Below are positions 1-64,000 of a stretch of DNA of 64,000 bases, in pieces. The position numbers and the translations under genes are program-made. Each line of letters opens with the position of its first letter. Positions within the stretch are counted from its first letter, which is position 1. The stretch is from a virus. Taxonomy: Duplodnaviria; Heunggongvirae; Uroviricota; Caudoviricetes. The notes beneath the pieces are model-generated. The model worked only from the letters and a program-made list of their open reading frames with translations. It did no database searches and was not told the origin of the DNA. The stretch is taken from positions 31,723-95,722 of the IMG/VR virus record IMGVR_UViG_3300011337_000467; one strand, given 5' to 3'.

Positions 1-378
1 TTGAGCATCACCGGCAACACAGCCACAGTGACCACAGCCAACTACTCCATTGGTTACTTGAATATTCCTCAAATAAGTCTTGCTGCCAACACCACCACTG
101 CACTCACAGACAGTGGCAAACATTACTATTCGACTAGTGCTTCAAACTTGTCACTAACCATTGCCGATAACTCTTCAGTTGCCTGGCCAGTAGGAACTGC
201 TATTTCAATTGTGAATGCCAACACAGGAAACATTTTGATAAATCAAGGTACAGGCGTAAGCCTCTATCTAGCAGGCAATGCAACTGCAGGCAACAGAGTG
301 TTGAGCACATTTGGTATGGCCACCATTATGAACACCGCAGCCAATGTTTGGTTCATTAACGGAACAGGACTAACATAA
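1..378 (+). CDS. Structural (tail-fibre-like) protein, C-terminal fragment; the ORF runs off the 5' edge of the window
   Basis: Open frame from base 1 with no in-window start. Thr/Asn/Gly/Ser-rich, low-complexity composition typical of fibre or adhesin proteins. Confidence 0.4.
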   Translation: MSITGNTATVTTANYSIGYLNIPQISLAANTTTALTDSGKHYYSTSASNLSLTIADNSSVAWPVGTAISIVNANTGNILINQGTGVSLYLAGNATAGNRVLSTFGMATIMNTAANVWFINGTGLT

Positions 379-1124
379 TGAGCGGAATCATGATGAGCGG
401 TATGAACAATATTGTGCCTGCTAGTTCAGTAAGTTATACTGCACTTGCGGGTAGTTTGCAATTTAACGGCAGCAGTCAATATCTCTCAATGACACCAGGA
501 TTTGCGTTAGGTAGCGGTGCTTACACTATAGAAGGCTGGTTCTACAACAACAGTACCTACGCTGCCCAAAAGGGATTTGTTGCTACAGATCAATCGGCTG
601 CCCTAAGTTTATTCAACAATGATGCACAGTCATTTACCTTGGACAAATACGGCGGCCTAGGTGCTAGAACTTATACTTTTCCCAATAACACCTTACAAGT
701 CAATCAGTGGCAGTACATCATCCTCAACCGTAATGCTAGTACACTAGTAGAAACTATGTGGGTAGGCACTTTTGTCAATACTAGTGCTTATGTGACTTGT
801 AATCGTGCTACTGCTGCCGCAGGAGGTTCTAGTGTGAGCGGGGGAACACAGGTTAACAATCTTGATTACACAGGTGTCTGTAACTGGATAGGCAGATTCT
901 ATGGTGGATATTGGCCTGGCTTTATAACTAACCTTAGAATCACTGTTGGGTCGGCTGTGTATAACAGCACCAGTAGTACAGTTACAGCACCGTCGGCGCC
1001 ATTGCCCAGTCTGGCTAACACCAAATACTTGATGTTGGGTGCGGCGGTGACTACAGACACATCAGGCACACAAACTGTAACCAATAACGGCACAGTGACA
1101 CAAACTGCAACCGTACCATTCTAA
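378..1124 (+). CDS. Structural protein with a concanavalin-A/LamG-like lectin domain signature
   Basis: 248-aa ORF whose start overlaps the previous stop (TAATG). Contains 'YTIEGWF' and 'NQWQYIILNR', which resemble LamG/glucanase-fold strands. Thr-rich C-terminus. Confidence 0.4.
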   Translation: MSGIMMSGMNNIVPASSVSYTALAGSLQFNGSSQYLSMTPGFALGSGAYTIEGWFYNNSTYAAQKGFVATDQSAALSLFNNDAQSFTLDKYGGLGARTYTFPNNTLQVNQWQYIILNRNASTLVETMWVGTFVNTSAYVTCNRATAAAGGSSVSGGTQVNNLDYTGVCNWIGRFYGGYWPGFITNLRITVGSAVYNSTSSTVTAPSAPLPSLANTKYLMLGAAVTTDTSGTQTVTNNGTVTQTATVPF

Positions 1125-1135
1125 AGAGGTAACAT

Positions 1136-1663
1136 ATGACAACAAAAATGTCAGAGTCAGAAAAGAAAAAAGAAGATTGGATGAACTCCAAATGGCGTCC
1201 AATGATGGGTTGGTCATACATGCTGACCTGTATTGCATACTTTGTGATATTTCCAGTGCTATGGTCAATTCTGCAAAGTGTAAGCAAAGGCCAAGTCAAC
1301 GTGCAGTGGCAACCTATTACACTGCAAGGTGCAGGCTTGTATCACATTGCCATGGGTGCTGTGCTGGGTATTGCGGCTTATGGTCGCACACAAGAAAAAC
1401 TGGGAGGAGCCAACAATGGAGGAATCCAACTACCACCGAATGTGGGTACAACATATACGCCGCCGCCAGCAGTGGGACAACAGCCCAGTAACTTTGGTGC
1501 ACCAGTGGCCACAACAATTACCCAAAGTTTCGGCACCCCTGTGTCAGCAGGCTATGGCGTACCCACCGCTGCCGCTTGGGGTACAACAGCCACCGCAGAC
1601 GTAACAGCGGGATGGGGAGGCAAAAAAGCACCCCCAGTCATTACAGATTTTCCAGAGAGATAA
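1136..1663 (+). CDS. Membrane protein with an N-terminal TM helix and a Gly/Pro/Thr-rich extracytoplasmic tail
   Basis: AAGAGG Shine-Dalgarno 7 nt upstream. Hydrophobic segment 'WSYMLTCIAYFVIFPVLWSIL' followed by a low-complexity G/P/T/A tail. Confidence 0.45.
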   Translation: MTTKMSESEKKKEDWMNSKWRPMMGWSYMLTCIAYFVIFPVLWSILQSVSKGQVNVQWQPITLQGAGLYHIAMGAVLGIAAYGRTQEKLGGANNGGIQLPPNVGTTYTPPPAVGQQPSNFGAPVATTITQSFGTPVSAGYGVPTAAAWGTTATADVTAGWGGKKAPPVITDFPER

Positions 1664-1664
1664 A

Positions 1665-1871
1665 ATGAAAAATATTATATTTGTAGCAGGATTGATTCTT
1701 TGCTTGCCAGCTGTGGCTGACGAACCCAAACAAACCCGAAAGGTCTGTGTAGACGTCAAAGACAAAGAAGGCAAAGAAGTCAAGGACAAGAACGGTAAAG
1801 TCAAACAGAACTGCAAAGAAATCAAACAGCACAAAAAGCTGGATGGCGAAAAAGTTCCTGAAAAGAAGTAA
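1665..1871 (+). CDS. Small secreted Lys-rich protein
   Basis: Signal peptide 'MKNIIFVAGLILCLPAVA|DEP' followed by a KEGK/KDK-rich mature part. Start overlaps the upstream stop. Confidence 0.4.
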   Translation: MKNIIFVAGLILCLPAVADEPKQTRKVCVDVKDKEGKEVKDKNGKVKQNCKEIKQHKKLDGEKVPEKK

Positions 1872-1874
1872 GGA

Positions 1875-1903
1875 TTTGACAACGCTGGTTGGACGTAGTA
1901 TAA
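1875..1903 (+). promoter_or_regulatory. sigma70-type promoter (TTGACA-17-TATAAT) driving a near-leaderless DnaJ-like transcript
   Basis: TTGACA at 1875-1880, exact 17-nt spacer, TATAAT at 1898-1903. The ATG at 1913 lies only ~10 nt downstream of the -10. Confidence 0.6.
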
Positions 1904-1912
1904 TTACTAGCT

Positions 1913-2698
1913 ATGTCTGACCATTATGCCACACTAGGTGTTGCCCGAACTGCCACACCGGATGAAATCAAACGAGCCTTCCGCAAGTTGGCCTCACAGC
2001 ATCATCCTGACAAAGGTGGCAATACCCAAAAGTTTCAAGAGATACAAGCAGCCTATGACACCCTAGGCGATGCTGCCAAACGAGCTGACTACGACAATCC
2101 ACGCCCTCAGTTTTCTGGCATGCCTGGTGGCGCACACTTCAACATGAATGACATCTTTTCAAGCATGTTTGGTGGCCAATCACCATTTGGGCAACAACCA
2201 CGTAGACAGCAATCGCACACCAGAATGACGTTATGGATCCGCATGACTGATGTGGCACAAGGTGGTACTCGACCAGTAGCAGTGGGCACACCACACGGAC
2301 AAAGCACCATTGAAGTGGAAATACCACTTGGTATCAATGATGGTGACAACGTGCAGTATCAGGGCCTAGCACCTGGTGGAGGAGATTTGGTCATACAGTT
2401 TAGAGTGCATCCAGATCCCTTATGGCAACGCAATGGTCTAGACCTTGTGACTGATGTCACAGCAGATATCTGGAGCATGATTCTAGGATCAGATATCACA
2501 GTACAAACACTTACCGGATCCCAATTGACCACTAGCATGCCGCAGTATACACAACCCAAAACACTCATAAGATTGCGTGGACATGGCCTGCGTGATCGAT
2601 CAGGCAACACTGGTGATCTCATGATCCGTGTGATGCCCACAATACCCAAAACCATTCGCCCCGAATTGCTCGAAGCCATTGAAAAATACCGTGAATAA
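1913..2698 (+). CDS. DnaJ-like co-chaperone (J domain plus DnaJ C-terminal substrate-binding region)
   Basis: 'DYYATLGV..A...EIK.A.RKLA...HPDK' J-domain with the HPD motif. Gly/Phe-rich linker. No zinc-finger CxxCxGxG repeats, so it resembles the DnaJ/CbpA class. Confidence 0.8.
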   Translation: MSDHYATLGVARTATPDEIKRAFRKLASQHHPDKGGNTQKFQEIQAAYDTLGDAAKRADYDNPRPQFSGMPGGAHFNMNDIFSSMFGGQSPFGQQPRRQQSHTRMTLWIRMTDVAQGGTRPVAVGTPHGQSTIEVEIPLGINDGDNVQYQGLAPGGGDLVIQFRVHPDPLWQRNGLDLVTDVTADIWSMILGSDITVQTLTGSQLTTSMPQYTQPKTLIRLRGHGLRDRSGNTGDLMIRVMPTIPKTIRPELLEAIEKYRE

Positions 2699-2710
2699 AT
2701 ATCAAAACAC

Positions 2711-2739
2711 TTGCATGCTGTTTGAAATTGCAGTATAAT
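2711..2739 (+). promoter_or_regulatory. sigma70-type promoter (TTGCAT-17-TATAAT) upstream of the ClpA-like gene
   Basis: TTGCAT at 2711-2716, 17-nt spacer, TATAAT at 2734-2739. AAGGA Shine-Dalgarno before the ATG at 2757. Confidence 0.55.
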
Positions 2740-2756
2740 AACAAAAACTACCAAGG

Positions 2757-5036
2757 ATGCTAATGCAACAAAATCCCGAAATTGAACACATCATTGAACA
2801 AGCAGTGAGCATTGCTCGTGTTGAGAAACATGAGTTTGTGATCACAGAGCATTTATTGCTGGCACTGATTCAGTACGATCCATTCCGCAAGTGCCTGGAT
2901 CGATTTGGTGTGGAAGTCACACAGATGGAACAAGAAATTGTGAATTACTTGAGCAGTCTGCGCAGTATCACAAAAACAGAAGACTATCAGCCAAAGAAAA
3001 CACAGACCATTGAACGCATATTCAACAGGGCCAATGTGCAGGTGATGTTTACAGGGCGTCGAGCAATGACCACTATTGACTTGTATCTGTCAATCATGGC
3101 CGAAACCAACAGCCACGCACACTACTTCTTTCTCAAGTATGGCGTGAAAAAGACTGAGTTTGTGAAACACTGGGAGTCCAGCTACAATCGACAAGACGTC
3201 AAAATGACTGACAAACAGGCCACAGAAATCTTGACAGAATACTGTACCAATCTTACTGATAGCGCCCGAAACAATCAGTTGGAGCCGTTGATTGGTCGAC
3301 GAGAAGAACTGGCAGAAATGATTGCTGTGTTGGCTCGTAGATTCAAATCAAATGTGCTGATGGTTGGCGATCCTGGTGTGGGCAAGACTTGCATTGTGGA
3401 TGGACTGGCACAAGAACTCATAGCCGGCAACGTGCCAGAGTTCTTGAAAGATCACGAAGTATGGTCGCTAGAGATTGGCACACTGCTGGCAGGATCCAAG
3501 TATCGCGGTGAGTTTGAAGAAAAGTTCAAGGCAGTGATTGCGGCCTTAGAAGCCAAGAAGAAATGCATCCTGTTCATTGACGAAGCACACACCATGCGTG
3601 GTGCTGGATCAGGTTCAAACAGTTCATTAGACTTTGCCAACATGTTGAAGCCTGCTATTACCAAGGGCAGTTTGAAAGTTATTGGGTCAACCACTTGGGA
3701 AGAATACTATGAATCGTTTGAGAAAGATCGCGCACTCATGCGTAGATTCTACCGCTTGAGTATTGATGAGCCGGATACTGCGACCACAGAGCAGATTCTT
3801 ATTGGCTTATCTCCCCGGCTGGAAACGTTTCACAATGTGCTGATCGAAACTGATGCCATAATGAGTGCTGTGGAGTTTGGCAACAGATACATTCACGACA
3901 AAAAGAATCCTGACAAAGCAATTGACTTGTTGGATGCTGCCTGTGCTAGAGAGCGTGTGAAAGATGCTGGTACAATCAAAGTCACTAGGGATCAAATCAT
4001 GGCACAGGTATCGCGTGTGACTTCTGTACCCATGGATCGCTTGCAGAACGAGCGTTCTGCAAAGATTGTGGAACTGGATTCAAACATCAAACAACGGTTG
4101 TATGGTCAAGACGCCGCAGTAGACTCGGTGCTAGAACGTGTGTACATCAACTTCTCAGGTATTGGTCAAGACAAAAAGCCCATTGCTAGTTTCTTGTTCC
4201 TGGGTCCCACAGGCACAGGCAAAACAGAATTGGCTCGATTGTTAGCCGACAACTTGGACATGAAACTGTTGAAATATGACATGAGTGAATATCAAGAACG
4301 CCATACTGTATCAAGTTTGATTGGTGCTCCTCCTGGCTACGTGGGATTTGACGACTCTAATGTGAGTGGTGGCAAACTGATCTCTGACATCAGCAAGAGC
4401 CCATTTGCTGTGTTGTTGTTTGACGAAATTGAAAAAGCACACCCTGATGTGGTAAACATCATGTTGCAGATGTTGGACGAAGGTCGCATCACAGGTGCAA
4501 ACGGCAAGAGTGTGGATCTAAAGAACACTATCATCATCATGACTTCAAACTTAGGAGCACGAGATTCGGAAGCAAATAACATCGGCTTTGGTAGCTTTGA
4601 AAAGACTGGTGAAGATGACCGAGCCCTCAAAGAGTTCTTTAGGCCTGAACTGCGCAACAGGATTGACCAGATTGTCAAGTTTGCCAAGCTGGACACCTTG
4701 GCCATCAAGAAAGTTGTGGTCAAGTTTGTGGATGAACTCAAAACGAGTTTGCTTGCAAAAGGTATACGCCTCAATCTATCCGAATCAGCCGTTGACACAC
4801 TTGCTGACAAAGGCTACGATTCGAAGATGGGTGCGCGACCACTCTCTCGCAAGATTGACGAATTGATCCGTGTGCCGTTGAGCAAGAAGATCTTGTTTGA
4901 TCGCTTGCGTGATTGCTCAATCACTGCTGATGTTGTGGCGGATGAAATTGTGTTTGATGTTCAAGCAGACATCCCGGTGGAAGTTGTGGCCAGTGTGAAC
5001 GCTGATGGAATCATAGTGGTGGACAATGAGAAGTGA
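2757..5036 (+). CDS. ClpA/ClpB-family double-AAA+ ATPase (unfoldase/chaperone)
   Basis: Two AAA modules with Walker A 'GDPGVGKT' and 'GPTGTGKT', Walker B 'LLFDEIEKAH', and sensor region 'IIIMTSN'. The 759-aa length fits ClpA-type proteins without the ClpB middle domain. Confidence 0.85.
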   Translation: MLMQQNPEIEHIIEQAVSIARVEKHEFVITEHLLLALIQYDPFRKCLDRFGVEVTQMEQEIVNYLSSLRSITKTEDYQPKKTQTIERIFNRANVQVMFTGRRAMTTIDLYLSIMAETNSHAHYFFLKYGVKKTEFVKHWESSYNRQDVKMTDKQATEILTEYCTNLTDSARNNQLEPLIGRREELAEMIAVLARRFKSNVLMVGDPGVGKTCIVDGLAQELIAGNVPEFLKDHEVWSLEIGTLLAGSKYRGEFEEKFKAVIAALEAKKKCILFIDEAHTMRGAGSGSNSSLDFANMLKPAITKGSLKVIGSTTWEEYYESFEKDRALMRRFYRLSIDEPDTATTEQILIGLSPRLETFHNVLIETDAIMSAVEFGNRYIHDKKNPDKAIDLLDAACARERVKDAGTIKVTRDQIMAQVSRVTSVPMDRLQNERSAKIVELDSNIKQRLYGQDAAVDSVLERVYINFSGIGQDKKPIASFLFLGPTGTGKTELARLLADNLDMKLLKYDMSEYQERHTVSSLIGAPPGYVGFDDSNVSGGKLISDISKSPFAVLLFDEIEKAHPDVVNIMLQMLDEGRITGANGKSVDLKNTIIIMTSNLGARDSEANNIGFGSFEKTGEDDRALKEFFRPELRNRIDQIVKFAKLDTLAIKKVVVKFVDELKTSLLAKGIRLNLSESAVDTLADKGYDSKMGARPLSRKIDELIRVPLSKKILFDRLRDCSITADVVADEIVFDVQADIPVEVVASVNADGIIVVDNEK

Positions 5037-5721
5037 ATCGCGTAGTTCGTTGTATTACAACGCATATGAATATGCCATGACCTGGCAGCAGGACGAGATT
5101 GGCTGTATTCGCAGTCTTGATCAAAACAAAATGCTGTCGCACATTCGCATGAGAATGGATTACGAACAAAGTAGAAATTCTCATTACCAACGATATAACG
5201 AAAAATTTGAAAGCAAATTTACCACACGCTGTCGCGACAATTTAGAAGGCATGCGAGCACTGTTAGCCGCAGAAACTCACCCAAAGAAAATGGTGTTCTT
5301 TAACAATTTTCTCACAGTGTACACAAACAATCTTGGCCTGCATGGTCGATTGATGGCGTGCGATTGGATTGAGTCTGTAGATCTCAAACGAGCAGAACTC
5401 AACTTGCCACCTGATACCATACTGTTGAAAAATCCACAATATCAGTACCGCACTTATTTCCGTGGACGATCACTTGGCAAAACACAAAAGGCCCGACTGG
5501 CTGCATGGGTAACCACCCAGGGCGATGACATTGCAGCCAGCAAGAGTTTGCAGGCATTTTTAAATATTGAAATCAGTCCAAAACAAATGTACTGGTGGCG
5601 CGGCGACGCCACTGAAAGCTATTACTACATTGAGCACAACAGTTTACAATACGAAACCATGTTGAGTATGATATGTCCGGGCATGGTTAGAAAAACCCTG
5701 CCCATAGTAAAAAAACAATAA
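5026..5721 (+). CDS. Hypothetical protein
   Basis: 231-aa ORF overlapping the clpA-like stop. The true start may be the internal Met 'MTWQQDE' (~5077). No recognisable motif. Confidence 0.4.
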   Translation: MRSESRSSLYYNAYEYAMTWQQDEIGCIRSLDQNKMLSHIRMRMDYEQSRNSHYQRYNEKFESKFTTRCRDNLEGMRALLAAETHPKKMVFFNNFLTVYTNNLGLHGRLMACDWIESVDLKRAELNLPPDTILLKNPQYQYRTYFRGRSLGKTQKARLAAWVTTQGDDIAASKSLQAFLNIEISPKQMYWWRGDATESYYYIEHNSLQYETMLSMICPGMVRKTLPIVKKQ

Positions 5722-5731
5722 ATAACACACT

Positions 5732-5896
5732 ATGGCAAAAATACACGAAGAAATAGTTGTGATCAAACTATCAAAATTGGTCAAAGACGATGCCTCAGTG
5801 CAAGCAATTGCCACTGATGACATTGTGGCAGCATTGCAATCAGTAGCAGAAGAACTGGCTGGCGCCGGTGTTGTTGTGGAAGCGGACCGCGCATAA
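5732..5896 (+). CDS. Small hypothetical protein (54 aa, acidic/Ala-Val-rich)
   Basis: ATG at 5732, stop overlapping the next ATG (TAATG at 5894-5898). It exactly fills the gap between two genes. Confidence 0.3.
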   Translation: MAKIHEEIVVIKLSKLVKDDASVQAIATDDIVAALQSVAEELAGAGVVVEADRA

Positions 5897-6261
5897 TGTC
5901 GCAAACGCAGACCATCTTAGCTACCACAGTTTACGGGCAAGCATCCGGCAACTATGACGGATCAAGCCAAGACTGGTATTCAGATCCTGCACAAGCCGCA
6001 GATTATTATCGTGGGCGTGGTGGACTACAAACTGTAACGTTTAGCCTGGATCAATTTGAAGGAAGAATTGTGTTGCAGGCCACACTAGATACTGTGCCTG
6101 CTACTGCCACATGGTTTGATGTGTATGAAATAGGTGATGGCAGTAGTATTCCACTTACTGATTATCACCCCGAAAGCATTGTGGGCAATTTTGTATGGGT
6201 CCGCACCAATGTCACTGCATTTGAAGGTGGCACTATAAATTCTGTAACTATCACTTATTAA
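5896..6261 (+). CDS. Hypothetical protein
   Basis: 121-aa ORF, tightly packed, no motif recognised. Confidence 0.4.
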   Translation: MSQTQTILATTVYGQASGNYDGSSQDWYSDPAQAADYYRGRGGLQTVTFSLDQFEGRIVLQATLDTVPATATWFDVYEIGDGSSIPLTDYHPESIVGNFVWVRTNVTAFEGGTINSVTITY

Positions 6262-6263
6262 CT

Positions 6264-6701
6264 ATGACACAAGAAAATCTCACCCCATTTCGTTGCGAAA
6301 TTAGCACTTCTGATCCAACTGTGCCGTTGAGCCTGCGTGTAATTTTAAACGGCCAGGTAATACTTGATCAGCAACATGTAAAAGAAACCATACCATTTGA
6401 ATGTTGGATTCCAGATGCTGAACAACAGCACACATTGATATTTGAAATGTCGGGCAAAACACAGCAACATACTGTGGTCAATGACGCTGGCGAAATTGTT
6501 AAAGATGCACTGTTGACATTAACCAATTTTAGTATTGATGAGATATCGTTAGACAACATCAAAACATTCAAATACGAACACAATTTCAACGGCACAGGTG
6601 ACAAAACTATCAATCCTTTTTATGGAAATATGGGTTGTAATGGCCAGGTAATTGTAGAATTTTCCACACCAATTTATCTGTGGTTGCTGGAAAATATGTA
6701 A
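6264..6701 (+). CDS. Hypothetical protein
   Basis: 145-aa ORF starting 3 nt after the previous stop. Confidence 0.4.
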   Translation: MTQENLTPFRCEISTSDPTVPLSLRVILNGQVILDQQHVKETIPFECWIPDAEQQHTLIFEMSGKTQQHTVVNDAGEIVKDALLTLTNFSIDEISLDNIKTFKYEHNFNGTGDKTINPFYGNMGCNGQVIVEFSTPIYLWLLENM

Positions 6702-6717
6702 CTACTAAATACAGTGT

Positions 6718-7815
6718 ATGACCACTGTAGTAATCATGCCCGGGGGATTTCATCCTTTCCATGCAGGGCACCTAGCACTTTATCAATCCGCGCAACGGGC
6801 ATTCCCTGACGCTGAAGTTTTTGTGGCAGCCACCAATGATACCTCAGCTAGACCATTTCCGTTTGCAGTAAAAGAAAAACTGGCCAAGCTGGCTGGGGTA
6901 GATGCTGGTCATTTTGTACAGGTTAAATCACCGTTTCGTGCTGAAGAAATTACTAGTAGATTTGATCCTGCTCGGGACACGTTAATTTTTGTGCGTTCAG
7001 ACAAAGACGCTACAAAACAGCCACAGGCCGGCGGCATAAAGAAAGATGGCAATCCTGCGTACTTGCAACCACTGATAGGTGCCAAGCGACTGGAGCCGTT
7101 TGCCAAGCACGCCTACATGGCCTACTTGCCCACAGTGGAGTTTGGTCCCGGAATGACGTCAGCTACAGAAATTCGTAGCGCATGGCCACAATTGAATAAT
7201 CAGCGAAAAACTGCACTAGTAATGAGTCTGTACCCAAAGACTCAAGGCAATCTCAAGCTGGCACAGACTGTGGTCAAAATATTAGACGCAGCAATAGGCA
7301 GCACAGAAAGTGTTACCGAAGCTGTCAAAAAGTGCCCTCCTGCCACACAAGACATTACACTGAATCTCAAGAACAGACAAAAAGCCATCGACGAATATGG
7401 CTACGGACCACTCAACCCAGACATGCCCAACACCAAGTTTTGGATGAAGAAGGTTGACGAATGGAATCTTGACAGCATGGAAGAAGCACAGCAAAGTCTG
7501 TGCGGCAACTGTGCGGCATTTGACATACGTCAAGACACACTAGACTGCATTGCCCAAGGTATTGACAGCGACTCACCCGAGGACGCTGAAGGTGTGATTG
7601 ACGCAGGAGATCTGGGCTACTGCAAGTTCCTAAAATTCAAGTGCGCCAGTCGCAGAACCTGCGATGCCTGGGTCACAGGTGGTCCTCTGATGGACAAACC
7701 TGATGTGGCAGAAATGGACGGACAAAACTTTGTGGGCGGAATGACCGCCAGTTATCAACAACGTGAAAATCAACCCATTGCAGAAGATTACATTGACGAA
7801 CGATCAAACCGATAA
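6718..7815 (+). CDS. Nucleotidyltransferase (HxGH cytidylyl/adenylyltransferase fold) with a Cys-rich C-terminal domain
   Basis: N-terminal 'VVIMPGGFHPFHAGHL' matches the (T/H)xGH signature of class-I nucleotidyltransferases. The C-terminus carries several CxxC-like pairs (CGNCAAF...CKFLKFKC). Confidence 0.5.
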   Translation: MTTVVIMPGGFHPFHAGHLALYQSAQRAFPDAEVFVAATNDTSARPFPFAVKEKLAKLAGVDAGHFVQVKSPFRAEEITSRFDPARDTLIFVRSDKDATKQPQAGGIKKDGNPAYLQPLIGAKRLEPFAKHAYMAYLPTVEFGPGMTSATEIRSAWPQLNNQRKTALVMSLYPKTQGNLKLAQTVVKILDAAIGSTESVTEAVKKCPPATQDITLNLKNRQKAIDEYGYGPLNPDMPNTKFWMKKVDEWNLDSMEEAQQSLCGNCAAFDIRQDTLDCIAQGIDSDSPEDAEGVIDAGDLGYCKFLKFKCASRRTCDAWVTGGPLMDKPDVAEMDGQNFVGGMTASYQQRENQPIAEDYIDERSNR

Positions 7816-7846
7816 TCCTTACTACTGCCCGTTAATTTTTAACGGA

Positions 7847-8932
7847 ATGTATGTAGAAAAAGTCAATCAAGACAAAGTAAAAATATCCGCATGCTGTGTC
7901 AATACTCTTGGCCCAGAAACAGATACAATCGACTTTGATAATGACCTATATCTCCAATCACAGCGTGAGTTAGTTAGATCACGGCAATTGGTGCCTGGTT
8001 GTGATCGTTGTGATAATAATCCCAAAAACTTCAGTTTAAGGGACAGTGCAATTCAACAGTTTAACTCAGTTACAGTAAATCTGAATCAACCAACTCTTAC
8101 CAAATTAGACTGGAATGTGGATCCCATCTGTAATGCTCGTTGCATTCAGTGCAGTTCGCACTTTAGTAGTGCCTGGGCAGCAGAGGATGCGGCGCATGGC
8201 GTAATCATTGATGTGCGAGTAACTAACGCCACCAGGCACAACTCTGCCTGGGAATCCATTGATGTATCTCAATTGACGAGCCTTTATTTCAACGGCGGTG
8301 AACCCATGTTGAGCAAAGAGCCCTTGAAGTTTTTAAGAAAAATTGACCAAATTGGTACTATTTCTCAATTGAACCTATCATTTAATACCAATGGTAGCAT
8401 TAGGCCATCACAGGAGTTTATACAACTGGCAGCCAAGTGTAAATCACTGGTGGTAAATTTCAGTATTGACGGAACTGGATCAGCATTTGAATACATTAGA
8501 AATCCCTTGAACTGGGAAACTGTTGAGCAAAATATTTGTTGGTGGCATGAACAAAACATACCTGTTGTGAGTTTTAACGTGGCCTTTGTATTGGGTGTGT
8601 ACAATATTGACATTGCCGAAGACACTTACAATTGGTTTAGGAATATGCGCCAAACTTACAAAAAAATGTCAGGATTTGTAATTCATCCCTGCTACGGAAT
8701 TTTAGCATTGGAGTACAGTTCTGAAAAACTAAAACAAGTTTGGATGGAAAAATATGCTGGGCATAACTATGTCCACTCCACGATTCGTGACATATTAAAA
8801 AAATCCACCAGCACCCAAGATAACGGAAGCTGGCAACAATATCTAAAATCTATTGACAATAGACGCAATTTAGATTGGACCACGTGCTTGCCTAAACTAC
8901 ATGAGGCCTGGAAAAAATCCGAGTCTTTATAA
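7847..8932 (+). CDS. Radical SAM enzyme (subfamily A; N-terminal Cys-containing extension)
   Basis: 'CNARCIQC' CxxxCxxC cluster and 'FNGGEP' SAM-binding glycine motif. The track ORF starts at 7763 but overlaps the upstream gene, so the start was chosen at Met 7847. The start is uncertain. Confidence 0.55.
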   Translation: MYVEKVNQDKVKISACCVNTLGPETDTIDFDNDLYLQSQRELVRSRQLVPGCDRCDNNPKNFSLRDSAIQQFNSVTVNLNQPTLTKLDWNVDPICNARCIQCSSHFSSAWAAEDAAHGVIIDVRVTNATRHNSAWESIDVSQLTSLYFNGGEPMLSKEPLKFLRKIDQIGTISQLNLSFNTNGSIRPSQEFIQLAAKCKSLVVNFSIDGTGSAFEYIRNPLNWETVEQNICWWHEQNIPVVSFNVAFVLGVYNIDIAEDTYNWFRNMRQTYKKMSGFVIHPCYGILALEYSSEKLKQVWMEKYAGHNYVHSTIRDILKKSTSTQDNGSWQQYLKSIDNRRNLDWTTCLPKLHEAWKKSESL

Positions 8933-8970
8933 CCCTAGTAAATAATACACAACTTTTATGGAGACCTTCA

Positions 8971-9891
8971 ATGGCTGATCAAGCACAAACACAAATTCAA
9001 GTCAACATCGATTACTTGAAAACCACTCGAGTTCATATCTGCATGCCCTGTTATGGCGGCCAGCTGACAGAATCAACTTTTATGAGTTTTATCAAATGGG
9101 CCAATACCGCACGCCAACTGGGCATTGATTGGACAGTAGAAACCATGACAAACGAAAGTTTGATCAGTCGTGCTAGAAACACACTCACAGCCAAGTTCTT
9201 GAACACAGAAGGTTCCACACACTTGATGTTTATTGACGCTGACATTGGCTGGGAGCCATGGCACCTACTGGTGTTGCTAGACGCACAAAAAGATGTTATA
9301 GGCGGCCTATACCCAATGAAATCACTGCCTGTGAAATGGTGTGTGAACGGCATTCCTGGCCAAGCAGAAGATCCTACCTCTAACCATGTTGAAGTTACAA
9401 AAACTGGCACTGGTTTCTTGTTGATGAAACGTGAAGTATTTGAGAAATTGAATGCTCACCCCGCTGTGCGTCATTTCAACAATGACATTGGGCTTGACTC
9501 TAGTCTAGACAAATACATGAAAACCTACTTTGACACTGCTGTGCGTGAAAATCGCTACTACTCAGAAGACTGGACATTCTGTGAAAACTGGCGTGATCTG
9601 GGTGGTCAGGTTTGGATTGACAAGCGTATCCTGTTGCGTCACACAGGCACCTATGTGTTTGATTACAACACACATGAACAACTGTACAAGGATCTACGTG
9701 TGATGTTTGATCCCGAAGCTGCTCAAGCTGCCGCTGCAAAGGCCGCTAAGGCCACTGAGGAAGTGGCAGCAATGAATGCTACTCTTGCAGCCACACCAGC
9801 TGTGTTGGCTGATTCTGCCCCTGCAGAAGTCAAAACAGAAGTGTTGGCAAGTAGCAAGAAGAAATCCAAGAAAGAAGCAGCCGCGGCTTAA
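8971..9891 (+). CDS. Putative GT-A-like glycosyltransferase with an Ala/Lys-rich (histone-H1-like) C-terminal tail
   Basis: 'ICMPCYGG..LISRARN..FIDADIGW' resembles a nucleotide-sugar transferase core (DxD-like 'DAD'). The last ~60 aa are AAKAAKA/KKKSKK low-complexity. Confidence 0.3.
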   Translation: MADQAQTQIQVNIDYLKTTRVHICMPCYGGQLTESTFMSFIKWANTARQLGIDWTVETMTNESLISRARNTLTAKFLNTEGSTHLMFIDADIGWEPWHLLVLLDAQKDVIGGLYPMKSLPVKWCVNGIPGQAEDPTSNHVEVTKTGTGFLLMKREVFEKLNAHPAVRHFNNDIGLDSSLDKYMKTYFDTAVRENRYYSEDWTFCENWRDLGGQVWIDKRILLRHTGTYVFDYNTHEQLYKDLRVMFDPEAAQAAAAKAAKATEEVAAMNATLAATPAVLADSAPAEVKTEVLASSKKKSKKEAAAA

Positions 9892-9908
9892 CGGTAAATA
9901 CAGTTCGT

Positions 9909-12900
9909 ATGCATATTACAGAACTGGACTCCTTTAAACTAAGCGATGCTGTAAAGTTTCACAATCGTCTCAACCCTAAAATCTGGGGGCGAGACGAGCA
10001 CTTGTTGCCCGAGGTGCGTGAAAAACTCATGGCCATTGCGGACAATTTTCGCGAATTTCTTGGCGTGGGCGACCTTGACGTCCGAGACATAACCATCTCA
10101 GGCAGCAATGCTGCCTACAGCTATACTCCATATTCCGACATTGATCTACACCTTGTGGTAGAATTTCCTGCTGACGACGAAGTTTATCAGGAACTGTTCA
10201 ATGCCAAAAAATATCAATACAACGACGAACACAATCTAGCCATTGGCGGCGTGCCTGTGGAATTGTATGTGCAAAATGCAGCCGAATCCCCTGTGAGCCA
10301 AGGCGAGTATTCTATCCCACGTGAAGAATGGATTCAAGTACCACGCAGAAAACGTGCTAGAATTGATGATACCTGTGTGCGAGCCAAGGTAGAAGATTTG
10401 GATGCCAGAATACATTCTGCCATCCAATCTGGCAATGCTGAACACATGAGCAGACTGTGGGACAAGATCAAGTCCATGCGTCAAAGTGGCTTGGATGCTC
10501 ACGGTGAGTTTGGTTGCGAAAACATTGTGTTTAAAATTCTGCGCAACAAAGGCTGCATTAAAGATTTGCGCACAGCCAGAACAGCCGCACAAGATCATGA
10601 ACTAAGTCTAAAAGAACAAGACCATGCTCCGCAATTCCATTGGGGATTTGCAGAAGGCCATCAAGGTCAACCCTACAGCTCACCAGATGGCGTGGCACCC
10701 AGCACACAAATGTTCTTGAACGAAGATGACACTGAAAACATGGTGCAACAGTTCATTCAAGACACTGCTGAACGCTTGGGCATTGAGCGCATGCCTGAAA
10801 TTGTGCTGCATGACAATGATGGATGGAGTGAAGAAAATCATTCGTTTGGCATGTACATTCCCGATCAACATGTGTTGCATGTGAACATTCGCAATCGTCA
10901 TATCATGGATATTTTGCGAACCACAGCACATGAACTGGCACACTGTCGTCAAAATGAATTAGAACAATTGGATCACACATCTGGCAACACAGGGTCACCT
11001 ATAGAAAATGAAGCACACGCTGTGGCAGGCATCATCATGCGAGACTTTGCAGATGCACACCCAGACTTGTTTGACCAAGAAGCCATTCGTGAATCATCAG
11101 GATATATTCCTACCAAGGCACAAGCAAACGATCCACGCTTTAAGATGGCACTAACTGTTGATGTGCAACCAGGACAAACAGGTAAAGAAGCCAACAAGAT
11201 GAGACTGGCTACTGATGCACAAGGTCATCCACAACTGTTGCGAGCAGACGGCAAGATAAAGTTGGCAGAAAGCCTTGCCCAAGAATTTGAATTGTTTGAA
11301 GAACAAGACCTGTTTGAAATAAACATGGGCAGCAAGAGTCTACGCCGAGAAGCAGCCAAGACAGGTGCCATTGCTGGCATGGAATTTGAAATGATTGTGC
11401 CTGGCATGGAGTCTGAAGATCCTGAACAGGAACCCGACTATGATCAGGATGAACGCTGTGTTAGTATTGATGATGCTGTGAACTTCTTTCATGACGGCGA
11501 CTACAACGGTCGAAGAGAAGTTGCTGAATTACGTGACAGAATGTACAACGATTTCACTGAATGGCAGGATGATAAAATTCGCGATTCCTGGGGCATGGAC
11601 GGCGAAGAATACCTCAGAGAATGGATTGTGAATAATGTAGATGAAGACGAGTGGGCAGACCTTGATGCAGACAAAACCGATTCACTTGATCAATTTGTTG
11701 CTAATGTTTATGCTGATCCTTCTAGTGATTACTACAATCAGGCCTTTGATGAATACCGTGAAGAAAATCAGGACAACTGGGACGAAAGCGATTGGTTAGA
11801 TGCCGAAGACCTTGACCGCATGAGTGGCATTGAAAGTGCCTATGATATAACTTGGCCATACTGGACTAGCATAAACAGCGGCGAGATTGACGCAGATCAA
11901 GTGGCTGACGAATTCAGTCAGGCTGTGGGCCGTGAAGTGCGAGTGAACACAAGATATCATCAGTCCGGTGCCAGACCCGATCCAAGCAATCAGTTCTATG
12001 TGGTGGAACCAGACGGCAGTTTGGAAGGCGACAATCCAGGCGACGAAGGCCTGGAGTTTGTGAGCCCGCCCATGCCCATAGATGAACTATTGAAAGATTT
12101 GAACGCTGTCAAGTCCTGGGCTGGACGTATGGGTGTTTATACCAACAGTTCAACTGGCTTGCACATCAACATTTCAGTGCCTGACTACAGCAGAGACCGA
12201 TTGGACTTTGTGAAATTGGCCCTTCTGTTGGGCGACGAGTATGTGCTCAAACAATTTGGTCGTAGCTCAAATACCTATACCAAATCCGCCTTGGGCAAGG
12301 TGCGTGATCGTGTGCGATCCAACCCTGAAGACGCACAACGTTTACTGGACAAGATGAAGGGCCAAATGGGTGAACTGGCTTCTAAAGCCATCCATTCAGG
12401 CAGCACAGACAAATACACATCAATCAACACCAAAGACGGACACATTGAATTCCGCTCGCCCGGTGGCGACTGGTTGGACGACAACTTTGACAAGATTGAA
12501 AACACTCTGTTGAGATTCACAGTGGCTATGAGTGCGGCATTAAATCCTGAAGCCTATCGAGAAGAATACCAAAAGAAACTGTACAAGCTGTTGACTCAGG
12601 ATCAAAAGGATTCAGACACAATCCGATACTTCTCAGACTATGTGGCAGGCAAGATTCCCAAGGCTGCCTTGCGTAGTTTTGTGAAACAAGCACAACTAGA
12701 ACGCAAGGTAAAACGCGGTGAAGCCGGCAATCAAAAGATGTGGTGGAGCGTTACCAATCCCCCGCAAAGTTCTGCCGGTATAGAAGTTGTTGCTACCTCT
12801 CGAGAAGAAGCCATTGAAAAGGCCCTAGGCCCAGATGGCTATCCTTCGTGGACCAACACAAGACAATCCATTGTGGCCAAGCCCGTGCGTCCATACGAAG

Positions 12901-14915
12901 AAAAACCTGCACAAGATCAAGACAGTGCAACCTCTGGCAATTGGGGTGTTTGGGTAGCAATGCTTGATCGCTATGCTGAAATGAATGTTGACGGTCAGTC
13001 TGTAACTAGAAGATTTACTGACCAGGCGGCTGCGCAAGACTGGATACAGGATTACAACACACGGCAACCAGGAAATGGTCTTGCATTAGTTGCTCAAGAG
13101 ATTGAACCATCAGAACCACGAGACACATCACAGTTTGGTGCAGCACGTGGTGCTCCAAACTGGGAAATTCGACGTAACAGTGATCAAGAAGTTGTTCATC
13201 GCTTCAATGCAGACAATCAAAATGCTGCTATGATCCAAGCAACTGATTTTATGAACACTCAAGGATGGAGTAACGACGATTACACTATTCAATCAGCCAA
13301 CAGTCAAACAAATGTAAACCCTTTACGCCCAACTGGTCCAGGTCCGTGGGAAGTGGCCAACAGAAACAACAACCAAGTGTACTACAATACAGAGTTCACA
13401 AATCGCGGTGCCGCAGAATCAGAAGCAAGAACTTGGCTAAGTCAAAATGGCCACAATCCCAACGACTTTGAAGTAAGAACTAGAGAAGGTTCTAGATCAG
13501 ATGCTGAACAAAACGGTATCATTGACATTGAGCCAGACCTAGAATTTGCAAGCCCACAACAATACGAAATTTTTAATAATGATACTGGGCAAATTGCTGT
13601 TGCATTCCTTGCCCCCGATGATAGTGCGGCTATACAAAGATTACTACAGTACCGTGAAACCCATGGAGATGCTGACTATCGTACCCGCCGGTCTGCTGTT
13701 GCAGGATCCACAGCAGCCTTGGCACAACAGAGAGCCACGCCAGGCACATTCTCTGGTGCATGGAAGGTGTTGGTCAACGGTGAAGAAGTTTATAGATTCT
13801 CAGGCGTGGGTAATAGTCAATCGGATGCCAACAGAGTTGCAGCCACTTGGTTGCGAAACAATGGACGGGGCGTGTCAGGCGAAGGCTTTGAAGTGTATCC
13901 TATCATGACAGAAGGCAAGGATCGCTACGGCAATTTTGATCCTCCTGGTCCAGAGACACCGCCCACAATGCCAGCTGGCACTGTGCGAGTGGATGTGAGT
14001 GATGTGTATGACTGGTACAAACTGGGTCAGCATATTTCAAACATGAAGGGTCTGGGCAAACATGACTTTGGCAAAGGACCACCCAGTGCTATCATAAGTT
14101 TTGGTGACGAAGATCTAGAACATCAGTATATACAGGCATTGAAACAAACTGGGCTAACCACTACTGACATTGATCCTGTGGATCCCGCACAACCTGCAGG
14201 CATGCCGCGTCAAAAGACTGATCCTACCTACAATGTAACTGAAGCTGATGCCAGCGACTATGAACTGCATGATAGACCCAAGCTGGACCAAGTGTTGGCC
14301 AAATGCTGTCGCATGGTTGTACAAGGTCAACAGCGAGATCCCAAACGCTATGGACAAGTTGCTGCCTGTGTGATTGACCCCGACAACCGAATGATCTACG
14401 GCATCAACTTGCCTGCTAAAGATGGCACACGCCGCCATGCTGAACGAGTGGCCATAGACAAGTATAGAAAATCCATTGGTGAAATTCCACAAGGTAGTAT
14501 TGTGGTTACAACTTGCAGTCCCTGCAACTCGCCCATGGAAGAACGCCACGGAGAAAGTTGCAAAGACTTGTTAAACTCTGTAGGCATACACAAAGTATAT
14601 GCCGGCTATCAAGACCCCACACAGCATGACGATTCGGACGCTGACTTCCGTGTGTATGTGACTGAGAATGACCAACTATGGGGCGAATGTCAGTTGTTTG
14701 CTCAAACATTCTTGGGCAAGGAAGAACTGCCTGAAAACTTTGCTGATGGTCGGAATCCGCAAGACAAGGGCGATTCAAAAAGACACGGCGTGCCCACCAA
14801 AGCATCAGTAAGCACCTTGCGTAAAGTGGCCAAACAAGGCGGTCGCAAAGGGCAACTGGCACATTGGATGGCCAACATGAAGGCTGGGCGGGCTAAAGCC
14901 AAACGCAATAAATAA
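9909..14915 (+). CDS. Giant polyvalent protein: nucleotidyltransferase + HExxH metallopeptidase + GS-like amidoligase + 5 tandem repeats + CDA-like nucleotide deaminase
   Basis: Motifs in order: 'GSNAAYSYTPYSDIDLHLVV' (minimal NTase G[GS]...DxD), 'HELAH' (Zn peptidase), 'GLEFVSPP...GLHINISV' (amidoligase_2-like), five ~45-aa repeats, then 'HAE...TCSPCNSPMEE' (deaminase H[AC]E/PCxxC). Confidence 0.7.
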   Translation: MHITELDSFKLSDAVKFHNRLNPKIWGRDEHLLPEVREKLMAIADNFREFLGVGDLDVRDITISGSNAAYSYTPYSDIDLHLVVEFPADDEVYQELFNAKKYQYNDEHNLAIGGVPVELYVQNAAESPVSQGEYSIPREEWIQVPRRKRARIDDTCVRAKVEDLDARIHSAIQSGNAEHMSRLWDKIKSMRQSGLDAHGEFGCENIVFKILRNKGCIKDLRTARTAAQDHELSLKEQDHAPQFHWGFAEGHQGQPYSSPDGVAPSTQMFLNEDDTENMVQQFIQDTAERLGIERMPEIVLHDNDGWSEENHSFGMYIPDQHVLHVNIRNRHIMDILRTTAHELAHCRQNELEQLDHTSGNTGSPIENEAHAVAGIIMRDFADAHPDLFDQEAIRESSGYIPTKAQANDPRFKMALTVDVQPGQTGKEANKMRLATDAQGHPQLLRADGKIKLAESLAQEFELFEEQDLFEINMGSKSLRREAAKTGAIAGMEFEMIVPGMESEDPEQEPDYDQDERCVSIDDAVNFFHDGDYNGRREVAELRDRMYNDFTEWQDDKIRDSWGMDGEEYLREWIVNNVDEDEWADLDADKTDSLDQFVANVYADPSSDYYNQAFDEYREENQDNWDESDWLDAEDLDRMSGIESAYDITWPYWTSINSGEIDADQVADEFSQAVGREVRVNTRYHQSGARPDPSNQFYVVEPDGSLEGDNPGDEGLEFVSPPMPIDELLKDLNAVKSWAGRMGVYTNSSTGLHINISVPDYSRDRLDFVKLALLLGDEYVLKQFGRSSNTYTKSALGKVRDRVRSNPEDAQRLLDKMKGQMGELASKAIHSGSTDKYTSINTKDGHIEFRSPGGDWLDDNFDKIENTLLRFTVAMSAALNPEAYREEYQKKLYKLLTQDQKDSDTIRYFSDYVAGKIPKAALRSFVKQAQLERKVKRGEAGNQKMWWSVTNPPQSSAGIEVVATSREEAIEKALGPDGYPSWTNTRQSIVAKPVRPYEEKPAQDQDSATSGNWGVWVAMLDRYAEMNVDGQSVTRRFTDQAAAQDWIQDYNTRQPGNGLALVAQEIEPSEPRDTSQFGAARGAPNWEIRRNSDQEVVHRFNADNQNAAMIQATDFMNTQGWSNDDYTIQSANSQTNVNPLRPTGPGPWEVANRNNNQVYYNTEFTNRGAAESEARTWLSQNGHNPNDFEVRTREGSRSDAEQNGIIDIEPDLEFASPQQYEIFNNDTGQIAVAFLAPDDSAAIQRLLQYRETHGDADYRTRRSAVAGSTAALAQQRATPGTFSGAWKVLVNGEEVYRFSGVGNSQSDANRVAATWLRNNGRGVSGEGFEVYPIMTEGKDRYGNFDPPGPETPPTMPAGTVRVDVSDVYDWYKLGQHISNMKGLGKHDFGKGPPSAIISFGDEDLEHQYIQALKQTGLTTTDIDPVDPAQPAGMPRQKTDPTYNVTEADASDYELHDRPKLDQVLAKCCRMVVQGQQRDPKRYGQVAACVIDPDNRMIYGINLPAKDGTRRHAERVAIDKYRKSIGEIPQGSIVVTTCSPCNSPMEERHGESCKDLLNSVGIHKVYAGYQDPTQHDDSDADFRVYVTENDQLWGECQLFAQTFLGKEELPENFADGRNPQDKGDSKRHGVPTKASVSTLRKVAKQGGRKGQLAHWMANMKAGRAKAKRNK

Positions 14916-14921
14916 ACAATC

Positions 14922-15269
14922 ATGACTTACAAAGAGATTCTCGAAGCCTGCTGGGACGGTTATCGCCGCAAACCCGGCACCACCGAGTATTCCAAAGGCA
15001 GTTGTGAAAAGATCAGCGAGCAGGATCTGGAAGAAAATCTCCGAAACTGGTTCAAAGAAAAATGGGTACGCTTTGGGCCTGATGGCAAAATCCGTGGTAA
15101 TTGTGCCAGAGACAGTTCAAAAGAAGGCAAGCCCAAGTGTTTGCCGCAGGCCAAGGCACATGCTCTAGGCAAGAAAGGCCGAGCATCAGCAGCAGCCAGA
15201 AAACGCAGACAAGATCCCAATCCCAACCGCAAAGGACCGGCCATTAATGTGGCCACAAAGAAAAAATGA
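14922..15269 (+). CDS. Small basic protein (Lys/Arg-rich C-terminus), possibly a nucleic-acid-binding or internal virion protein
   Basis: 115-aa ORF 6 nt after the giant gene. C-terminus 'KKGRASAAARKRRQDPNPNRKGP'. Confidence 0.4.
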   Translation: MTYKEILEACWDGYRRKPGTTEYSKGSCEKISEQDLEENLRNWFKEKWVRFGPDGKIRGNCARDSSKEGKPKCLPQAKAHALGKKGRASAAARKRRQDPNPNRKGPAINVATKKK

Positions 15270-16489
15270 TTATAACTGACTTATTTGAATCTCATCAAAC
15301 CTGCCCCGAATGCGGCGGTCCTTCGTTTTCAGACTTGATCCTGGCTGAGAAAAAAGATGCCTGTTACTATAAAGTCAAAGCGTCGGCTAAGGTATGGCCA
15401 TCAGCCTATGCGTCAGGACGACTGGTTCAGTGTCGTAAAAAAGGCGCTGACAACTATGGCAACAGCAAGAACGAAGGTGTGATGGAAATGGACAAATCAC
15501 AAACTCCTCCGGGTCGTGATGGTAGTAACGATTCAGACGCCGGCAAGAAAGAATACACTGCTAAAGCAACCACTGCTAAAAAAGTAGCCCAGGATGCTGA
15601 AAAGATTCTAAACAAAGAGTTAAACAAGAAGAAAGGCATGGCGGAAGGCTTCCCTCATGATGTTGACCACATGCCGGGTCCTGTGATTCGCAATGCTGAT
15701 ATGACTACAGATAATGTCAAGACCAAAGACCAAGCAGAATGGGACAGAGCCACTGATAGCATTAACGCACGGGTGTTTGATGACATGAGTGAATTTCGCA
15801 CCGACAGCAAAGGTGAAACAGTTGTCGGTGATAGCGCAGTTTGGGCCAAGTGGGACAACGCCACGCAAACAGGTTGGTTCAATGCTAAAGGTCGCCCATT
15901 AAAGCCTTGGCCTGTTAAAGAGCAAGGTGTGGCAGAAGACCAGTTGGCAGAAAAGTCAGTGAGCCAAGCACAATTCCGCACCATGGCAGCGGCAGCACAC
16001 AATCCCAAATTTGCCAAGAAAGTTGGCATCAGTCCGGCAGTGGCAAAAGAGTTTCACTCTGCAGACAAAAACAGCAACTACAAAAAACTTCCTGACCGCA
16101 CCACAGAAGGCGAAGTTGAAAAAACCAAAACAGGCATGATACATCGTAGCAGTGGTGCATATGGTGGTGGTGAAGCACCACGTGCTTATTATGATCCGGG
16201 CAAATATGCCAAAGACATTGATCATTTAGACAAAGGTTTAACTGCCAAATTAGACAAGAGTATGGGCATTAAATGGCCACATGGTAACAAAAAATCAGGC
16301 ATGGACGAAGGCGAACAACAAAAGGGTGCTGACTATCGTGATCCGCCCGAAGCCGACTACGGCGATGACTATCAAGACATGGTTGCCAGAGTGAAAAAAT
16401 TAGCTGGACTGGGTCCGTTAAAAACTGTGTATGATCCTGCCCGGCGTGTGTACCGAAATGTACCAACAGCTCAACAACCTAAAAAATGA
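15266..16489 (+). CDS. Lys-rich protein with an N-terminal zinc-ribbon (CPECGG...C)
   Basis: ATGA start/stop overlap with the upstream gene. 'CPECGG' plus downstream Cys. Long K/E/D-rich low-complexity body. Confidence 0.4.
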   Translation: MIITDLFESHQTCPECGGPSFSDLILAEKKDACYYKVKASAKVWPSAYASGRLVQCRKKGADNYGNSKNEGVMEMDKSQTPPGRDGSNDSDAGKKEYTAKATTAKKVAQDAEKILNKELNKKKGMAEGFPHDVDHMPGPVIRNADMTTDNVKTKDQAEWDRATDSINARVFDDMSEFRTDSKGETVVGDSAVWAKWDNATQTGWFNAKGRPLKPWPVKEQGVAEDQLAEKSVSQAQFRTMAAAAHNPKFAKKVGISPAVAKEFHSADKNSNYKKLPDRTTEGEVEKTKTGMIHRSSGAYGGGEAPRAYYDPGKYAKDIDHLDKGLTAKLDKSMGIKWPHGNKKSGMDEGEQQKGADYRDPPEADYGDDYQDMVARVKKLAGLGPLKTVYDPARRVYRNVPTAQQPKK

Positions 16490-16989
16490 GAATCTCAGAC
16501 ATCGTAACTGAAAACACCCTAGGAACTGTGTTGACATGGCCTTGGGTTGTTAACAAAATCAACAGCGCAATGAAAGCCACGGGCTGGAAAGGGCAACGTC
16601 AAAGCGATGGCACTTTTATGTTTAGTGTGAAAGGTCAAGAAACTGATGACCAGTTTTATTTTGTTATTATAGAAAACGCTGGGGAAGGTTTCTTTTCATA
16701 CGCATTAGGCACAGTAGAAGAAGGTGATCCATACATTGATGATGCTTATAGAGGTAAATTGCCCAACACAGAAGCCAGTGTAAGCGAGTTAATGAATGAG
16801 ATTCGTGAAGGGTTTGGACTAAACGAAGAGCAGCTAAACGAGCTCACCTTTATGGGTTCACAATGCACCAAAGACTGTTCCGGACACCGTGCTGGATACA
16901 ATTGGAGTGTTGCTCGAGGACGCAAGAGTGCAGCTTCATGGTCAAACTCATTCAACAAAGGCGCTGAATTAGCAGCCACTGGACATTGA
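16486..16989 (+). CDS. Hypothetical protein
   Basis: ATGA overlap with the upstream gene; 167 aa. Confidence 0.4.
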   Translation: MRISDIVTENTLGTVLTWPWVVNKINSAMKATGWKGQRQSDGTFMFSVKGQETDDQFYFVIIENAGEGFFSYALGTVEEGDPYIDDAYRGKLPNTEASVSELMNEIREGFGLNEEQLNELTFMGSQCTKDCSGHRAGYNWSVARGRKSAASWSNSFNKGAELAATGH

Positions 16990-17004
16990 CCCATACATAA
17001 GTGC

Positions 17005-17814
17005 ATGATTGATATCTGCACAGTTGTATTTGAATCCGAACTTGACATTCTAAAACTACAAGCCCGTAGCATTGAGCTATATTGTAAAGACATCGGCTTG
17101 AAAAATATCTTTGTAATGGTGAATGATCTTAGCCGAGTAGATCCTGCCTGGTATGGTGCATTTGCTGATCATGTAAAAATCGTTCCAAGATCTGCATTTG
17201 GTTGCGCTTGGAGTGACAACGGTTGGGTCAGTCAACAAGTGTTAAAGATATTAGGTGCAGCTCAGAGTGAGAATACCTGGTGCATGATTGTAGATGCCAA
17301 AACACTATTTGTGCGACCAATTGAGTTGGATCAAGTGATAGTAGACGGGCGTGCTGCTACAGGAAGTATGCCAATCTATCCTGTATTTGATGCCAGCCGA
17401 AACATAACCAACCAGTTGTTTGATATTGATTTGCCAGCACAGTTAGGCCCCGGTGGTGTGCCATTTTTTGTTGAACCCAGTTTAACAAGAGAAATGATTC
17501 AAGAAGTAGAACACAGAACTGGCCAAGACTTTAGTGACTACTTTCAACAACAGGGTCGGCTTACAGAGTTCATATTGTATTCAGGCTATGTGTGGTACCG
17601 AGATTGCACATTTGACAAGAGATATCACACACAATCAAACATTCATCCTGCTAATCTTTGCCACAGTGAAACAGGCATCTTTGATTCAAAACTTAACACA
17701 ATGAATCAGCCCAAAACTCTCACAGTAAGCATACACAGAAATGCATGGTCACAACTAAGCAAAGAACAACAGCAACAATATCATACATTGTTAGCCGAAA
17801 GAGGCATCTTATGA
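17005..17814 (+). CDS. Hypothetical protein
   Basis: 269-aa ORF; no motif recognised. Confidence 0.4.
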   Translation: MIDICTVVFESELDILKLQARSIELYCKDIGLKNIFVMVNDLSRVDPAWYGAFADHVKIVPRSAFGCAWSDNGWVSQQVLKILGAAQSENTWCMIVDAKTLFVRPIELDQVIVDGRAATGSMPIYPVFDASRNITNQLFDIDLPAQLGPGGVPFFVEPSLTREMIQEVEHRTGQDFSDYFQQQGRLTEFILYSGYVWYRDCTFDKRYHTQSNIHPANLCHSETGIFDSKLNTMNQPKTLTVSIHRNAWSQLSKEQQQQYHTLLAERGIL

Positions 17815-18326
17815 AAGCCTTGTGCTTGGTAGCACATCCAGATGACTGTGTGATATTTGCACTCAGTTATATTCACAATCATGCTGACCATGACTGGACT
17901 ATTGGCTACTTGACCTATACAGAGCAAGATCCTCGTGGATCAGAACTCTCTGACTTTTGGCACAAGCGTGGAATCAACTGTGTGTTCTTGGGCTTTGAAG
18001 ATCATTGGCACGACAATGAACAACAACGATTCACATGCTGGTCTGCACTAGATGCAGAAACAGCCTGCGCACAGTTGGCAGCCAACTACGACTTGATTCT
18101 CACACACGACAAGCAGGGGGATTATGGACACATACATCATCGTTTGGTTTACCGAGCTGTAGCCAATCATCCACGAGTGGTTACTTTTGCTCCGCCGGGC
18201 CAAGGAACTGTGACCTACACTGTGCCACCAGATACATATAGCATAGATGAACTACCACTGCATGGTGAGATTGTGCGTGGCTTTCATCCCATAACACATC
18301 AAAACGATTACAAGGAACGTCAATGA
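17811..18326 (+). CDS. LmbE/PIG-L family N-acetylglucosaminyl deacetylase-like protein
   Basis: 'LVAHPDDCVIFA' matches the AHPDDE zinc-binding signature of PIG-L/LmbE deacetylases. Start chosen at the ATG overlapping the upstream stop (ATGA at 17811). Confidence 0.55.
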   Translation: MKALCLVAHPDDCVIFALSYIHNHADHDWTIGYLTYTEQDPRGSELSDFWHKRGINCVFLGFEDHWHDNEQQRFTCWSALDAETACAQLAANYDLILTHDKQGDYGHIHHRLVYRAVANHPRVVTFAPPGQGTVTYTVPPDTYSIDELPLHGEIVRGFHPITHQNDYKERQ

Positions 18327-19132
18327 AATTAATGGTAGCAGGCTGTTCATTTTCAGCTGTGAGTCAAACTTTACCGGGCACTGCCTGGAGTGAACGCCTG
18401 GCTGAAAAACTAGGCGGCTGGGAATTGGTCAATCTTGCTAGACAAGGCTGTTCAAATGGCGGCATACGCATTCAAATAGATGAAATTCGTAGACAGCGTC
18501 CAGACTTTGCTGTGATTGGGCCTACCTTTTGGGATAGGATGGAAATACCTGCCAACTCTGTGCCTTATGACTGGACTCAAGCGCCTAGTGCAGGAGAAAA
18601 TCCTCCATTGGAACAGCACTTACAGAATAGAAAACTAGGTAATGGTTACTGCAGAGAAGATGGCATACGCAATGTAAACTATGGTCGAGAGCAATCAAAC
18701 ATGATCTGTGAAACTATCTTTACACTAGCTGAAAACTTTGATCATCCGTACAGAATGGGCCGCATTACTAAACAAGCGCAGACGGGTGTGCGGCATTGGA
18801 TTGATTCAATCTACGACAATGCCTGGAAAAAACAACAGGACGAGTGGATGATACGAGAAGGTGTGATCACCATGTTCTTAGAAGACATCCAGTTCTTGGT
18901 GCTGCCTAACTTGTTATGGCCCTTTGACCCTGCCAATGTCAATCAGTGGCGCGAAGCATTTCCTGCTCTTGTACCTGATCACTATATCAACTTGGACGAA
19001 GCACGCTCGCCACAGGCCATTTGCGGTAACAATCCGTTTACGGGCGAAGATCCTGGCTATCACTCAAGCCCTGCTGGACAAGAAATCATTGCTGAACACT
19101 TCTATCAGCACTGGCTTGCTTACTTCAAGTGA
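18323..19132 (+). CDS. SGNH/GDSL-like hydrolase (paralogue of 47728..48456)
   Basis: N-terminal 'MVAGCSFS' (GDS(L)-like block I) and a C-terminal His-containing block. Clear similarity to the 47728 ORF ('YVNGCSHT'). Confidence 0.35.
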   Translation: MKLMVAGCSFSAVSQTLPGTAWSERLAEKLGGWELVNLARQGCSNGGIRIQIDEIRRQRPDFAVIGPTFWDRMEIPANSVPYDWTQAPSAGENPPLEQHLQNRKLGNGYCREDGIRNVNYGREQSNMICETIFTLAENFDHPYRMGRITKQAQTGVRHWIDSIYDNAWKKQQDEWMIREGVITMFLEDIQFLVLPNLLWPFDPANVNQWREAFPALVPDHYINLDEARSPQAICGNNPFTGEDPGYHSSPAGQEIIAEHFYQHWLAYFK

Positions 19133-20247
19133 TTCACAACAAAATTCTGTAGCTGTTGAGTGTTTTCCTGTTCAAACTCATACAGTCTATTGTGATTGTG
19201 GTCTAGTCTGGGTTTTAATTTTTTCAGCAGTGCAGGCAAATCTTGACTGCACAACCATTGCACTTGTTCAAGCGCACCATGCCATCTTGCAATGTCGTCT
19301 GGCTTGTTGTCGTATGATTCGTCTATGACATCGCCAAAAGTTTCAAATCCCCAGTCTCGGTAATATTGCAAAAACCCTTGTATAGCAAATACCACAAACA
19401 GTCTGCGAGCTTGCAGGCATTTGGCCATTTTTTCTGCTGACAAAAATATGCGGTCTTCAGAGACGTGTTTGCCCAGAGTTTCACACACCACTGAAAACCA
19501 AGTACGATTGTATATTTCCCATGGCACAAATCCACTGACTGAATGGTCCATTTGAGATTTTACTTCCCATAAAGGGTCAAGGTGTGGGCTCACATAAGGA
19601 TATTGCAATTTTGTGTTGTTAAACAGTGCAGTCACACGTTCAGGAGTTTGATTGATCCAATGGCCCACAAACAGATCTCTGTAGGTCACAATGCCTTGCT
19701 CCAGTAATCCTGATTGTTGTAGACCCAGCATGGCAAAGTCTCTGTGCTCGCGCCTGGCTCCTAGCAAACACTCAAATGCATACGGGCGGTCAAGTGGGAA
19801 ATCCACACGTGGTGGATTCCAACGTAGGAAATTAAAACTCCAGGCTGGTCTGTAAATTACTCTTGGGTCAGCAGGTTCATCCAACCAAATGCTGGCTGTG
19901 TGCAATAGCCAATTTTTGACTCCTGTGGTCTCGATCCAGGTCACAAGTTCTTTTTTGCTGCGCCATTCGATGTCAGTGAATAACACAAGATCAAACTCAT
20001 GCAAAGGAAATTGCATGTACTCTGGACAATAATCAAACTTGTTAGGCAAACTGTAAAACACTGGCATCACTGCTATGCGATGCGGCTGTGCCAGGGCAGT
20101 TGGCAAATCCACAATCTGCTTGAAATCAAACCCCCATTCAGTTGCGTGGTAACCCGGAGAAAATACCTTAAGTGTGGCGTGCAAGTCTTTCACGAATCTT
20201 GTCCATGTAGTAATCAAACTTAGGAATTTCTTTTTTGTCCCAGTCAA
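19120..20247 (-). CDS. GT10-like (fucosyltransferase-family) glycosyltransferase, paralogue 1
   Basis: C-terminal block 'FLSAEKMAKCL...GFETFGDVIDESYD' is shared with the 52167 and 55315 minus-strand ORFs ('ITEKT..IPILIGHPG...F.D..D.SYD'), reminiscent of the GT10 YxTEK/IPV motif. Confidence 0.35.
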   Translation of the reverse strand: MTGTKKKFLSLITTWTRFVKDLHATLKVFSPGYHATEWGFDFKQIVDLPTALAQPHRIAVMPVFYSLPNKFDYCPEYMQFPLHEFDLVLFTDIEWRSKKELVTWIETTGVKNWLLHTASIWLDEPADPRVIYRPAWSFNFLRWNPPRVDFPLDRPYAFECLLGARREHRDFAMLGLQQSGLLEQGIVTYRDLFVGHWINQTPERVTALFNNTKLQYPYVSPHLDPLWEVKSQMDHSVSGFVPWEIYNRTWFSVVCETLGKHVSEDRIFLSAEKMAKCLQARRLFVVFAIQGFLQYYRDWGFETFGDVIDESYDNKPDDIARWHGALEQVQWLCSQDLPALLKKLKPRLDHNHNRLYEFEQENTQQLQNFVVNHLK

Positions 20248-21052
20248 ACTGCAAACTGCGACTTAGGTCAGGCACAGCATCACACACAGCAGTATGGTAA
20301 GTGGGGTCAAAGTCGCCAATCTTTTCCATGTCGTCATAGTGATATCTACGCTGGAATTCCATGGTTATATCCTGACGACTCATGGCCCAGTTGCCAATGA
20401 ATTCGTATTCAGAGAACCAACGAATCAGTTCACCATTGCCCCAAGGTGGCACAGTAGGCTCGGGCGGGCATGAGTCAATCATGGCATTCAGCCATTTTTT
20501 GTTGTGTGTTTGTTCCAGGAACTTCACAAGGTCGTTGAAGTCTTTTTTCAGCACAGGCACAAACTCTGAAATAAAGCAGTGTGGTGTGAGTCGGTCAAAG
20601 CCCAGAGCATTCTTGATGCTCTCATAGTAACCCCAACTGTGCCGTTCGTTTTCTAACACCATAAAGTTCAGCTTGCCATCTTTAAAGGGCTCGTAGTCTT
20701 TGATCAACAAGCAATCACAGTCATGCATGATCATGAGATCGTAATCTAAATAATCTAAGAAAGCAAACTTGATGGCCTGTTGACGCAACCAGTAGGTTCT
20801 ATAGTCGCCTTCAAAAACCCAGTCATTAACTTCAGGATATATTCTGTAAATTTCCGAGTCAGGTGCATAGTCAAATTTTGCAGTGTCTATACCGTGCTTT
20901 TCAAATACTTCCCAAAGTTCATCTTTGGGCACAGGACTGGCAATGCAAGTTCTATCCACACCAATAAGGTGTTGAGTAAATTCTGGTTGTAGGCTCATTA
21001 TAGCATGCGGCACACGATAGCGTGCTAGGTATAAGATTTTTGCGCTGGTCAT
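20168..21052 (-). CDS. Hypothetical protein
   Basis: Minus-strand ORF. Start set at Met 'MTSAK' (21052) to avoid overlapping the upstream minus gene. No motif recognised. Confidence 0.4.
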   Translation of the reverse strand: MTSAKILYLARYRVPHAIMSLQPEFTQHLIGVDRTCIASPVPKDELWEVFEKHGIDTAKFDYAPDSEIYRIYPEVNDWVFEGDYRTYWLRQQAIKFAFLDYLDYDLMIMHDCDCLLIKDYEPFKDGKLNFMVLENERHSWGYYESIKNALGFDRLTPHCFISEFVPVLKKDFNDLVKFLEQTHNKKWLNAMIDSCPPEPTVPPWGNGELIRWFSEYEFIGNWAMSRQDITMEFQRRYHYDDMEKIGDFDPTYHTAVCDAVPDLSRSLQFDWDKKEIPKFDYYMDKIRERLARHT

Positions 21053-21060
21053 GGCATTAA

Positions 21061-22125
21061 TTATAGAGTAGCAACAGCAGAGGCTGTTTTCCCGCAAGTG
21101 CTAACACACTGATATGGTCTGCCTTCGGCAATGCTGGATTTGCTCCATGCTTGTTCTACACTTTCAAACCAGGCCAAACAATGTTCCAATGGATACTGCA
21201 ACGCATTGTTTTCTTGTACCATGGGTGCCAGTTCCTTGTTGCCCGGATGACTCATGGTGTGTGGATAAAACCCTAAAAAGCAACATGGATACACACTACC
21301 ATCTGCGGCAATGTATATTTCTTGATTTTGTTTGTGAATACAGTTCATTGACAAATTTGGAACATCTTTGTGAGAACGATATGTTTTAGAATCATACCAA
21401 GTGACATGATTTTCTAACAATGCTTCAATTGTTGGAACTTCACCAGGTTCAGCGAGTCCAATCACATGACTAAACTTTCCATCTCTAGTGAATACTGGTC
21501 CACGATCTCGTCCATCGTATATGTTTTCAAATTCAAAAAAACCCAGATCATGTGCCAGCTGGCGGCATTCTTGTTCTTGATGGCGATTGTGATCAAAAGG
21601 CACAAATCGCCACACAGCCCGACCTCCTGCACGAATTAGTGCTTGTGCATGATCAATGATTCTGTGCCAATCTGTGTCTTGACGATATAATTTGTGAGTG
21701 TCACTCATGCCGTCGATTGCAAATCCCACTGTGACTCTGGGTAGTGCTAGTCTGCTCCACCAGTCTGGGCTGCGTAAACTACCATTGGTATTGATATGAA
21801 CTGGCACGTTGTGAGCAGCAATATATTCAACTATGTCTACCGCATCACGAGCTGATGCAAAATCACCAAGATTGCCATTAAATGTAATGCCTCTAAATCC
21901 AAACACTGTTGGTATTCGACCATTAATAGGTTCGTCAGGGCGAATTAGTTGCGCCAGCAGTTCAGGAGTAACAATGTGTTTGAAATCTGCTAGAGACAAT
22001 TCACATGTTGGGTATCCAGAATTGTATTCGTACCCTCTATAATTTCGCATGCACATGGGACATCTTGCATTGCATCTTGTGGTCAATTCAATATGCAATC
22101 GACGAATTTCTGATAGTTTTAACAT
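21061..22125 (-). CDS. Radical SAM enzyme (subfamily B; C-terminal Cys-rich SPASM/twitch-like extension)
   Basis: 'IELTTRCNARCPMC' CxxxCxxC within ~25 aa of the chosen start, and 'PCCF' plus further Cys near the C-terminus. Strong paralogy with 50795..51820. Confidence 0.6.
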   Translation of the reverse strand: MLKLSEIRRLHIELTTRCNARCPMCMRNYRGYEYNSGYPTCELSLADFKHIVTPELLAQLIRPDEPINGRIPTVFGFRGITFNGNLGDFASARDAVDIVEYIAAHNVPVHINTNGSLRSPDWWSRLALPRVTVGFAIDGMSDTHKLYRQDTDWHRIIDHAQALIRAGGRAVWRFVPFDHNRHQEQECRQLAHDLGFFEFENIYDGRDRGPVFTRDGKFSHVIGLAEPGEVPTIEALLENHVTWYDSKTYRSHKDVPNLSMNCIHKQNQEIYIAADGSVYPCCFLGFYPHTMSHPGNKELAPMVQENNALQYPLEHCLAWFESVEQAWSKSSIAEGRPYQCVSTCGKTASAVATL

Positions 22126-22162
22126 TGTGATATTTATAGCTGTATATTTGACTAAATATCTA

Positions 22163-22462
22163 ATGCAGACCAAATCAGTTCAAGTTCATTGTGATGTTTA
22201 TTGCAAGTGGGATGGCAATGACACCCGCTATAGACTGTATGTAAATGACGAGTTGTTTACAGAAAGATCATGGATTTGGAATGGTAAAGAGTATTACTTA
22301 GAAGAAGTGATAGTGATTGAAGCACCTCCAGGATTGTACAAAATTAAATATGAACTGGTGGAACCGTGTGGCAGCAAACTAAAAATAAGAAACATGCGAG
22401 TAGTCAGTAAAAATGCTGCGATACACGACGATCAAATAACATTGGAAATACCATCATCATGA
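22163..22462 (+). CDS. Hypothetical protein
   Basis: 100-aa ORF starting at Met 'MQTKS', divergent from the minus-strand radical SAM gene. Confidence 0.35.
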   Translation: MQTKSVQVHCDVYCKWDGNDTRYRLYVNDELFTERSWIWNGKEYYLEEVIVIEAPPGLYKIKYELVEPCGSKLKIRNMRVVSKNAAIHDDQITLEIPSS

Positions 22463-22677
22463 GAATGAAAGAAATAATGGAAAATGCGTCAGTAGGTGGC
22501 ACTAGTTCAGGGTCTATAGCACCTGTAAGTCAGCCATTGGGCATGGTGTCAAGATCTGGCGGATCCATGTTAAGTGGTAAATATGTAACAGGCTCTGATC
22601 CTACACCGAACACGCCTAAGGAATACAAAAGGAATAAACATGTTAGCGGACGCTTTAAAAACTCTCCTGGCAACTGA
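22459..22677 (+). CDS. Small Gly/Ser-rich hypothetical protein
   Basis: ATGA overlap with the upstream gene. 72 aa. The 3' end overlaps the Dps-like gene start. Confidence 0.3.
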   Translation: MRMKEIMENASVGGTSSGSIAPVSQPLGMVSRSGGSMLSGKYVTGSDPTPNTPKEYKRNKHVSGRFKNSPGN

Positions 22678-23083
22678 GTATGCTTTCAGCATCAAAGCCC
22701 AGCTGTTTCACTGGAATGTGGAAGGACCGGACTTTGCTCAATTACACGAGTTTTTTGGAAACTTGTATGAAGAAGTCTATAACGGATCAATAGACCGAAC
22801 CGCTGAATACATTCGCGCACTAGGCGACTACTCGCCGGGCAGTTTTGAGCGTTTTGCTGAGCTGTCAGAAATCAAGGGCCAGACCAAGATACCTCGTGCC
22901 CGACTCATGATTGAAGAACTGTTGGCTAACAACACCCAACTGTTGGAACTTCTTAACCAATGCTTTGCTGTTGCTGAACAAGAAAATCAACAAGGCATCG
23001 CTAATTTTATAGCAGAACGCATTGATGCTCAACAAAAGCATGGCTGGATGCTGAGAAGTTTCTTGAAAGACGAAAGAGCATGA
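22640..23083 (+). CDS. Dps-like (DNA-binding ferritin-like) protein
   Basis: 'AQLFHWNVEGPDFAQLHEFFGNLYEEV' matches the Dps ferroxidase-site block (HWNV.G..F..LHE.FEE.Y). The 147-aa length is typical. Confidence 0.6.
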   Translation: MLADALKTLLATEYAFSIKAQLFHWNVEGPDFAQLHEFFGNLYEEVYNGSIDRTAEYIRALGDYSPGSFERFAELSEIKGQTKIPRARLMIEELLANNTQLLELLNQCFAVAEQENQQGIANFIAERIDAQQKHGWMLRSFLKDERA

Positions 23084-23766
23084 GCAACGACATTAGAGAC
23101 ATACTGCAACGTTTGAGTATAGTAGAAGGCAAAACTACTCCAGTAAACGTTAAACATGGACTTAATCAACAACAAAAATCAGTGCATCAATTGCCAGCAT
23201 TGTTCAAGCCGCACAGCATTCGAGCACTAGGTGCCAAGACAGATCCTCAACATCCCATGCATGGTGAGTTAGTGGGCGACTCTGTTGTTCCAAAGAAACC
23301 ATCGCTTGGAGAGGCCATGCAAGAAGTCGAAGAAGATATGTTGAGCAAGGTCAAAAAAGACCTCACACAGTATCTTGATCAACTGGAGAAAAAAGTCCGA
23401 GTTGATCGTGAACTCAAAGACAAAGCCAAAGACGCTGTGGAAAAACACACCGCCGAAGAAGAAATTGAAGAAAACGATTATGAACTAACTGATCCTAGCA
23501 CAGTGCATGGCATCGAAGACAACATAGATACCCAACTAGGCAATCCACAACAGCCCATCAAAGTCATGGAACTGGATGACGGTGCCATATTTGAAATACA
23601 CGGTGATGAAGGCAACGGTTATGAAATACGCCATCGTGGTCGTAGCTTGCCCAGTCGATTCCGCACATCTGACGAAGCAGGCATAGCAGTTGATTTGTTC
23701 CGCGCTCATAAACAGCGTAATCGGCCAGAACAAAATCTCAATCAAGATTACATAGAAGAACGATAA
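23080..23766 (+). CDS. Acidic hypothetical protein
   Basis: ATGA overlap with the upstream gene. 228 aa, D/E-rich with a predicted coiled coil. Confidence 0.4.
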   Translation: MSNDIRDILQRLSIVEGKTTPVNVKHGLNQQQKSVHQLPALFKPHSIRALGAKTDPQHPMHGELVGDSVVPKKPSLGEAMQEVEEDMLSKVKKDLTQYLDQLEKKVRVDRELKDKAKDAVEKHTAEEEIEENDYELTDPSTVHGIEDNIDTQLGNPQQPIKVMELDDGAIFEIHGDEGNGYEIRHRGRSLPSRFRTSDEAGIAVDLFRAHKQRNRPEQNLNQDYIEER

Positions 23767-23767
23767 T

Positions 23768-24136
23768 ATGAAACTTGCTGATTTATTTGAAAACGATAGT
23801 TTGACAGATTATTTCAAACAGCTACAAAAAAATAATCCTCAATTTGCCAATCTCCGTATACATGGTGATCCAGAACATGACGAGCTACGCAAACAAGATC
23901 GAACAGCGTATCTGGCTCGACAAACACAAGCAGCAAAATCTGCAGCAGCAGATGCAGCGTCAGTTGATGTTGATGCATTGAAAAGAGAACTGTCTGCAAA
24001 ACAAGACAAATATAAACAACTAGGCGGCGACAGTTATCAATATGCCGACCGCATGATGCCCCGAGACCTCGAGGCACAGGCATTACACCAACAGATCAAT
24101 TCCCTAGCGAGAAGAATTCAAGCCGCAGGTGGCTAA
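23768..24136 (+). CDS. Hypothetical protein
   Basis: 122-aa ORF 2 nt after the previous stop. Confidence 0.4.
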   Translation: MKLADLFENDSLTDYFKQLQKNNPQFANLRIHGDPEHDELRKQDRTAYLARQTQAAKSAAADAASVDVDALKRELSAKQDKYKQLGGDSYQYADRMMPRDLEAQALHQQINSLARRIQAAGG

Positions 24137-24222
24137 CCAAACTCAGCCTTAGGACCGAGTAGGCGGCTGCTGCCTGGGTCAATGGATTCGCTACCTTGCG
24201 ATCCAAAGTGAGCAAATTCATC

Positions 24223-24251
24223 TTGACATTCCTCTGCTAAAACTGTATACT
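24223..24251 (+). promoter_or_regulatory. sigma70-type promoter (TTGACA-17-TATACT)
   Basis: TTGACA at 24223-24228, 17-nt spacer, TATACT at 24246-24251. AGGAGG Shine-Dalgarno and ATG at 24271 follow. Confidence 0.55.
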
Positions 24252-24270
24252 TGTTTTTTTAGGAGGCTCT

Positions 24271-24528
24271 ATGAGCAAGACATTTAACGGCGAACAAAAA
24301 CTCAAACTTACCCAAATCATCAACGAAGGCATGCAAGTGCTTCACGAGATCGAAACACTCAACGGCGGACTCACTGACACTATCAAGGCTGTGGCCGAAG
24401 AGTTGGAAATCAAACCTGCCATTCTCAAGAAGGCCATCAAACTGGCACACAAGGCTGAATTTGGCAAAGAAAAACAAGATCACGAAACTCTAGAAACAAT
24501 TCTTGAAACTGTTGGAAAAACTCTTTAA
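24271..24528 (+). CDS. Small hypothetical protein
   Basis: Preceded by the promoter and a strong AGGAGG Shine-Dalgarno. 85 aa. Confidence 0.5.
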   Translation: MSKTFNGEQKLKLTQIINEGMQVLHEIETLNGGLTDTIKAVAEELEIKPAILKKAIKLAHKAEFGKEKQDHETLETILETVGKTL

Positions 24529-24533
24529 GAGTA

Positions 24534-25121
24534 ATGCAACAATCATTTCTAATGTCTGCTAAGTCTATAGTTCTTGTGTCTGCCAGCAGAACTGGGTCAA
24601 TGTTAGTGTGGCATAATTTGAATTGGCACGTCAAATTCAAACTTCCAATAGTTCACACTCACAATGCCTTGGTTGACGTTGCAGATGATCAACTGGTGGT
24701 TATAAGTCGACGACAAAATAACTTTGACACTATTGTCAGCAGTTTGGTAGGACAACGTACCAAAGAATTTGTAAAGTATACTGGCAAAAACATTAGTAGT
24801 TTTTTTGTAAGTAAAGACGAGTTTGAAAAAACTTTTTGGTTTGTGGAATGTCATCAGCAGCTGACTCAAACAAGATTTACAGAAGCAGTTATTGTTGAGT
24901 TTGAACCGTTGATTAATGATTCTCTCTACTTGTTTGGTTTATTTGGCATTGCCAAAGAAACAGATTATCGATTTCTACAAAAGTCGCCGTATCGTGCTTG
25001 CGACTTGATTGAAAATTATGTAGAATGCAAGTCTTGGTTCAATCAATTAAAAGAAGAGACATCTTTAGACCATAATATAATGGGCAACTTCTTATCCGAG
25101 CACAAACAAATGTACAGCTGA
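24534..25121 (+). CDS. Hypothetical protein, possibly sulfotransferase-like
   Basis: 'VLVSASRTGSMLV' resembles the PAPS-binding P-loop of Stf-type sulfotransferases. Weak, single motif only. Confidence 0.3.
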   Translation: MQQSFLMSAKSIVLVSASRTGSMLVWHNLNWHVKFKLPIVHTHNALVDVADDQLVVISRRQNNFDTIVSSLVGQRTKEFVKYTGKNISSFFVSKDEFEKTFWFVECHQQLTQTRFTEAVIVEFEPLINDSLYLFGLFGIAKETDYRFLQKSPYRACDLIENYVECKSWFNQLKEETSLDHNIMGNFLSEHKQMYS

Positions 25122-25200
25122 TAATTGTCAGCATAAGTAACAGTAGAGTCGCCTACTTTACAGGCATGTATCATGGCACACCAGCCACAATTGGAGATCA

Positions 25201-27861
25201 ATGAGCTATATCGACGCACTGTTTGATCGTGAACACGATCGCATTCATGTTGTAGAACGCCGCAATGGCGAACGAGTCTACAAAGAATATCCTGCCAACT
25301 ACATCTTCTATTATGACGATCCTAGAGGCAAGTTCCAAAGTATTTACGGCACACCTGTAAATAGATTCTCATCGCGCAACAACAAAGAATTTCGCAAGGA
25401 AGTTCGCAGCCAGTCTGGCAAGCAGTTGTATGAATCAGACATCAATCCCATCTTTAGATGCTTGGAAGAAAACTACAAAGACCAAGATGCTCCGGAACTG
25501 CACACAGCATTTTTCGACATTGAAGTTGCGTTTGACCAAGAGCGCGGATTCTCACCTGTGGCAGATCCATTCAATCCTATCACTGCAATATCTGTATATT
25601 TGGACTGGTTGGATCAGATGATCACACTGGCAGTGCCGCCCAAACATCTAAGTTGGGACACAGCACAAGAGCTGGTGAGTGAGTTTGAAAACACCATCTT
25701 GTTTGAGCGTGAAGAAGACATGATCAAGATGTTCCTGGACGTGATTGAAGGTGCAGATGTACTTACAGGCTGGAACTCAGAAGGCTATGACATTCCTTAC
25801 ACAGTAAATCGTACCACACGAATACTCAGCAAGGACGACACAAGGCGTTTTTGTTTGTGGGGTCAGTTTCCCAAGCAACGTATGTTTGAACGCTTTGGCG
25901 CAGAGAATCAGACCTACGACTTGATTGGTCGTGTGCATATGGACTATATGCAGTTGTATCGCAAGTACACATACGAAGAACGCCACTCATACAGTTTGGA
26001 TGCTATTGGCGAATACGAACTGGGCGAACGCAAAACACAGTTTGAAGGCACACTGGATCAGTTGTACAACCAACACTTTAAGAAGTTCATTGAGTACAAC
26101 CGCCAAGACACCATGATCATTGCCAAACTGGACAAGAAATTGCGCTTCTTGGATCTGGCCAATGAACTGGCACATGCCAATACTGTGTTGCTACAAACCA
26201 CAATGGGTGCGGTGGCAGTGACTGAACAGGCCATTATCAATGAAGCACACGAACGTGGCATGGTTGTGCCCAATCGCAAGCAACGCCTCACAGATGATGA
26301 CACACAGGCTGCAGGTGCTTACGTAGCATATCCTAAAAAGGGCTTGCACATGTGGATTGGATCAGTGGACATCAATTCACTATATCCATCAGCCATTCGT
26401 GCCATGAACATGGGTCCAGAAACTGTGGTAGGTCAATTGCGGCAGACCATGACTGATCATTTGATCAAAGCCAACATGGCCAAGGGACAAAGTTTTGCGG
26501 CTGCATGGGAAGGCCTGTTTGCCAGCTTAGAATACACAGCCGTAATGGAACAGCAACGTGGCACAGAAATTACCATTGACTGGGAAGGCGGCGAAGAGTC
26601 AGTCCACTCGGCCATGGAAATCTGGCACATGATCTTTGATAGCAACCAGCCCTGGATCCTCACTGCCAATGGTACCATTCTCACTTACGAGAAGAAAGGT
26701 ATCATCCCCGGCTTGCTAGAACGCTGGTATCGTGAGCGACAAGAGCTACAGGCCAAGAAGAAAGAAACCAAGGATCCCAAAGAGATTGCGTTCTGGGACA
26801 AGCGTCAGCTGGTCAAGAAGATTAACCTTAACTCCTTGTATGGTGCTATTTTGAATCCAGGCTGTAGATTCTTTGACAAGCGCATTGGGCAGTCAACCAC
26901 ACTGGCAGGCAGATCAATTGCCAAGCACATGGATGCTCACATCAACGAGTGTATCACAGGCGAATATGATCACACAGGCAAGGCCATCATCTATGGTGAT
27001 ACAGACTCATGCTATTTCTCTGCGTGGCCCATACTGGAAAAAGAAGTTGCAGAAGGACGTATGGAATGGTCAAAAGAAACTTGCATCCAACTGTATGACT
27101 CAATTGCTGATCAGGTAAACGAGAGCTTTCCAGCGTTTATGGAACAGGCATTCCATTGTCCCAGAGACATGGGATCCTTGATCAAAGCTGGCCGTGAACT
27201 GGTTGCTGACCGCAGTTTGTTCATTACCAAGAAGCGTTATGCTGTGAACATCATTGACTTGGAAGGCAAGCGATTGGATGTGGATGGCAAGATTGGCAAG
27301 ACCAAGGCTATGGGCTTGGATTTGAAACGCAGTGATACTCCCAAAGTAATTCAAGACTTCTTGCTAGAAATTCTAAATAAAGTACTGGCAGGTACACAAC
27401 GAGATGAAATTATTGAACGCATTAGAGAATTCAAGTATGAATTCAAAGAGCGGCCAGGCTGGGAGAAAGGGTCACCCAAGCGTGTGAACAACTTGACCAA
27501 GTATGCGGCAGAAGAAGCACGTCTTGGCAAAGCAAACATGCCCGGGCACGTTAGAGCCGCAATGAACTGGAATCAAATGCGTAGAATGAATTCAGACAAC
27601 TACTCAATGCAGGTCGTGGATGGTATGAAAACCATTGTGTGCAAACTCAAATCAAATGCACTTGGATGGACGTCAATTGGCTATCCTACCGATGAACAAA
27701 GATTGCCTGCATGGTTTACTGAACTGCCGTTTGACGATGGGTTAATGGAAGCAACTGTTGTGGATCAAAAGGTCGATAACTTGCTGGGTGTGTTGGAGTG
27801 GGACCTTGCGGCTGCTACCAACACAGAAAACACTTTTACATCACTATTTTCATTCGAATGA
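25201..27861 (+). CDS. Family B DNA polymerase (T4 gp43-like) with 3'-5' exonuclease domain
   Basis: Exo I 'FFDIEV', motif A 'DINSLYPSAI', 'KKRY' and motif C 'YGDTDS' are all present in the expected order. Confidence 0.9.
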   Translation: MSYIDALFDREHDRIHVVERRNGERVYKEYPANYIFYYDDPRGKFQSIYGTPVNRFSSRNNKEFRKEVRSQSGKQLYESDINPIFRCLEENYKDQDAPELHTAFFDIEVAFDQERGFSPVADPFNPITAISVYLDWLDQMITLAVPPKHLSWDTAQELVSEFENTILFEREEDMIKMFLDVIEGADVLTGWNSEGYDIPYTVNRTTRILSKDDTRRFCLWGQFPKQRMFERFGAENQTYDLIGRVHMDYMQLYRKYTYEERHSYSLDAIGEYELGERKTQFEGTLDQLYNQHFKKFIEYNRQDTMIIAKLDKKLRFLDLANELAHANTVLLQTTMGAVAVTEQAIINEAHERGMVVPNRKQRLTDDDTQAAGAYVAYPKKGLHMWIGSVDINSLYPSAIRAMNMGPETVVGQLRQTMTDHLIKANMAKGQSFAAAWEGLFASLEYTAVMEQQRGTEITIDWEGGEESVHSAMEIWHMIFDSNQPWILTANGTILTYEKKGIIPGLLERWYRERQELQAKKKETKDPKEIAFWDKRQLVKKINLNSLYGAILNPGCRFFDKRIGQSTTLAGRSIAKHMDAHINECITGEYDHTGKAIIYGDTDSCYFSAWPILEKEVAEGRMEWSKETCIQLYDSIADQVNESFPAFMEQAFHCPRDMGSLIKAGRELVADRSLFITKKRYAVNIIDLEGKRLDVDGKIGKTKAMGLDLKRSDTPKVIQDFLLEILNKVLAGTQRDEIIERIREFKYEFKERPGWEKGSPKRVNNLTKYAAEEARLGKANMPGHVRAAMNWNQMRRMNSDNYSMQVVDGMKTIVCKLKSNALGWTSIGYPTDEQRLPAWFTELPFDDGLMEATVVDQKVDNLLGVLEWDLAAATNTENTFTSLFSFE

Positions 27862-28799
27862 AGCTAAGCCAAGTTGTTGCATACTTAAACATGTTAGACA
27901 GTACTGACATGGATCCTTCTTATGGTAATATAACTGACAAGTTAGATAACATTTTGCATGCGGTAAAAAATCGAGACTTGCAATATCATTCCGCAAACTC
28001 AGATCTTGATGAAAAACTTGCAGGTGTCAAACATTCTATTGGTAAATTTGATCAATCACTTCAGGCATTAAAACAACAATTACAAAACGACGTTGATCGC
28101 TTGGCCCCTGAATATTATGCAGAAAGTTGGAAGAGATACGAGCAGGAGATGTGTTTTGAAACAGTAGAACATCTGATCAATCGCAAGTTGAATATTGATT
28201 TTGACGATCACGAACGCCTGCGCAACACAATAAAAAACTATACCGATTGGAGATTACCCGGTATGGTTCTTGGTGCCAGACGCGAAACATTTATAGAAGA
28301 TATGGTGCCTATGGATCCGCTGTATCTTGTGGACCATGATCGAGAATTAATTAACGTTGCAATGAGTCCGTTTACTCAAGAATACCAACGGCGACTGAGA
28401 CCTTATGTGATCAACGACTGGAAAAACACAGAAATTTTTACAGCACTTCCGTCTAACCAATTTGGACTAGTTTTTGCCTACAACTATTTTAATTGGAAAC
28501 CCATTGAGATGATTGAAAAGTTTCTCACAGAGATATACCAAAAACTACGTCCTGGTGGTGCATTAGTGTTTACCTACAATGAATGCGACAACTGGAACGG
28601 TGTTGGAGCAGTAGAAAACGCTTGGATGTGTTATACACCAGGCAGTCGGATACAAACAATAGCCAGAAATCTTGGCTATAAAATTATCGAACAATGTACC
28701 GGTACTGGTGACATTGCTTGGTTTGAAATGCACAAGCCCGGAGAAGTCCGTAGCTTGCGTGGCGGGCAAGTTCTGGCAAAAGTAATTCGCCAAGAATGA
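27858..28799 (+). CDS. Hypothetical protein (C-terminal 'LRPGGALVFT' block weakly methyltransferase-like)
   Basis: Start chosen at the ATG overlapping the polymerase stop (ATGA at 27858). The track ORF began 60 nt upstream inside the polymerase. Confidence 0.4.
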   Translation: MKLSQVVAYLNMLDSTDMDPSYGNITDKLDNILHAVKNRDLQYHSANSDLDEKLAGVKHSIGKFDQSLQALKQQLQNDVDRLAPEYYAESWKRYEQEMCFETVEHLINRKLNIDFDDHERLRNTIKNYTDWRLPGMVLGARRETFIEDMVPMDPLYLVDHDRELINVAMSPFTQEYQRRLRPYVINDWKNTEIFTALPSNQFGLVFAYNYFNWKPIEMIEKFLTEIYQKLRPGGALVFTYNECDNWNGVGAVENAWMCYTPGSRIQTIARNLGYKIIEQCTGTGDIAWFEMHKPGEVRSLRGGQVLAKVIRQE

Positions 28800-28828
28800 T
28801 TGCAAATTCTAAATACATCTGTTATAAT
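28800..28828 (+). promoter_or_regulatory. sigma70-type promoter (TTGCAA-17-TATAAT)
   Basis: TTGCAA at 28800-28805, 17-nt spacer, TATAAT at 28823-28828. AGGAG Shine-Dalgarno and ATG at 28849 follow. Confidence 0.5.
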
Positions 28829-28848
28829 TAAACACTTAGGAGTATACA

Positions 28849-29571
28849 ATGAGAGATTATCTATTAGACTTAGTACAACACACACATGACCTTGGTTGCA
28901 TTGACTTGATCAAGATTGTGGGTGATGACAAATCCACACAGATCGTAGGCTTGGCCGAAGATATGAGTGTGGTTGTGGAAGGTGAATTTAAAAACCCACA
29001 CCCTGATTTTGTGGGCACATTTGGCATGCCAAACTTGAGCAAGTTGAAAATTCTGTTGAGCTTGCAAGAGTACAAAGAAAATGCCAAACTCAGCTTGAGT
29101 CGTCGTGCAGGTGGAGAACCCGATGGCATCAACTTTGAAAATGCTGTGGGCGACTTTAAAAACAACTATCGGTTTATGGCCGAAGCAATTGTGACTGAAA
29201 AGCTCAAGACGCCCAAGTTCAAAGGTGTTAACTGGCATATTGAATTTGAACCCACTGTGGCTGCAATCAATCGATTGCGTATGCAGGCACAGGCCAATGC
29301 CGAGGAACCACATTTTCAAGCCAAGACCGAAAACGGCGACTTGAAGTTTTTCTTTGGTGACCATAGCACACACTCTGGCAACTTTGTGTTCCACCCTGGT
29401 GTGAATGGTCAGTTGAAACGTGCATGGTCTTGGCCTGCTCAACAAGTCATGAGTATCTTGGCCCTCACCGGTGACAAGACCATTCGCATCAGTGATGATG
29501 GTGCTGCCAAGATCACTGTGGATTCAGGCATTGTTGTTTATAACTACATCTTACCGGCACAAAGCAAGTAA
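28849..29571 (+). CDS. Hypothetical protein; its size and position beside the polymerase fit a sliding-clamp-like accessory, but no motif is seen
   Basis: 240-aa ORF with its own promoter and Shine-Dalgarno. The function is guessed from context only. Confidence 0.35.
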   Translation: MRDYLLDLVQHTHDLGCIDLIKIVGDDKSTQIVGLAEDMSVVVEGEFKNPHPDFVGTFGMPNLSKLKILLSLQEYKENAKLSLSRRAGGEPDGINFENAVGDFKNNYRFMAEAIVTEKLKTPKFKGVNWHIEFEPTVAAINRLRMQAQANAEEPHFQAKTENGDLKFFFGDHSTHSGNFVFHPGVNGQLKRAWSWPAQQVMSILALTGDKTIRISDDGAAKITVDSGIVVYNYILPAQSK

Positions 29572-29574
29572 TAG

Positions 29575-30567
29575 ATGATACAAGTAAATCCTTTTATTTT
29601 TTCAAGTTATTCAAGAGGAAGTACTGAGATTGCACACGACTGTGATCGACCGTTTAAAACTTTGACCGTCAATCTTGAGGGAAATTGTTTTTTATGTATA
29701 TGTGATGCATGGTTACCGGTTAGTGTAGGCAACGTACTCGATTTTGAATCACTGAGTGATATTTGGAACAATCCTATAGCACAGAAACTACAACAAACTG
29801 TCAAGGATCGTAAATTTACCTATTGTGCTGTAGATACGTGCGGTGTTATGGACAGAAATATAACAACACCGGACTACAGAATTAATTTTGCCATTGATGA
29901 TAGTTGCAATTTGGCCTGTCCAAGTTGTCGCGTCGGTGCTATTAACTATATCGAAGGCCCTGTGTTTGAACGTAAACTTGCACAGGTTAAACATTTTGTT
30001 AAACTGATTAATGAATTTACAGAACCGATGTCAATCGTTATGACAGGTAATGGTGATCCATTGGCCAGTTTGATCATGCGCCCATTGGTGTTAAATTGGA
30101 AACCAAAATCAAATCAAAGTGTTATACTTTTTACCAATGGATTGTTGATGAAAAAATTATTACCAGACAGTGGTATATTACCAAACATTCAAGAATTTCT
30201 AATTAGTGTAGATGCTGGTAGTAAAGAAGTTTACGAAGTAGTCAGGCGTCCTGGGCGGTTTGATGTACTACAGGATAATCTTAGTTGGTTATCTAAAAAC
30301 CGTAGACCGAACACAAATGTACTATTAAAATTTGTGTTACAATCAAAAAACTTTAATGATCTTGAAAACTTTTCTAATATGTGTCTTGAGTATGGATTTC
30401 TAGGAGAAGTTACTAAAATTGATAAATGGAATATCAAGGATTTTGATAGTCACGATGTTATTGGTAATAAGCAACATCCAAATCATGAATTGGCTGTACA
30501 AAAATTGCTCGAGATTTCAACATATAAACACATAACCATTGGATCGAGTCTTAAACAATTACTATGA
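29575..30567 (+). CDS. Radical SAM enzyme (subfamily A; N-terminal Cys-containing extension)
   Basis: 'DDSCNLACPSCRVG' CxxxCxxC and 'MTGNGDP' glycine motif. The N-terminal ~100 aa carry 'CFLCICDAW' and 'CAVDTC', analogous to 7847..8932. Confidence 0.6.
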   Translation: MIQVNPFIFSSYSRGSTEIAHDCDRPFKTLTVNLEGNCFLCICDAWLPVSVGNVLDFESLSDIWNNPIAQKLQQTVKDRKFTYCAVDTCGVMDRNITTPDYRINFAIDDSCNLACPSCRVGAINYIEGPVFERKLAQVKHFVKLINEFTEPMSIVMTGNGDPLASLIMRPLVLNWKPKSNQSVILFTNGLLMKKLLPDSGILPNIQEFLISVDAGSKEVYEVVRRPGRFDVLQDNLSWLSKNRRPNTNVLLKFVLQSKNFNDLENFSNMCLEYGFLGEVTKIDKWNIKDFDSHDVIGNKQHPNHELAVQKLLEISTYKHITIGSSLKQLL

Positions 30568-32114
30568 CACAAGATAACTTAACTACCAAGCAATTGGATT
30601 ACGCTGTGTTTCTTCCAGCCATCAGCGGATTCTATTCCACATTTGTGGGCAAGCAAAGGAATGAACAATATGTAGATCCCGCACGGTTTCCACAGGGCCT
30701 TACAGACATGGAACAGCTTAATTGGCTCAACTCCACCAAGGCTTTATTTCCGTATCGTTGGTCACTTGCGTCTGGAGGACATGCTAACCTCGATCTCTCA
30801 AAACAAGACTGGTCTGAGGACATGGTACGAAACCGAGAGCCTGGTACATTTCTCCTGGGCGACTCTGGTGGTTTCCAGATTGCCAAAGGTCTGTGGGAAG
30901 GTGATTGGAAGGCCAACTCAGGTTGTGCTAAAGCTCAAAAGAAACGCGAGCTTGTGCTTAATTGGCTGGACAATGTGTCTGATTACTGCATGACACTTGA
31001 TATTCCAACCTGGGTCATTCACGATAAAAAAGCCAGCAAGGCCTGTCAAATCTCCACACTGCAAGAAGCAGTAGACGCTACCAAGTTCAACAACGAATAC
31101 TTTATGAAACATCGTAAGGGTATTCGTAATGGTGGTACTAGGATTCTAAATGTATTGCAAGGCGACAACCACAGCAGTGCAGACCAATGGTACGAAACCA
31201 TGAAAGAATACTGTGATCCTGTCAAGTATCCAGACACACATTTTGACGGTTGGTCAATGGGTGGACAAAACATGTGTGACGTTCATTTGGTTCTACGTCG
31301 CCTGGTAGCCCTGCGCTATGACAATTTGTTGCAAGAAGGTGTGCATGATTGGATGCACTTCTTGGGCACATCAAAGTTAGAATGGGCTGTGCTACTGACC
31401 GTAATTCAACGAGCAGTTAGAAAATACGTTAATCCGGCTTTTACTATTAGTTTTGATTGTGCCAGTCCATTCCTTGCCACAGCCAACGGACAAGTGTATT
31501 ACGAAAATGTATTTGAACATGATTCAAAGTGGTCGTATCGCATGGGTCCTAGTGCCGACGATAAAAAATACAGCCTAGACACACGCAAGTGGTCAACTGG
31601 CGTGGTAGCAGATGGAATCTATCCACGCTGGGAAGACAGCCCACTAAGTGACTTGTTTCAGATGAAAGATATTTGCATTTACAAGCCCGGCGACCTAAAT
31701 AAGATTGGCAAAGAAGGCAAGACATCATGGGATTCATTCTCATATGCACTGCTGATGGGGCACAATGTTTGGATGCATCTAACTGCTGTGCAAGAAGCCA
31801 ATCGACGATTTGATGCAGGTGAACATCCTGCCATGATGCGCCGTAGCACAGGCGATTATGCTCGATTTGAAGACATTGTGGAAGCAATCTTTGCCGCACC
31901 AGATCGAGAAACTGCTGACGCTATTATTGAAACATATGATAGTTATTGGATGGAGATTGTGGGCACACGAGGATTCAAAGGTAAGAAGACCAAAAACGCT
32001 CGCACACAATTCAACGCACTGTTCTCTTTCGAACAACCAGAAGTTGACACAGAACCCGAAGACCAGTTACAATTAGAAGCATTACAACTGCTTGAAAGTG
32101 AGCAAATCAAATGA
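30564..32114 (+). CDS. dpdA: DpdA-like tRNA-guanine-transglycosylase-family protein (candidate DNA 7-deazaguanine transglycosylase)
   Basis: 'LLGDSGGFQI' matches the TGT catalytic DSGGFQ block. 516 aa. ATGA overlap with the upstream radical SAM gene. Confidence 0.55.
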   Translation: MTQDNLTTKQLDYAVFLPAISGFYSTFVGKQRNEQYVDPARFPQGLTDMEQLNWLNSTKALFPYRWSLASGGHANLDLSKQDWSEDMVRNREPGTFLLGDSGGFQIAKGLWEGDWKANSGCAKAQKKRELVLNWLDNVSDYCMTLDIPTWVIHDKKASKACQISTLQEAVDATKFNNEYFMKHRKGIRNGGTRILNVLQGDNHSSADQWYETMKEYCDPVKYPDTHFDGWSMGGQNMCDVHLVLRRLVALRYDNLLQEGVHDWMHFLGTSKLEWAVLLTVIQRAVRKYVNPAFTISFDCASPFLATANGQVYYENVFEHDSKWSYRMGPSADDKKYSLDTRKWSTGVVADGIYPRWEDSPLSDLFQMKDICIYKPGDLNKIGKEGKTSWDSFSYALLMGHNVWMHLTAVQEANRRFDAGEHPAMMRRSTGDYARFEDIVEAIFAAPDRETADAIIETYDSYWMEIVGTRGFKGKKTKNARTQFNALFSFEQPEVDTEPEDQLQLEALQLLESEQIK

Positions 32115-32644
32115 ATCGCCAAGGACACGCAGACACCAACTTCTTTGTAGGTACAGAAGTTGAGGCCAGCCCTGTTGCTGGACACCGCACATTGTTTGTG
32201 GTAGGATTGCAAACTGCATCAGATATTGACTGGAAGCGTGGCGAAATTGATGCACGATCAAAACTACCAATCACACACATCTATTTTGGTGCCAATCAAA
32301 GTTTTCCAAATCCCACTATCAATGATGCTGAAGCCTGGACTGCGTGGGAACGCATGATTCAACCGTGGTTGGACAAAGGATACTGGTGTACACTAGATCT
32401 TGATGTCAGTGCTGTGGAAGGCCTAGCTGAAGGCAGTTTGTGCGAACAGTCACAATTTATCCCAATGATATCTGTAAAACTACCTTACGTCAAACTGCTA
32501 GGTTACAATACCACAATCAAACTGGACGACAAAGATTTCAAAGCAACCAACCCCGGAGTATGGTGTCACAGCCTGCATAATTTGCTGGATAGAAAAACAT
32601 TTACCTCATGGGATCAATACACAAAGGACGAAGTAATCAAATGA
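32111..32644 (+). CDS. Hypothetical protein
   Basis: ATGA overlap with the dpdA-like gene; 177 aa. Confidence 0.4.
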   Translation: MNRQGHADTNFFVGTEVEASPVAGHRTLFVVGLQTASDIDWKRGEIDARSKLPITHIYFGANQSFPNPTINDAEAWTAWERMIQPWLDKGYWCTLDLDVSAVEGLAEGSLCEQSQFIPMISVKLPYVKLLGYNTTIKLDDKDFKATNPGVWCHSLHNLLDRKTFTSWDQYTKDEVIK

Positions 32645-33084
32645 TACAAGCTGAACGAGACACTGTAGAAAGAATCAAGCATGCCGCTCAAAGACAAATC
32701 TGGGTTACCTTCCAAAGAGAAGGCATCCACTGTTACCCAGCAGCCGCAACAGATCCAGCCCTTAAGACGGGCGATGAGTATGACGTTAGTTTCCTTGGTA
32801 CTCCTCACCGTCATATCTTCCACTTCCGGGTGTGGATTTCTGTTGTACACAATGATAGAGACATTGAATTCATCCAGTTCAAGCGATGGCTCGAAAAGCT
32901 CTACAAAGAAGGAACCATCCAACTTGACTACAAGTCATGTGAAATGATGTCGGACGATTTGTATTTGCAAATCGCTGGCAGGTATCCCGGACGCTCAGTC
33001 TGGATTGAGGTCTCTGAAGATGGTGAAAATGGAGCCCTTATTAAATATGAAACTCACCGCCCCAATATCAACATTGCTATCTAA
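32641..33084 (+). CDS. Hypothetical protein
   Basis: Start at the ATGA overlap (32641); 147 aa. Confidence 0.4.
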   Translation: MIQAERDTVERIKHAAQRQIWVTFQREGIHCYPAAATDPALKTGDEYDVSFLGTPHRHIFHFRVWISVVHNDRDIEFIQFKRWLEKLYKEGTIQLDYKSCEMMSDDLYLQIAGRYPGRSVWIEVSEDGENGALIKYETHRPNINIAI

Positions 33085-33095
33085 TAGGAAACAAA

Positions 33096-33317
33096 ATGGC
33101 AAAAATTACATACAAATCTAATCCCCGCGTGATTGAAATCCAAGAAGACTTGGAAAAACTTTTGGAGTTCTGTCAGGACTATGGTTACCGTTACAATGAG
33201 GCCGATTTGTACAACTTTAAGAGTTATGCGTGGCAACAGTTTAACAAATACTCACAAGGCAAAAACGCCAAGAACATGTGGGACGAAGACACTCGTCGCT
33301 TTGCCGGAAGATACTAA
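33096..33317 (+). CDS. Small hypothetical protein
   Basis: 73-aa ORF in the 12-nt gap after the previous gene. Confidence 0.35.
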   Translation: MAKITYKSNPRVIEIQEDLEKLLEFCQDYGYRYNEADLYNFKSYAWQQFNKYSQGKNAKNMWDEDTRRFAGRY

Positions 33318-34531
33318 TGAGAAAACTATTCTACATGGGCTTGGAAAGTTATGAAGCCCGCTACACACTGCAACTGACAGAATGGAATCGACGTGTGTTT
33401 GACCGCAGAGGACTAGATGTTGTGTATGTGCCTGGCACCACAATCGACAACACACAAGCCATCTCGGTAGGCCAGGTGTTGGACGCACACGGACGCAGTT
33501 ACTTTGCCATGAGCCAGATGATGAACTTGGTTCAGCTCATGAAGAACGGTGATGTAACTGGTGATGATGTGATCTACTTTGAAGACATGTTCCAACCAGG
33601 CTTTGAAAGTCTTGGCTACATCATGAACCAGATTCCACAAGAACAATGTCCAAAGATCTATGTTCGTTGTTTGGCACAGGCCATTGATCCTGATGACTTC
33701 GTGCATGTGTGGGGAATGGCAAAGTGGATGAACTTGTATGAACAAATGGTCAATGAGATGGTGGCTTTCTCGGGGGGTGCAGTATTGGCTACCAATGAAG
33801 AAATGGTCGCGCACATGCGCATCGCTGGATGGACTGCTCCAATCTACAACATTTCCGGCCTGGCATTTGGCAAATCAGAAGTTCTGGAGAGAATTGGCGG
33901 AACGGGAAATATCACGCCGTTTGCTTCGCGTCCGCGGAGGGTGGGTTTCGCAGCAAGGTTCGATCAAGAGAAGCAACCTGGCTTCTTTATGGACCTCATT
34001 GAGATGTATGGTGAGCTCACCAGCGAGCCATGTGAGTTTGCAATATACAGTGGCGGACCTCTCCGATCCAACAATCCAGAGTATATTGAACGTGCCCGCC
34101 GTATGGAGGCACAAGGCAAGCTCAAAATCTACGACAACATAAGCAAAAATGAATACTATGCTCATCTTAACAATACTCGTGTGTTGTTTAATTGTGCTTT
34201 ACAAGATTGGGTTTCAAACACCGTATCAGAGGCCGATACTCTTGGATGCAATGTGTTATATCCAGCGTATCGCAGTTTTCCTGAAACCTTCGCAAACGAT
34301 CCCAATAGACTGTATATTCCCTGGAGCATAGATGATGCTTATCACAAAATGCAAAACCTACTTCGCGAGCCGCACCACAACATGGGACTTATTTCCGACT
34401 GGAACAATTCCACTGTGGATCGTGTTGTGGATATTATTAGCGGTGTGGGTGAGCAATGGAATAGAGCGGGCAATCGCTATCGTGACCACGCTTCTCACGA
34501 AAAATATCAAGTTGTAAAGATCGAAGCATGA
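33317..34531 (+). CDS. GT-B (GT4-like) glycosyltransferase
   Basis: 'FAARFDQEKQPGFFMDLIE' resembles the GT4 'GRL.x.KG...L..A' donor-binding block. Start chosen at Met 'MRKLFY' (ATGA overlap). Confidence 0.5.
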   Translation: MRKLFYMGLESYEARYTLQLTEWNRRVFDRRGLDVVYVPGTTIDNTQAISVGQVLDAHGRSYFAMSQMMNLVQLMKNGDVTGDDVIYFEDMFQPGFESLGYIMNQIPQEQCPKIYVRCLAQAIDPDDFVHVWGMAKWMNLYEQMVNEMVAFSGGAVLATNEEMVAHMRIAGWTAPIYNISGLAFGKSEVLERIGGTGNITPFASRPRRVGFAARFDQEKQPGFFMDLIEMYGELTSEPCEFAIYSGGPLRSNNPEYIERARRMEAQGKLKIYDNISKNEYYAHLNNTRVLFNCALQDWVSNTVSEADTLGCNVLYPAYRSFPETFANDPNRLYIPWSIDDAYHKMQNLLREPHHNMGLISDWNNSTVDRVVDIISGVGEQWNRAGNRYRDHASHEKYQVVKIEA

Positions 34532-35490
34532 TTGTAATTGTAACCGGCTCAGCTGGATATATTGGTGGTCAGACCATGCTCACATTGAAAGATGCTGGGC
34601 ATACAGTGTACGGCATTGACCGTAGAGATCCTCCCAAGCATCTTCAAGGTGTGCCCGACGGATTCTTGTGTGAAGATTTTTCTACTGATACTGCCCTAAG
34701 TTGGATCATACAAAAACAACCCAATGCTATTATCCATTGTGCTGGCACCAGTCTTGTGGGTCCTTCAGTAAAGAATCCTTCAGAATACTACAACAACAAT
34801 GTGGCCAAAACATTGAAGTTGTTGGACATTGTTAAACAAAGCATGCCTCGTTGTAAGTTGGTGTTTAGTTCTAGTGCTGCCACATACGGCGAACCTATCA
34901 TGAATCCCATACACGAAGTGGATCCTAAAGAGCCTGTCAGTCCGTATGGTGAATCTAAACTGATGATTGACATGATGCTGGAAAGCTATCACCGGGCATA
35001 CGGTCTTGACTATGTGAGCTTTCGTTACTTCAATGCTTGTGGTGCCGATCCTGAAGGTAGGCACGGACAAGAGCCAGGTGCCACACACTTGATTGCTAAA
35101 TTTTTAGAGGCCACAAGAGATGATGGACAGTTCAGAATATATGGTGATGATTACCCTACTGCTGATGGTACTTGCATTCGCGATTATGTGCATGTGGATG
35201 ATATCGCCCGAGCCCACGCTTTGGCGTTGTATCACAAAATCCCTGCAGGGGTCTACAACCTTGGATCAAATCAAGGGTTCAGTGTCAAACAGGTAATAGA
35301 GCAGGCAAAAACTATCACTGGCAAGATGCCTCACATTGGCACAGAGGCTCGTCGAGCAGGCGATCCACCTGAACTGATTGCAAGTCCAGACAAGTTTAAC
35401 CTGGTTGCAGGGGCTTGGCGGCATCATGATTTAGATGACATGATTCAACACGCATGGAACTGGTATGTTCGACAAGATAAAAAAGTTTGA
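34528..35490 (+). CDS. NAD-dependent sugar epimerase/dehydratase (GalE-like short-chain dehydrogenase)
   Basis: 'VTGSAGYIGG' Rossmann motif and 'SPYGESK' catalytic YxxxK. 320 aa. Confidence 0.8.
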   Translation: MIVIVTGSAGYIGGQTMLTLKDAGHTVYGIDRRDPPKHLQGVPDGFLCEDFSTDTALSWIIQKQPNAIIHCAGTSLVGPSVKNPSEYYNNNVAKTLKLLDIVKQSMPRCKLVFSSSAATYGEPIMNPIHEVDPKEPVSPYGESKLMIDMMLESYHRAYGLDYVSFRYFNACGADPEGRHGQEPGATHLIAKFLEATRDDGQFRIYGDDYPTADGTCIRDYVHVDDIARAHALALYHKIPAGVYNLGSNQGFSVKQVIEQAKTITGKMPHIGTEARRAGDPPELIASPDKFNLVAGAWRHHDLDDMIQHAWNWYVRQDKKV

Positions 35491-36061
35491 AGACGAACTA
35501 GCAGAGTTCACAGGAGCACCGTATGCTGTCATGACTGATTGCTGTACACATGCCATTGAACTTTGCTTGCGATATAATCGAGTGAGAGAAGTTGTAATGA
35601 CTCCATATACCTATCTCAGCATACCTATGACCATGCACAAATTGGGTATCAAATACTACTACCGAGAAGAGGAGTGGACCGGCGAATATCGGTTCCATGG
35701 CACCCGCATATGGGACTCGGCTCGTAGACTCGAATCAGGCATGTATCGCCTGGGTACCATGCAGTGTTTGAGCTTTGGCCATAACAAGCCATTGGCAATT
35801 GGGCATGGTGGTGCCATATTGTTAGATGACAAGATAGCATATGAAACTATATTGCGTCAACGCTATGATGGCAGAGACTTAACTGTGGTTCCGTGGCAAG
35901 ACCAAAAGACTTTTCATGTGGGCTATCATTACAAACCCAGTATCGAAGATGCTGTTCAAGGTATGGCATTGTTGCAAGGTGTCAAAGAACACAATCCCAA
36001 ACCCGTACATGTGCCATACCCTGACTTGAGAAATATCAAAATCGTTGACGATTCCGTCTAA
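35465..36061 (+). CDS. Short DegT/DnrJ/EryC1-like (sugar aminotransferase fold) protein
   Basis: 'ELAEFTGAPYAVMTDCCTHAIELCL' resembles the DegT N-terminal block and 'SFGHNKPLAIGHGGAIL' the SFxxxK PLP-lysine block. At 198 aa it is only about half the size of canonical DegT enzymes. Confidence 0.35.
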   Translation: MFDKIKKFEDELAEFTGAPYAVMTDCCTHAIELCLRYNRVREVVMTPYTYLSIPMTMHKLGIKYYYREEEWTGEYRFHGTRIWDSARRLESGMYRLGTMQCLSFGHNKPLAIGHGGAILLDDKIAYETILRQRYDGRDLTVVPWQDQKTFHVGYHYKPSIEDAVQGMALLQGVKEHNPKPVHVPYPDLRNIKIVDDSV

Positions 36062-36113
36062 ATACTTTACAATTACACAAAGGTCATCCACGACCTAAAC
36101 TCGGAGAATAAAA

Positions 36114-36806
36114 TTGGAAAAACACTTATCACAAGTCCTTCGCGAACAGATGAAGGCAGAAGGCAAAAGATTTTGGGCAGGAGACAACATCAGTGAGTAT
36201 GTTGATGAAGAGACCAAACACAGTTTAATCAACGAAGCTACCAACGCATTTGAACAAGTGCTTGATGTATTACTAATCGACAGGGAAAATGATCCAAACT
36301 CAAAAGGTACCGCACAGCGTCTTGCCAAAATGTACTTCAATGAAATTATGGCTGGCCGTTATGAGGAGAGCCCTAATGCTACAGCGTTTCCAAATGACAC
36401 AGAAGGAGCGTACGAAGGTATGTTGGTGGTGCGTTCAGAGCTTAAGAGCATGTGTAGCCATCATCACCAACCTGTTACGGGTGTGGCTTATATTGGAATC
36501 ATTGCTGGACCCGTGCTCATTGGTCTATCCAAGTACACGCGGATCGCGCAGTGGTGTGCAAGACGTGGGACTCTCCAAGAAGAACTATGTATGGATATTG
36601 CTCGCGAAATTGAATTTGCGACCGGGTCAAAAGATGTCGCAGTTTATATTCAAGCTACCCATGGTTGTTGTGAGAATCGCGGTATCATGGCACACTCTAG
36701 TCTTACACAAACCACAGTTTTACACGGTGCGTTTAAGTCAGACCAAAGCGTGAAGAAAGAATTCTTTGACAACATCAAACTACAACAGGACTTTGCACCA
36801 CGATGA
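36114..36806 (+). CDS. folE: GTP cyclohydrolase I (FolE)
   Basis: 'TAQRLAKMYFNEIMAG' and 'MCSHHHQPV' match FolE blocks (TPKRVAKMY / CEHH). TTG start with a GGAG Shine-Dalgarno 8 nt upstream. Confidence 0.75.
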   Translation: MEKHLSQVLREQMKAEGKRFWAGDNISEYVDEETKHSLINEATNAFEQVLDVLLIDRENDPNSKGTAQRLAKMYFNEIMAGRYEESPNATAFPNDTEGAYEGMLVVRSELKSMCSHHHQPVTGVAYIGIIAGPVLIGLSKYTRIAQWCARRGTLQEELCMDIAREIEFATGSKDVAVYIQATHGCCENRGIMAHSSLTQTTVLHGAFKSDQSVKKEFFDNIKLQQDFAPR

Positions 36807-36916
36807 TTATTATATCTAACAAAACTGGTAACATTCAATTTCCAGTTGAAGAAGGATTGTTGGAATGGTTGCAAGCAACCTATCCCTACTCTCAGTACCA
36901 CTTGGCGGAGATTTAA
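36803..36916 (+). CDS. Micro-ORF (37 aa) coupled on both sides by overlapping start and stop codons
   Basis: ATG overlaps the folE stop (ATGA at 36803) and its TAA abuts the next ATG (TAAATG). It exactly fills the inter-genic gap. Confidence 0.3.
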   Translation: MIIISNKTGNIQFPVEEGLLEWLQATYPYSQYHLAEI

Positions 36917-37243
36917 ATGACTCGAAAAAAACCAAAGGTATCCGAAGCAGAACTGGCAGCAGCTCTTGAAGAGTTGAAACAGGAATTTGAAGCATTAACT
37001 ACAGAGGAAAATCAAATGGCAAAATCAAAAACAAAGGCCGCAGGGTCTGTTAAAAAACTCAGCGACAAGTTGACCAAGGTCAATGAAAACTTTACCATCA
37101 ACATGTATGACAATGGCTACATGATCGAGGTGGGCGGCAGAGACGACGAAGACAACTGGAAGACTGCCAAGATCATTGTTGACACTGTGGAAGAACTGTT
37201 GTTGTTGGTTCGCGAAGCAACTGAAATTGAGCGAGCAGACTAA
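36917..37243 (+). CDS. Small acidic coiled-coil protein
   Basis: 108 aa, E/K-rich N-terminal helix, acidic C-terminus. Confidence 0.4.
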   Translation: MTRKKPKVSEAELAAALEELKQEFEALTTEENQMAKSKTKAAGSVKKLSDKLTKVNENFTINMYDNGYMIEVGGRDDEDNWKTAKIIVDTVEELLLLVREATEIERAD

Positions 37244-37626
37244 TGTCCACCTGGGTGCTAACTACCAAGACCAAAAAGAACGCTGTTGAAAAGCAGTTTT
37301 GGACCAAGGATGGGCGAACTATCATCCGTGAAGAAGGCTATCGTTGGGGCAAGTTCTACTGCGAAAACGACGAGCGCCCTGATGTGGATCTTGCCAACCC
37401 AGATGGCTATGAACTTGGCGACAGTGAGTATGACTGGGAACTTGACCATCTTGATGATGGCTGTTGGGCAGACTGGACATTTCCAGATGACATGACTGAA
37501 GAAGAACAACAAGCAATCGAAGCAGCCTGGGACGAAGACTTTTACGATGGTATGGAAGGTCTAGGCTGGAGCAATGATGATACTGAATACTGGTTCTACG
37601 GTGAACTGGAACTGGAACAAGCATGA
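37243..37626 (+). CDS. Highly acidic Trp-rich protein (DNA-mimic or anti-restriction candidate)
   Basis: 127 aa with long D/E runs ('DWELDHLDDGCWADWTFPDDMTEEEQQAIEAAWDEDFYDG'). Confidence 0.4.
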   Translation: MSTWVLTTKTKKNAVEKQFWTKDGRTIIREEGYRWGKFYCENDERPDVDLANPDGYELGDSEYDWELDHLDDGCWADWTFPDDMTEEEQQAIEAAWDEDFYDGMEGLGWSNDDTEYWFYGELELEQA

Positions 37627-38546
37627 CCCTACCATTACAGCCTGAATTGATTGGACGGCCTTATGCGCCGGCTGAATGTGTTGTGGAGCAACAGCAACTT
37701 GATCTAACCCATCAAGTGTTGCAATCTACTGCACTTAACAACTTGGGCGATTCAGTAGTACCCGACTACTGTGCTCAATTTCAAAATTGGATTTTGAGCA
37801 GCCAACTAAACACTGTGACTGGGTTGGATACATTGCCAGTTGTGGCATTTAGTCAAGGCACTACAGAAGCCTTTGATAATTTTTATATCCGACATCATGA
37901 TCGACGGTTTAGAGTATTTCGTGGAGAATACATCTATCACAAACGTATATGGCAGCGTCACTATGCAGACCAATGGACGTTTATAGATGTTGATGATATC
38001 AAAACAAATGATGCAGTGATTGTGAGTTGGCCATTTGCTGATACCGGAAACACACACGAACATTTTAATCAGAAGTTCTTGGACAAGTGTTATGAATTGG
38101 GCGTGCCTGTACTGATTGACGCTGCCTTCTTTGGTGTGTGCGCAAATCAACATTATGACTTTTCTCATCCAGCTATTCAAGAGGTGGTGTTTAGTCTTAG
38201 CAAAAGTTTTCCGGTAAATGCCTTGCGTATTGGTATTAGATTTGCTAGAGAAGATTTTGAAGACGGCATGCAAATCTATCACAGCACTCAGTACGTAAAC
38301 AAGTTATCGGCTGCAATTGGTCTCAAATTAATGGCCAGTAGAAATCCAGATACCACGTTTACCAAATGGCGTTCTAAACAATTGGAGTTTTGCAATCAGT
38401 TAGATCTTGAACCAAGTGATACAGTACTGTTTGGCATAGACACCGAGCACAAATATGATCACTACAATCGTGGCAGTTTGCAAACCAATAGATTGTGTTT
38501 TAGTCGCTACTATGAGTCTGGAAAGTTAGTAGTAGATGAGCGTTAA
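37623..38546 (+). CDS. Enzyme of uncertain family (PLP-aminotransferase-like 'SLSKSFP' block or amidotransferase-like 'GVCANQ'), translationally coupled to the PP-loop gene
   Basis: ATGA overlap upstream, and its 3' end overlaps the next start by 11 nt. The motifs are only partial matches. Confidence 0.35.
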   Translation: MTLPLQPELIGRPYAPAECVVEQQQLDLTHQVLQSTALNNLGDSVVPDYCAQFQNWILSSQLNTVTGLDTLPVVAFSQGTTEAFDNFYIRHHDRRFRVFRGEYIYHKRIWQRHYADQWTFIDVDDIKTNDAVIVSWPFADTGNTHEHFNQKFLDKCYELGVPVLIDAAFFGVCANQHYDFSHPAIQEVVFSLSKSFPVNALRIGIRFAREDFEDGMQIYHSTQYVNKLSAAIGLKLMASRNPDTTFTKWRSKQLEFCNQLDLEPSDTVLFGIDTEHKYDHYNRGSLQTNRLCFSRYYESGKLVVDER

Positions 38547-39369
38547 CACATGGCATCCAGCTGGCCATAATGGCTGGTGCAGTGTAAATCTTACACCTGA
38601 ACAGTTTTCATTTCGAGTTAACAATCCTGCTACTGAAGAATTGGATTTTCAATCAGCATGTGACATTGCTGCACAAATGCTATGCCAGGAGTGGAGCAAC
38701 CGGCCACTATATCTCAGCCTTAGTGGCGGACTCGACAGTGAATTGATTGCCAACACTTTTGTTAGAAACCATATTTCATTTACACCAGTGATCCTTCAAG
38801 TTAGCAATCTCAATGCCGCAGAGTCTTGGTATGCTGAATATTGGTGCCAACAACACAACGTAACTCCGTTAATTAAAACAGTAACTATTTCTGAGTATGA
38901 GGACATTGTTAAAAAGTATTTGTTAGTGTTAAGAAACACTCACCAAACTGGTATTGTAGCTAATTTATATCTAGCTGACGAAATTCAAGCTCTTGGCGGA
39001 TACTATGTAAATGGTGTGGGTGATATCAATCAAGATCAAGATCAAGATCACTTTTATTGTAACATTGTGGACTTTGCGTTAGATGTGTTTAGATCCGGTC
39101 AACACCCTACAGGATTTTTTATGTATACTGCCGAATTAGCATTGGCATATATCAAAATGTTTGATTCAGCAATAAATGAGCAGTATAATAAACTAAGATT
39201 TTATAATGTGTCGCCAAGGCCTAAAATTGCCTGGGTAGAACAAGTGATTTCTAGTAGTACACGACTGTTTCGCATGTTAGACTTTTGGTATACACATGTA
39301 CCAAATTCTCAACCACACCAGTTTGGTAACAAACAAGATGTAATCAACGTATTAAAAGGAGTTAAATGA
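38536..39369 (+). CDS. PP-loop ATP pyrophosphatase (QueC-like / adenine-nucleotide alpha-hydrolase superfamily)
   Basis: 'LYLSLSGGLDSELIA' SGGxDS PP-loop near the N-terminus. No C-terminal CxxC...C zinc site as in canonical QueC. Confidence 0.55.
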   Translation: MSVNTWHPAGHNGWCSVNLTPEQFSFRVNNPATEELDFQSACDIAAQMLCQEWSNRPLYLSLSGGLDSELIANTFVRNHISFTPVILQVSNLNAAESWYAEYWCQQHNVTPLIKTVTISEYEDIVKKYLLVLRNTHQTGIVANLYLADEIQALGGYYVNGVGDINQDQDQDHFYCNIVDFALDVFRSGQHPTGFFMYTAELALAYIKMFDSAINEQYNKLRFYNVSPRPKIAWVEQVISSSTRLFRMLDFWYTHVPNSQPHQFGNKQDVINVLKGVK

Positions 39370-39761
39370 CTGATTTAGAAATTGCACGTCAACAAGGCAT
39401 TGCACCCTGGGACGACCGTGTGGAAGAACTTTCGGACTTTCATGTAGCTGCGTTCCGTGATCGCTTTCCAGTAACTTCAGGACATTTGTTGTTTGTGCCA
39501 CAATACAATACTGATGATGTAATCATGGAATGTTTTGAATCAGCCATGTTGCATGGTCGGCGTATGGTAGCTGATGGCAAGTGTGATGCGTTCAACATTG
39601 GCATCAACATGGGGCGAGAAGCAGGGCAAACTGTAATGTATCCGCATGTGCATTTGATTCCACGACGTGTGGGCGATTGTGCAGATCCTGTGGGTGGGGT
39701 ACGTGGAGTTATTCACGGACAAGCCAACTACAAAACAACAGGCTATCAACAACCTGCATAA
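39366..39761 (+). CDS. HIT-family (histidine-triad) nucleotide hydrolase/transferase-like protein
   Basis: 'AFRDRFPVTSGHLLFVPQ' and 'GQTVMYPHVHLIPR' match HIT blocks. The triad is degenerate (HVHLI instead of HxHxH). ATGA overlap with the upstream gene. Confidence 0.55.
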   Translation: MTDLEIARQQGIAPWDDRVEELSDFHVAAFRDRFPVTSGHLLFVPQYNTDDVIMECFESAMLHGRRMVADGKCDAFNIGINMGREAGQTVMYPHVHLIPRRVGDCADPVGGVRGVIHGQANYKTTGYQQPA

Positions 39762-39797
39762 GTATTTCTCTAAGCGGCCTGTCCGGCATCATCCCGC

Positions 39798-39826
39798 TAT
39801 ACAAACTCTGCTGCCTATGCTATAAT
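39798..39826 (+). promoter_or_regulatory. Candidate promoter (TATACA-17-TATAAT) upstream of queD
   Basis: Perfect -10 TATAAT at 39821-39826 with a 4/6 -35 at 39798-39803. GGAGG Shine-Dalgarno follows. Confidence 0.4.
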
Positions 39827-39844
39827 GTCATAGGAGGACAAATA

Positions 39845-40342
39845 ATGCAACCGATAACATACAAATTTACTTCAACCAAAGAGTACCATGACGCATTTCC
39901 ATGTGCGTATAGACAGTGGAGGGCTGACAGCCACTGCAATCTAATTCATGGTTACAGTTTTTCGATGAAGTTTTACTTTGGCACAGACAACCTGGATGTA
40001 CGCAATTGGGCAGCCGATTATGGTGGTCTCAAAGAACTCAAGAAGCAATTGGAAGATCAATTTGATCATACCTTACTAGTATCTGCAGATGATCCAGAGC
40101 TGGAAACATACAAGCTCTTGCAAGAGAAGAAAATGGCCAAACTCACCATCCTACCACGGCTGGGCTGTGAAGGCCTAGCAGACATGCTGTACAAGTATGT
40201 GAACGGTGTTTACATTCCGGACCTGTGGGGACCGGGTGAAGCAGAGCGTCTCTGGTGCTATCGTGTAGAAGTGCGTGAAACACAGAGCAACATGGCTTTC
40301 CGAGAAGGCCATCGCGAGTGGATGGAAGATCTGTTCGTTTAA
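39845..40342 (+). CDS. queD: 6-carboxy-5,6,7,8-tetrahydropterin synthase (QueD/PTPS fold)
   Basis: 'CNLIHGYSF' (CxxxHGH-type zinc motif) and 'DHTLL' (DHxxLN-like). Start at Met 39845 with a GGAGG Shine-Dalgarno. Confidence 0.65.
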   Translation: MQPITYKFTSTKEYHDAFPCAYRQWRADSHCNLIHGYSFSMKFYFGTDNLDVRNWAADYGGLKELKKQLEDQFDHTLLVSADDPELETYKLLQEKKMAKLTILPRLGCEGLADMLYKYVNGVYIPDLWGPGEAERLWCYRVEVRETQSNMAFREGHREWMEDLFV

Positions 40343-40359
40343 TATAACAAGGAAAAATC

Positions 40360-40986
40360 ATGTTAGATCGAATCTTAAATGGTGTTGACCGTGCATTGGC
40401 CTACAAGCTCATGCTGGCACATATCATTATTATTGCTGTTAGCAATTACATCGTGCAATTTAAATTCTCAGTGTTTGGTGCACCATTGGCAGCAGCCGCG
40501 TTCACATTTCCACTAGTGGTTGTGTTGACCGACTTGACTGTGCGAATGTTAGGCAAACAAACTGGTCGTGCCGTGATTGCCTTGGCATTCATCCCTGCCA
40601 TCATTGTATCAATGGCGGTAGTCAAATTAGGCGGTGCTCCTGACTCAGTGGCTTTCCGGATTGGTCTTGGTTCAGGTGTTGCATACTTTGTGAGCAATTT
40701 GCTTGATGTGTACGTGTTCCAATACATTCGTGAGAAGTATGCTACTTGGTGGATTGCACCTGCGTTGAGTTCAATTGTGAGCACATTCTTTGATACCTAT
40801 GTGTTCTTCTTTACTGCATTTGCCGGTGGTGCCAATGAGTTTATGGCTGCTAACTGGCACATTGTTGCAACCAACAATTCAATCAGCAAAGTCATTGTGA
40901 GCTTATTGGTTATCCTACCTGCTTATGGATTGTTGTTGAGTCACTTGCAGAAAAAAATAGTAGAAGATATTAAACAACCTAACTAA
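40360..40986 (+). CDS. yhhQ: YhhQ/Vut-family queuosine-precursor (preQ0/preQ1) transporter
   Basis: 'AVSNYIVQ', 'FTFPLVVVLTDLTVR' and ~6 TM segments match the YhhQ (DUF165) pattern ('SSNYLVQ...FLATDLTVR') closely. Confidence 0.75.
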   Translation: MLDRILNGVDRALAYKLMLAHIIIIAVSNYIVQFKFSVFGAPLAAAAFTFPLVVVLTDLTVRMLGKQTGRAVIALAFIPAIIVSMAVVKLGGAPDSVAFRIGLGSGVAYFVSNLLDVYVFQYIREKYATWWIAPALSSIVSTFFDTYVFFFTAFAGGANEFMAANWHIVATNNSISKVIVSLLVILPAYGLLLSHLQKKIVEDIKQPN

Positions 40987-41003
40987 TGGACATTGACCAT
41001 AAC

Positions 41004-41029
41004 AAAAACCCAGGTAACTCTGGGTTTTT
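41004..41029 (+). terminator. Rho-independent terminator hairpin
   Basis: AAAAACCCAG-gtaact-CTGGGTTTTT: 5-bp GC-rich stem, 6-nt loop, A-tract before and T5 after. Confidence 0.6.
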
Positions 41030-41069
41030 AACAAGTTATATCCAGGGCACAGAACAGATTAAATAAGAC

Positions 41070-43043
41070 ATGAACAAAAAAACAATAAGTTTTGTACAGC
41101 CCAACTTTCAACAAGGGCCTAAAGAATTCAATGCCTACTACTTGCCGTATTCTGCAGGTGTGATTTTGAGTTACGCCTTTGGGTTTGAGCATATTAAAAA
41201 TGCCTGGGAAATTGATGAATTAATTTGGCGTAGAGAGCCCATTGAAGAAGCAGCCGCAAGATTGCAACACAATGACATTGTGGCGTTTAGTGCCTATGTA
41301 TGGAATCACAGATACAACTACAAACTAGCACGTCGAATCAAAGAACTCAATCCCAAAGTAAAAATTATATTTGGTGGACCCGAGCCTGCTATTACGGATC
41401 CTGAATTGTTTGTGAAAGAACCTTTCATGGATCTTGTGAGCAAGATGGAAGGCGAGATCACATTCAAACGCATCCTAGAAGATTTTGACACAGACTTTAC
41501 GCACATTCCTGGCTTGTTGATTAACACACCAGCAGGGCTAGTAGACACTGGAGATTGTGCCAGAATCGACAATCTAGATCAAATCCCCAGTCCTTACCTT
41601 GCCGGCATCTTTGATCGAATCATAGCTGAAAATCCTGATGTAATTTGGAATGCTACATTGGAAACCAATCGCGGTTGCCCTTATCAGTGTACCTTTTGTG
41701 ACTGGGGCAGTCTCACTTACAACAAGGTCAAGAAATTTGAACTCACTAGAGTGTTCCATGAATTAGAATGGATTGGTCGCCATTGCGGATTTGTCACAAT
41801 CACAGATGCCAACTTTGGCATGTTCATTGAACGTGACAACATGATTGTGGACAAGTTGATTGAAGTACAAAAGCAATGGGCCAAGCTGGCGTCATTTTCT
41901 ATGACATGGGCCAAGAATCAAAAGAACGAAGTAGTGGGCATTGTAAAGAAATTGATCGACGAAAGCCCCAACTTTGGTCAAGGCCTTACTGTGAGTGTGC
42001 AAAGCATGGACCACGATGTGTTGGAAAACATCAAGCGTAGAAATCTTGATCAACACAAGATTGACGAAATCTTTGCTTTGTGTGATCGCAACAATATTCC
42101 TGTGTACACAGAAGTTATCTTGGGCTTGCCAGGTGAAACTGTGGAAACTTGGAAAAATGCTTTTTGGCAAATCTTCCGTGCAGGTAACCATACTGGTGTG
42201 AACATTCTCCAAGCGCAGTTGTTGGAAAATGCCGAGATGAATCTCTTGCAAAAACGAATGTGGAAGCTGGATTCAGTGCCAGTGTATGACTACATGAGTG
42301 GCAGCTATGGTGATGTAGACATGGACGAGTGTGTGGATGTTGTGGTAGGAACCAAAGACATTCCACGAGAAATGATGTTGGACACACTGGTATGGAACAG
42401 TTTTATTCAAACTTTTCACATCAACGGGTTGACCACGTACATTGCTAGATACTTGGCCAAAGCTCATGACATTGACTACAGTGAGTTCTACGACAGTTTG
42501 TACAAGTATATTGAAAGCGATGCATGGTTTCAACAACAGTTTGATGAGACACGCAGTTACTTTAGAAACTGGACCACAGACGGTCGTATCAATCATCCTC
42601 GAATTGGCAACATCGAAGTGTTTGGATGGAATCTTGTGCATCGAACCACTTTGTATATGCAACAGCAACAAAAGATCAATCATGTGTTCGATATCATTGA
42701 CAACTTTGTAAGAACCACGTATACTATTGACAGCAACATACTAAATCAGTTGTTGCAGTTTCAGAGAAACTATGTGATTGATTACAAAGATTTACCAGCA
42801 TTGCCAATTCAACAAAAGTTTGACTATGACTTTCTTGGATATCTACTGGACGATGCTGACATCAACACACCATGCTTGTACAAATTTGACAGCGTGGAAG
42901 ATAAAACCATGAGCATGGATCGGTTCTTAGAGAACATGTATTTTGCTCGCAAGCGGAATTTTGGAAAAACAACAATAACAAAAACTAATTCAGCCAACTT
43001 ACCTGAAATAGAATATGACAACAGAGAACTTATTACCCCTTGA
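41070..43043 (+). CDS. Class B (cobalamin-binding) radical SAM enzyme
   Basis: N-terminal B12-binding-like region (IVAFSAYVWNH...KIIFGGPEP) followed by 'NRGCPYQCTFCDW' CxxxCxxC. 657 aa. Confidence 0.65.
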   Translation: MNKKTISFVQPNFQQGPKEFNAYYLPYSAGVILSYAFGFEHIKNAWEIDELIWRREPIEEAAARLQHNDIVAFSAYVWNHRYNYKLARRIKELNPKVKIIFGGPEPAITDPELFVKEPFMDLVSKMEGEITFKRILEDFDTDFTHIPGLLINTPAGLVDTGDCARIDNLDQIPSPYLAGIFDRIIAENPDVIWNATLETNRGCPYQCTFCDWGSLTYNKVKKFELTRVFHELEWIGRHCGFVTITDANFGMFIERDNMIVDKLIEVQKQWAKLASFSMTWAKNQKNEVVGIVKKLIDESPNFGQGLTVSVQSMDHDVLENIKRRNLDQHKIDEIFALCDRNNIPVYTEVILGLPGETVETWKNAFWQIFRAGNHTGVNILQAQLLENAEMNLLQKRMWKLDSVPVYDYMSGSYGDVDMDECVDVVVGTKDIPREMMLDTLVWNSFIQTFHINGLTTYIARYLAKAHDIDYSEFYDSLYKYIESDAWFQQQFDETRSYFRNWTTDGRINHPRIGNIEVFGWNLVHRTTLYMQQQQKINHVFDIIDNFVRTTYTIDSNILNQLLQFQRNYVIDYKDLPALPIQQKFDYDFLGYLLDDADINTPCLYKFDSVEDKTMSMDRFLENMYFARKRNFGKTTITKTNSANLPEIEYDNRELITP

Positions 43044-43872
43044 CAATCCCATCGACATCAGTATTTTATTGCCCACTCGTGGCAGACCAAAACCACTAGA
43101 ACAATGCCTACGCACTCTACTTGACCGGGCCAAAGACCCCAGTCGAATAGAAGTGATGTTGGCATTTGATAATGATGATAGTGAAAACATCAAACACTTT
43201 GTGGATGTCGTACAACCTTATCTTGATGACCTTGGTGTAGAATACAGCGCCATACAGTTTGAAAGATTAGGGTACATGCGACTAAACGAGTACCTTAACG
43301 AGTTGGCCAAGCACAGTCAAGGCTCTTGGTTGTTCTTTTGGAATGACGATGCTGTGATGAAAACACAGGATTGGGATCAGGTGATTCGAGACAACGGGCA
43401 AGAATTCAATTTGCTCCGTGCCGAAACCAATCACGAACACCCTTATGCTATCTTTCCTATCCTGCCAAAGAAGTGGGTGGAAATTACTGGCCATTTGAGT
43501 CCGCATCAAATCAACGATGCCTGGACCAGCCAAGTGGCTTGGATGTTGGATATTGTGAAAACAATTCCTGTAATGGTACACCATGAACGCTATGATCTTA
43601 CTGGCGAGAACTTGGATGAAACATTCAAAGAACGTATCATGTTGGAAAACATGCCCGGCAATGATCCTAGAGATTTCAATCACATTACCTGGCGCAAACG
43701 CAGGGTTGAAGAAACTGAAAAAATTGCAGACTATCTTGACAGCATAGGCCGCGATACCACGTGGTTTAGAGATTCAATGACCGGTAAAAATCCAAACATC
43801 TGGGCCAGAATGGTCCTGCAAGATCCACACAAACGATTAAGACAATGGAAGGACAGTCCCTTTGAGCAATGA
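43015..43872 (+). CDS. GT-A fold (GT2-like) glycosyltransferase
   Basis: 'ISILLPTRGRP..L..CL.TLL....DPSRIEVMLAFDNDDSE' matches the GT2 N-terminal block with a DxD-like 'DNDD'. Start may lie a few codons later since it overlaps the radical SAM stop. Confidence 0.5.
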   Translation: MTTENLLPLDNPIDISILLPTRGRPKPLEQCLRTLLDRAKDPSRIEVMLAFDNDDSENIKHFVDVVQPYLDDLGVEYSAIQFERLGYMRLNEYLNELAKHSQGSWLFFWNDDAVMKTQDWDQVIRDNGQEFNLLRAETNHEHPYAIFPILPKKWVEITGHLSPHQINDAWTSQVAWMLDIVKTIPVMVHHERYDLTGENLDETFKERIMLENMPGNDPRDFNHITWRKRRVEETEKIADYLDSIGRDTTWFRDSMTGKNPNIWARMVLQDPHKRLRQWKDSPFEQ

Positions 43873-44635
43873 ACTAATAGACAAGATTGTGCAGTACTGG
43901 GATCGCCAGCCCTGTAACATCAACCACAGCGCCAGTGAAGTTGGTACTGAACAATTCTTTAACGAGAATAGCGAAAAACGCTACTTTGTTGAACCACATC
44001 TCAAAGATCTAGCACAGTTTCATTTGTATGCTGGCAAACGTGTGTTAGAAATTGGATGTGGCATTGGTGCCGATGCAGCTGAGTTTGCCAAGCATGGTGC
44101 CGAGTATGTTGGTATCGATCTCAGCAGTGAAAGCATTGCATTGGCCCGGAAACGATTTGAAGTTTTGGGACTGGAAGGTCAATTCATTCAAGGTAGCGGC
44201 GATGATGACTTGTCACACTTGGGCAAATTTGATTTGGTTTACAGTTGTGGTGTGTTACATCACTATCCAGACATTGATCGTGTGATTGAAAACATACACA
44301 GTTTGACCGTGGACGGTGGCGAGTTCAAAATGCTAGTGTATGCTCGTGACAGTTGGAAGTATGCCATGATCCAAAAAGGTCTGGACCAATACGAAGCACA
44401 AGCCGGATGTCCGTATGCCAAAGCCTACACAAAAGAAGAAGTCTATCAGTTGCTAGAGGGCAAATTCCATATCGGACGCATTAGACAAGCGCATTGTTTC
44501 ATGTATAATGTACCTAAGTACAAGCAAGGTATCTATGAACTGGAACCTTGGTTTGCGGCAATGAGCGAAGAAATGCGTCAAGCAGTTCGCGAATACTTGG
44601 GTTGGCATCTACTGGTTAAAGCAACAAAAATATGA
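43862..44635 (+). CDS. Class I SAM-dependent methyltransferase
   Basis: 'VLEIGCGIGADAAEFAKHGAEYVGIDLS' motif I/II and 'LVYSCGVLHH' motif IV-like block. Confidence 0.7.
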   Translation: MSNELIDKIVQYWDRQPCNINHSASEVGTEQFFNENSEKRYFVEPHLKDLAQFHLYAGKRVLEIGCGIGADAAEFAKHGAEYVGIDLSSESIALARKRFEVLGLEGQFIQGSGDDDLSHLGKFDLVYSCGVLHHYPDIDRVIENIHSLTVDGGEFKMLVYARDSWKYAMIQKGLDQYEAQAGCPYAKAYTKEEVYQLLEGKFHIGRIRQAHCFMYNVPKYKQGIYELEPWFAAMSEEMRQAVREYLGWHLLVKATKI

Positions 44636-45504
44636 AATTAAAAGTTAGTGAGTTATTTTATTCTGCACAGGGCGAAGGACGCTTTGTTGGTGTTCCTTCA
44701 GTGTTCCTACGCACATACGGATGCAACTTCACTTGCTCAGGCTTTGGCTGCGCTCCGGGCGTACAGTCTACCGAAGCAGACCAAGTGGCAAAGAACATAC
44801 ACCTGTACAAGGATTTTCTTGAACTGCCGCTTGTGAACACCGGATGTGATAGCTACGCTTCGTGGCATCCTGCATTTAAGGAACTAAGTCACACACTCAC
44901 ACATGATGAACTGATTGAAAAGATGTTGGTTCTTACACCCAATCATCACTGGCAACAAGACAACGGCAATGATGTGCATCTTGTGATCACAGGTGGTGAA
45001 CCGCTGTTGGGTTGGCAGCGTGGATACGAAGAACTGCTGTCGCAAGGCAGTATGGGTGACTTAAAGAACATCACATTCGAAACCAATGGCACTCAAAAGT
45101 TACAGCCAGCATTTCGAACATTTTTGCACGAATGGCGTCGCCCTGCACTAGGGGCCGTGCCCACGCGAGAAATTACTTTCTCAGTAAGTCCCAAGCTATC
45201 AGCGTCAGGCGAATCGTGGTCGGATGCTATCAAGCCCGAGATTGTGGCAGACTATCAAATGCATGGCACAGTATATTTAAAATTTGTGGTAGAAACACTG
45301 GCACACTTTGAAGAAGTTGATCGTGCTGTGGCTGCATATCGTGAAGCAGGTTTCCGTGGTGTTACCTATGTGATGCCACAAGGCGGTGTGGTCACTCCAT
45401 ACGAACGCAACCGAGTGAATGTAGCTGACTGGGCACTGGCTCGTGGTTATAACTATAGCCCAAGATTGCATGTGGATCTCTGGGGCAATGGCTGGGGCAA
45501 ATAA
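44632..45504 (+). CDS. queE: 7-carboxy-7-deazaguanine synthase-like radical SAM enzyme (QueE family)
   Basis: 'SELFYSAQGEGRFVGVPSVFLRTYGCNFTCSGFGC', 'VITGGEP' and 'FSVSPKL' parallel the E. coli QueE blocks. ATGA overlap with the methyltransferase gene. Confidence 0.65.
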   Translation: MKLKVSELFYSAQGEGRFVGVPSVFLRTYGCNFTCSGFGCAPGVQSTEADQVAKNIHLYKDFLELPLVNTGCDSYASWHPAFKELSHTLTHDELIEKMLVLTPNHHWQQDNGNDVHLVITGGEPLLGWQRGYEELLSQGSMGDLKNITFETNGTQKLQPAFRTFLHEWRRPALGAVPTREITFSVSPKLSASGESWSDAIKPEIVADYQMHGTVYLKFVVETLAHFEEVDRAVAAYREAGFRGVTYVMPQGGVVTPYERNRVNVADWALARGYNYSPRLHVDLWGNGWGK

Positions 45505-45708
45505 ATGTCCGAAACAAAAAAACGTACAGTAGCAAGGATGCTTACATATAGATTGACAGCCTGGCTGTTCACAATCTTTTGGACATACCTATTTACAGGT
45601 AATCTAGGCAACTCAGCAGGGTTTGCTACTGCATTACACATTCTGTTGAGTGTTGATTACTACATACACGAACGTATATGGTTGAAAATCAAATGGGGAC
45701 TCAAGTAA
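45505..45708 (+). CDS. Small two-TM membrane protein
   Basis: Starts 1 nt after the queE stop. Two hydrophobic helices. Confidence 0.4.
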   Translation: MSETKKRTVARMLTYRLTAWLFTIFWTYLFTGNLGNSAGFATALHILLSVDYYIHERIWLKIKWGLK

Positions 45709-45761
45709 TGACCAGTCTCCAAAGCAAACAAACATGTTATTTTTAAAATTAAAAGGAATTA

Positions 45762-46862
45762 ATGAGTTATCTATTTACAAGTGAAAGTGTGTCAGAAGGA
45801 CATCCGGACAAAATCGCGGATGCTATTAGCGATGCAGTGCTAGACATTGTGATGGCTAAACAGGATCCCGCTCTACGTTGCGCATGCGAAACGTTGGTTA
45901 CTACCAATCGTGTGGTGGTGGCAGGAGAATACAAAGGCGTTTTACATGCTGAGGAAGTTGAATCAGCAGTGAGAAAAGTTATCAAGGATGTGGGTTACGA
46001 ACAGTCAGGTTTTGATTGGCGTACGGCAGAAATTACCAACTTGTTACACGGGCAAAGTGCAGATATTGCACTGGGTACAGATACGTTTGGCGCAGGCGAT
46101 CAGGGCTTGATGTTTGGTTATGCCTGCAACGAAACTGATAATCATATGCCCAGTGCAATCTATTGGAGCCATCGTATTGTAGAAACTTTGACTCGTGTAC
46201 GAAAAAGTTTAGCACTGCCGTGGTTAGGACCAGACGCCAAAAGTCAAGTAACGTTTGAATACAACGACAATGGTACTCCCAAACGCATTGCCAAAGTAGT
46301 TTGCTCAACTCAGCATCATGAGTCCGTGGACATCGACCAAGTTCGAATGTCTGTTGAAAGTGTAATCCGTGGTACTCTTCCTGAAAAATATGTTGATGAC
46401 AAAACTGAATTTTATATTAACCCTACTGGTAGATTTGTTATTGGTGGGCCTGATGGCGATACTGGGCTTACTGGCCGCAAGATTATTGTTGACACTTACG
46501 GCGGGTATAGTCCTCATGGTGGCGGAGCCTTCAGCGGCAAAGATCCTACTAAAGTGGATCGCAGTGCTGCCTACTTAACACGCTGGATTGCCAAGAACAT
46601 TGTGGCAAGTGGTCAAGCACCGTGGGCTACAGTGCAGATCAGTTACGCAATTGGACTTGCACAACCCATGAGTTTCTACGTGGAAACAGCTGACGCACAA
46701 CAAGGACGTGATCTAACTAAATGGATTCAGGATAACGTTGACTTGACACCCAAGGGTATTATTGAACGTTTTGACTTGTTCCGCCCTATCTATAGTACAA
46801 CAACTAACTACGGGCATTTTGGCAAAGACTATTTGCCTTGGGAAACTGTGGATTTATTCTAA
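45762..46862 (+). CDS. metK: S-adenosylmethionine synthetase (MetK)
   Basis: 'LFTSESVSEGHPDKIAD', 'GAGDQG' and 'DTYGG' match MetK blocks. 366 aa. Confidence 0.9.
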   Translation: MSYLFTSESVSEGHPDKIADAISDAVLDIVMAKQDPALRCACETLVTTNRVVVAGEYKGVLHAEEVESAVRKVIKDVGYEQSGFDWRTAEITNLLHGQSADIALGTDTFGAGDQGLMFGYACNETDNHMPSAIYWSHRIVETLTRVRKSLALPWLGPDAKSQVTFEYNDNGTPKRIAKVVCSTQHHESVDIDQVRMSVESVIRGTLPEKYVDDKTEFYINPTGRFVIGGPDGDTGLTGRKIIVDTYGGYSPHGGGAFSGKDPTKVDRSAAYLTRWIAKNIVASGQAPWATVQISYAIGLAQPMSFYVETADAQQGRDLTKWIQDNVDLTPKGIIERFDLFRPIYSTTTNYGHFGKDYLPWETVDLF

Positions 46863-46871
46863 GGAAACTAT

Positions 46872-47258
46872 ATGGGATTTTTTGATAGATTTAAAAAGAA
46901 ATCTGAGCCCAAGGTCAAGGCCGAGACCAAGCCCAAGGTACCGGTAAAAACAGAAAAGCAACTTGCTACAGAAAAGGGCGAGCCTTATGTGGCTGTGCTT
47001 AGTATGGATGTGGATCCCAACAACCTGCATCAAGGTGCATTTGAACTAGACTGGAACGAAATCTTTGTGGCACGACTGGTCAAGGCTGGCTATATGTTGA
47101 AACCTGCTGACAGTGACGGCGAGATTGTGGATCGATGGTTTCAAAATGTGTGCCGACATGTTGTGATGGAAACATGGGAACAAGAACAAGCAATTAAAAA
47201 CTCCGGCATGTATGTGCAAAAACGTGATCTCGGAGACGGACGGAGCGAAATAGGATGA
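46872..47258 (+). CDS. Hypothetical protein (Lys-rich N-terminus)
   Basis: 128-aa ORF; no motif. Confidence 0.4.
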   Translation: MGFFDRFKKKSEPKVKAETKPKVPVKTEKQLATEKGEPYVAVLSMDVDPNNLHQGAFELDWNEIFVARLVKAGYMLKPADSDGEIVDRWFQNVCRHVVMETWEQEQAIKNSGMYVQKRDLGDGRSEIG

Positions 47259-47731
47259 TATTCAATCACATTAAAGACCTCAAAGCCGAAGGTAAAAAAA
47301 TCGGCATCACATTCAGTCAATTTGACATGCTACATGCAGGACACATTGCCATGTTGGCTGAAGCAAAAAATCATTGCGATTATCTAATTGTAGGCCTGCA
47401 AACAGATGCCAGCATTGACCGACCGGGAATTAAAAATCCCCCTGTGCAAAGCATTGTGGAACGCCAGATACAATTGAGTGCATGTAGATTTGTAGACGAA
47501 ATTGTTGTGTACACTACCGAACAAGACCTAATTGACTTGATACTAACCTTGCCAATCGATGTACGCATACTTGGTCGAGAATATGAAGATACTAACTTTA
47601 CTGGTCGCAATGAAGGTGCTGGGCAACACATTGAGCATGTGTTTAACAGCAGAGATCATTCATTCTCAAGTTCAAGCCTGCGCAAGCGTGTGGTGGCTGC
47701 CGAAACAGAAAAAGTATTACTACAACGATGA
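47255..47731 (+). CDS. Cytidylyltransferase-fold sugar-phosphate nucleotidyltransferase (RfaE domain II / TagD-like)
   Basis: 'IGITFSQFDMLHAGHIAMLAEAKNHCDYLIVGL' matches the GTFDxxHxGH...YLIVG signature. ATGA overlap upstream. Confidence 0.65.
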   Translation: MIFNHIKDLKAEGKKIGITFSQFDMLHAGHIAMLAEAKNHCDYLIVGLQTDASIDRPGIKNPPVQSIVERQIQLSACRFVDEIVVYTTEQDLIDLILTLPIDVRILGREYEDTNFTGRNEGAGQHIEHVFNSRDHSFSSSSLRKRVVAAETEKVLLQR

Positions 47732-48456
47732 TATTATATGTAAATGGATGCAGTCACACAGCGGCTGCAGAAGCAGTGGTTCCTGATGCGTTTGCTGTGG
47801 ATGATGGCCGATACGGCATTGACCGCCGCCCTCATCCCATCAACTTGGAAGCCAGCTGGGGCAAGAATTTGAGTCGATTGCTCAACACTGAATTTTACTG
47901 TGATGCCGAAACAGCAGCCAGCAATGATCGTATACTGCGCACTACTACAGATTGGATTCACAACAATTATAGCCGCTTGTATGATACTGTGATGGTGATT
48001 CAATGGACCACATGGGAACGAGAAGAATGGGTGTTCGAAGGCAAGCACTATCAAGTAAATGCCAGTGGTGTAGACATGGTGCCACCAGAACTTGAAGCTA
48101 GATATCGTCAGTACATTTTGGATGTGAATTGGAATCAAAAAACAGATGAGTGGCACAATAAAATCTGGCATCTGCATTGTCGACTAAAAGACCTTAATGT
48201 GCGGCATCTTTTCTACAGCGGTAACAGCACATTCAGTGATATGCCAAATCAAAGAGATTGGCAAAATCACTACATCCAACCTTACTCAAGAGAACACAGT
48301 TGGAATGCCATACTAAAAAACAACGGATTCGAACATGTGAATCCCAAAAGTTATCACTTTGGAGCCAATGGTCATAGATTTTGGTCGGAATATGTGTTAC
48401 AATACTTAAAGCAACACAAACTTCTGGACCGATTTGATGAAATATCTACTGATTGA
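47728..48456 (+). CDS. SGNH/GDSL-like hydrolase (paralogue of 18323..19132)
   Basis: 'ILYVNGCSHT' N-terminal block and a C-terminal 'GANGHRFW' His block. ATGA overlap upstream. Confidence 0.35.
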   Translation: MILYVNGCSHTAAAEAVVPDAFAVDDGRYGIDRRPHPINLEASWGKNLSRLLNTEFYCDAETAASNDRILRTTTDWIHNNYSRLYDTVMVIQWTTWEREEWVFEGKHYQVNASGVDMVPPELEARYRQYILDVNWNQKTDEWHNKIWHLHCRLKDLNVRHLFYSGNSTFSDMPNQRDWQNHYIQPYSREHSWNAILKNNGFEHVNPKSYHFGANGHRFWSEYVLQYLKQHKLLDRFDEISTD

Positions 48457-49471
48457 TACTGCCAACATGTTCTTCCGTGCCCGCCATTCGGCGCACAGGG
48501 CTAGCGACACATGGACTAAATTAGGCTTTGCACTGCACTTGACCATGATGAGTGCTAATAAAGTAGCTAGACGTTTTGGTGTAGACCATGTGGTTTTTGC
48601 ATTGGAAGGACGCAGCTGGCGCAAAGACCACTACAAACCCTACAAAGCCAATCGTGCTGTGGCACGTGGTGCCATGAGCGAAACTGAAGCAGAAGAGGAC
48701 AAGTTGTTTTGGGAAACCTATGATGAACTGACTAAATACTTGTCTGAGAAAACAAATTGTAGCGTGATCCGTTGCGCAACAGCAGAAGCGGACGATATCA
48801 TAGGCCGCTGGATTGCACTACACCCCCAAGATGAACATATTATCGTTAGCAGTGATTCAGACTTCGTTCAGTTGGTTGCACCAAATGTGCAATTGTACAA
48901 TGGCATAAACGATCACCTGTTCAGTGTTAATGGCGTAACAGATGCCAAAGGCAACAAATTGAGCTTTACAATTGAAAGCAATTCCAAGATCAAAGTAGGC
49001 AAAGCTGATAAAGACTTTGTGGCTCCAACTGACTATCAGAAGTGGGTGTTGTTCTTGAAATGTGTACGCGGTGATCCCGGCGACAATGTGTTCTCGGCAT
49101 ACCCTGGTGCACCAGTTAAAGGCACAAAGAATCGTGTGGGCATTACAGAAGCATTTGAAGATCGCAACAAAAAAGGCTACAATTGGAACAATCTCATGTT
49201 GCAACGTTGGACTGACCACGAAGAAAAAGAACACAAGGTGCTTGACGACTACGAACGTAATGTCACACTGATTGACCTCACTGCACAACCACAAGAAGTG
49301 AAAGATACTGTGGATGCTGTGATCAGTGAACAAGTCAGTGCTAAAGACACGGGCATGGTGGGCGCACACTTTCTTAAATTCTGTGGCAAGTATGAACTCA
49401 CCAAGCTGAGTGACCAAGCAGAGCCAATTGGTCGCTGGCTGAATCAAACATATCAAGGAGTGTTAAAATGA
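48434..49471 (+). CDS. Flap endonuclease / 5'-3' exonuclease (T4 RNase H / T5 D15-like)
   Basis: 'LLIDTANMFFRA', 'YKANR', 'AEADDIIG' and 'SSDSDFVQL' match FEN-family metal-binding blocks. Confidence 0.75.
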   Translation: MMKYLLIDTANMFFRARHSAHRASDTWTKLGFALHLTMMSANKVARRFGVDHVVFALEGRSWRKDHYKPYKANRAVARGAMSETEAEEDKLFWETYDELTKYLSEKTNCSVIRCATAEADDIIGRWIALHPQDEHIIVSSDSDFVQLVAPNVQLYNGINDHLFSVNGVTDAKGNKLSFTIESNSKIKVGKADKDFVAPTDYQKWVLFLKCVRGDPGDNVFSAYPGAPVKGTKNRVGITEAFEDRNKKGYNWNNLMLQRWTDHEEKEHKVLDDYERNVTLIDLTAQPQEVKDTVDAVISEQVSAKDTGMVGAHFLKFCGKYELTKLSDQAEPIGRWLNQTYQGVLK

Positions 49472-49914
49472 TAGTAGCAAAACCAGTAATTGACAATCAA
49501 TACTGGATTCTCAAACAAAACAATCAAAAGATTGGTAACATTGAGGCCAGTGCAGATGGTTATGTTGTAAAAATACAAAATCAAGTATCCAATTACAAGA
49601 CCATGCCCATGGTTAGAGAAGTGATTGACATCACTTTTGAACCTTCCGAAACAGTCACCCCACCACCTAATGATTCAGTTCACGGTTATGAAACCGGGTG
49701 TAAGACCTACAATGGATTGTGGAATGTGAGACTGAAGTTGCCGCTGTTTACCAAACAAGAGAAATCCAAGTCATGGTTCGCAGCCGGATGGTACACAGTA
49801 AAACAACATCGCTCATGGAAGATTGTGCGCAACCCTAAACTGATTGCACTTGATCGTTACAAGTATCAAGGACCATTTTACACCAAGGAGCTGGCTAGTG
49901 AATCCCTTTCGTGA
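49468..49914 (+). CDS. Hypothetical protein
   Basis: ATGA overlap with the FEN gene; 148 aa. Confidence 0.4.
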   Translation: MIVAKPVIDNQYWILKQNNQKIGNIEASADGYVVKIQNQVSNYKTMPMVREVIDITFEPSETVTPPPNDSVHGYETGCKTYNGLWNVRLKLPLFTKQEKSKSWFAAGWYTVKQHRSWKIVRNPKLIALDRYKYQGPFYTKELASESLS

Positions 49915-49927
49915 TCAAGAAAAATTT

Positions 49928-50263
49928 ATGAAGGCTTGTGACCAAAGCGTTGACAAATTTAATGGCACACAGTTTGATATGTACTGTGCTCTCATCGAAG
50001 AAGAACACAAAGAGCTCAAGGTTGCTCTTGCCGAGGACGACGAAGTTGAAATAGTCGATGCGTTGCTGGATATCCTTGTTGTTACAATTGGTGCATTACA
50101 CAGCTATGGTGCTGATGCCGAAGGTGGCTGGAAGGAAGTCATGACCACAAACTTTGCCAAGATCGACAAAGAAACAGGCAAGGTTCGCAAGCGCGAAGAT
50201 GGTAAGGTACTCAAGCCAGTAGGCTGGACTCCTCCTAATTTAGAACCATATCTTAAAAAATGA
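49928..50263 (+). CDS. MazG-like nucleoside triphosphate pyrophosphohydrolase
   Basis: 'CALIEEEHKELKVALAEDDEVEIVDALLDILVVTIGAL' matches the MazG/HisE EExxE...D core. Start chosen at the first ATG after the upstream stop. Confidence 0.6.
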   Translation: MKACDQSVDKFNGTQFDMYCALIEEEHKELKVALAEDDEVEIVDALLDILVVTIGALHSYGADAEGGWKEVMTTNFAKIDKETGKVRKREDGKVLKPVGWTPPNLEPYLKK

Positions 50264-50472
50264 GTTTGCACATCAATCGGTTTATTGACTCAATCAAGGC
50301 AGCAGAAAGCCGTGGACAGAAAGATCTTATCATGTCCGTGCGTGATGCCAAAGACTTGCATGGTGATATAACCAAGTTGTTGTTGGCGCTAGAACAATCA
50401 CGCAGAGAACAGGCCAGGCAAAATGAGCCAATTGAGGTAGTTTTGTCAGGTGGCAGTTTTAAATCTGCATAG
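50260..50472 (+). CDS. Small hypothetical protein
   Basis: ATGA overlap upstream; 70 aa. Confidence 0.35.
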   Translation: MSLHINRFIDSIKAAESRGQKDLIMSVRDAKDLHGDITKLLLALEQSRREQARQNEPIEVVLSGGSFKSA

Positions 50473-50503
50473 TTATTGGGATAAATAAACACGGAGTTTA
50501 TCT

Positions 50504-50791
50504 ATGTCACGACCCAAGCCACAGGTGTTAATTGAAATCACCAACAAACAAACTTACAAGACCGAGCAAGTGTTGGCCTCGGAAGGCGTATGGGCAGTTT
50601 TTTACGAAAACAAACCAATCAACTTAAAAACTTCAAATATGCTTACTCAGTATCCTGGTCCTAAGTACAAAAAAGTCTCATTCTCAAATCCTGGACATGC
50701 CAAAAATCTGGCTCGCAAACTTAACACACAGTTTCAAACCACAAAGTTTTCAGTAGTGTTGTTGACTACTGGTGATAAAATTTATCCATAA
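50504..50791 (+). CDS. Hypothetical protein
   Basis: 95-aa ORF with a GGAG Shine-Dalgarno upstream. Confidence 0.4.
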   Translation: MSRPKPQVLIEITNKQTYKTEQVLASEGVWAVFYENKPINLKTSNMLTQYPGPKYKKVSFSNPGHAKNLARKLNTQFQTTKFSVVLLTTGDKIYP

Positions 50792-50794
50792 CGT

Positions 50795-51820
50795 ATGTTT
50801 GACAAATGGCCGACCAAACTTAATATCGAGTTGTCAACAGCCTGTAACGCAGCCTGTCCGCAGTGTTCTAGATATCTAGATGATGATCCAGAACTTGGTA
50901 TTGTAGAAAATCCTAACTTACCACAAAACACATTGACCTTGGATGTGTTAAAAACTTTGATAGATCATGAATGGTTAAAACAAGCCAAGCATGTTAAATT
51001 CGAAGGCACTCATGGCGAACCAACCATGGCCAAAGATTGCACTGACATACTCAGATGGTTTAGAGAAGTAAATCCCACTGTTACCTTTGCATTGCATACC
51101 AATGGTAGTACAAGAAATAAAGAATGGTGGCGCGAGCTTGCACAATTTTTTCAATACAATCCGGAACGACGCAGTACAGTGACTTTTAGTTTGGATGGCA
51201 TAGAAGATACCAATCACATATATCGTCGACGCACTGTGTGGAAAAAGATCATGGAAAATGCTCAGGCATTCATTGATGCTGGTGGGGTGGCTGTGTGGGA
51301 TATGATTGTATTTGAACACAACGAGCATCAAGTGTTGAAGGCGCGGAAGTTGGCCAAGAGCATGGGATTTTATTCATTCGGGGTCAAAGTCAGTCAGCGA
51401 ACTCTTATTAGGCCAATTGAATGGCTCAAGCAACCCAAAACTTGGAAAGAAAATCAAGGCACTGGCACGGTCAAAATTAATTGCATAGGCAAGCAATTTG
51501 ATGAGTTGTTTTTAAGTGCCAACGGACTTTATATGCCGTGTTGTTTTATCAACGAAAATGCATACGGTCCTGCTATGCCTTCAACACAAAAAGAAATTGA
51601 AGAAGTGCTAGGAGATTTTTCTCAATATCACAGCAGTCACGGACTTGATCATGCTCTTGAATTATTTCATCGTGTGAGTGATCGGTGGGAAACCAATCCC
51701 ATGGAAATTTGCAAAAATATGTGTGGCAATGGCCATTGGCCGGACCGAATGCAACAAAAACAAGTGACTGAAGCATGGCCCGAACGGTTCCAAGCACAAC
51801 ACAATCAACCTACTTTGTAA
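50795..51820 (+). CDS. Radical SAM enzyme (subfamily B; C-terminal Cys-rich extension), paralogue of 21061..22125
   Basis: 'IELSTACNAACPQC' near the N-terminus. Blocks 'HTNGSTRNKEWW', 'DGIEDTNHIYRRR', 'DAGGVAVW' and 'PCCF' align with the minus-strand paralogue. Confidence 0.6.
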   Translation: MFDKWPTKLNIELSTACNAACPQCSRYLDDDPELGIVENPNLPQNTLTLDVLKTLIDHEWLKQAKHVKFEGTHGEPTMAKDCTDILRWFREVNPTVTFALHTNGSTRNKEWWRELAQFFQYNPERRSTVTFSLDGIEDTNHIYRRRTVWKKIMENAQAFIDAGGVAVWDMIVFEHNEHQVLKARKLAKSMGFYSFGVKVSQRTLIRPIEWLKQPKTWKENQGTGTVKINCIGKQFDELFLSANGLYMPCCFINENAYGPAMPSTQKEIEEVLGDFSQYHSSHGLDHALELFHRVSDRWETNPMEICKNMCGNGHWPDRMQQKQVTEAWPERFQAQHNQPTL

Positions 51821-51824
51821 GTCG

Positions 51825-52190
51825 GTGATCACCAAAGAAGAAATTACACAGAAAATTCTCCAAGGTCTTCCTGAAGAAGATCGTCCCACTTATGAAGAAG
51901 CGTGTAAATCATGGTGGATGAACTTTAGAGAAGGCGGCGGGTTTAGACTGACCAATGCTGGATACATGGCCTTGAGCACATGGAAGTTTGAAACATACTC
52001 ATTTGCTGTTCCGACTAACATAGTTGCTATTGCTAGACATTTGCTGACCTTGGACAAAAAGTTGGATTGTCCTTACTACATCAAAATTGGCAAGAATCCG
52101 CAAATTGTTCTGTTTGGCAGCCAGCAGGCAGTGATGTTAGCCATGTACAACGACTTGGAAAAATGGTTAAAGTATCTTAATCGCACATGA
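51825..52190 (+). CDS. Hypothetical protein
   Basis: 121 aa. Its 3' end overlaps the convergent minus-strand gene by 24 nt. Confidence 0.4.
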   Translation: MITKEEITQKILQGLPEEDRPTYEEACKSWWMNFREGGGFRLTNAGYMALSTWKFETYSFAVPTNIVAIARHLLTLDKKLDCPYYIKIGKNPQIVLFGSQQAVMLAMYNDLEKWLKYLNRT

Positions 52191-53114
52191 TTGTGCCTGG
52201 CGTACAAAATTTGCTCGTATCCAATTAGGGTACACATCAAGCACAAATTGTTTTTGATGTTGCAATCGTTCTTGGTATGGCTTGAGATCAATATTGCCTA
52301 GTATTAACTCTTTATTAAGTTTTAATGCTTCTTCGACTCTACGGTCATTGGGCAACCAATCATACGACGTGTTTACTAAATCTTCAAACATATCAAATCC
52401 AAGTTCTCGACAGTCTTGCACAATACCCGGATGTCCAATCAAAATAGGTATCTGTCCGGCAATCATTGCCTGCAATGTTTTTTCAGTTATTATGCCGGGT
52501 CGGTCTTCATACTGTGTTTCTGTAACAATGTTTACAGAGCACTGAGAATACAATGGTGCTAGACGCACAAAGTTTTTGTCATTTTCAGTACCGCGATAGC
52601 TAGAATAGTTCCATTGGTCAAGTAATATTTCGTCCCCATAACTTAAAATACCATCTGGCCAGGTTTTAAGAATGTTTACTACTTGCAATCTGTGATTGCA
52701 TTTTCTACCATTCAGACATTGCCAGGCCATGGATCTAGGTTGTTCAAAGTGATATTGCCATTCTGTTTGTCGTTTTCTAATAGTCTCGCAGGTTGCTAGA
52801 TTATGATTGCTAAACTCAATAAGATTGATAGGCCCAGAGTACAGCTGATCTAGCCCATGACTCCAATATGTTACCACCACTTGATTAGAATGCTGACCAT
52901 AGTGTGATTGTACTTGTGCTAATTCTGTTAATCCTGGAGTAACAAAGTCTTGAAAGTGTAGCAGTATCAACGTGCGTGGACCAAACTCAACATTGGGCAA
53001 TCGAAGAGGCCAGCCAGATTGTGAGTTGTAAGGGGGTTGAAAACAGTTGTATTCAGCCACAAGTTCTACACCCAATTGATCAAATGTATGGGCAATTAAT
53101 TCAGCATAGTTCAC
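52167..53114 (-). CDS. GT10-like (fucosyltransferase-family) glycosyltransferase, paralogue 2
   Basis: 'GIITEKTLQAMIAGQIPILIGHPGIVQDCRELGFDMFEDLVNTSYD' is close to the GT10 'YxTEK...IPV..G' C-terminal motif. Confidence 0.45.
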   Translation of the reverse strand: MNYAELIAHTFDQLGVELVAEYNCFQPPYNSQSGWPLRLPNVEFGPRTLILLHFQDFVTPGLTELAQVQSHYGQHSNQVVVTYWSHGLDQLYSGPINLIEFSNHNLATCETIRKRQTEWQYHFEQPRSMAWQCLNGRKCNHRLQVVNILKTWPDGILSYGDEILLDQWNYSSYRGTENDKNFVRLAPLYSQCSVNIVTETQYEDRPGIITEKTLQAMIAGQIPILIGHPGIVQDCRELGFDMFEDLVNTSYDWLPNDRRVEEALKLNKELILGNIDLKPYQERLQHQKQFVLDVYPNWIRANFVRQAQSCAIKIL

Positions 53115-53133
53115 AGGAGTATTTACTAAGTAT

Positions 53134-53844
53134 TTGATGTACTGGAATAATCCGTTAATTGAAGCACATTTTCCCGGCGACCAAGATCCTGTTCATGACA
53201 GTTTACACAATGGCACACATTGTTTATTTTGGAATCCAACCGCAGAATTTCAAAACTTACCAACCAACCAACGACTTGGTGAACTGTGCAGATGGGCCAT
53301 GGAATGGCTTGATCACGACGGCATAGATGGGTTTGCTGCCGATGCTCGCAATCATTATGATATTGCTAACTTGGTCAAATTGAATCTGTGGATACATGAT
53401 ATTCGAACACAAGGTATTGTGAAACCTTGGTTGTTGCTGGATCAAGATGGTACACTAGTCCCTGGTACCGGGGACAGTAGATTGAGATGTCTGGAACGCA
53501 TACCAGAAATTCAAACTGTACCAGCATTCATAAGCACACATGTCAACAGAGCCGATCAGTATCAGCATCTTGAGCCTGTGACCACGTTGGATCAGTTTGC
53601 TCGATTATGCGGAGCACGGCCTGGACAGTTGTTTACTTTTAGGCTGACAGATTCCGCTGCACCATTTGGCATGTACTGGTACGAATACAACAGTGACCAG
53701 ACCAGATGGGTCACACCTAATGAATCAGATTGTGTGCAGGCCTTTGTGGCCTATGCCCATGCTCATCCAGAAATTGTTATTACTCCTGAGTGGTTTGATC
53801 ACGTGATTGACTGGAATCAATACCACAATATTGTAAAAAAGTAG
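53134..53844 (+). CDS. Hypothetical protein
   Basis: 236 aa, divergent from the minus-strand GT gene. Its 3' end overlaps the asparagine-synthetase stop region. Confidence 0.4.
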   Translation: MMYWNNPLIEAHFPGDQDPVHDSLHNGTHCLFWNPTAEFQNLPTNQRLGELCRWAMEWLDHDGIDGFAADARNHYDIANLVKLNLWIHDIRTQGIVKPWLLLDQDGTLVPGTGDSRLRCLERIPEIQTVPAFISTHVNRADQYQHLEPVTTLDQFARLCGARPGQLFTFRLTDSAAPFGMYWYEYNSDQTRWVTPNESDCVQAFVAYAHAHPEIVITPEWFDHVIDWNQYHNIVKK

Positions 53845-55315
53845 CCAACTGAATCTGTTTCCACTGTTCAGATCGATCAAGAGATGCAGGCACATGTACC
53901 CCCATCCAAGGCAAACTGTCGTTGCAGTGTCCTGCAAATCCTTGTTTGGGCAACAGTAAATCTCTAGGCCATTTTTCTAAAAACTTGTTTTGTAATAATG
54001 GTTTGCCTTGCCTCAAGTGCCAAGGTAAGTTAAGAGCAAACTTTATAATCTTAGGATGCATGAATGGCGAACGCGGTTCTATACTGTGTGCCATGGTCAT
54101 GGTATCTACGCCACGTGCATCAACTGCTGTGATCTGCACAAGGTAATCCATTAGTAGTGTGGCAGCACCTGCATGCCCTTGTGACGCAGACACACACTGA
54201 TCCCAAAGACGTTGACTGTCTGTGTCTGATGGATCAAAACAACTGTAAGGACTTGCAGATGTTTTGATGTCAAATGCCATGTTGCGATACACAGGATATC
54301 CGCCAAATAATTCATCAGCGGCTATGCCAGTAAACAAGATACGTTGTTGACAGTGATGAGCAATGTGCCATTGGCCAACAAAACTCCAACTCTGCACAGG
54401 CATTTGTGAACACTCAATGATGTCAACATAGTCCTGTGCCCAGTCACGTTCGGTCATGGGCAACTCAGTGAGATTTTGACATTGTTGATCAGTTAAGAAA
54501 TCTCTAATTCTCATGCTCACAGTGTCTTTGCCTTCACACACTGTGGTATACAATCCCGCAAACTCCGGCATGGCAGCCAGTATGATTCCAGAGTCCACGC
54601 CACCACTAAAGGTCAATCCTGCAGGTTCCGTAGGGCGCATGTCTGCTATGACCTTGTTAAATATCCAATCAAATTCTTCTTGAGCTTCTGAGTCACTCAT
54701 AGACTGTGGTGCTTGGACCCAGTCAAACATGCTGTCAAGCTGAAAACTCAAGCCAGTTTCGGTATACAATCGACCTGGTTCACAGCGTTCAATGCCCTGA
54801 TAAGGTGTGCGGCGTATGGTAGGCCAGTGCTTTTGACTCCATGCGTCAACTTGAATTTTGGGCTGTGTATAACACAAGATTGCCGACACTTCACTACTAA
54901 CAATCAAAATATCATCGTCTTGATATCGATACAAACAACGCTCGCCTTGTGGATCTGTTGCAAATCTCACTGACTCAAAATCAGTGTACACCCAAGCCCA
55001 AGGACCTTCAAAGTACGGAATCTTTTTGTAGTTTTGTTCTCGCACAGTGCGATACACTAATTCTGTGTCTGTAGTGTATCGGCCAAACCAACGATAGTTA
55101 TAAACTTCACCATTGTAGGCCAAGAAGTCTGATCGTGGTCGATGATAAAACTCATCTTCACCTGTGATATGTAACACAGTTTGCGCTATAAAAATATTGT
55201 CATGATGCTGGTAATGTGTGAAGTCTGGGCCACGAGCATGTATTTTATCAACTGCTTGTAGGTGTAGGTCAAGGTCAAGAGGCCGCTGACTTTTCACAAA
55301 CAATATGCCGCACAT
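53780..55315 (-). CDS. Asparagine synthetase (glutamine-hydrolysing) family amidotransferase
   Basis: N-terminal 'MCGI' Ntn nucleophile Cys2 and central 'LTFSGGVDSGIILA' PP-loop. 511 aa. Confidence 0.8.
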   Translation of the reverse strand: MCGILFVKSQRPLDLDLHLQAVDKIHARGPDFTHYQHHDNIFIAQTVLHITGEDEFYHRPRSDFLAYNGEVYNYRWFGRYTTDTELVYRTVREQNYKKIPYFEGPWAWVYTDFESVRFATDPQGERCLYRYQDDDILIVSSEVSAILCYTQPKIQVDAWSQKHWPTIRRTPYQGIERCEPGRLYTETGLSFQLDSMFDWVQAPQSMSDSEAQEEFDWIFNKVIADMRPTEPAGLTFSGGVDSGIILAAMPEFAGLYTTVCEGKDTVSMRIRDFLTDQQCQNLTELPMTERDWAQDYVDIIECSQMPVQSWSFVGQWHIAHHCQQRILFTGIAADELFGGYPVYRNMAFDIKTSASPYSCFDPSDTDSQRLWDQCVSASQGHAGAATLLMDYLVQITAVDARGVDTMTMAHSIEPRSPFMHPKIIKFALNLPWHLRQGKPLLQNKFLEKWPRDLLLPKQGFAGHCNDSLPWMGVHVPASLDRSEQWKQIQLATFLQYCGIDSSQSRDQTTQE

Positions 55316-56397
55316 TATTTTATTTTTTCAATTACACTGGGCCACCAGTTGGCAAAATCTGTAGGCCAGTTGGATTGCATTTGCGCTAATAAATTTTGGT
55401 TATGCTGTGCGGCTTGTTCACAGCGTTGAGATAGTTCAGGCCACGACGTAGCTTTAATCTTTTCGACAGCATCATGTCCTTCAAAGATAAAAACTACCAT
55501 TTTATCTCCAGGGTCAGCAGTTTTATTTTCAATTATACTATCATAGTCATGATTGATTAAGTCATGTAAAACATCAAATCCCAAACTGTGCAAGTATGCC
55601 ACAGTATGTTTGCCCGAATACACAATCCACGGCACAGGCAAACACAAAGCTCTAAACATTTTTTCACTGAGGGCTACAGTGGTATCCGAACTGTAAGTTT
55701 CTATTACAATATTAGCCCAGGCTTGTAAATGTGATTGTTTGTGTTCGAGATCATGATTACAAAACGGCATGTGTGGTAACAAGTCGTCATATACATGTTG
55801 ATAAACTTCTTGATACTGCAATTCCAATTGTTGCCATTGCTGTGTAAAATTTTCTTTCAATCCATTGACTGAACCGTTGTCGCCAGACCAGGACCAACAA
55901 TTAAAATTAATATAATCCAAATTGTCAACCTTGAATCCGTTAAGTGCCATTAACATAACACGGTTCCATATTTCTAATAATACCAACATACGTTTAGTAT
56001 CCAACCTGTTTACACTAAAATTAAAACGTCTGTCAGGGTTCCATTTTGCGTCAGACGGTGTATGATTGTATATGCCAAAAAAACTAGGAGGTAGTTGGCA
56101 CACTTGATATTGAGTTGGGACAGTAATGTAATTGTCTGTGATGACTACTGTGTCTTTATCAAAAAGATAAGGCAACGATGTGTTGTGATTTGTGCTACAG
56201 GTTGAAAAATCATCAACCAGGCATATCACAACTTGGCGTGTGCCACGTTGATAAACTTTATTATTGTCGCTTAGTGGTTCATATCCAAGTGATAACAAAT
56301 TGCTTCGAAAGAAATTCATGAGCATATTTTCATGCCAAATACATTGACTCTTTTGAAATATTTCTCCCTGATAAATTTGATGGTATAAATCTGTCAT
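55315..56397 (-). CDS. GT10-like (fucosyltransferase-family) glycosyltransferase, paralogue 3
   Basis: C-terminal 'LSEKMFRALCLPVPWIVYSGKHT...GFDVLHDLINHDYD' matches the paralogue motif. The long track ORF (to 56796) would overlap the plus-strand GIY-YIG gene, so the start was set at Met 'MTDLY' (56397). The start is uncertain. Confidence 0.4.
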   Translation of the reverse strand: MTDLYHQIYQGEIFQKSQCIWHENMLMNFFRSNLLSLGYEPLSDNNKVYQRGTRQVVICLVDDFSTCSTNHNTSLPYLFDKDTVVITDNYITVPTQYQVCQLPPSFFGIYNHTPSDAKWNPDRRFNFSVNRLDTKRMLVLLEIWNRVMLMALNGFKVDNLDYINFNCWSWSGDNGSVNGLKENFTQQWQQLELQYQEVYQHVYDDLLPHMPFCNHDLEHKQSHLQAWANIVIETYSSDTTVALSEKMFRALCLPVPWIVYSGKHTVAYLHSLGFDVLHDLINHDYDSIIENKTADPGDKMVVFIFEGHDAVEKIKATSWPELSQRCEQAAQHNQNLLAQMQSNWPTDFANWWPSVIEKIK

Positions 56398-56438
56398 GTC
56401 AATACTTAGTAACACCAATGACCCTGGGCTAAAATAGC

Positions 56439-56480
56439 AAAAAGTAGTACTTTTTACACCCAAAAAAGGTAGTACTTTTG
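56439..56480. promoter_or_regulatory. Two copies of an A5-GTAGTAC-T5 palindromic element (operator-like) in a divergent intergenic region
   Basis: AAAAAGTAGTACTTTTT (56439-56455) is a perfect 8+1+8 inverted repeat. A near copy, AAAAGGTAGTACTTTTG, lies at 56462-56480. Confidence 0.4.
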
Positions 56481-56506
56481 TTGTATTTTTGCAACAGACA
56501 TTTTGG

Positions 56507-56535
56507 TTGACGGAAAATGCCCGAAATGCTATAAT
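56507..56535 (+). promoter_or_regulatory. sigma70-type promoter (TTGACG-17-TATAAT) for the GIY-YIG gene
   Basis: TTGACG at 56507-56512, 17-nt spacer, TATAAT at 56530-56535. It shares the 17-mer TGCTATAATACACACAT with the promoter at 56868. Confidence 0.55.
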
Positions 56536-56541
56536 ACACAC

Positions 56542-56871
56542 ATGATGCGAAAGAAACGTACTGATCGAAGCCACATAGTGTACTGTATCCAAATTGGATT
56601 TGAGTACTACATTGGTATTACCGCAAAAACCCAGCGCACAATTAACATGTCGCTCCGTAGCCGTGTGAACAAGCACATCTACCGTAGCCGTACAGAAGAC
56701 AAAGCCTGGAACCTGTACGAAGCAATTCGTGCCGCTGGCGAATCGGCTATCAACTACACCATCATCGACATTGTGCGTGGCAAAGATGCCGCACACAAGT
56801 TGGAGCGCGAGTTAATACAAAAGTATGCACCTGCGCTGAACACGGATGTTCGCGTGAAGCAAAACGGTTGA
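56542..56871 (+). CDS. Free-standing GIY-YIG endonuclease-domain protein (homing-endonuclease-like)
   Basis: '[18 protein letters not shown]' contains the GIY...YIG core, followed by Arg/His/Glu/Asn positions. ~109 aa, so only the catalytic domain is present. Confidence 0.6.
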
Positions 56872-56896
56872 CACCAAATCACCGTTTTGCTATAAT
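56868..56896 (+). promoter_or_regulatory. sigma70-type promoter (TTGACA-17-TATAAT), duplicate of the 56507 promoter core
   Basis: TTGACA at 56868-56873, 17-nt spacer, TATAAT at 56891-56896, followed by the identical ATACACACAT. AAGGAG Shine-Dalgarno and ATG at 56925 follow. Confidence 0.6.
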
Positions 56897-56924
56897 ACAC
56901 ACATAGACAACAAAGGAGCCCGAT

Positions 56925-57125
56925 ATGACCACTATAACTGTAGCACAAATGATTGAGGCACTCAGTGCCCTGCCCGCTGATGCTCGCTTGGTAGTGACCG
57001 AGTCTGGTTATTACTCCTACAGTGAGTTTGCGGATATCATGTTGCCGGAAGTGTATACTCCGGAAAATGATTTGACGCCAGGCGCACCCGTGTATCGTAT
57101 TGGACATTCACATCAATCTTATTAA
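56925..57125 (+). CDS. Small hypothetical protein
   Basis: 66 aa with a strong AAGGAG Shine-Dalgarno. Confidence 0.45.
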   Translation: MTTITVAQMIEALSALPADARLVVTESGYYSYSEFADIMLPEVYTPENDLTPGAPVYRIGHSHQSY

Positions 57126-57135
57126 GGAGCCCAAC

Positions 57136-57528
57136 ATGACCAACTGGACTGACCCTATCATACATTGGAATCAACTGCCCGGCACGGAAGTCAAACGACT
57201 GCTGGCCACATGGGGCATGGATGAAAAAGCCATAGCCCGCTATGATGCCAAGCATGGCTTTGCGCCGACACCGTTGAAAGTGCCTGCACCTGCAAAGGCA
57301 GTGGCAGTAAAGCCTGTGGTGGTTGCAGTGCCTAAAGCACCTGCAAAAAAGGCCGCACCTGCAAAGCCAGTGGCTCGTCAAAAGCATACAGGTGCGGACG
57401 GTGAGGTGAAGTTTGTGCCGCACCGCAATCTGTTTGTGGGCTTCTGGGGTGGTCGAGTGGTGGTGACCAAGCGCACCGAAGCCGCATGTGTGGAGTTTTT
57501 GAAAGCCTGCCAGGCACAAGGAGAGTAA
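57136..57528 (+). CDS. Hypothetical protein with an Ala/Lys/Pro-rich linker
   Basis: Start at Met 'MTNWT' with an AAGGAG Shine-Dalgarno. The linker 'PAPAKAVAVKPVVVAVPKAPAKKAAPAKP' is low complexity. Confidence 0.45.
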   Translation: MTNWTDPIIHWNQLPGTEVKRLLATWGMDEKAIARYDAKHGFAPTPLKVPAPAKAVAVKPVVVAVPKAPAKKAAPAKPVARQKHTGADGEVKFVPHRNLFVGFWGGRVVVTKRTEAACVEFLKACQAQGE

Positions 57529-57529
57529 C

Positions 57530-57943
57530 ATGCCCTGTAGAGACTATGCGTCAGACAGTTATTCCAGCCCCACTGACAGTAGGCAGTATCGCGATCTCAA
57601 AGATCGTGCTGACCTGCTGGCTCGCATTGCCTGCAAGGCCATGACTGAACTGGAAAACAACAAGATTGAAGATATGCTGTTGCTCCGTGATGACGAAGTG
57701 CGTGAATGGTGGGCCAAACACAAAGAAGCAGACCGCAAGGCCCGCGAAAAGGAAGAACGCAAACAAGAGCGTGTGCGCCTGCGGCGGGCGGCCCTGCGTA
57801 AACTCACAGCAGAAGAAAAGGTTGCACTGGGTCTCAAAAAGAGCACTGACCCAGACCTCGAGGAAGATGTCACGCAAGACCTGTTGGCAGTGGCTGACAA
57901 GATTCTCAAAAAACGCTTTACAAGAAAGGAATGGCAAATATGA
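57530..57943 (+). CDS. Hypothetical coiled-coil protein (Arg/Lys/Glu-rich)
   Basis: 137 aa; starts 2 nt after the previous stop. Confidence 0.4.
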   Translation: MPCRDYASDSYSSPTDSRQYRDLKDRADLLARIACKAMTELENNKIEDMLLLRDDEVREWWAKHKEADRKAREKEERKQERVRLRRAALRKLTAEEKVALGLKKSTDPDLEEDVTQDLLAVADKILKKRFTRKEWQI

Positions 57944-58209
57944 ACAAAGAAATTGAACTGGTGCCCGGTGGTGGCCGTTACTACCGTGCAATGACATTTC
58001 ATTGGCTGGTTGTGGCTGTGCTGATTGTGCCTGTGGCCACAGCCTTGATTGTGGCCATTGTGAATCCCTTGTGGTTCCGCAGTGCCATGTTTGACTGGGT
58101 TGAGCGTGGTGTGAACCGTCTGAGCCAGTGGCGCAATTATCAAAAGTATCGCATCTACTTGGGCACCGATCCCCGCATGTGGCACACCCTCAAAGGCGAC
58201 TTGAAGTGA
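57931..58209 (+). CDS. Small membrane protein
   Basis: 92 aa with one long hydrophobic stretch (HWLVVAVLIVPVATALIVAIV). Confidence 0.4.
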   Translation: MANMNKEIELVPGGGRYYRAMTFHWLVVAVLIVPVATALIVAIVNPLWFRSAMFDWVERGVNRLSQWRNYQKYRIYLGTDPRMWHTLKGDLK

Positions 58210-58445
58210 ACGAACGAATTCAAGAACTTGCTGAACAGTGTCGAATTGAAACTTATGGTGTCAATGGTGAACTGTTAACATTTGGGTTTGACGAGGAAAA
58301 GTTCGCCGAGTTGATTGTTCGGGAATGTATGAATATTGCTAAAAATTGGCAGGATCAACTTGAAAATGCCAACAGTCTCAGCGAATCAAATGCAGTGGGC
58401 ATTGTTGCATATCGGATTGCACGACAATTTGGAGTTAAAGAATGA
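58206..58445 (+). CDS. MNERI/EKFAELIVREC/HFGV(E/K)E small-protein family, copy 1 (GTG start)
   Basis: GTGAACGAACGAATT mirrors the ATGAACGAACGAATT start of copy 3. Contains 'EKFAELIVREC' and ends 'QFGVKE*'. Confidence 0.5.
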   Translation: MNERIQELAEQCRIETYGVNGELLTFGFDEEKFAELIVRECMNIAKNWQDQLENANSLSESNAVGIVAYRIARQFGVKE

Positions 58446-58669
58446 ATGAACGAATTAAACAACTTGCTCTACAATCGCAGTTAGTGTATGAAACCACTGA
58501 TGGTAAAGTATACAACTCGTGGGAAGATTATGTTGATTTGACTGAATATGTTGAAAAGTTTGCCGAGTTGATTGTTCGGGAATGTGCTGATACAGTATTA
58601 GGGTTTCATAATCAATTCGGTGATAGTGCCCACAATGAGATTAGACAACATTTCGGAGTTGAAGAATGA
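58442..58669 (+). CDS. MNERI/EKFAELIVREC/HFGVEE family, copy 2
   Basis: 'MNERIKQLALQ...EKFAELIVRECAD...QHFGVEE*'. ATGA overlap with copy 1. Confidence 0.55.
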   Translation: MNERIKQLALQSQLVYETTDGKVYNSWEDYVDLTEYVEKFAELIVRECADTVLGFHNQFGDSAHNEIRQHFGVEE

Positions 58670-58788
58670 CGGCAGGTGAGCGGGCAGGCTGGTGGGCCAT
58701 TGTATACCTACTCTTGGTAGGTGCGGCTGCTTACTTCGTGATCTTTATGGTCGTTTTTAGTTTTGTTAAAAAATTGATTTGGGGTTGA
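58666..58788 (+). CDS. Micro-ORF encoding a 40-aa single-TM peptide
   Basis: Begins at the ATGA overlap with copy 2. Hydrophobic core 'WWAIVYLLLVGAAAYFVIFMVVF'. Ends in the GGGGTTGAAGAATGA junction motif. Confidence 0.3.
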   Translation: MTAGERAGWWAIVYLLLVGAAAYFVIFMVVFSFVKKLIWG

Positions 58789-58791
58789 AGA

Positions 58792-59016
58792 ATGAACAAG
58801 CGTAAAATCACTACCCGAGTTATCTTTGATGGTGTTGTGGATAGTACCTTTACCCAGATGCGACAAGTGTATACTGATGACCGGGGCGAGTATGTAAACT
58901 GCGACCGCAATCGGTATCACATTGAGAATGATAGTTTTGACATTGTTTATACCACGGGCAGAGCAATTAGTGGTAAAGATTTGTTCAAAGAACATTTTGG
59001 AGTTCACAGTGCCTAA
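58792..59016 (+). CDS. Small protein sharing only the C-terminal 'EHFGV' block with the family
   Basis: 74 aa; 'KDLFKEHFGVHSA*'. Confidence 0.4.
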   Translation: MNKRKITTRVIFDGVVDSTFTQMRQVYTDDRGEYVNCDRNRYHIENDSFDIVYTTGRAISGKDLFKEHFGVHSA

Positions 59017-59023
59017 ATTGTAC

Positions 59024-59470
59024 ATGTTGGTAGGAGTGCCAGGATCAGGCAAAAGCACCTGGATCAAAGACCAGGTCTGGGCCTTGGGCTTGAGTGTGGT
59101 CAGCACAGATCCCTGGGTGGAAGATTATGCTCGTCAGCAGGGCAAGACCTATTCAGAAGTGTTTGAAGAATACATGCCTGTGGCAGTGCGGCTCATGACC
59201 AACCATGCGTTGACTGCACAGGCCAACAACAACGACATCATCTGGGATCAGACCAGCACCACACGGGCAAGCCGGGCCAAGAAGTTTCGCTTGTTGCCCG
59301 ACTACTCGGCCATTGCTGTGGTCTTTCCCACGCCCGAGCCGGCAGAACTTGAACGACGATTGGCCAGCCGTCCTGGCAAAACCATTCCACCCGATGTGAT
59401 CGAGCGCATGATTGAAGACTGGGAAGAGCCAGACTTGTCGGAAGGCTTTGATGAAATTTGGAGAGTGTGA
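59024..59470 (+). CDS. P-loop NTPase / kinase-like protein
   Basis: 'MLVGVPGSGKST' Walker A immediately after the start. ~148 aa, the size of small nucleotide or polynucleotide kinases. Start could instead be the GTG at 59009. Confidence 0.5.
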   Translation: MLVGVPGSGKSTWIKDQVWALGLSVVSTDPWVEDYARQQGKTYSEVFEEYMPVAVRLMTNHALTAQANNNDIIWDQTSTTRASRAKKFRLLPDYSAIAVVFPTPEPAELERRLASRPGKTIPPDVIERMIEDWEEPDLSEGFDEIWRV

Positions 59471-59676
59471 TGAACGAACGAATTCAAAAACTTGCTGAAC
59501 AGGCGCAAAAGATTGTAGGATACCTTGATGGTGGATATACTGAGATCAAAGCATTGGATCAGGAAAAGTTCGCCGAGTTGATTGTTCGGGAATGTGCCGA
59601 GTATGCTGAACATGAACTGGATATGGCAGGATACAAGAAAAAGTTTATGTTGAAACATTTCGGAGTTAAAGAATGA
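59470..59676 (+). CDS. MNERI/EKFAELIVREC/HFGVKE family, copy 3
   Basis: 'MNERIQKLAEQ...EKFAELIVRECAE...KHFGVKE*'. Confidence 0.55.
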   Translation: MNERIQKLAEQAQKIVGYLDGGYTEIKALDQEKFAELIVRECAEYAEHELDMAGYKKKFMLKHFGVKE

Positions 59677-59840
59677 TTGAAGTCAAAATTGATTTTATCA
59701 CAACCCCAAGGTTTGGACAAACTTACGAACAGGTTCAGTCTCTGATTAAAAGAAAACTCGATGAACTGGCGGTTGAAATTGAAGGTGATTATTACCATAC
59801 TCAATTTCTGATCGAACAAAACTTCAGTGGCAAAGAATGA
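59673..59840 (+). CDS. Micro-ORF (55 aa) between family copies
   Basis: ATGA overlaps at both ends (59673 and 59837). Confidence 0.3.
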   Translation: MIEVKIDFITTPRFGQTYEQVQSLIKRKLDELAVEIEGDYYHTQFLIEQNFSGKE

Positions 59841-59860
59841 TCTGGCATTGGAGATCGGCC

Positions 59861-59889
59861 TTGCTTTTTCTTTTGGTATGTGTTATAAT
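59861..59889 (+). promoter_or_regulatory. Candidate promoter (TTGCTT-17-TATAAT) inside the small-gene array
   Basis: TATAAT at 59884-59889 with a 17-nt spacer to TTGCTT at 59861-59866. Confidence 0.35.
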
Positions 59890-59929
59890 GTTTGGACCAA
59901 TGATTTATATAACATTTCAGAGTTGAAGA

Positions 59930-60169
59930 ATGAACGAAGAAATTGTAAAGAATTGGGTTACCGTTCCCAGAGTGAATGCTGATAAAGCATTGTCATGGGC
60001 AAAGCAATGGAATGAATACATTACCAATGACTATGCCGTGATTGGTGGTAGAACTGAACACTATCAAAAGGGCAATGACTATGACAATTTTGATTATTTC
60101 TTTGCGGTGGGTGGTATGGGGTCGGGTATCATTGACGAATTTAATAGATTGTTTGGAGTTAAAGAATGA
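59930..60169 (+). CDS. Small protein with the family C-terminus ('RLFGVKE')
   Basis: 79 aa. Preceded by the junction motif CATTTCAGAGTTGAAGAATGA. Confidence 0.45.
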   Translation: MNEEIVKNWVTVPRVNADKALSWAKQWNEYITNDYAVIGGRTEHYQKGNDYDNFDYFFAVGGMGSGIIDEFNRLFGVKE

Positions 60170-60507
60170 TTGACTACCACGAAGCAATTAAAGAAATGCA
60201 CCGTGGCAATGTTGTCAAATATGTAGGCACCATAAATGGTAATGTAATGACCGACAAAGGTTGGTGTTTCTGTATGCAACGAGGCGTCATCTTTGTCCAC
60301 AAGGACGGCAAGGTTGTGCCCAAGAGTTCTGGCAACATGGTTTACGATCCAGACTTTCGTTATGAATTGACAGGTGAAACCGTTGAACCAAGAGGATGGC
60401 CAAACAAACCCAAAAAGTATCCAGAGATTCGTCCGTTGGACAAACAAGGCCGTAAAGAGATAAAATCAAAGTTGGGTTATAGTAGAGTAGGATTGAGGAA
60501 TGTATGA
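60166..60507 (+). CDS. Hypothetical protein
   Basis: ATGA overlap at both ends; 113 aa. Confidence 0.4.
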   Translation: MIDYHEAIKEMHRGNVVKYVGTINGNVMTDKGWCFCMQRGVIFVHKDGKVVPKSSGNMVYDPDFRYELTGETVEPRGWPNKPKKYPEIRPLDKQGRKEIKSKLGYSRVGLRNV

Positions 60508-60794
60508 ATGAAAAGATTAAACTATTTGCTGAACAAGTAGACAAAGAATTTGATAATCCTGGTGCCAGACACAAAGCAATAGAAAGGTTTGCCGAATTGA
60601 TTGTTATGGAGTGTGCTGATATATTAATAGAAAATGGCAACAAACAATTTACTATTAGAACGGTAGAACCAGAATCACACAACAAAACCACTGATTGGAT
60701 GGAAGGCTACGAAGAAGCCGTTAAACATTATGGCAGTTTCTTGCTGAAGAAAAACGCCAAACTTATTAAGAAACATTTCGGAGTTGAAGAGTGA
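60504..60794 (+). CDS. MNEKI/ERFAELIVMEC/HFGVEE family, copy 4
   Basis: 'MNEKIKLFAEQ...ERFAELIVMECAD...KHFGVEE*'. Confidence 0.55.
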   Translation: MNEKIKLFAEQVDKEFDNPGARHKAIERFAELIVMECADILIENGNKQFTIRTVEPESHNKTTDWMEGYEEAVKHYGSFLLKKNAKLIKKHFGVEE

Positions 60795-60994
60795 CTGATG
60801 AAATTTTAGGTTATCGTAAAGCTGGTAAAGATAATTGGCAATCAATTGTTCAGCCTAAAGGTTATATGTATACAGCGGCTGTTATGACTTGCGGTTGTTG
60901 CGGTGGTTGGATTAGTGGTATGGGTGGTCCCGGTACCCAACATACATATTGTGTTCCTTGTTATGAGAAAGAACAAAATGAACGATCGAATTAG
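60791..60994 (+). CDS. Small Cys-rich protein (CGCCGG...CVPC)
   Basis: 67 aa; GTGA-type overlap with the upstream stop. Possible zinc-binding. Confidence 0.35.
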   Translation: MTDEILGYRKAGKDNWQSIVQPKGYMYTAAVMTCGCCGGWISGMGGPGTQHTYCVPCYEKEQNERSN

Positions 60995-61205
60995 AGAACT
61001 TGCTCATGAGGCTGGATTACCAACATACAATCCAGATGGTATCCCAACCAAGCTGGAAAAGTTTGCCCTGTTGATTGTAAGAGAATGTATCGGTTGTTGT
61101 GAGCAAGCGATTAGTGATCCTGTTCCCGAATCGGTAGACACTTGGTTGAATGGTGGTTCGCAATGTATTAGCGAGATTAAAGAACATTTCGGAGTTGAAG
61201 AATGA
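60978..61205 (+). CDS. MNDRI/EKFALLIVREC/HFGVEE family, copy 5
   Basis: 'MNDRIRELAHE...EKFALLIVRECIG...EHFGVEE*'. Start chosen at the internal Met of the track ORF. Confidence 0.5.
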   Translation: MNDRIRELAHEAGLPTYNPDGIPTKLEKFALLIVRECIGCCEQAISDPVPESVDTWLNGGSQCISEIKEHFGVEE

Positions 61206-61378
61206 TTAGAATAATTCTAGCTTTTGTTGTGGTGTTTGGCATGTTCTTTTTTGGTATTCGGTACATGCGGAACATGTCCGGAAAAGAAACATGGAGTTTG
61301 GTAAAACTCTTGACTTACAGTGCATTTTGTGCTATACTTACTTTTGGTAGTCTAATCGCCCTTGTGGTGCTTTTTTAA
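61202..61378 (+). CDS. Micro-ORF encoding a 58-aa two-TM peptide
   Basis: ATGA overlap with copy 5. 'IILAFVVVFGMFFFGI' and 'AFCAILTFGSLIALVVLF' hydrophobic helices. The downstream promoter lies inside it. Confidence 0.3.
   Translation: MIRIILAFVVVFGMFFFGIRYMRNMSGKETWSLVKLLTYSAFCAILTFGSLIALVVLF
61310..61338 (+). promoter_or_regulatory. sigma70-type promoter (TTGACT-17-TATACT) for the SPFH lipoprotein gene
   Basis: TTGACT at 61310-61315, 17-nt spacer, TATACT at 61333-61338. AAGGA Shine-Dalgarno before the ATG at 61388. Confidence 0.5.
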
Positions 61379-61387
61379 GGATATAAA

Positions 61388-62182
61388 ATGAAACGTATTT
61401 TGACTCTCTCCGTTCTTGCCGCGGCTGTGCTGGCAACAGGTTGTACTCGTATTGAAACAGGTGAAGTTGGTGTCCGTGTTGGCTTTGATAAACAAGTACA
61501 GCAAGGTGAACTTTTGCCTGGCTCGTTTAATCAAACTTTCTGGGGTGATGTTCTTACATTTCCAATCAAGGATGTGAATGTTAGATTGGACGACATGACC
61601 CCAGTGGCCAAAGATAACTCAACAATGAAAGACTTTGATGCTGTGGTTATCTATAACATCAATCAAGCACAGGTTGCAGAGCTGTACTCAACCAAGAGCC
61701 AAGCATTCCATGCTCGACAAAACGGCGACATTTATTTGATGTTTAATTATATTGTCCAAACTGCTCGTAATGCTATCTACAAAGAAGCTCGCAAGTATGA
61801 GGCATTGGATATGGCTGACAATCGTCAAGTGATGGAACAGGCAATCAAAGAACAAATTCAAAAGAGTTTGGCTGATGAAAAACTTGACGGTAGTTTGGTT
61901 GTTGGTCAAGTGTTGATTCGGAATATTGTACCTGCCGATTCAGTTGTTGCAAGTGCAAATGAGTTGGTTCGTGCTAAGAATGAATTGAAACAAAAAGAAG
62001 TTGAAGTTAAGACTGCAAAGATGGAAGCAGAGCGTATGCAAGCATTGAGTAATCAAGGTGCTCAGTCAATTGCTTACATGCAAGCGCAGGCTATGATGAA
62101 TATCTCAGAAGGTATCAAGAACGGCCGTGTGCAAACGATTGTTGTTCCTGCAAACTTCAATGCGCTGATGATGCAAAAATGA
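61388..62182 (+). CDS. SPFH/band-7 (HflK/C, prohibitin-like) domain lipoprotein
   Basis: Lipobox 'LATGC' after a signal peptide. 'GEVGVRVGFDKQ...' SPFH core, then a C-terminal coiled coil ('KNELKQKEVEVKTAKMEAERMQAL'). Confidence 0.65.
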   Translation: MKRILTLSVLAAAVLATGCTRIETGEVGVRVGFDKQVQQGELLPGSFNQTFWGDVLTFPIKDVNVRLDDMTPVAKDNSTMKDFDAVVIYNINQAQVAELYSTKSQAFHARQNGDIYLMFNYIVQTARNAIYKEARKYEALDMADNRQVMEQAIKEQIQKSLADEKLDGSLVVGQVLIRNIVPADSVVASANELVRAKNELKQKEVEVKTAKMEAERMQALSNQGAQSIAYMQAQAMMNISEGIKNGRVQTIVVPANFNALMMQK

Positions 62183-62355
62183 TCGATCTTGAAACTGCAC
62201 TAAAAAATCACGACTGGAGTCTGGATGGGTATAAAACTCGTCCCGACCTAGATCGTTTGATGAAAGAAAATCCCGACTCAAGTCAAGCACTTTGGGAACG
62301 ATACTGCCCATGGAGTGACACTAACGGTGGGTACATTGCTTGGAGTCGTAGATGA
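62179..62355 (+). CDS. Micro-ORF (58 aa) coupled to both neighbours via ATGA overlaps
   Basis: ATG at 62179 overlaps the SPFH stop; its TGA at 62353-62355 overlaps the next ATG (62352). Confidence 0.3.
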   Translation: MIDLETALKNHDWSLDGYKTRPDLDRLMKENPDSSQALWERYCPWSDTNGGYIAWSRR

Positions 62356-62720
62356 GCAATAAAATCACTGCGGCAATGCTTGACCGCAAGATTGCATGGT
62401 GTGAGCAAAAGCAAGCGGAAGCCAAGGCAGCGGCCATCCGGCACATGCAGGATTTCTATTTTGAAAAGACTCGTGCCAGTGTGACCGAGGCATGGCCTGA
62501 AAGTTTTAATGGACCCGATCTTGCTCAAGTATTAAATGTAGAACGTGTGAGTTATAGGATCTACTACAGTCAAGATAATCTCACTTGCCGACTGTTTGTG
62601 TTCCGTCCGCACTGCACGCCTTTTGAAACTGAAACAATGTTAGGCATGGGCTTTGTACCTGCACAAGATGGTGATACAGAAAACATTCCCAATCAACCCG
62701 TAGAGGAAGTTGAAAAATGA
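62352..62720 (+). CDS. Hypothetical protein
   Basis: 122-aa ORF. Confidence 0.4.
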   Translation: MSNKITAAMLDRKIAWCEQKQAEAKAAAIRHMQDFYFEKTRASVTEAWPESFNGPDLAQVLNVERVSYRIYYSQDNLTCRLFVFRPHCTPFETETMLGMGFVPAQDGDTENIPNQPVEEVEK

Positions 62721-63013
62721 ATCGATTTAGACCACAAGATATATCTAAAAAGTATATCATGCAAGAACGCCGAATGGGTATCTGGGTAAACTACAACTGG
62801 CAAACTCGCAACAAATGGTATCCTGCAGGCTGGAAGCCCAATCACATCAGCATTGGGCGCAGATTTGGCCACTTGCATTATCTTGCTTGCCATGCACCAG
62901 CACCCGTCCAAACGCAGTGGCGGGCGGCGTACCAGCGATTCTGTGACCAGCACATTCCCAGCCGTGCCAGCATGCGATATCTTGCTGCCTTCACTTATGA
63001 TTCCAGGCTATGA
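62717..63013 (+). CDS. Hypothetical protein
   Basis: ATGA overlap; 98 aa. Confidence 0.4.
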   Translation: MNRFRPQDISKKYIMQERRMGIWVNYNWQTRNKWYPAGWKPNHISIGRRFGHLHYLACHAPAPVQTQWRAAYQRFCDQHIPSRASMRYLAAFTYDSRL

Positions 63014-63135
63014 ACGCTGAACTTGAACGCCTGGTGCGGGCCGCTGGCGCACCCGAAGAAGTCATGACGGAACTTTGGTTTGCTATCTTCTGTCAACAAT
63101 TTGCTGATCTGCTGATTGCCGAAATGGAAGGTTGA
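63010..63135 (+). CDS. Micro-ORF (41 aa)
   Basis: ATGA overlap with the upstream gene. Its 3' end runs into the -35 box of the next promoter. Confidence 0.25.
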   Translation: MNAELERLVRAAGAPEEVMTELWFAIFCQQFADLLIAEMEG

Positions 63136-63160
63136 CAAACACTTCGCATTTTTGTATAAT
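63132..63160 (+). promoter_or_regulatory. sigma70-type promoter (TTGACA-17-TATAAT)
   Basis: TTGACA at 63132-63137, 17-nt spacer, TATAAT at 63155-63160. AAAGGG Shine-Dalgarno-like and ATG at 63190 follow. Confidence 0.55.
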
Positions 63161-63189
63161 AATTCTATACAAAATAGAAAGGGTATGCT

Positions 63190-63570
63190 ATGGAATTTCT
63201 TCCAGTATTAGAACTAATTGACAGACTCTGCATTGCCAGAGTAAAACATGCACGAACCAAAGGTGCCAACCAAGTTGAACTTGATTGGTACGAGGACAAG
63301 TTTCAACAACTACCACAAAGTCCCGAACTGGATTCAGACATTCAAGCCATGACCGATATCCATCATGCTATCTGGGATTTGGAATGGCAACTTAAATCAG
63401 GCGTGGAACAGATGTTGAGTCTACAAGAAATTGGCCGGCGTGCCATTGCCATTAGAGATCACAACAACAAACGCATTGCTTACAAAAATTCCATTGCCAC
63501 TATTTTGGGGCATCCAGTAAAGGAAATTAAACACGACCACTTGGCCGACGGCACAGTTGACACTAAATAG
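63190..63570 (+). CDS. Hypothetical protein
   Basis: 126-aa ORF downstream of a consensus promoter. Confidence 0.45.
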   Translation: MEFLPVLELIDRLCIARVKHARTKGANQVELDWYEDKFQQLPQSPELDSDIQAMTDIHHAIWDLEWQLKSGVEQMLSLQEIGRRAIAIRDHNNKRIAYKNSIATILGHPVKEIKHDHLADGTVDTK

Positions 63571-63593
63571 TTTTCCTGCTACAATGTAGCACA

Positions 63594-63668
63594 GGGCCAA
63601 TAGCTTAATGGTAAAGCAACCGACTCATAATCGGTCGAGTCTTGGTTCAATTCCAAGTTGGCCCACCA
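63594..63668 (+). tRNA. tRNA-Met (anticodon CAT; elongator-type or lysidine-Ile cannot be excluded)
   Basis: Cloverleaf with acceptor GGGCCAA/TTGGCCC, anticodon stem ACCGA/TCGGT, loop CTCATAA, T-arm CTTGG-TTCAATT-CCAAG, and an encoded CCA. No 3-GC anticodon-stem signature of initiator tRNA. Confidence 0.75.
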
Positions 63669-63672
63669 AACA

Positions 63673-63747
63673 CTGGCCGTAGTATAATGGATAATACAGT
63701 TGCCTTCTAAGCAATCAATCCAGGTTCGATTCCTGGCGGCCGGACCA
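63673..63747 (+). tRNA. tRNA-Arg (anticodon TCT)
   Basis: Acceptor CTGGCCG/CGGCCGG (one G-U pair), D-stem GTAT/ATAC, anticodon stem GTTGC/GCAAT, loop CTTCTAA, T-arm CCAGG-TTCGATT-CCTGG, encoded CCA. Confidence 0.7.
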
Positions 63748-63765
63748 TGCAGTAAATAACACAAA

Positions 63766-63851
63766 GCCAGAGTGGTGGAATGGTATACACAGCAGACTTA
63801 AAATCTGCCGCTTGAAAGGGCATACGGGTTCGATACCCGTCTCTGGTACCA
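63766..63851 (+). tRNA. tRNA-Leu (anticodon TAA), type II with a long variable arm
   Basis: Acceptor GCCAGAG/CTCTGGT, anticodon stem GCAGA/TCTGC, loop CTTAAAA, ~15-nt variable arm, T-arm ACGGG-TTCGATA-CCCGT, encoded CCA. Total 86 nt. Confidence 0.7.
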
Positions 63852-63857
63852 AATATT

Positions 63858-64000
63858 ATGAACAAAAGTCCTGCCCGCGGAACCTTTCACAGCCAATGCA
63901 GAATTGAAGATGTCATTGCGGAAGGAGGCAACCCTGATGAAGATGTTCAACGAGCTTTAGATCTTGAACGCATGATCAACGAACACAATGCCCAACGGTA
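63858..64000 (+). CDS. Hypothetical protein, N-terminal fragment (ORF runs off the 3' edge)
   Basis: ATG 6 nt after the tRNA-Leu CCA. Open to the end of the window (47 codons, no stop). Confidence 0.35.
   Translation, partial: MNKSPARGTFHSQCRIEDVIAEGGNPDEDVQRALDLERMINEHNAQR

Follow-up and report, generated by a model that had tools for sequence, protein, structure and literature searches.

Among the closest described counterparts of the enzyme discussed here is CmoY of Synechococcus phage S-B43, a stand-alone AsnB homologue of 271 aa that ligates glycine to 5-carboxymethylcytosine in DNA in an ATP-dependent manner; for further clusters of CmoY, different amines are predicted as substrates (PMC12783734). 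For guanine, two sets of systems are relevant. QueC, QueC* and Gat-QueC are PP-loop ATP pyrophosphatases that are encoded beside QueD and QueE and act on the carboxyl group of CDG. Islands of the phiST type comprise FolE, QueD, QueE, a DpdL protein with the motif LxxxHRHxF and a TGT-like protein, and have no QueC; a role as CDG decarboxylase has been proposed for DpdL, an activity that was never demonstrated (PMC10516641).

Here, we compare these systems with a stretch of 64,000 nucleotides of phage DNA (hereafter the window). The source phage is an uncultured, environmentally abundant relative of the Pseudomonas jumbo phage PA5oct, and the only cultured-phage DNA that matches the window is FolE of Sinorhizobium phage Phosso. 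The genes of interest, all on the same strand, are the following:

30564..32114, + strand: TGT/DpdA-like protein, 516 aa, presumed DNA guanine transglycosylase (DSGGFQ motif)
32608..33084, + strand: DpdL homologue with a T-fold, proposed to decarboxylate CDG (phiST/ACP17 homology and motif)
36114..36806, + strand: FolE (GTP cyclohydrolase I; PF01227, 1.3e-38), left border of the variable slot
36917..37243, + strand: small coiled-coil-like protein, 108 aa, first gene of the coupled chain (sub-threshold Pfam matches only)
37243..37626, + strand: very acidic, Trp-rich protein, 127 aa, with an ATGA overlap to the PLP gene
37623..38546, + strand: PLP-dependent enzyme, 307 aa, fold type I (class I/II aminotransferase fold), HisC/CobD-like sequence neighbourhood
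38536..39369, + strand: PP-loop protein, 277 aa, predicted stand-alone AsnB-type adenylating ligase
39366..39761, + strand: HIT-family protein, 131 aa, predicted nucleotide hydrolase or transferase (PF01230, 1.1e-10)
39842..40342, + strand: QueD (PTPS family; PF01242, 2.3e-16), right border of the variable slot
44632..45504, + strand: QueE-like radical SAM enzyme (CDG synthase; sub-threshold QueE NCBIfam models and PA5oct homology)

Judged by its gene content, the island is of the QueC-less, DpdL type, with FolE, QueD, QueE, DpdL and a TGT-like protein, and it is predicted to replace guanine in the phage DNA with 7-deazaguanine. The QueE-like protein matches five QueE NCBIfam models at 1e-11 to 4e-8, all under their cut-offs, and is 29.5% identical to the annotated QueE of PA5oct (E 5e-23). 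The DpdL homologue was recognised by its similarity to phiST CGPG_00067 (tblastn, E 2e-9), its 54% identity to ACP17 and the sequence LGTPHRHIF, which fits the LxxxHRHxF motif as defined in PMC10516641. The TGT-like protein, whose DSGGFQ motif is invariant, has no sequence match in Pfam, PDB or NCBIfam, a PDB sequence-profile search included, and this and its length of 516 aa set it apart from the phiST-type island; a weak hhalign match to E. coli Tgt (prob 17%, E 1.5e-3) aligns SFDCASPFLATANG with FDCVMPTRNARNG, the catalytic FDC...ARNG block, and a 35% identical homologue adjoins QueE in PA5oct. No QueC candidate was found in the 64-kb window. The original prediction had the PP-loop gene sitting where QueC is expected, which is misleading, since a DpdL homologue is present and the island corresponds to the published QueC-less type. 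Unlike the window island, the phiST cluster lacks the ligase/PLP/HIT cassette, sugar genes and radical-SAM genes; the sugar-pathway genes of the window island encode a GalE-like protein, a DegT-like protein and two or three glycosyltransferases. The TGT-like, DpdL and QueE genes are common to this island and PA5oct, a phage that resists cutting at G-containing restriction sites (PMC12191111).

Like QueC and its variants, the 277-aa protein is a PP-loop ATP pyrophosphatase encoded beside QueD and QueE, and its proposed substrate, the carboxyl of CDG, would be the same. Yet it is not QueC, an identity ruled out by profiles, zinc ligands and fold alike: the QueC models PF06508 and TIGR00364 gave no match at E<=0.1 in Pfam or NCBIfam, C104 is the sole conserved cysteine in one set of 26 and another of 53 family members, and a fold search returned a closest structural neighbour other than QueC. 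The suspected loss of the C-terminal zinc site of QueC was thus borne out. The PP-loop itself, SGGLDSE at residues 63-69, is invariant across the family (S63-G-G-L-D-S-E69). As to what the protein is instead, its AF2 model (pLDDT 94.8; 63 clusters of homologues) matches the AsnB-type synthetase domain beyond the generic PP-loop core, which places it among the adenylating, amide-forming enzymes of the AsnB/beta-lactam-synthetase type and agrees with the original view of a non-canonical, adenylating PP-loop protein. In sequence, similarity to AsnB-type enzymes is limited to the PP-loop: PF00733 (Asn_synthase) scores 15.9 bits, under the cut-off of 21, TIGR01536 scores 12.2 against a cut-off of 267, and the hhalign match to E. 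coli AsnB is limited to 42 columns of the PP-loop half (prob 13%). Compared with the AsnB synthetase domain, beta-lactam synthetase, carbapenam synthetase and TsnB9, the window ligase is short (~280 vs ~500 aa) and has no N-terminal Ntn glutaminase domain, as the 277 aa gave no GATase match in Pfam. The one other SGGxDS open reading frame in the window (53780-55315, minus strand) is a Gln-dependent AsnB homologue with GATase_7. The ligase belongs to a large uncharacterised phage family of >1200 clusters at 50% identity; its distant members have no covering Pfam family, and no relative was found in the cultured phages of INPHARED (tblastn, 1e-3). Across 53 paralogs the ATP-site motifs are constant and segments 121-150 and 231-260 are variable, and one member, P0294, is a tandem-fused ligase.

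CmoY and the window ligase are both stand-alone, AsnB-like PP-loop proteins of phages, nearly equal in length (271 vs 277 aa), devoid of a glutaminase domain and encoded within clusters for DNA base modification, and the chemical logic proposed here is that of CmoY, with a carboxyl on the base as the handle for amide ligation. Diversification, too, is common to both families, that of CmoY comprising clusters with different predicted amines. Similarity between the two is marginal (hhalign prob 28%, E 6e-4, 110 columns in the PP-loop half; BLASTP E 0.033). The window ligase has an additional N-terminal beta-element of ~45 aa that CmoY lacks, and no CmoY-like model of 271 aa ranks high in BFVD, where the best match of that length has a TM of 0.37. 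As the ligase is only remotely related in sequence to both AsnB and CmoY, inference about its substrate rests on fold and context. The two also differ in the target base, which is cytosine for CmoY and, as proposed, a 7-deazapurine here, and in the PLP partner that accompanies the window ligase and not CmoY. A CmoA/CmoX-dependent 5cxmC pathway was rejected because homologues are lacking: tblastn with SpCmoA and SpCmoX gave no match below E 0.3 in the window and nothing at 1e-3 in 89 related loci.

The upstream partner is a fold-type-I PLP enzyme. A PDB sequence search with its profile gave nothing significant and therefore a fold search was needed; the AF2 model (pLDDT 93.8; 117 clusters of homologues) adopts fold type I, and the PF00155 score lies above the cut-off. 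K194 in SLSK, D166 in IDAAF, R202 and R290 do not vary across 31 homologues, and by motif position these residues are assigned the roles of Schiff-base lysine, pyridine-nitrogen aspartate and phosphate/carboxylate arginines. The original prediction had wavered between an SxSK-like PLP lysine, which is thereby supported, and an amidotransferase-like GxCxxQ block, and had named structure prediction as the way to decide. The amidotransferase alternative fails because the fold is that of PLP type I. A class I glutamine amidotransferase was likewise rejected on other grounds: the cysteine of 'GVCANQ' is not conserved, leaving no conserved nucleophile, and no GATase profile or fold match was obtained. 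The best NCBIfam neighbour is CobD (1.3e-9), and the enzyme is probably either an amino-acid decarboxylase or a transaminase. Fold-type-I PLP enzymes are coupled to the attachment of amino-acid-derived amines in two known settings, namely the PLP decarboxylases of thymidine-hypermodifying phages and CobD (threonine-phosphate decarboxylase), which acts together with an amide-forming ligase in cobalamin synthesis, and the window enzyme may be likened to these. More distant PLP relatives occur in radical-SAM/Asp-Arg-hydroxylase clusters (L093) and near tail-fibre regions, as in Pelagibacter phage Mosig, where the context is uninformative.

The downstream gene encodes a HIT protein (PF01230, 42.5 bits vs a cut-off of 21.5) that matches 73 solved HIT proteins as well as two PHROGs, 19494 and 3962, both of unknown function. 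Alignment to the solved proteins sets Y92-P-H94-V-H96-L-I-P-R against H-x-H-x-H-x-x, so that tyrosine replaces the first histidine and the nucleophilic middle histidine and the third are kept. The degenerate triad HVHLI read from the sequence earlier was hence a register error, only the first position being altered and the catalytic histidine retained. Both the motif, in loci L001, L004 and L013, and the C-terminal tail, DPVGGVRGVIxGQANY, are conserved. Generic HIT genes occur widely among phages without relation to one another, and HIT homologues in cultured phages gave uninformative context.

The gene layout supports a close link between ligase and PLP enzyme. Their open reading frames overlap by 11 nt and those of ligase and HIT protein by 4 nt (ATGA), reproducing the overlaps of the PP-loop gene with both neighbours described originally, and the translational coupling begins 5' of the PLP gene, as 36917-37243 and 37243-37626 overlap too. 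The homologue counts and confident models of the PP-loop and PLP proteins also show that the genes are genuine. Homologues of the 108-aa protein occupy the same position in L010-L014 and L029; those of the 127-aa protein, which has no match in Pfam, PHROG or NCBIfam, are found elsewhere in the island in L018, L027 and L035. A terminator scan found none on the plus strand within the cassette, and a promoter scan was uninformative (19 promoter-like sites, consensus matches only, vs a shuffle mean of 11.7, sd 4.5). Across related loci, all 25 of the 25 that have a ligase of the same clade (clade A) and upstream sequence also encode the PLP gene, in three gene orders, so the proposed genetic coupling of the two holds in every locus with this clade. 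The idea of three coupled enzymes stood in part: the genes are coupled, but the trio is no obligate three-enzyme machine because several loci have the PLP-ligase pair and no HIT gene. The latter, an optional member of the cassette, is present in L001-6, L010-16, L020-24, L029 and L031 and missing from L007-9, L018 and L019. Literature searches found no published account of a PLP-ligase-HIT cassette.

The slot between FolE and QueD is hypervariable, and the ligase is its hypervariable gene. Depending on the locus, the slot holds one to three ligase paralogs with or without PLP, HIT, PRTase, Rieske or alpha/beta-hydrolase genes. L013, a near-identical relative, illustrates the point, as its ligase gene alone has been replaced: nucleotide identity to the window is 91-100% upstream, over the ~2.5 kb that was compared (36001-38550), falls to 52-74% inside 38551-39434 and returns to 78-95% downstream of a ~650-nt insertion. 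The ligase alleles of L013 and the window are 53% identical. In more than 40 loci, every PP-loop paralog of at least 26% identity (tblastn best segment vs the query) with sufficient flanks maps to the FolE-QueD-QueE island; all are encoded on its strand, and most overlap adjacent genes. Only L037 and L042, where the flanks are truncated, are exceptions. The slot also admits genes of no evident relation to the island, such as those for FG-GAP proteins and hydrolases, and remote family members were found outside deazaguanine islands.

We tentatively favour, at somewhat less than an even chance, amide ligation in the manner of CmoY, with a carboxyl group as the handle, most likely the one at position 7 of CDG, and with tailoring by the PLP enzyme. 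In this scheme, the ligase would activate a carboxylate by ATP-dependent adenylation, a reaction that it would share with AsnB, beta-lactam synthetase and phage CmoY. Its substrate would most likely be the 7-carboxyl of QueE-made CDG, either as the free base or once inserted into DNA; with phage CmoY as precedent (PMC12783734), this group, already named in the original prediction, is the most economical guess at the site of amidation. As the ligase has no glutaminase domain, the acyl-adenylate would then react with an amine or amino acid and not with ammonia from glutamine, giving an N-substituted 7-amido-7-deazaguanine. The PLP enzyme could make the amine by CobD-like decarboxylation or, as in thymidine-hypermodifying phages, trim the attached amino acid by decarboxylating or transaminating its free alpha-amino acid end. 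Where present, the HIT protein might hydrolyse stalled or mis-formed adenylates or phosphoramidates, a role that we purely infer. Swapping of ligase alleles and their tandem multiplication would alter or lengthen the appended group.

Several observations count against this scheme. If DpdL removes the CDG carboxyl, the supposed handle is lost. An N-acylated alpha-amine cannot serve as a PLP substrate, which puts the order of the ligation and PLP steps in doubt. The ligase is absent altogether from PA5oct-type relatives, relatives of the PLP enzyme occur without a ligase in L092 and L094, and L079 carries remote relatives of both in a phage region without FolE, QueD and QueE.

The GalE-like, DegT-like and glycosyltransferase genes of the island, too, could be the real partners of the cassette. 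The ligase would then amidate or acylate a nucleotide-sugar or amino-acid-derived unit, with the PLP enzyme as its aminotransferase or decarboxylase, and the glycosyltransferases would attach the unit to the DNA base or another target. We consider this rather unlikely, as the island genes scanned in the window include no UDP-glucose dehydrogenase or other sugar-acid-forming gene, class I/II HisC-like PLP enzymes are not typical sugar aminotransferases, a DegT-type enzyme is already present, and the cassette lies between FolE and QueD, coupled to neither sugar gene. It is more improbable still that the PP-loop protein takes the place of QueC or QueC* as a non-orthologous substitute and turns CDG and ammonia into 7-amido-7-deazaguanine, and perhaps also into preQ0, with the PLP enzyme as an ammonia-releasing lyase in place of a glutaminase domain; as a stand-in for QueC it fails because the DpdL-type pathway has no QueC by design. 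Just as little probability attaches to a cassette unrelated to DNA base chemistry, that is, a mobile accessory module that happens to insert at a hot spot of recombination in the FolE-QueD interval and serves the metabolism of nucleotide pools or cofactors, or the modification of peptides or virion proteins. The unrelated genes that enter the slot, the settings of the distant PLP relatives in L093 and Mosig, the wide occurrence of HIT genes as phage accessory genes and the family members outside such islands speak for it; the confinement of the closer PP-loop paralogs to the island and its strand in more than 40 loci, however, speaks against it, as do the PRTase and Rieske genes of the slot, which suit purine-base chemistry.

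The FolE-QueD slot may even be a combinatorial 'side-chain workshop', a possible but doubtful reading. Interchangeable and stackable AsnB-type ligases, one to three per genome and in some cases fused, would couple various amines or amino acids, possibly in succession, to the 7-carboxyl of 7-deazaguanine in DNA, and the chain would be tailored by the products of PLP, Rieske, methyltransferase and glycosyltransferase genes. Freshwater jumbo phages of great abundance would thereby carry a whole range of amide-linked guanine hypermodifications that are as yet undescribed, with host modification-dependent nucleases driving the exchange of ligases.

To our knowledge, phage DNA has so far yielded eight 7-deazaguanine derivatives, none of them with an amide-linked amine larger than NH2, and we know of the G modification in PA5oct-like jumbo phages from restriction resistance only. 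If the ligase family indeed decorates the CDG carboxyl, the logic of a carboxyl handle plus an AsnB-like ligase would extend from cytosine to guanine, and this would point to programmable amine specificity in a large uncharacterised enzyme family. The chemistry of environmental phages that are very abundant as a group would also become accessible in a concrete and testable way. The gene-specific replacement of ligase alleles, in addition, offers an experiment set up by nature on the evolution of DNA-modification specificity under pressure from defence.

The FolE-QueD slot of the 7-deazaguanine DNA-modification island carries a three-gene cassette, the layout of which bears out the original prediction in its coordinates and overlaps: the PLP and ligase genes share 11 nt, the ligase and HIT genes 4 nt. 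Two small ORFs 5′ of the PLP gene are likewise coupled, and a terminator scan found no terminator-like site on the plus strand within the cassette.

Island and cassette features in the window
30564-32114, plus strand, TGT/DpdA-like protein of 516 aa with an invariant DSGGFQ motif
32608-33084, plus strand, DpdL homologue of 158 aa, T-fold, with LGTPHRHIF (LxxxHRHxF)
36114-36806, plus strand, FolE, left of the cassette
36917-37243 and 37243-37626, plus strand, two small ORFs
37623-38546, plus strand, PLP enzyme of 307 aa
38536-39369, plus strand, PP-loop ligase of 277 aa
39366-39761, plus strand, HIT protein of 131 aa
39842-40342, plus strand, QueD, right of the cassette

All three cassette proteins have many metagenomic homologues (117 clusters for the PLP enzyme, 63 for the ligase), and the predicted folds reach a pLDDT of 94.8 for the ligase and 93.8 for the PLP enzyme. 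The small neighbour at 37243-37626 (plus strand), coupled to the PLP gene, encodes an extremely acidic, Trp-rich protein of 127 aa for which no family match was found; its homologues occupy differing island positions in the related loci L018, L027, L035 and L092, and a role as a DNA mimic or as an inhibitor is conceivable.

Loop, profile, cysteine, structure and family-search results identify the PP-loop protein as a stand-alone, glutaminase-less AsnB-type adenylating ligase of a large undescribed family. The SGGxDSE loop is invariant in this family, and among 53 paralogs the ATP-site residues S63, G64, G65, D67, S68, E69, K219, R228 and K230 are at least 90% conserved, with segments 121-150 and 231-260 highly variable. 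Pfam gives a sub-threshold Asn_synthase match (15.9 bits against a cut-off of 21), and sequence similarity to AsnB is limited to the PP-loop. Only one Cys is conserved, among 26 as among 53 relatives, and a zinc site is therefore absent, as had been suspected; neither Pfam nor NCBIfam returned a QueC match. In a viral structure library, the proteins that match best (TM 0.8) come from uncultured phages and are uncharacterised; proteins named asparagine synthase follow, and phage QueCs reach a TM of at most 0.33, which together with the profiles and the missing zinc site rules out a QueC identity. Searched with a profile, 1.84 billion representatives yielded 1232 relatives (E<=1e-3) for which no covering Pfam family was found. 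Almost all are 260-310 aa long and stand alone; one, P0294 (688 aa), joins two ligase-family domains in a natural tandem fusion, echoing the tandem gene arrays of L027, L028, L032-34 and L038.

The 307-aa protein proves to be a PLP enzyme of fold type I: its PF00155 score exceeds the threshold, the closest NCBIfam neighbours are CobD and HisC at scores far under their cut-offs, and K194 (SLSK), D166, R202 and R290 are invariant among 31 homologues. The amidotransferase-like block once read into it dissolved on comparison, with 'GVCANQ' unconserved and a GATase signal absent. The 131-aa protein has a genuine HIT domain, in which Y92-P-H94-V-H96-L-I-P-R aligns on the H-x-H-x-H-x-x of solved HIT proteins; the degenerate triad ascribed to it thus amounts to loss of the first His only, the nucleophile being kept.

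Upstream of the cassette lie genes for a radical SAM enzyme, the TGT-like protein, the DpdL homologue, a GT-B-like protein, a GalE-like SDR and a compact DegT-like protein; downstream follow a YhhQ/Vut_1 transporter, a B12-radical SAM enzyme, a GT2, a methyltransferase, QueE and MetK. LGTPHRHIF in the 158-aa protein conforms to the published DpdL signature LxxxHRHxF, DpdL being a proposed CDG decarboxylase, and, judged by sequence, assigns the island to the DpdL type, the pathway without QueC that Cui et al. 2023 describe (PMC10516641). The missing QueC thus leaves no gap that the ligase has to fill, and the idea that the ligase sits where QueC is expected misleads. The DpdL homologue matches CGPG_00067 of Cellulophaga phage phiST (E 2e-9) and a protein of Acidovorax phage ACP17 (54% identity), with further homologues in PA5oct, Phosso, and Xanthomonas and Vibrio jumbo phages. 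TGT-like, DpdL and QueE homologues stand in matching order in Pseudomonas jumbo phage PA5oct, whose DNA withstands enzymes that have G in their sites and bears a modification of uncharacterised chemistry (PMC12191111).

The 516-aa protein looks like an unannotated, extremely abundant transglycosylase candidate. Its SFDCASPFLATANG block shows a weak alignment to FDCVMPTRNARNG, the catalytic segment in E. coli Tgt; no sequence match was found in Pfam, NCBIfam, PHROG or PDB, and the PA5oct version is annotated 'hypothetical protein'. More than 7000 metagenomic clusters, mostly at >80% identity, make this lineage very abundant.

Several further genes deserve mention. At 35465-36061 (plus strand), a compact DegT/DnrJ-like protein (198 aa, about half the usual length) keeps its SF..NK lysine motif, and its place next to the GalE-like SDR and GT-B-like genes is conserved lineage-wide. 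The transporter immediately 3′ of QueD (40360-40986, plus strand), present in some relatives only (L010-14, L029, L031, L092), belongs to the Vut_1/YhhQ family of preQ0/preQ1 salvage transporters and suggests import of a deazapurine precursor. The genes at 41070-45504 and 45762-46862 (plus strand) for the B12-binding radical SAM enzyme (657 aa), GT2, class I methyltransferase (near threshold for the CmoB-family Methyltransf_9, 23.6 against 23.8 bits), QueE and phage MetK form a SAM-intensive tailoring block that varies among relatives. A second PP-loop gene (53780-55315, minus strand), flanked by unannotated ORFs of 492 aa and 314 aa, encodes a 510-aa glutamine-dependent AsnB homologue (GATase_7 plus Asn_synthase), which might be another base- or sugar-amidating enzyme; L015 has a homologue close to its island.

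Across 89 related loci from metagenomes and IMG/VR, compared against the window proteins, the island core is conserved and the FolE-QueD slot hypervariable. Slots hold one, two or three ligase paralogs, along with varying combinations of PLP, HIT, phosphoribosyltransferase, Rieske oxygenase, alpha/beta hydrolase, FG-GAP and small unknown genes. A PLP gene is present in all 25 loci that have upstream sequence and a ligase at least 40% identical to the window's, in three orders (PLP-ligase-HIT, HIT-PLP-ligase, or PLP upstream of FolE); ligase paralogs at most 35% identical are found without it. The HIT gene is optional, missing in L007-9, L018 and L019, and stands beside a distant ligase paralog in L029 and L031, where the PLP gene is missing; L092 and L094 have PLP relatives and no ligase. 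Phosphoribosyltransferase genes adjoin ligase paralogs in L029 (9110-9634), L035 (8307-8867), L038 (4811-5371) and L043 (9482-9994), and Rieske oxygenases occur in the slots of L027, L038 and L041, a hint that in some variants the chemistry takes place on the base or nucleotide and includes hydroxylation of the product. The unrelated phage contig L079 (6861-18508) encodes a B12-radical SAM homologue (35% identity), two remote ligase relatives and a homologue of the PLP enzyme (39% identity), all amid genes for Mre11/Rad50-like proteins, RNR and PhoH; within 10 kb, FolE, QueD and QueE were not found.

Variation can also be confined to the ligase. DNA identity between the near-identical relative L013 and the window is 91-100% over the ~2.5 kb compared upstream (36001-38550), 52-74% across the ligase gene (L013 10001-10834, window 38551-39434) and again 81-87% in the HIT gene, a gene-specific allele replacement. 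Between HIT and QueD, L013 has a ~650-nt insertion, past which identity is 78-95%; its ORF (11177-11842), judged by eye, encodes an FkbM-like methyltransferase.

Enzyme classes, gene coupling, ligase-PLP pairing and slot variability are shown by these data; the chemistry proposed from here on is inferred. AsnB-family enzymes adenylate a carboxylate, which is then captured by a nitrogen nucleophile. CDG, the QueE product, is the only carboxylated base that the island can make, for which reason we propose its 7-carboxyl as the ligase target. The ligase would adenylate this group, at the base or DNA level, and then attach an amine or amino acid; the PLP enzyme would supply or trim the attached moiety, and the HIT protein, at a guess, would clear stalled adenylates. 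Ligase swapping or multiplication would then alter or extend the side chain. Phages offer a direct precedent in CmoY (271 aa, Synechococcus phage S-B43): this AsnB homologue, likewise stand-alone, attaches glycine to the 5-carboxymethylcytosine of DNA, with other amines predicted for its sister clusters (PMC12783734). The ligase is related to CmoY remotely at best (hhalign prob 28%), and the window lacks CmoA and CmoX, which accompany that system.

We hold this reading of the chemistry, amide ligation onto CDG, only tentatively, closer to doubt than to conviction. DpdL, if a true CDG decarboxylase (a putative activity, PMC10516641), would destroy the carboxyl handle; PA5oct-type phages manage without the ligase; and the remote ligase and PLP relatives of L079 lie in a replication-gene region. 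Step order is ambiguous because an alpha-amine, once N-acylated, is no longer open to a PLP enzyme, and the role given to the HIT protein has to be set against the frequency of generic HIT genes in unrelated phages. The island's sugar genes provide an alternative substrate set, and that the cassette serves a sugar or small-molecule branch is rather unlikely, yet deserves to be taken seriously. QueC-like, ammonia-dependent amidation by the PP-loop protein appears improbable, and we give just as little credence to an accessory function unrelated to DNA base chemistry.

Deazaguanine islands were already known, and the pairing of a carboxyl handle with an AsnB-like ligase on phage DNA has been known since late 2025; our literature searches turned up no account of the cassette, of any AsnB-like ligase encoded in such an island or of the family to which this ligase belongs. 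There is a genuine prospect that the cassette will lead to new hypermodifications of guanine.

Follow-up and report, generated by a model that had tools for sequence, protein, structure and literature searches.

A predicted sugar-tailoring and sugar-transfer cassette in a hypervariable slot between queD and queE of a freshwater jumbo-phage lineage

The window analysed here is a 64,000-nucleotide stretch of DNA from an uncultured and abundant lineage of freshwater jumbo phages, and about 160 contigs with related loci were compared with it. Genes for FolE, QueD and QueE lie in its replication module, flanked by PolB (25201-27861) and by FEN/MazG. The genes considered are as follows.

33335-34531, + strand: GT4-type GT-B glycosyltransferase (BUCT-ZZ01 homologue, Glyco_trans_1_4; AF2/Foldseek)
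34528-35490, + strand: GalE-like NAD epimerase (PF01370, 1.4e-51)
35465-36061, + strand: DegT-like short protein (PF01041, 1.7e-16)
36114-36806, + strand: FolE, GTP cyclohydrolase I, predicted step 1 of the CDG pathway (PF01227, 1.3e-38)
37623-38546, + strand: PLP-dependent aminotransferase/decarboxylase-like protein, CobD/HisC-like (PF00155, 2.2e-5; TIGR01140, 1.3e-9, below cut-off)
38536-39369, + strand: PP-loop ATPase with SGGLDS motif, NadE-like rather than QueC-like (PDB 3p52 profile match)
39366-39761, + strand: HIT-family protein (PF01230, 1.1e-10)
39842-40342, + strand: QueD, 6-carboxytetrahydropterin synthase, phage Cx3HGY variant (PF01242, 2.3e-16; aligns to PDB CPH4 synthases)
40360-40986, + strand: YhhQ/Vut_1 transporter (PF02592, Vut_1, 1.3e-21)
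41070-43043, + strand: class B (B12-binding) radical SAM enzyme, 657 aa (PF02310, 3.6e-11; PF04055, 1.1e-9; motif CPYQCTFC)
43015-43872, + strand: GT2, family 2-like glycosyltransferase of GT-A fold (PF00535, 27.3 bits against a cut-off of 23.3; phrog_14945, 2e-13)
43862-44635, + strand: class I SAM-dependent methyltransferase, generic UbiG/PMT-like Rossmann (Methyltransf_12/25/31/11, 1e-17 to 1e-20; phrog_22502, 1.7e-57)
44632-45504, + strand: QueE-like radical SAM protein, phage-type 7-carboxy-7-deazaguanine synthase (phrog_2076 'QueE-like', 4.9e-52, full length)
45505-45708, + strand: DUF2061 small membrane protein, 67 aa (PF09834, 5.4e-6)
45762-46862, + strand: MetK, S-adenosylmethionine synthetase (three MetK domains, 1e-33 to 1e-58)
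47255-47731, + strand: RfaE-domain-II-like sugar-phosphate nucleotidyltransferase (PF01467, 2.7e-10; TIGR02199, 3.2e-22, below cut-off)
47728-48456, + strand: DUF6071 protein (PF19547, 1.1e-6), in our reading similar to SGNH hydrolases
49844-50263, + strand: MazG/PRA-PH-like NTP pyrophosphohydrolase, conserved and lying downstream of the FEN gene (PF01503, 2.5e-9), from a family with 66 members in related loci

The B12 radical SAM, GT2 and methyltransferase genes, called the trio below, overlap one another and queE by 29, 11 and 4 nt. The initial annotation had described these ORFs, overlaps and domains correctly, and its enzyme classes (class B radical SAM, GT-A glycosyltransferase, class I methyltransferase, MetK) agree with Pfam, PDB and AF2 results. 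Because these genes are conserved at 54-100% identity across dozens of independent metagenomic contigs, they are real coding genes; the methyltransferase begins at a non-ATG codon, TTG. The annotation had also placed metK immediately downstream of queE, overlooking the DUF2061 ORF between them, a frequent companion that follows queE in many loci. No more than about a dozen relatives have MetK itself after queE, some of them trio-less (L105, L111, L143), and six radical SAM genes are present in the window; MetK is thus an accessory SAM supplier, not one specific to the trio. YhhQ is an optional gene of the queD-queE interval that only some loci have. The PP-loop ATPase, for which neither Pfam nor NCBIfam gave a match and whose profile found an NH3-dependent NAD synthetase in PDB (3p52, E=4.5e-4), is likewise optional, with the PLP-dependent gene as its optional partner.

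Phages proven to carry deazaguanine in their DNA encode homologs of FolE, QueD and QueE, so the pathway context proposed for the trio is real, and by homology these three enzymes of the window would form a route to 7-carboxy-7-deazaguanine (CDG). QueE, conserved throughout the lineage, is 37-45% identical to QueE of BUCT-ZZ01, VH7D, nt-1 and KVP40, and its N-terminal motif could be aligned to PDB entries 6nhl and 4njg. The Cx3HGY motif of QueD is common to phi19:2, a phage with dDG in its DNA, and BUCT-ZZ01. Known phage clusters for 7-deazaguanine DNA modification (Hutinet 2019, Cui 2023, PMC10516641) consist of FolE-QueD-QueE, with or without QueC, QueF, DpdL, DpdM or DpdN, plus DpdA1-4. The window resembles such clusters in its FolE, its QueD (as in phiST/phi19:2), its phage-type QueE (as in VH7D, nt-1 and CP220) and its setting, a replication and nucleotide-metabolism module with a MazG-type NTPase nearby; as in phiST and Campylobacter phages, the predicted pathway is CDG-only, with no QueC. 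It differs in its hypervariable queD-queE interval and in carrying GT-B, GT-A, cobalamin radical SAM and sugar-nucleotide enzymes; for the eight derivatives that have been described, no such enzymes are required. As first noted, the described phage deazaguanine pathways neither use nor need enzymes of the B12 radical SAM or glycosyltransferase type (PMC10516641).

Residues 23-481 of the B12 enzyme match TokK (PDB 7kdx, E=3e-77), and further matches are to CysS (PDB 9n1b, 1.7e-43) and the KedN5 model NF033712 (2e-64, although its 218 bits fall under the family cut-off of 700). Judged from its sequence, the protein is one of the TokK/ThnK/CysS/KedN5-type C-methyltransferases; the alignable stretch of about 460 residues takes in the B12-binding N-terminus, the CxxxCxxC radical SAM core and the helical region after it. 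TokK and ThnK perform carbapenem C6 alkylation, and CysS/KedN5-type enzymes extend O-methyl groups iteratively. The window enzyme, in contrast, has about 175 additional C-terminal residues and is surrounded by sugar-nucleotide and glycosyltransferase genes rather than by a carbapenem or polyketide cluster. We predict methylation at an sp3 carbon, which most likely belongs to a sugar. Its closest cellular relatives are found in glycan or sugar-nucleotide clusters at 77 of 77 loci, with GT2 (34 loci), GHMP kinase (27), NTP-transferase/phosphatase fusion (20), cupin (19) and epimerase (18) genes as neighbors and no que gene beside any of them. Two phage orthologs, in L049 (76% identical) and L076 (51%), occur with radical SAM, UGDH and epimerase genes and no que gene within 10 kb; orthologs apart from que genes occur in L048-50, L053, L055, L058, L061-64, L068-70 and L074-80. 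With its cellular and its 51-76% identical phage relatives in such que-free sugar contexts, C-methylation of the base itself, as initially proposed for this enzyme, finds no support.

The AlphaFold model of GT2 (pLDDT 89.4) has a GT-A fold, and its best PDB matches by Foldseek are TarP (4e-10), then TarS, RmlT and WrtF; a DXD-type motif, N110-D111-D112, is invariant in the family alignment. No substrate is assignable to the methyltransferase from its sequence. Its closest homolog in an isolated phage, 47% identical, is gp226 of Synechococcus phage Bellamy, within a sugar cluster (gp215-228), while that of GT2, 25% identical, belongs to a sugar cluster of Pelagibacter phage HTVC008M (gp156-162). 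Those clusters contain a kinase, a nucleotidyltransferase, epimerases, a carbamoyltransferase, a NadE-like protein, UGDH and glycosyltransferases, and they share the epimerases, nucleotidyltransferase, NadE-like PP-loop enzyme and UGDH with the window or its relatives. They differ in having no que genes in the stretches examined (17-21 kb) and no TokK-type B12 enzyme, and their roles are equally putative. Because the relatives of all three trio enzymes sit in sugar or glycan clusters free of que genes, the trio most likely tailors and transfers a sugar rather than modifying the base directly.

Direct action on deazaguanine would have the methyltransferase esterify the CDG carboxylate and the TokK/CysS-type enzyme extend that methyl group, or the B12 enzyme C-methylate the base, with GT2 adding a sugar separately. 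The iterative chemistry of CysS and KedN5, supported by the PDB and NCBIfam matches, would suit such a scheme, as would the position of the genes and their translational coupling with queE; the best NCBIfam matches of the methyltransferase include carboxyl O-methyltransferases (BchM, Mtf2), all far under cut-offs. Nevertheless, the B12 enzyme and the methyltransferase occur independently of one another, GT2 plus methyltransferase without the B12 enzyme being common in related loci and GT2 plus B12 enzyme without the methyltransferase also occurring; both are found away from any que gene; and no homolog context ties this radical SAM family to purines. We regard direct action as very unlikely.

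Among 87 locus entries, 46 gene orders were counted between queD and queE, and this interval is a dedicated hypervariable cargo slot. Across loci the backbone of GT-B, GalE, DegT, FolE ... QueD ... QueE, u46872, DUF6071 and FEN is kept, the GalE-like and DegT-like sugar-nucleotide genes in both lineage types. Slot contents range from nothing through GT2 plus methyltransferase (sometimes fused), or GT2 plus B12 enzyme, to complete deoxysugar toolkits and nucleotide enzymes. In sister phages the slot contains MazG and a GMP-reductase/IMPDH-like gene (PF00478, 2e-68), and a PRTase gene immediately precedes queD; L013 combines window-type cargo with a PRTase and an HhH-GPD glycosylase. About 40 loci have HIT with GT2 (with or without the B12 enzyme or methyltransferase), and twelve have PRTase with a small MazG and none of the trio. 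HIT and GT2-type cargo co-occur, and HIT and the configuration of PRTase with small MazG exclude each other, but the two arrangements belong to different sublineages, so that phylogeny confounds the contrast. Actinomycete toyocamycin/tubercidin-type pathways add a PRTase and a GMP-reductase-like enzyme to FolE, QueD and QueE. Type B sister phages pair the same enzymes, a logic of deazapurine processing at the nucleotide level, whereas the window lacks the PRTase and GuaC-like genes, has HIT, GT2, methyltransferase and B12 enzyme instead, and is of phage context.

The same slot admits a second account, which we consider rather doubtful: an independent sugar or glycan cassette, serving a glycoprotein of the virion, a glycan of the host envelope or some other DNA base, would have settled in a recombination-prone gap while the deazaguanine pathway runs without it. 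In L106, L112 and L110, queD and queE are adjacent or parted only by small ORFs, so the CDG pathway does not need the trio. Other intervals of the region vary too, with insertions throughout, and the slot could therefore be a recombination hot spot. The que-free homologs in Bellamy and HTVC008M, the B12 enzyme orthologs away from que genes, the cellular glycan clusters and the best structural match of GT2, to the phage-encoded teichoic-acid glycosyltransferase TarP, point the same way. Against an independent cassette stand the clear purine-nucleotide enzymes in sister-phage slots, the mutual exclusion just described, the location in the replication module rather than structural or lysis modules, and the GT2 family itself, which is small (798 matches) and hardly found outside this lineage and position. 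A glycosyltransferase that moved together with que genes into BUCT-ZZ01 also argues against it.

That enzyme, the GT4-type GT-B, is extremely conserved in the lineage and 64% identical to a protein of BUCT-ZZ01, a cyanophage unrelated to the window lineage; among 50,697 phage records this is its sole homolog, matching Glyco_trans_1_4 and encoded 3 kb from FolE-QueD-PRTase-QueE. By sequence comparison, no other sugar enzyme accompanies que genes from one phage into an unrelated one. In CP220, whose DNA is fully dADG-substituted (PMC10516641), a UGDH-like gene located two genes downstream of queE is homologous (E=5e-13) to a slot family. Because the slot carries purine or deazapurine-nucleotide enzymes and the GT4 enzyme travels with que genes, a glycosylated deazapurine is a reasonable hypothesis, and a link of the trio to deazaguanine is plausible. 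The AF2 model of GT-B, of moderate confidence (pLDDT 61.7), resembles small-molecule GT4 enzymes: Foldseek returned BshA (3e-8), MshA and BGluT, and matches included two glucosyltransferases of tetrahydrobiopterin, 9v0l and 5ze7. The second of these comes from Synechococcus PCC 7942, host of BUCT-ZZ01. T4 DNA glucosyltransferases (AGT/BGT) were absent from the top 50 structural matches.

The initial annotation took DNA as the target of modification, a destination that we infer and against which the searches for DpdA weigh. Pfam scans found no TGT domain in the window ORFs, a search of 3,552 ORFs with a DpdA1 HMM and a DpdA3 sequence returned nothing better than an E of about 1, and hhalign of 88 gene families for DpdA gave at most 3% probability. 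DpdA of any subfamily thus went undetected in the window and within ±10 kb of que genes in about 160 related loci, another difference from known phage clusters; to our knowledge, every known deazaguanine modification of DNA has DpdA as its signature enzyme. PRTase is absent from window-type loci, and with no DpdA either, no route into DNA was identified there. These absences, like the GT-B matches (though that model is modest), would suit a soluble metabolite, a glycosylated deazapurine or pterin-type compound comparable to pterin glycosides or huimycin-type deazapurine glycosides. Pterin synthesis also starts with FolE and a PTPS-fold enzyme, and YhhQ-family transporters, which include a preQ0/preQ1 importer, handle free bases; que genes and YhhQ might alternatively only boost host queuosine-tRNA, the sugar genes decorating something else. 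Such products outside DNA seem unlikely. Pterin synthesis does not need QueE, which is lineage-wide and homologous to QueE of proven deazaguanine-DNA phages; replication and nucleotide genes surround the cluster, and sister phages add PRTase, MazG and HhH-GPD glycosylase. None of the queuosine-specific genes QueA, QueG, QueF and Tgt was seen, and the tRNAs at the window end (Met, Arg, Leu) are not Q-carrying ones.

We tentatively prefer to read the trio as a sugar-tailoring and sugar-transfer cassette whose product would be a glycosylated 7-deazaguanine derivative in virion DNA, a possibility short of a probability. The initial interpretation is in this sense partly supported: the variable slot with its purine-nucleotide enzymes and the GT4 enzyme beside que genes favor an undescribed glycosylated deazaguanine, and the methyltransferase and GT2 relatives in que-free sugar clusters count against it. 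In the proposed sequence, whose order and acceptor are likewise conjectural, FolE, QueD and QueE would convert GTP to CDG. The GT4-type enzyme would add a first sugar to a CDG-derived deazapurine, on the free base, on the nucleotide or after entry into DNA; against this reading, CDG offers no obvious hydroxyl as a sugar acceptor. The slot GT-A enzyme would then add or extend sugar, with donors from the GalE, DegT-like, HIT and RfaE-II-like enzymes. The methyltransferase would add a methyl group to an O or N of that sugar and the TokK/CysS-type enzyme one to a C, the sugar and not the base being its target, and MetK would help to maintain SAM for both, as well as for four further radical SAM enzymes encoded in the window.

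T-even phages decorate hydroxymethylcytosine variably with glucosyl, gentiobiosyl or arabinosyl groups. The likeness is one of concept, by analogy only: a non-canonical base produced by the nucleotide-metabolism module of the phage, with sugar decoration that varies between sister phages. Here the GT4-like and GT2-like enzymes are unrelated to the T-even ones, the base would be a purine analog, and the window is known from its genes alone. The lineage may thus produce an undescribed sugar-bearing deazaguanine, a glycosylated 7-deazaguanine in virion DNA whose decoration would differ from one sister phage to another.

The genes of the locus are listed here, with assignments drawn from Pfam, PHROG and NCBIfam; the trio comprises the B12-binding radical SAM enzyme (B12-rSAM), the GT2 glycosyltransferase and the methyltransferase (MT).

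Genes at the cassette, with the first of the upstream genes
33335-34531, +, GT4-type glycosyltransferase (GT-B)
40360-40986, +, YhhQ, from the ORF list
41070-43043, +, B12-rSAM, 657 aa, with B12-binding and Radical_SAM domains and the motif CPYQCTFC
43015-43872, +, GT2, 285 aa, Glycos_transf_2 just over cut-off
43862-44635, +, class I MT, 257 aa, TTG start, by Pfam
44632-45504, +, QueE-like radical SAM enzyme, 290 aa, phrog_2076 at 4.9e-52 across the full length
45505-45708, +, DUF2061 protein, 67-aa ORF, by Pfam
45762-46862, +, MetK, complete, three S-AdoMet synthetase domains

The ORFs, overlaps and domain calls given for the trio, QueE and MetK in the initial annotation were accurate; the overlaps in the ORF list are 29, 11 and 4 nt. 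MetK had been placed directly after queE, and it is indeed complete (PF00438, PF02772 and PF02773 all match, at 4e-33 to 3e-58), but the DUF2061 gene, previously overlooked, intervenes. MetK lies 3' of queE in about 12 loci, whether or not the trio is present. A megablast search of 40360-46862 against 50,697 phage records returned no match, and operon boundaries could not be drawn from a promoter and terminator scan of 33000-50500.

Upstream on the cassette strand, GT-B is followed in order by a GalE-like epimerase, a short DegT-like protein, FolE, two small unknown ORFs, a PLP enzyme, a NadE-like PP-loop protein (38536-39369), a HIT protein and QueD. Downstream come a small unknown ORF, an RfaE-domain-II-like nucleotidyltransferase, DUF6071, a FEN-type 5'-3' exonuclease and a MazG/PRA-PH-like NTPase. 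PolB (25201-27861) finds its best matches in jumbo phages (Phosso 51%, Atu_ph07 47%, Vibrio 2.275.O 45%). Six radical SAM genes, two with SPASM domains, occur in the 64 kb (7763-8932, 21061-22173 on the minus strand, 29575-30567, 41070-43043, 44632-45504 and 50795-51820). An exact-protein look-up added about 10 kb 3' of the window; immediately beyond the window's 3' end, a related contig (L264; L-numbers designate the loci compared with the window) carries a 543-aa B12-binding radical SAM enzyme between two TctC-like genes. Other genes of the window are the following.

Other genes of the window
1913-2698, +, DnaJ (PF00226, PF01556)
2757-5036, +, full ClpB-type double-AAA chaperone
8971-9891, +, ORF with a faint Anp1 mannosyltransferase-like match, sugar-related, far from the que region
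9909-14915, +, 1,668-aa protein, Amidoligase_2 (PF12224, 2.5e-7) with a C-terminal dCMP/cytidine deaminase (PF00383, 9e-11)
17005-17814, +, DUF6492 protein (PF20102, 3.1e-12), sugar-related, far from the que region
53780-55315, -, asparagine-synthase-like amidotransferase (PF00733, PF13537), 66-91% identity in relatives

The amidoligase-deaminase fusion is unusual, and its two domains suggest that the protein may take part in modifying nucleotides or bases. The amidotransferase and the NadE-like PP-loop protein are the two carboxylate-amidating enzymes of the window. The same phage lineage and gene order, at 55-80% identity, is found in a 183-kb contig (L182, NZ_JBBAKG010000001.1) of a Haliscomenobacter sp. 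MAG, a binning that gives a weak hint of a Bacteroidota host.

FolE, QueD and QueE, the set for CDG (7-carboxy-7-deazaguanine)/preQ0 synthesis, are all present in the window. Compared over its full length, QueE has 37-45% identity with its counterparts in the Synechococcus phage BUCT-ZZ01 and the Vibrio phages VH7D, nt-1 and KVP40, and the counterpart in Campylobacter phage CP220 is 28% identical; measurements have found deazaguanine in the DNA of VH7D and of CP220 (PMC10516641). Against five NCBIfam QueE models, only the N-terminal 50 or so residues align, with scores far under the cut-offs, and the cluster motif, GCNFTCSGFGC, is unusual. The Cx3HGY motif of QueD is common to the QueD proteins of BUCT-ZZ01 and of phi19:2, a phiST-type phage with deazaguanine (dDG) in its DNA. 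Given this likeness of QueE and QueD to those of deazaguanine-DNA phages, the three enzymes most likely make CDG. The PP-loop protein was considered as a QueC and rejected, its match being to NadE instead; since it is the sole PP-loop protein, the window contains no QueC or QueC-like ATPase. The NadE-like gene is itself missing from most relatives. FolE, a PTPS-type protein, GT4, GalE and MT together could also be taken for the makings of a pterin glycoside, an idea prompted by BGluT among the structural matches, but it was given less weight, since QueE is conserved without exception in the lineage and is homologous to QueE of deazaguanine-DNA phages. A tRNA cluster starting at 63594-63851 (+) encodes tRNA-Met(cat), tRNA-Arg(tct) and tRNA-Leu(taa), with no queuosine-bearing tRNA among them.

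The B12-rSAM has an N-terminal cobalamin-binding Rossmann domain (PF02310, 3.6e-11, 43.4 bits where the cut-off is 32.1) and a radical SAM core (PF04055, 1.1e-9) whose CxxxCxxC motif, C203-P-Y-Q-C207-T-F-C210, is unchanged across 10 homologues, the most distant of them at 52% identity. It aligns to TokK (7kdx, E=3.1e-77, residues 23-481) and matches CysS (9n1b) at 1.7e-43. Its best NCBIfam match, KedN5 (NF033712), scores 217.9 bits, below the 700-bit cut-off, which makes it a relative of the KedN5 subfamily, not a member. Its kinship is with the iterative cobalamin C-methyltransferases, and the predicted reaction is methyl transfer to an unactivated carbon.

The initial annotation proposed that this enzyme C-methylates the base, a claim that the contexts of its relatives do not support. 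A family-alignment scan of 185,579 species genomes gave 79 B12-rSAM loci, including the phage contig L182. The cellular relatives, at most 37% identical over the full length and chiefly from gut Clostridia, lie in glycan clusters, where their neighbors are GT2 (34 loci), GHMP kinase (27), an NTP-transferase/phosphatase fusion (20), cupin (19), epimerase/dehydratase (18), more B12-rSAM paralogues and polytopic membrane proteins; none has FolE, QueD, QueE or YhhQ nearby. Two phage orthologues, L049 (76%) and L076 (51%), similarly have UGDH, epimerase, DegT-like and further radical SAM genes as neighbors, and no que gene lies within 10 kb of either. Searches of isolated phages found only two partial matches at about 25%, in gut contigs, and these are uninformative. 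The TokK-like B12 radical SAM enzymes in the glycan clusters of L184-L260 (mainly gut Clostridia MAGs), present at about three paralogues per locus, may constitute an uncharacterized family of glycan C-methyltransferases.

The partners of the B12-rSAM have similar associations. GT2 matches PF00535 over the cut-off, and its AlphaFold model (pLDDT 89.4) has a GT-A fold, with Foldseek matches to TarP (4e-10), TarS, RmlT and WrtF; the DXD-type motif, N110-D111-D112, is invariant in 28 sequences. MT is matched by five Methyltransf_* models at 1e-17 to 1e-20, every one over its cut-off, and carries VLEIGCGIG as its glycine-rich SAM-binding motif. The nearest isolated-phage relative of MT, Bellamy gp226 (47%), lies within a sugar cluster, as does that of GT2 (25%), from Pelagibacter phage HTVC008M. 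The contexts of B12-rSAM, MT and GT2 relatives argue for a sugar or glycan, rather than the deazapurine ring, as the substrate of the trio, and the best reading of these three genes is a cassette for tailoring and transferring a sugar.

To place this cassette among related phages, 80 IMG/VR loci with the B12-rSAM and 80 with QueE were fetched, the window proteins were mapped onto them, and 3,552 ORFs were clustered. The backbone order is kept: two backbone genes (u32111 and u32608), GT-B, GalE, DegT and FolE, later QueD, later QueE, and after QueE the backbone gene u46872, DUF6071, FEN, the backbone gene u49468 and the MazG-like gene. The interval between queD and queE, by contrast with this conserved order, shows 46 gene orders in 87 locus entries. 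It is empty in L106 and L112; elsewhere it holds small unknown ORFs alone, YhhQ alone, an extra radical SAM gene, or the set found in the window. GT2 plus MT without the B12 enzyme is common. GT2 occurs with a 54% divergent B12-rSAM and without MT in L108, L117 and L067, and a GT2-MT fusion is found in L097, L098 and L102. Full deoxysugar toolkits (L021-23, L109, L154) include NDP-hexose C-methyltransferase, cupin, SDR, UGDH-like, GalE-like and DegT-like proteins and TPP-dependent E1 subunits. The B12-rSAM itself occupies the slot in about 10 of the 76 QueE-anchored loci.

In a second sublineage, the slot carries a GMP-reductase/IMPDH-like gene (PF00478, 2e-68), a DAO-type oxidoreductase and a small MazG, with a PRTase directly upstream of queD. 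Among loci with FolE, QueD and QueE, about 40 have HIT and GT2, with or without B12-rSAM and MT, while 12 have PRTase and the small MazG and lack HIT, GT2, B12-rSAM and MT. The two sets look like alternative fates of one precursor, but the split coincides with the two sublineages and is therefore not independent evidence. Sister-lineage loci L116, L122, L132 and L135-L145 combine FolE, QueD and QueE with PRTase, small MazG and sometimes the GMP-reductase/IMPDH-like gene, a layout that is that of nucleotide-level deazapurine pathways and that hints at pre-replicative incorporation without DpdA, the TGT-like DNA transglycosylase of known deazaguanine DNA modification. The PRTase is missing from the window type. 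The nucleotide enzymes of the sister phages show that the slot is able to carry pathway-relevant genes.

GT-B provides the strongest link between glycosylation and the CDG pathway, in that it has moved with que genes into the unrelated BUCT-ZZ01. The protein is extremely conserved: the best 120 of its nearly 8,000 matches are 86-96% identical. Exactly one homolog occurs in 50,697 isolated-phage records, 64% identical, in the T4-like cultured cyanophage BUCT-ZZ01 (L081, 11995-18929), where it lies 3 kb from QueE-PRTase-QueD-FolE, accompanied by a u32608 homolog and a second GT-B. Because GT-B adjoins QueE, PRTase, QueD and FolE there, BUCT-ZZ01, which is grown on S. elongatus PCC 7942, is a culturable system for the question of a glycosylated deazapurine. 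The structural model of GT-B is moderate (pLDDT 61.7, pTM 0.62) and looks like GT4 enzymes that act on small molecules (BshA, MshA, pterin glucosyltransferases); no T4-type DNA glucosyltransferase was among the best 50 Foldseek matches to this moderate model. CP220 (L083, 12969-14803) offers a further likeness: next after its QueE comes a membrane protein with two helices, as DUF2061 directly follows QueE in the window, and then a UGDH-like short dehydrogenase homologous (E=5e-13) to a family of this lineage's queD-queE slot.

On this evidence, we tentatively hold it possible, at somewhat short of an even chance, that the sugar of the cassette ends up on deazaguanine. That the cassette has nothing to do with the deazaguanine pathway is rather unlikely in our judgment. 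If the sugar is placed on deazaguanine, DNA seems the likeliest destination.

DpdA is the signature protein of such DNA, encoded by every phage with known deazaguanine DNA (PMC10516641). Scanning the larger ORFs of the window detected no TGT Pfam domain, and no TGT was found in the 10 kb or so past its 3' end. For DpdA1 an HMM was made from the proteins of phage 9g and nine relatives, and for DpdA3 the protein of Cellulophaga phage phi19:2 was used with phmmer; across the ORFs of the window and some 160 loci, the lowest E from the two was about 1. A search by tblastn with the same DpdA3 was negative, and hhalign of 88 gene families gave DpdA a probability of at most 3%. DpdA3/4 are very divergent, and since BLAST does not connect the DpdA3 of phiST to that of CP220, the failure to find a DpdA3 carries little weight. 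The search covered about 160 related loci and, of a genome of more than 300 kb, the window with some 10 kb beyond its 3' end; its outcome lowers confidence in DNA as the destination.

A bolder proposal, one we consider unlikely in its entirety, is that this abundant lineage of freshwater jumbo phages and at least one cyanophage replace DNA guanine with a glycosylated 7-deazaguanine whose sugar is varied by the queD-queE cassette, with no recognizable DpdA. The cassette here would supply three enzymes, namely a transferase of the GT-A type, a methyltransferase acting on O or N, and a sugar C-methylase of the cobalamin radical SAM type, and sister phages would swap cassettes to place different sugars on 7-deazaguanine. 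To our knowledge, the eight deazaguanine modifications known from phage DNA are without exception small position-7 substituents, and DpdA installs every one of them. T-even phages contain glucosylated hydroxymethylcytosine; a sugar-bearing deazaguanine would be its purine counterpart. If true, it would be the first sugar-bearing purine analog in DNA and the first case of DNA hypermodification that involves a B12 radical SAM enzyme; deazaguanine carrying a methyl-branched sugar that varies would be a chemistry new to DNA, and because no DpdA is visible, it would also suggest a new route of base delivery into DNA. The literature searched held no description of a trio set among que genes in this way, and nothing relevant on this lineage, on DNA modification in BUCT-ZZ01 or on glycosylated deazaguanine in phages.

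Beyond the original finding, the most useful results are the hypervariable slot, the GT4 enzyme that travels with que genes, and the lack of any detectable DpdA. Lakes harbor this lineage in great abundance, with thousands of near-identical proteins in public metagenomes, and the modification, if real, would therefore be ecologically widespread and could affect sequencing, restriction and CRISPR targeting of these phages. Even if the cassette is unrelated to deazaguanine, the queD-queE slot is a place to seek new nucleotide and sugar chemistry, and the glycan-associated TokK-like B12 radical SAM enzymes are a candidate new group of sugar C-methyltransferases.

Follow-up and report, generated by a model that had tools for sequence, protein, structure and literature searches.

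A conserved, catalytic-domain-only GIY-YIG nuclease gene with a predicted leaderless message, bracketed by two paralogous promoters in a T4-superfamily jumbo phage

A small GIY-YIG nuclease gene that lies between two copies of one promoter sequence in a freshwater-type jumbo phage of the T4 superfamily is fixed, passes vertically and evolves under purifying selection, and is not a mobile homing endonuclease. The gene was studied in a stretch of 64,000 nucleotides (64 kb), referred to throughout as the window, and the geometry of its promoter predicts an mRNA that begins on the start codon itself. What is new here is the nuclease family, which is unannotated (it is labelled ‘hypothetical protein’ in every source), together with the predicted leaderless layout that extends across the whole family. 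Sequence architecture, fold, catalytic residues, synteny, selection and cassette variation are matters of observation, and the architectural and evolutionary account that is built on them is held with high confidence. The overall explanation, i.e. an array of promoter modules, a fixed nuclease gene read from a leaderless message, and an early role like that of T4 endonuclease II (EndoII), is one that we favour with moderate confidence.

The DNA polymerase of the source phage is of the T4 type and is 47–51% identical to those of the jumbo phages Atu_ph07 and Phosso. Relatives are abundant in IMG/VR, where some of them lie on contigs of 200–360 kb. At the DNA level the region has no match among cultured-phage records at either near or distant sensitivity, and at the protein level cultured phages return only 29%-identity matches to a Salmonella phage homing endonuclease. 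The only host clue from bacterial genomes was a single 3-kb contig binned in an actinobacterial MAG, too slight a signal to be relied upon. The features on which the analysis centres are as follows.

56442–56454 and 56467–56479, + strand: two copies of a palindromic motif of 11–13 bp, AAGTAGTACTTTT and AGGTAGTACTTTT respectively, upstream of P1
56507–56543, + strand: promoter P1, with −35 box TTGACG (56507–56512), a 17-nt spacer with TG, and −10 box TATAAT (56530–56535); its start region consists of the discriminator ACACAC and a predicted start site at A56542, the A of the start codon
56542–56871, + strand: stand-alone GIY-YIG nuclease gene, 109 aa, with ATG at 56542 and TGA stop at 56869–56871
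56858–56891, + strand: hairpin AGCAAAACGGU ... ACCGUUUUGCU, which takes in the end of the nuclease ORF together with the P2 −35 box and spacer
56868–56904, + strand: promoter P2, with −35 box TTGACA (56868–56873), a 17-nt spacer with TG, and −10 box TATAAT (56891–56896)
A56903, + strand: start site of P2, predicted from sequence
56903–56924, + strand: predicted 5′ UTR of the P2 transcript, AUAGACAACAAAGGAGCCCGAU, in which a GGAG Shine-Dalgarno is read at 56915–56918
56925–57125, + strand: 66-aa ORF, the first gene after P2, a variable cassette with no Pfam match
57136–57528, + strand: 130-aa ORF, the next early gene, a homologue of which lies behind the same module in nuclease-less phages

A repeated promoter module

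The earlier note had reported a 17-mer that is shared by two promoters with the same −35 spacing, and this is confirmed. On the + strand of the 64-kb window TGCTATAATACACACAT occurs in two exact copies only (56527–56543 and 56888–56904), no third copy appears even when 2 mismatches are allowed, and none of 100 shuffles gave two matches. Each copy contributes to its promoter the TG extension, TATAAT as the −10 box and the eight bases after it, and in both P1 and P2 the −10 box follows TTGAC(G/A) at a spacing of 17 nt. Against the sigma-70 consensus P1 scores 11/12 and P2 12/12, both with a TG-extended −10 box, and the pair ranks among the four best sigma-70-like sites of the 52–64 kb scanned. 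The likeness is wider than the 17-mer, as the aligned stretch covers ∼45 nt, with GGTTGAC at one end, the spacer in between and the start site at the other. P2 overlaps the nuclease gene to the extent that the TGA stop codon sits inside its −35 hexamer, TTGACA, and a P2 lies no more than 80 nt from the nuclease stop codon in 104 of the 112 untruncated related loci; in some lineages P2 is missing, and the next gene follows the nuclease directly with a Shine-Dalgarno sequence of its own.

Most of the 17-mer corresponds to the extended −10 consensus TGnTATAAT, and the two promoters may in principle have converged, each as a strong promoter, on the host consensus, with neither a common origin nor a module behind the match. 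The statistically weak homogenisation of the copies is in keeping with such convergence: P1/P2 identity is 0.650 within genomes vs 0.640 between them, a difference that was reached by 30 of 5000 permutations, and the signal of concerted evolution is accordingly a weak one. The start region argues the other way, since ACACACAT, the 8 nt that follow the −10 hexamer, lies outside any consensus and is absent from the other strong promoters of the window. Moreover, the likeness takes in GGTTGAC, the spacer and, in those copies that bear a leader, the UTR, and in L149, L105 and L151 the discriminator is altered in both promoter copies together. Convergence is left with only a marginal probability on these points, and the claim that the gene is bracketed by a duplicated promoter is borne out, P1 and P2 being two paralogous copies.

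Judged from its sequence, the 17-mer appears to be the core (extended −10 box, discriminator and start site) of an early-promoter module of 45–65 bp; relatives carry two or three tandem copies of this module where a variable early region begins. The P2-type UTR belongs to the repeated module in these relatives. In more distant phages that lack the nuclease, the module stands directly before the homologue of the 130-aa gene, complete with an A/C-rich leader and GGAG; it also precedes tRNA genes and, with upstream GTAGTAC repeats, further genes. The units that vary between the promoter copies are the small ORFs after P2, not the nuclease. Thus the 66-aa ORF is present in L013–L022 and absent in L002–L012, where P2 drives the 130-aa gene directly, and in L001, L007, L012, L015, L029 and L030 an extra ORF after P2 is followed by a third copy of the module and then by the 66-aa or the 130-aa gene. 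In T4-type phages, PeSLs (promoter-early stem-loops) are repeated promoter/stem-loop cassettes of the hyperplastic regions, where they stand on either side of ORFs in which closely related genomes differ (Arbiol et al. 2010, PMC2839356; Comeau et al. 2014, PMC4122927). Exchange between module copies by recombination, like that of the PeSL cassettes, would account for the changing set of ORFs after P2 among close relatives here, and P2 would re-initiate transcription for these small downstream ORFs with a normal leader and Shine-Dalgarno.

Two elements are associated with the module. The first is the palindromic motif upstream of P1, which has no further copies elsewhere in the window. Among relatives two to three copies of it lie directly 5′ of the −35 box irrespective of the gene further upstream, and in related contigs the palindromic repeat and promoter together precede other genes too; the pair is probably either an upstream element of the promoter or a site at which a regulator binds. 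The second is the hairpin at P2, which as RNA folds with −15.7 kcal/mol (z −4.4), a value matched by none of 200 shuffles. Relatives with other sequence at this spot fold as well (z −4.0, −3.1 and −2.1), and no fold is seen at P1 (z 0.06). A simple terminator scan did not call the hairpin because its loop is too long and it has no free U-tract. The element may be terminator- or attenuator-like, or may be an inverted-repeat binding site, and is not a canonical intrinsic terminator.

Promoter geometry and the predicted leaderless message

The nuclease ATG begins 6 nt after the −10 hexamer of P1 (TATAAT-ACACAC-ATG), and since the hexamer ends so close to the start codon no leader is possible at this promoter. 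As the start site is expected on the A of the ATG, where host RNA polymerase would begin the P1 message, the layout predicts a leaderless nuclease mRNA, the start sites themselves being predictions. Of 117 related loci, 116 show the arrangement of −10 hexamer, exactly 6 nt and ATG. Family members at 43–58% identity have it as well, among them the distant P0121, P0125 and P0135, and the members at 43–50% identity with the 6-nt spacing come from unrelated short contigs; one family member, at 39% identity, has 9 nt between the −10 box and the ATG. Diverged nucleases with N-termini that are 5–6 residues longer (MNTKT..., MEAKN..., MDSKK...) also retain the 6-nt spacing to the ATG, which ties the start codon to the promoter and not to the protein core. 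In L157 the added N-terminal codons show homology with the leader of the module copy next to it.

A missing Shine-Dalgarno sequence was considered as an exceptional trait of the nuclease gene and dropped, as only 20 of the 61 large + strand ORFs possess one of the GGAG type. The lack is thus not special in this phage, and for this reason the leaderless argument is founded on the promoter geometry and its conservation. A layout that is so strictly conserved offers a clean case for asking why a phage would express a potentially toxic enzyme without a 5′ UTR.

The catalytic domain and its inheritance

The ORF of ∼109 aa at 56542–56871, which had been read as GIY-YIG-only, is indeed a catalytic domain alone, with its catalytic Arg and Glu intact. 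Taken by itself the window protein scores 15.9 bits against PF01541, under the Pfam cutoff of 22.6 bits, and the family members P0238 (30.5), P0125 (24.6), P0150 (24.1) and P0158 (23.6) score above it. PHROG GIY-YIG families match the window protein with an E of 9e-7. The family profile matches full-length I-TevI over residues 4–89 (hhalign probability 91.8%, E 7e-7), and in PDB it matches the I-TevI catalytic domain; the PDB match needed the family profile because a single-sequence search with the window protein gave only noise. With the PHROG and family-profile evidence in hand, the GIY-YIG assignment, predicted as it is from sequence, can be regarded as secure despite the sub-threshold Pfam score. 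NCBIfam holds no match for the nuclease. PADLOC returned one weak match, to PbeC (E 0.007, 12.9 bits), which is regarded as uninformative.

The AlphaFold model (pLDDT 92.5) places the catalytic fold in residues 10–95, and the GIY-YIG alpha/beta fold, a three-stranded sheet flanked by helices, is present in the predicted structure. Across an alignment of 66 family members Y14, Y23, G25, R41, H45 and E88 are invariant, and R6, R63, G80, L99 and N100 are near-invariant (N100 is at least 90% conserved); the catalytic residues of the nuclease, N100 included, align with I-TevI Y6, Y17, R27, H31, E75 and N90. As the family profile places these residues on the catalytic positions of I-TevI, the protein is an intact I-TevI-type GIY-YIG catalytic domain without a DNA-binding domain, and neither such a domain nor a linker is found in the 109-aa protein in the model or the family alignment. 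A basic N-terminal motif, RKKRxDRxH, is conserved and specific to the nuclease family. An isolated I-TevI-type catalytic domain binds DNA poorly, so that a partner protein or oligomerisation may be needed for the nuclease to act.

The family is compact and sparsely represented, with only 148 relatives among 1.8 billion cluster representatives (i.e. ∼148 at the 50%-identity clustering level). Nearly all members are stand-alone proteins of 100–125 aa, and inspection of the long members for domain fusions revealed nothing consistent; the viral structural neighbours that are annotated as homing endonucleases are mostly ∼190–470 aa in length. The window carries the nuclease in single copy, with no second one. 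Membership of the T4 EndoII family (DenA; PDB 2wsh) was tried and rejected, as hhalign gave a probability of 5.1% and aligned only 21 C-terminal columns, those of the last motif.

The earlier note took the bracketing promoters as the mark of a likely mobile intron-less homing endonuclease gene or of an accessory nuclease; in the mobile case a cassette would have been inserted into a promoter region, and related phages might hold empty sites. Related loci were fetched via the nuclease (80), via a conserved 95-aa gene ∼6 kb upstream (75 more) and via the downstream 130-aa gene (34), and were clustered on two backbone proteins. In every nuclease-anchored locus examined the nuclease comes after the same conserved module (44.6–52.2 kb of the window), and the minus-strand cassette that lies between the two in the window (52167–56397) is present, replaced or absent among relatives. 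The nuclease is syntenic in 89 of the 95 informative related loci, and the 6 loci that are clearly without it all fall in separate backbone clusters. All untruncated loci of the window's own cluster and of a large neighbouring cluster carry the gene at 84–99% identity, and two other backbone clusters hold a diverged version at 50–58% identity. Where the 130-aa gene is at least 75% identical, the nuclease lies immediately upstream of it (25/25 loci). A precise empty nuclease junction was found neither in the loci anchored upstream and downstream nor by a promoter-pattern search, and there is no presence/absence polymorphism of the nuclease within backbone clusters. P1-type promoters that do not precede an ATG, sought by pattern for deletion alleles, belong to the same module on other genes and gave no clean nuclease deletion.

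Distances between nucleases correlate with those between backbone proteins (Spearman 0.62; Mantel r 0.57, reached by none of 2000 permutations), and a dN/dS of ∼0.15 indicates purifying selection. The mean protein distance is 0.20 for the nuclease vs 0.23 for the backbone markers, and the gene is about as conserved as core genes. An apparently low synonymous divergence first suggested extra nucleotide-level constraint or recent sweeps; when genome pairs are matched, the difference at fourfold sites is modest (0.27 for the nuclease vs 0.33–0.41 for the neighbouring core genes), and is not built upon.

These data bear directly on whether the gene is an active free-standing homing endonuclease, i.e. 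a cassette that was inserted in a promoter region, is flanked by the duplicated promoter and still spreads to empty alleles. Such an element would explain why the catalytic domain is closest to I-TevI and the Seg clade of homing endonucleases, why promoter direct repeats stand on both sides of the gene, and why the nuclease is missing from some more distant lineages. It is, however, difficult to reconcile with a protein of 109 aa that has neither linker nor DNA-binding domain, with clusters that show no internal polymorphism and no precise empty site, with a nuclease phylogeny that is congruent with the backbone, with purifying selection that is maintained over divergence down to 50% identity, and with a promoter repeat that brackets unrelated ORFs as well. 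The conservation pattern is the opposite of that expected for an active homing endonuclease, and we attach next to no weight to this interpretation. The mobile-element claim of the earlier note thus fails on the absence of a DNA-binding domain, the backbone-congruent divergence and the purifying selection, and its inserted cassette on the absence of empty-site alleles among close relatives. That note had itself named two observations that would speak against mobility, a constant context and the loss of catalytic residues; the constant context is what we find, with no empty alleles in close relatives, whereas the catalytic Arg and Glu are intact. Its fallback readings, in which the promoter was copied from one gene to drive the other or the protein is an accessory nuclease, are still viable.

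Two points follow for the interpretation of similar loci. A small GIY-YIG gene flanked by direct repeats is not necessarily a mobile homing cassette, the repeats in the present case being regulatory modules by all appearances, and a compact nuclease family of ∼110 aa is now defined whose conservation within a large clade of environmental phages equals that of core replication genes.

Possible functions and known systems

The nuclease, a fixed gene, opens a block of small ORFs that lie behind host-type promoters, and the promoter type points to immediate-early expression. Along with the transcription start sites and this early timing, we infer the nuclease activity, its substrate and any protection of the phage's own DNA. 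At the very start of infection the enzyme would introduce nicks or breaks into the DNA of the host or of competitors, like T4 endonuclease II, a role to which we assign roughly a one-in-three chance. Base modification may shield the DNA of the phage itself. Some phages insert 7-deazaguanine bases into their own DNA, and the window encodes FolE, QueD, a QueE-like radical SAM enzyme and a YhhQ-type (YhhQ-like) transporter, which as a set are the 7-deazaguanine precursor pathway; self-protection by modification is put forward only as a possibility because no DpdA-type DNA transglycosylase was found in the window. In its most complete form the proposal states that an unannotated, catalytic-domain-only GIY-YIG family is an immediate-early weapon against host or competitor DNA in a widespread clade of freshwater T4-superfamily jumbo phages, which always express it leaderless from a reused module and spare their own, possibly 7-deazaguanine-modified, DNA. 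We consider this whole combination unlikely; if true, the family would play the part of T4 EndoII in phages with a different DNA-modification chemistry.

The allele pattern and the position of the gene can also be viewed in terms of competition between phages. A nuclease domesticated from a homing endonuclease might cut co-infecting relatives that lack the gene or carry another allele, and not the host, like the marker exclusion exerted by T4 Seg proteins. The catalytic domain is of the homing-endonuclease type, nuclease-less related lineages co-occur in the same kinds of samples, the nuclease heads a region that is hypervariable between relatives, and two deeply diverged allele classes (85–99% and 50–58% identity to the window) track different lineages. 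We nevertheless hold this to be distinctly unlikely, as the protein has no targeting domain, no sign was found of co-conversion tracts or of allele exchange between lineages, and the synonymous divergence is only modestly below that of the neighbouring core genes (0.27 vs 0.33–0.41).

The basic N-terminal motif RKKRxDRxH, being specific to the family, together with a sequence common to P1 and P2 that a single factor could read, raises the question of whether the protein is mainly a regulator (e.g. an autorepressor at P1 and P2) or acts on RNA, with the leaderless layout serving regulation. I-TevI itself doubles as a transcriptional autorepressor. It represses, however, via its C-terminal DNA-binding domain, which is absent from the window nuclease, and the invariance of all catalytic residues in the family is unexpected for a purely binding role, such that a regulatory protein appears very unlikely.

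A bolder variant of the nuclease proposal would have the enzyme nick the promoter/hairpin module itself and thereby drive the shuffling of early-gene cassettes by stimulating recombination, in the manner of the helper protein that is speculated on in the PeSL papers. The nuclease gene is bracketed by the module and stands at the head of the shuffled region, and the 2010 PeSL paper raises a dedicated protein that acts at the stem-loop (PMC2839356). The module is nonetheless found in nuclease-less phages also, and some nuclease-bearing lineages are without P2, which renders nicking at the module highly improbable. The preferred reading is the EndoII-like early role set out above, in a fixed nuclease expressed from a PeSL-like array.

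Among known systems I-TevI, the homing endonuclease of the T4 td intron (PDB 1ln0, 1mk0), shares its type of catalytic domain with the window nuclease. I-TevI has 245 aa and owes its site specificity and mobility to a linker and a C-terminal DNA-binding domain, whereas the window nuclease is the catalytic domain alone, is neither intron-encoded nor sporadic, and adds the family-specific basic N-terminal motif. The Seg-type endonucleases of T4 have in common with the window nuclease the GIY-YIG domain, an intergenic and not intronic location, and the phage superfamily. Seg proteins carry DNA-binding modules and are patchily distributed. SegG, the sole Seg gene checked, is ∼210 aa, as opposed to a 109-aa window nuclease that is fixed in its clade and diverges with it. 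In function, the nearest precedent is T4 EndoII, which is likewise small and stand-alone among GIY-YIG enzymes and is annotated as initiating the degradation of cytosine-containing DNA; the analogy is one of fold and gene position only, with no sequence-family relationship between the two.

For the predicted leaderless message the precedent is the lambda cI mRNA from PRM, which is a leaderless phage mRNA. At lambda PRM and, by prediction, at the window P1 the first transcribed base is the A of the AUG, and the message lacks both a 5′ UTR and a Shine-Dalgarno. The cI product is the repressor of a temperate phage, whereas the window gene encodes a nuclease of a large, lytic-type phage, and its leaderless layout, in contrast to cI, is conserved across a whole protein family. 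Transcript mapping in the giant phage phiKZ found no leaderless transcripts (PMC8244752).

The arrangement as a whole resembles a PeSL array in which the nuclease would be embedded. PeSL cassettes and the window module are alike in being repeated composites built on a near-consensus sigma-70 promoter, joined in the window at P2 by a predicted stem-loop, in clustering in a variable region of small early ORFs, and in flanking ORFs that differ between close relatives; the stem A4CGG...CCGT4 of the window also resembles the nt-1/KVP40 type of PeSL, A3-4G3-loop-C3T3-4. They differ in that the window hairpin overlaps the −35 box and spacer, and does not lie upstream of the promoter, in that P1 has no hairpin, and in that the window module includes a conserved start region and UTR, with one copy fused directly to a start codon. 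With these differences, the present locus would extend PeSL-like shuffling of promoter cassettes beyond the classical T4-like phages.

Sequence variability around the nuclease gene

Immediately 5′ of P1, the promoter-module copy that precedes the stand-alone GIY-YIG nuclease gene, lie tandem and helically phased GTAGTACTTTT repeats (56442-56479), and the palindrome AAAAGTAgTACTTTT is found within this repeat region. The repeats are found nowhere else in the window, are kept in relatives, and also precede further module copies at other sites (related loci L198-L202). The nuclease gene is separated from the conserved module upstream of it by a cassette:

52167-56397, mostly minus strand: the intervening cassette

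This cassette comprises a 315-aa ORF, a 511-aa asparagine-synthase-like amidotransferase, a 360-aa ORF and, on the plus strand, a 236-aa ORF. Some relatives have the cassette, in some it is swapped, and others are without it, so that variability extends to the upstream flank of the nuclease gene as well. On the 3′ side, many related metagenomic contigs end ∼100–700 nt after the nuclease gene (L006, L008, L025, L026, L053, L054, L062, L071 and others), as would be expected if assemblies break at the promoter repeat or in the subsequent hypervariable region. A scan of 185,579 species-representative genomes gave a sole match, a 3.1-kb contig (L197) that is 92% identical and is binned in an ‘uncultured actinobacterium’ metagenome-assembled genome. 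L197 is probably a mis-binned phage fragment and gives no usable indication of the host.

Genes for 7-deazaguanine precursor and sugar metabolism

Four genes in the window jointly constitute a pathway to the 7-deazaguanine precursor preQ0; the window also carries a block of SAM- and sugar-related genes:

36114-36806: FolE (GTP cyclohydrolase I)
39677-40342: PTPS/QueD-type enzyme
40360-40986: YhhQ/Vut_1-type transporter
44632-45504: QueE-like radical SAM enzyme
34528-47731: block of SAM- and sugar-related genes

The presence of the preQ0 genes is a hint that DNA or tRNA may be modified. The 64-kb window contains no gene recognisable as a DpdA-type transglycosylase. Among the products of the block are an NAD-dependent epimerase/dehydratase, a DegT-type aminotransferase, a GT2 glycosyltransferase, a methyltransferase, a B12-binding radical SAM enzyme, a SAM synthetase and a cytidylyltransferase, a content that suggests either complex glycan synthesis or hypermodification.

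Promoters, leaders and translation starts

Two other genes or gene groups in the window lie close behind promoters:

1913-2698: DnaJ-like co-chaperone gene
63557-63851: tRNA-Met, tRNA-Arg and tRNA-Leu genes, including their promoter

A perfect TTGACA-N17-TATAAT promoter (1876-1904) ends 8 nt upstream of the DnaJ-like gene start, making this gene, as judged from the sequence, the phage's second candidate for an mRNA with little or no leader. A strong promoter (63557-63585) is located immediately 5′ of the tRNA genes, and the ACACA(C/T)AT start region of P1 and of P2, the copy 3′ of the nuclease gene, is also present at the tRNA promoters of relatives. Over the whole window, GGAG, GAGG or AGGA occurs 4–20 nt upstream of the first ATG in 20 of the 61 large plus-strand ORFs, whereas the small ORFs inspected behind P2-type promoter copies carry strong AAGGAG sites. 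This contrast may stem from the host, or early and later genes may be translated under different regimes. Finally, in the related locus L157 (4001-4700), the nuclease is 58% identical and the sequence of its initial codons, ATGGACAGTAAGAAAAC, shares homology with ATACAGTAAGAAAAC, the untranslated leader of the adjacent promoter copy. It appears that leader sequence was taken into the coding region of the nuclease.
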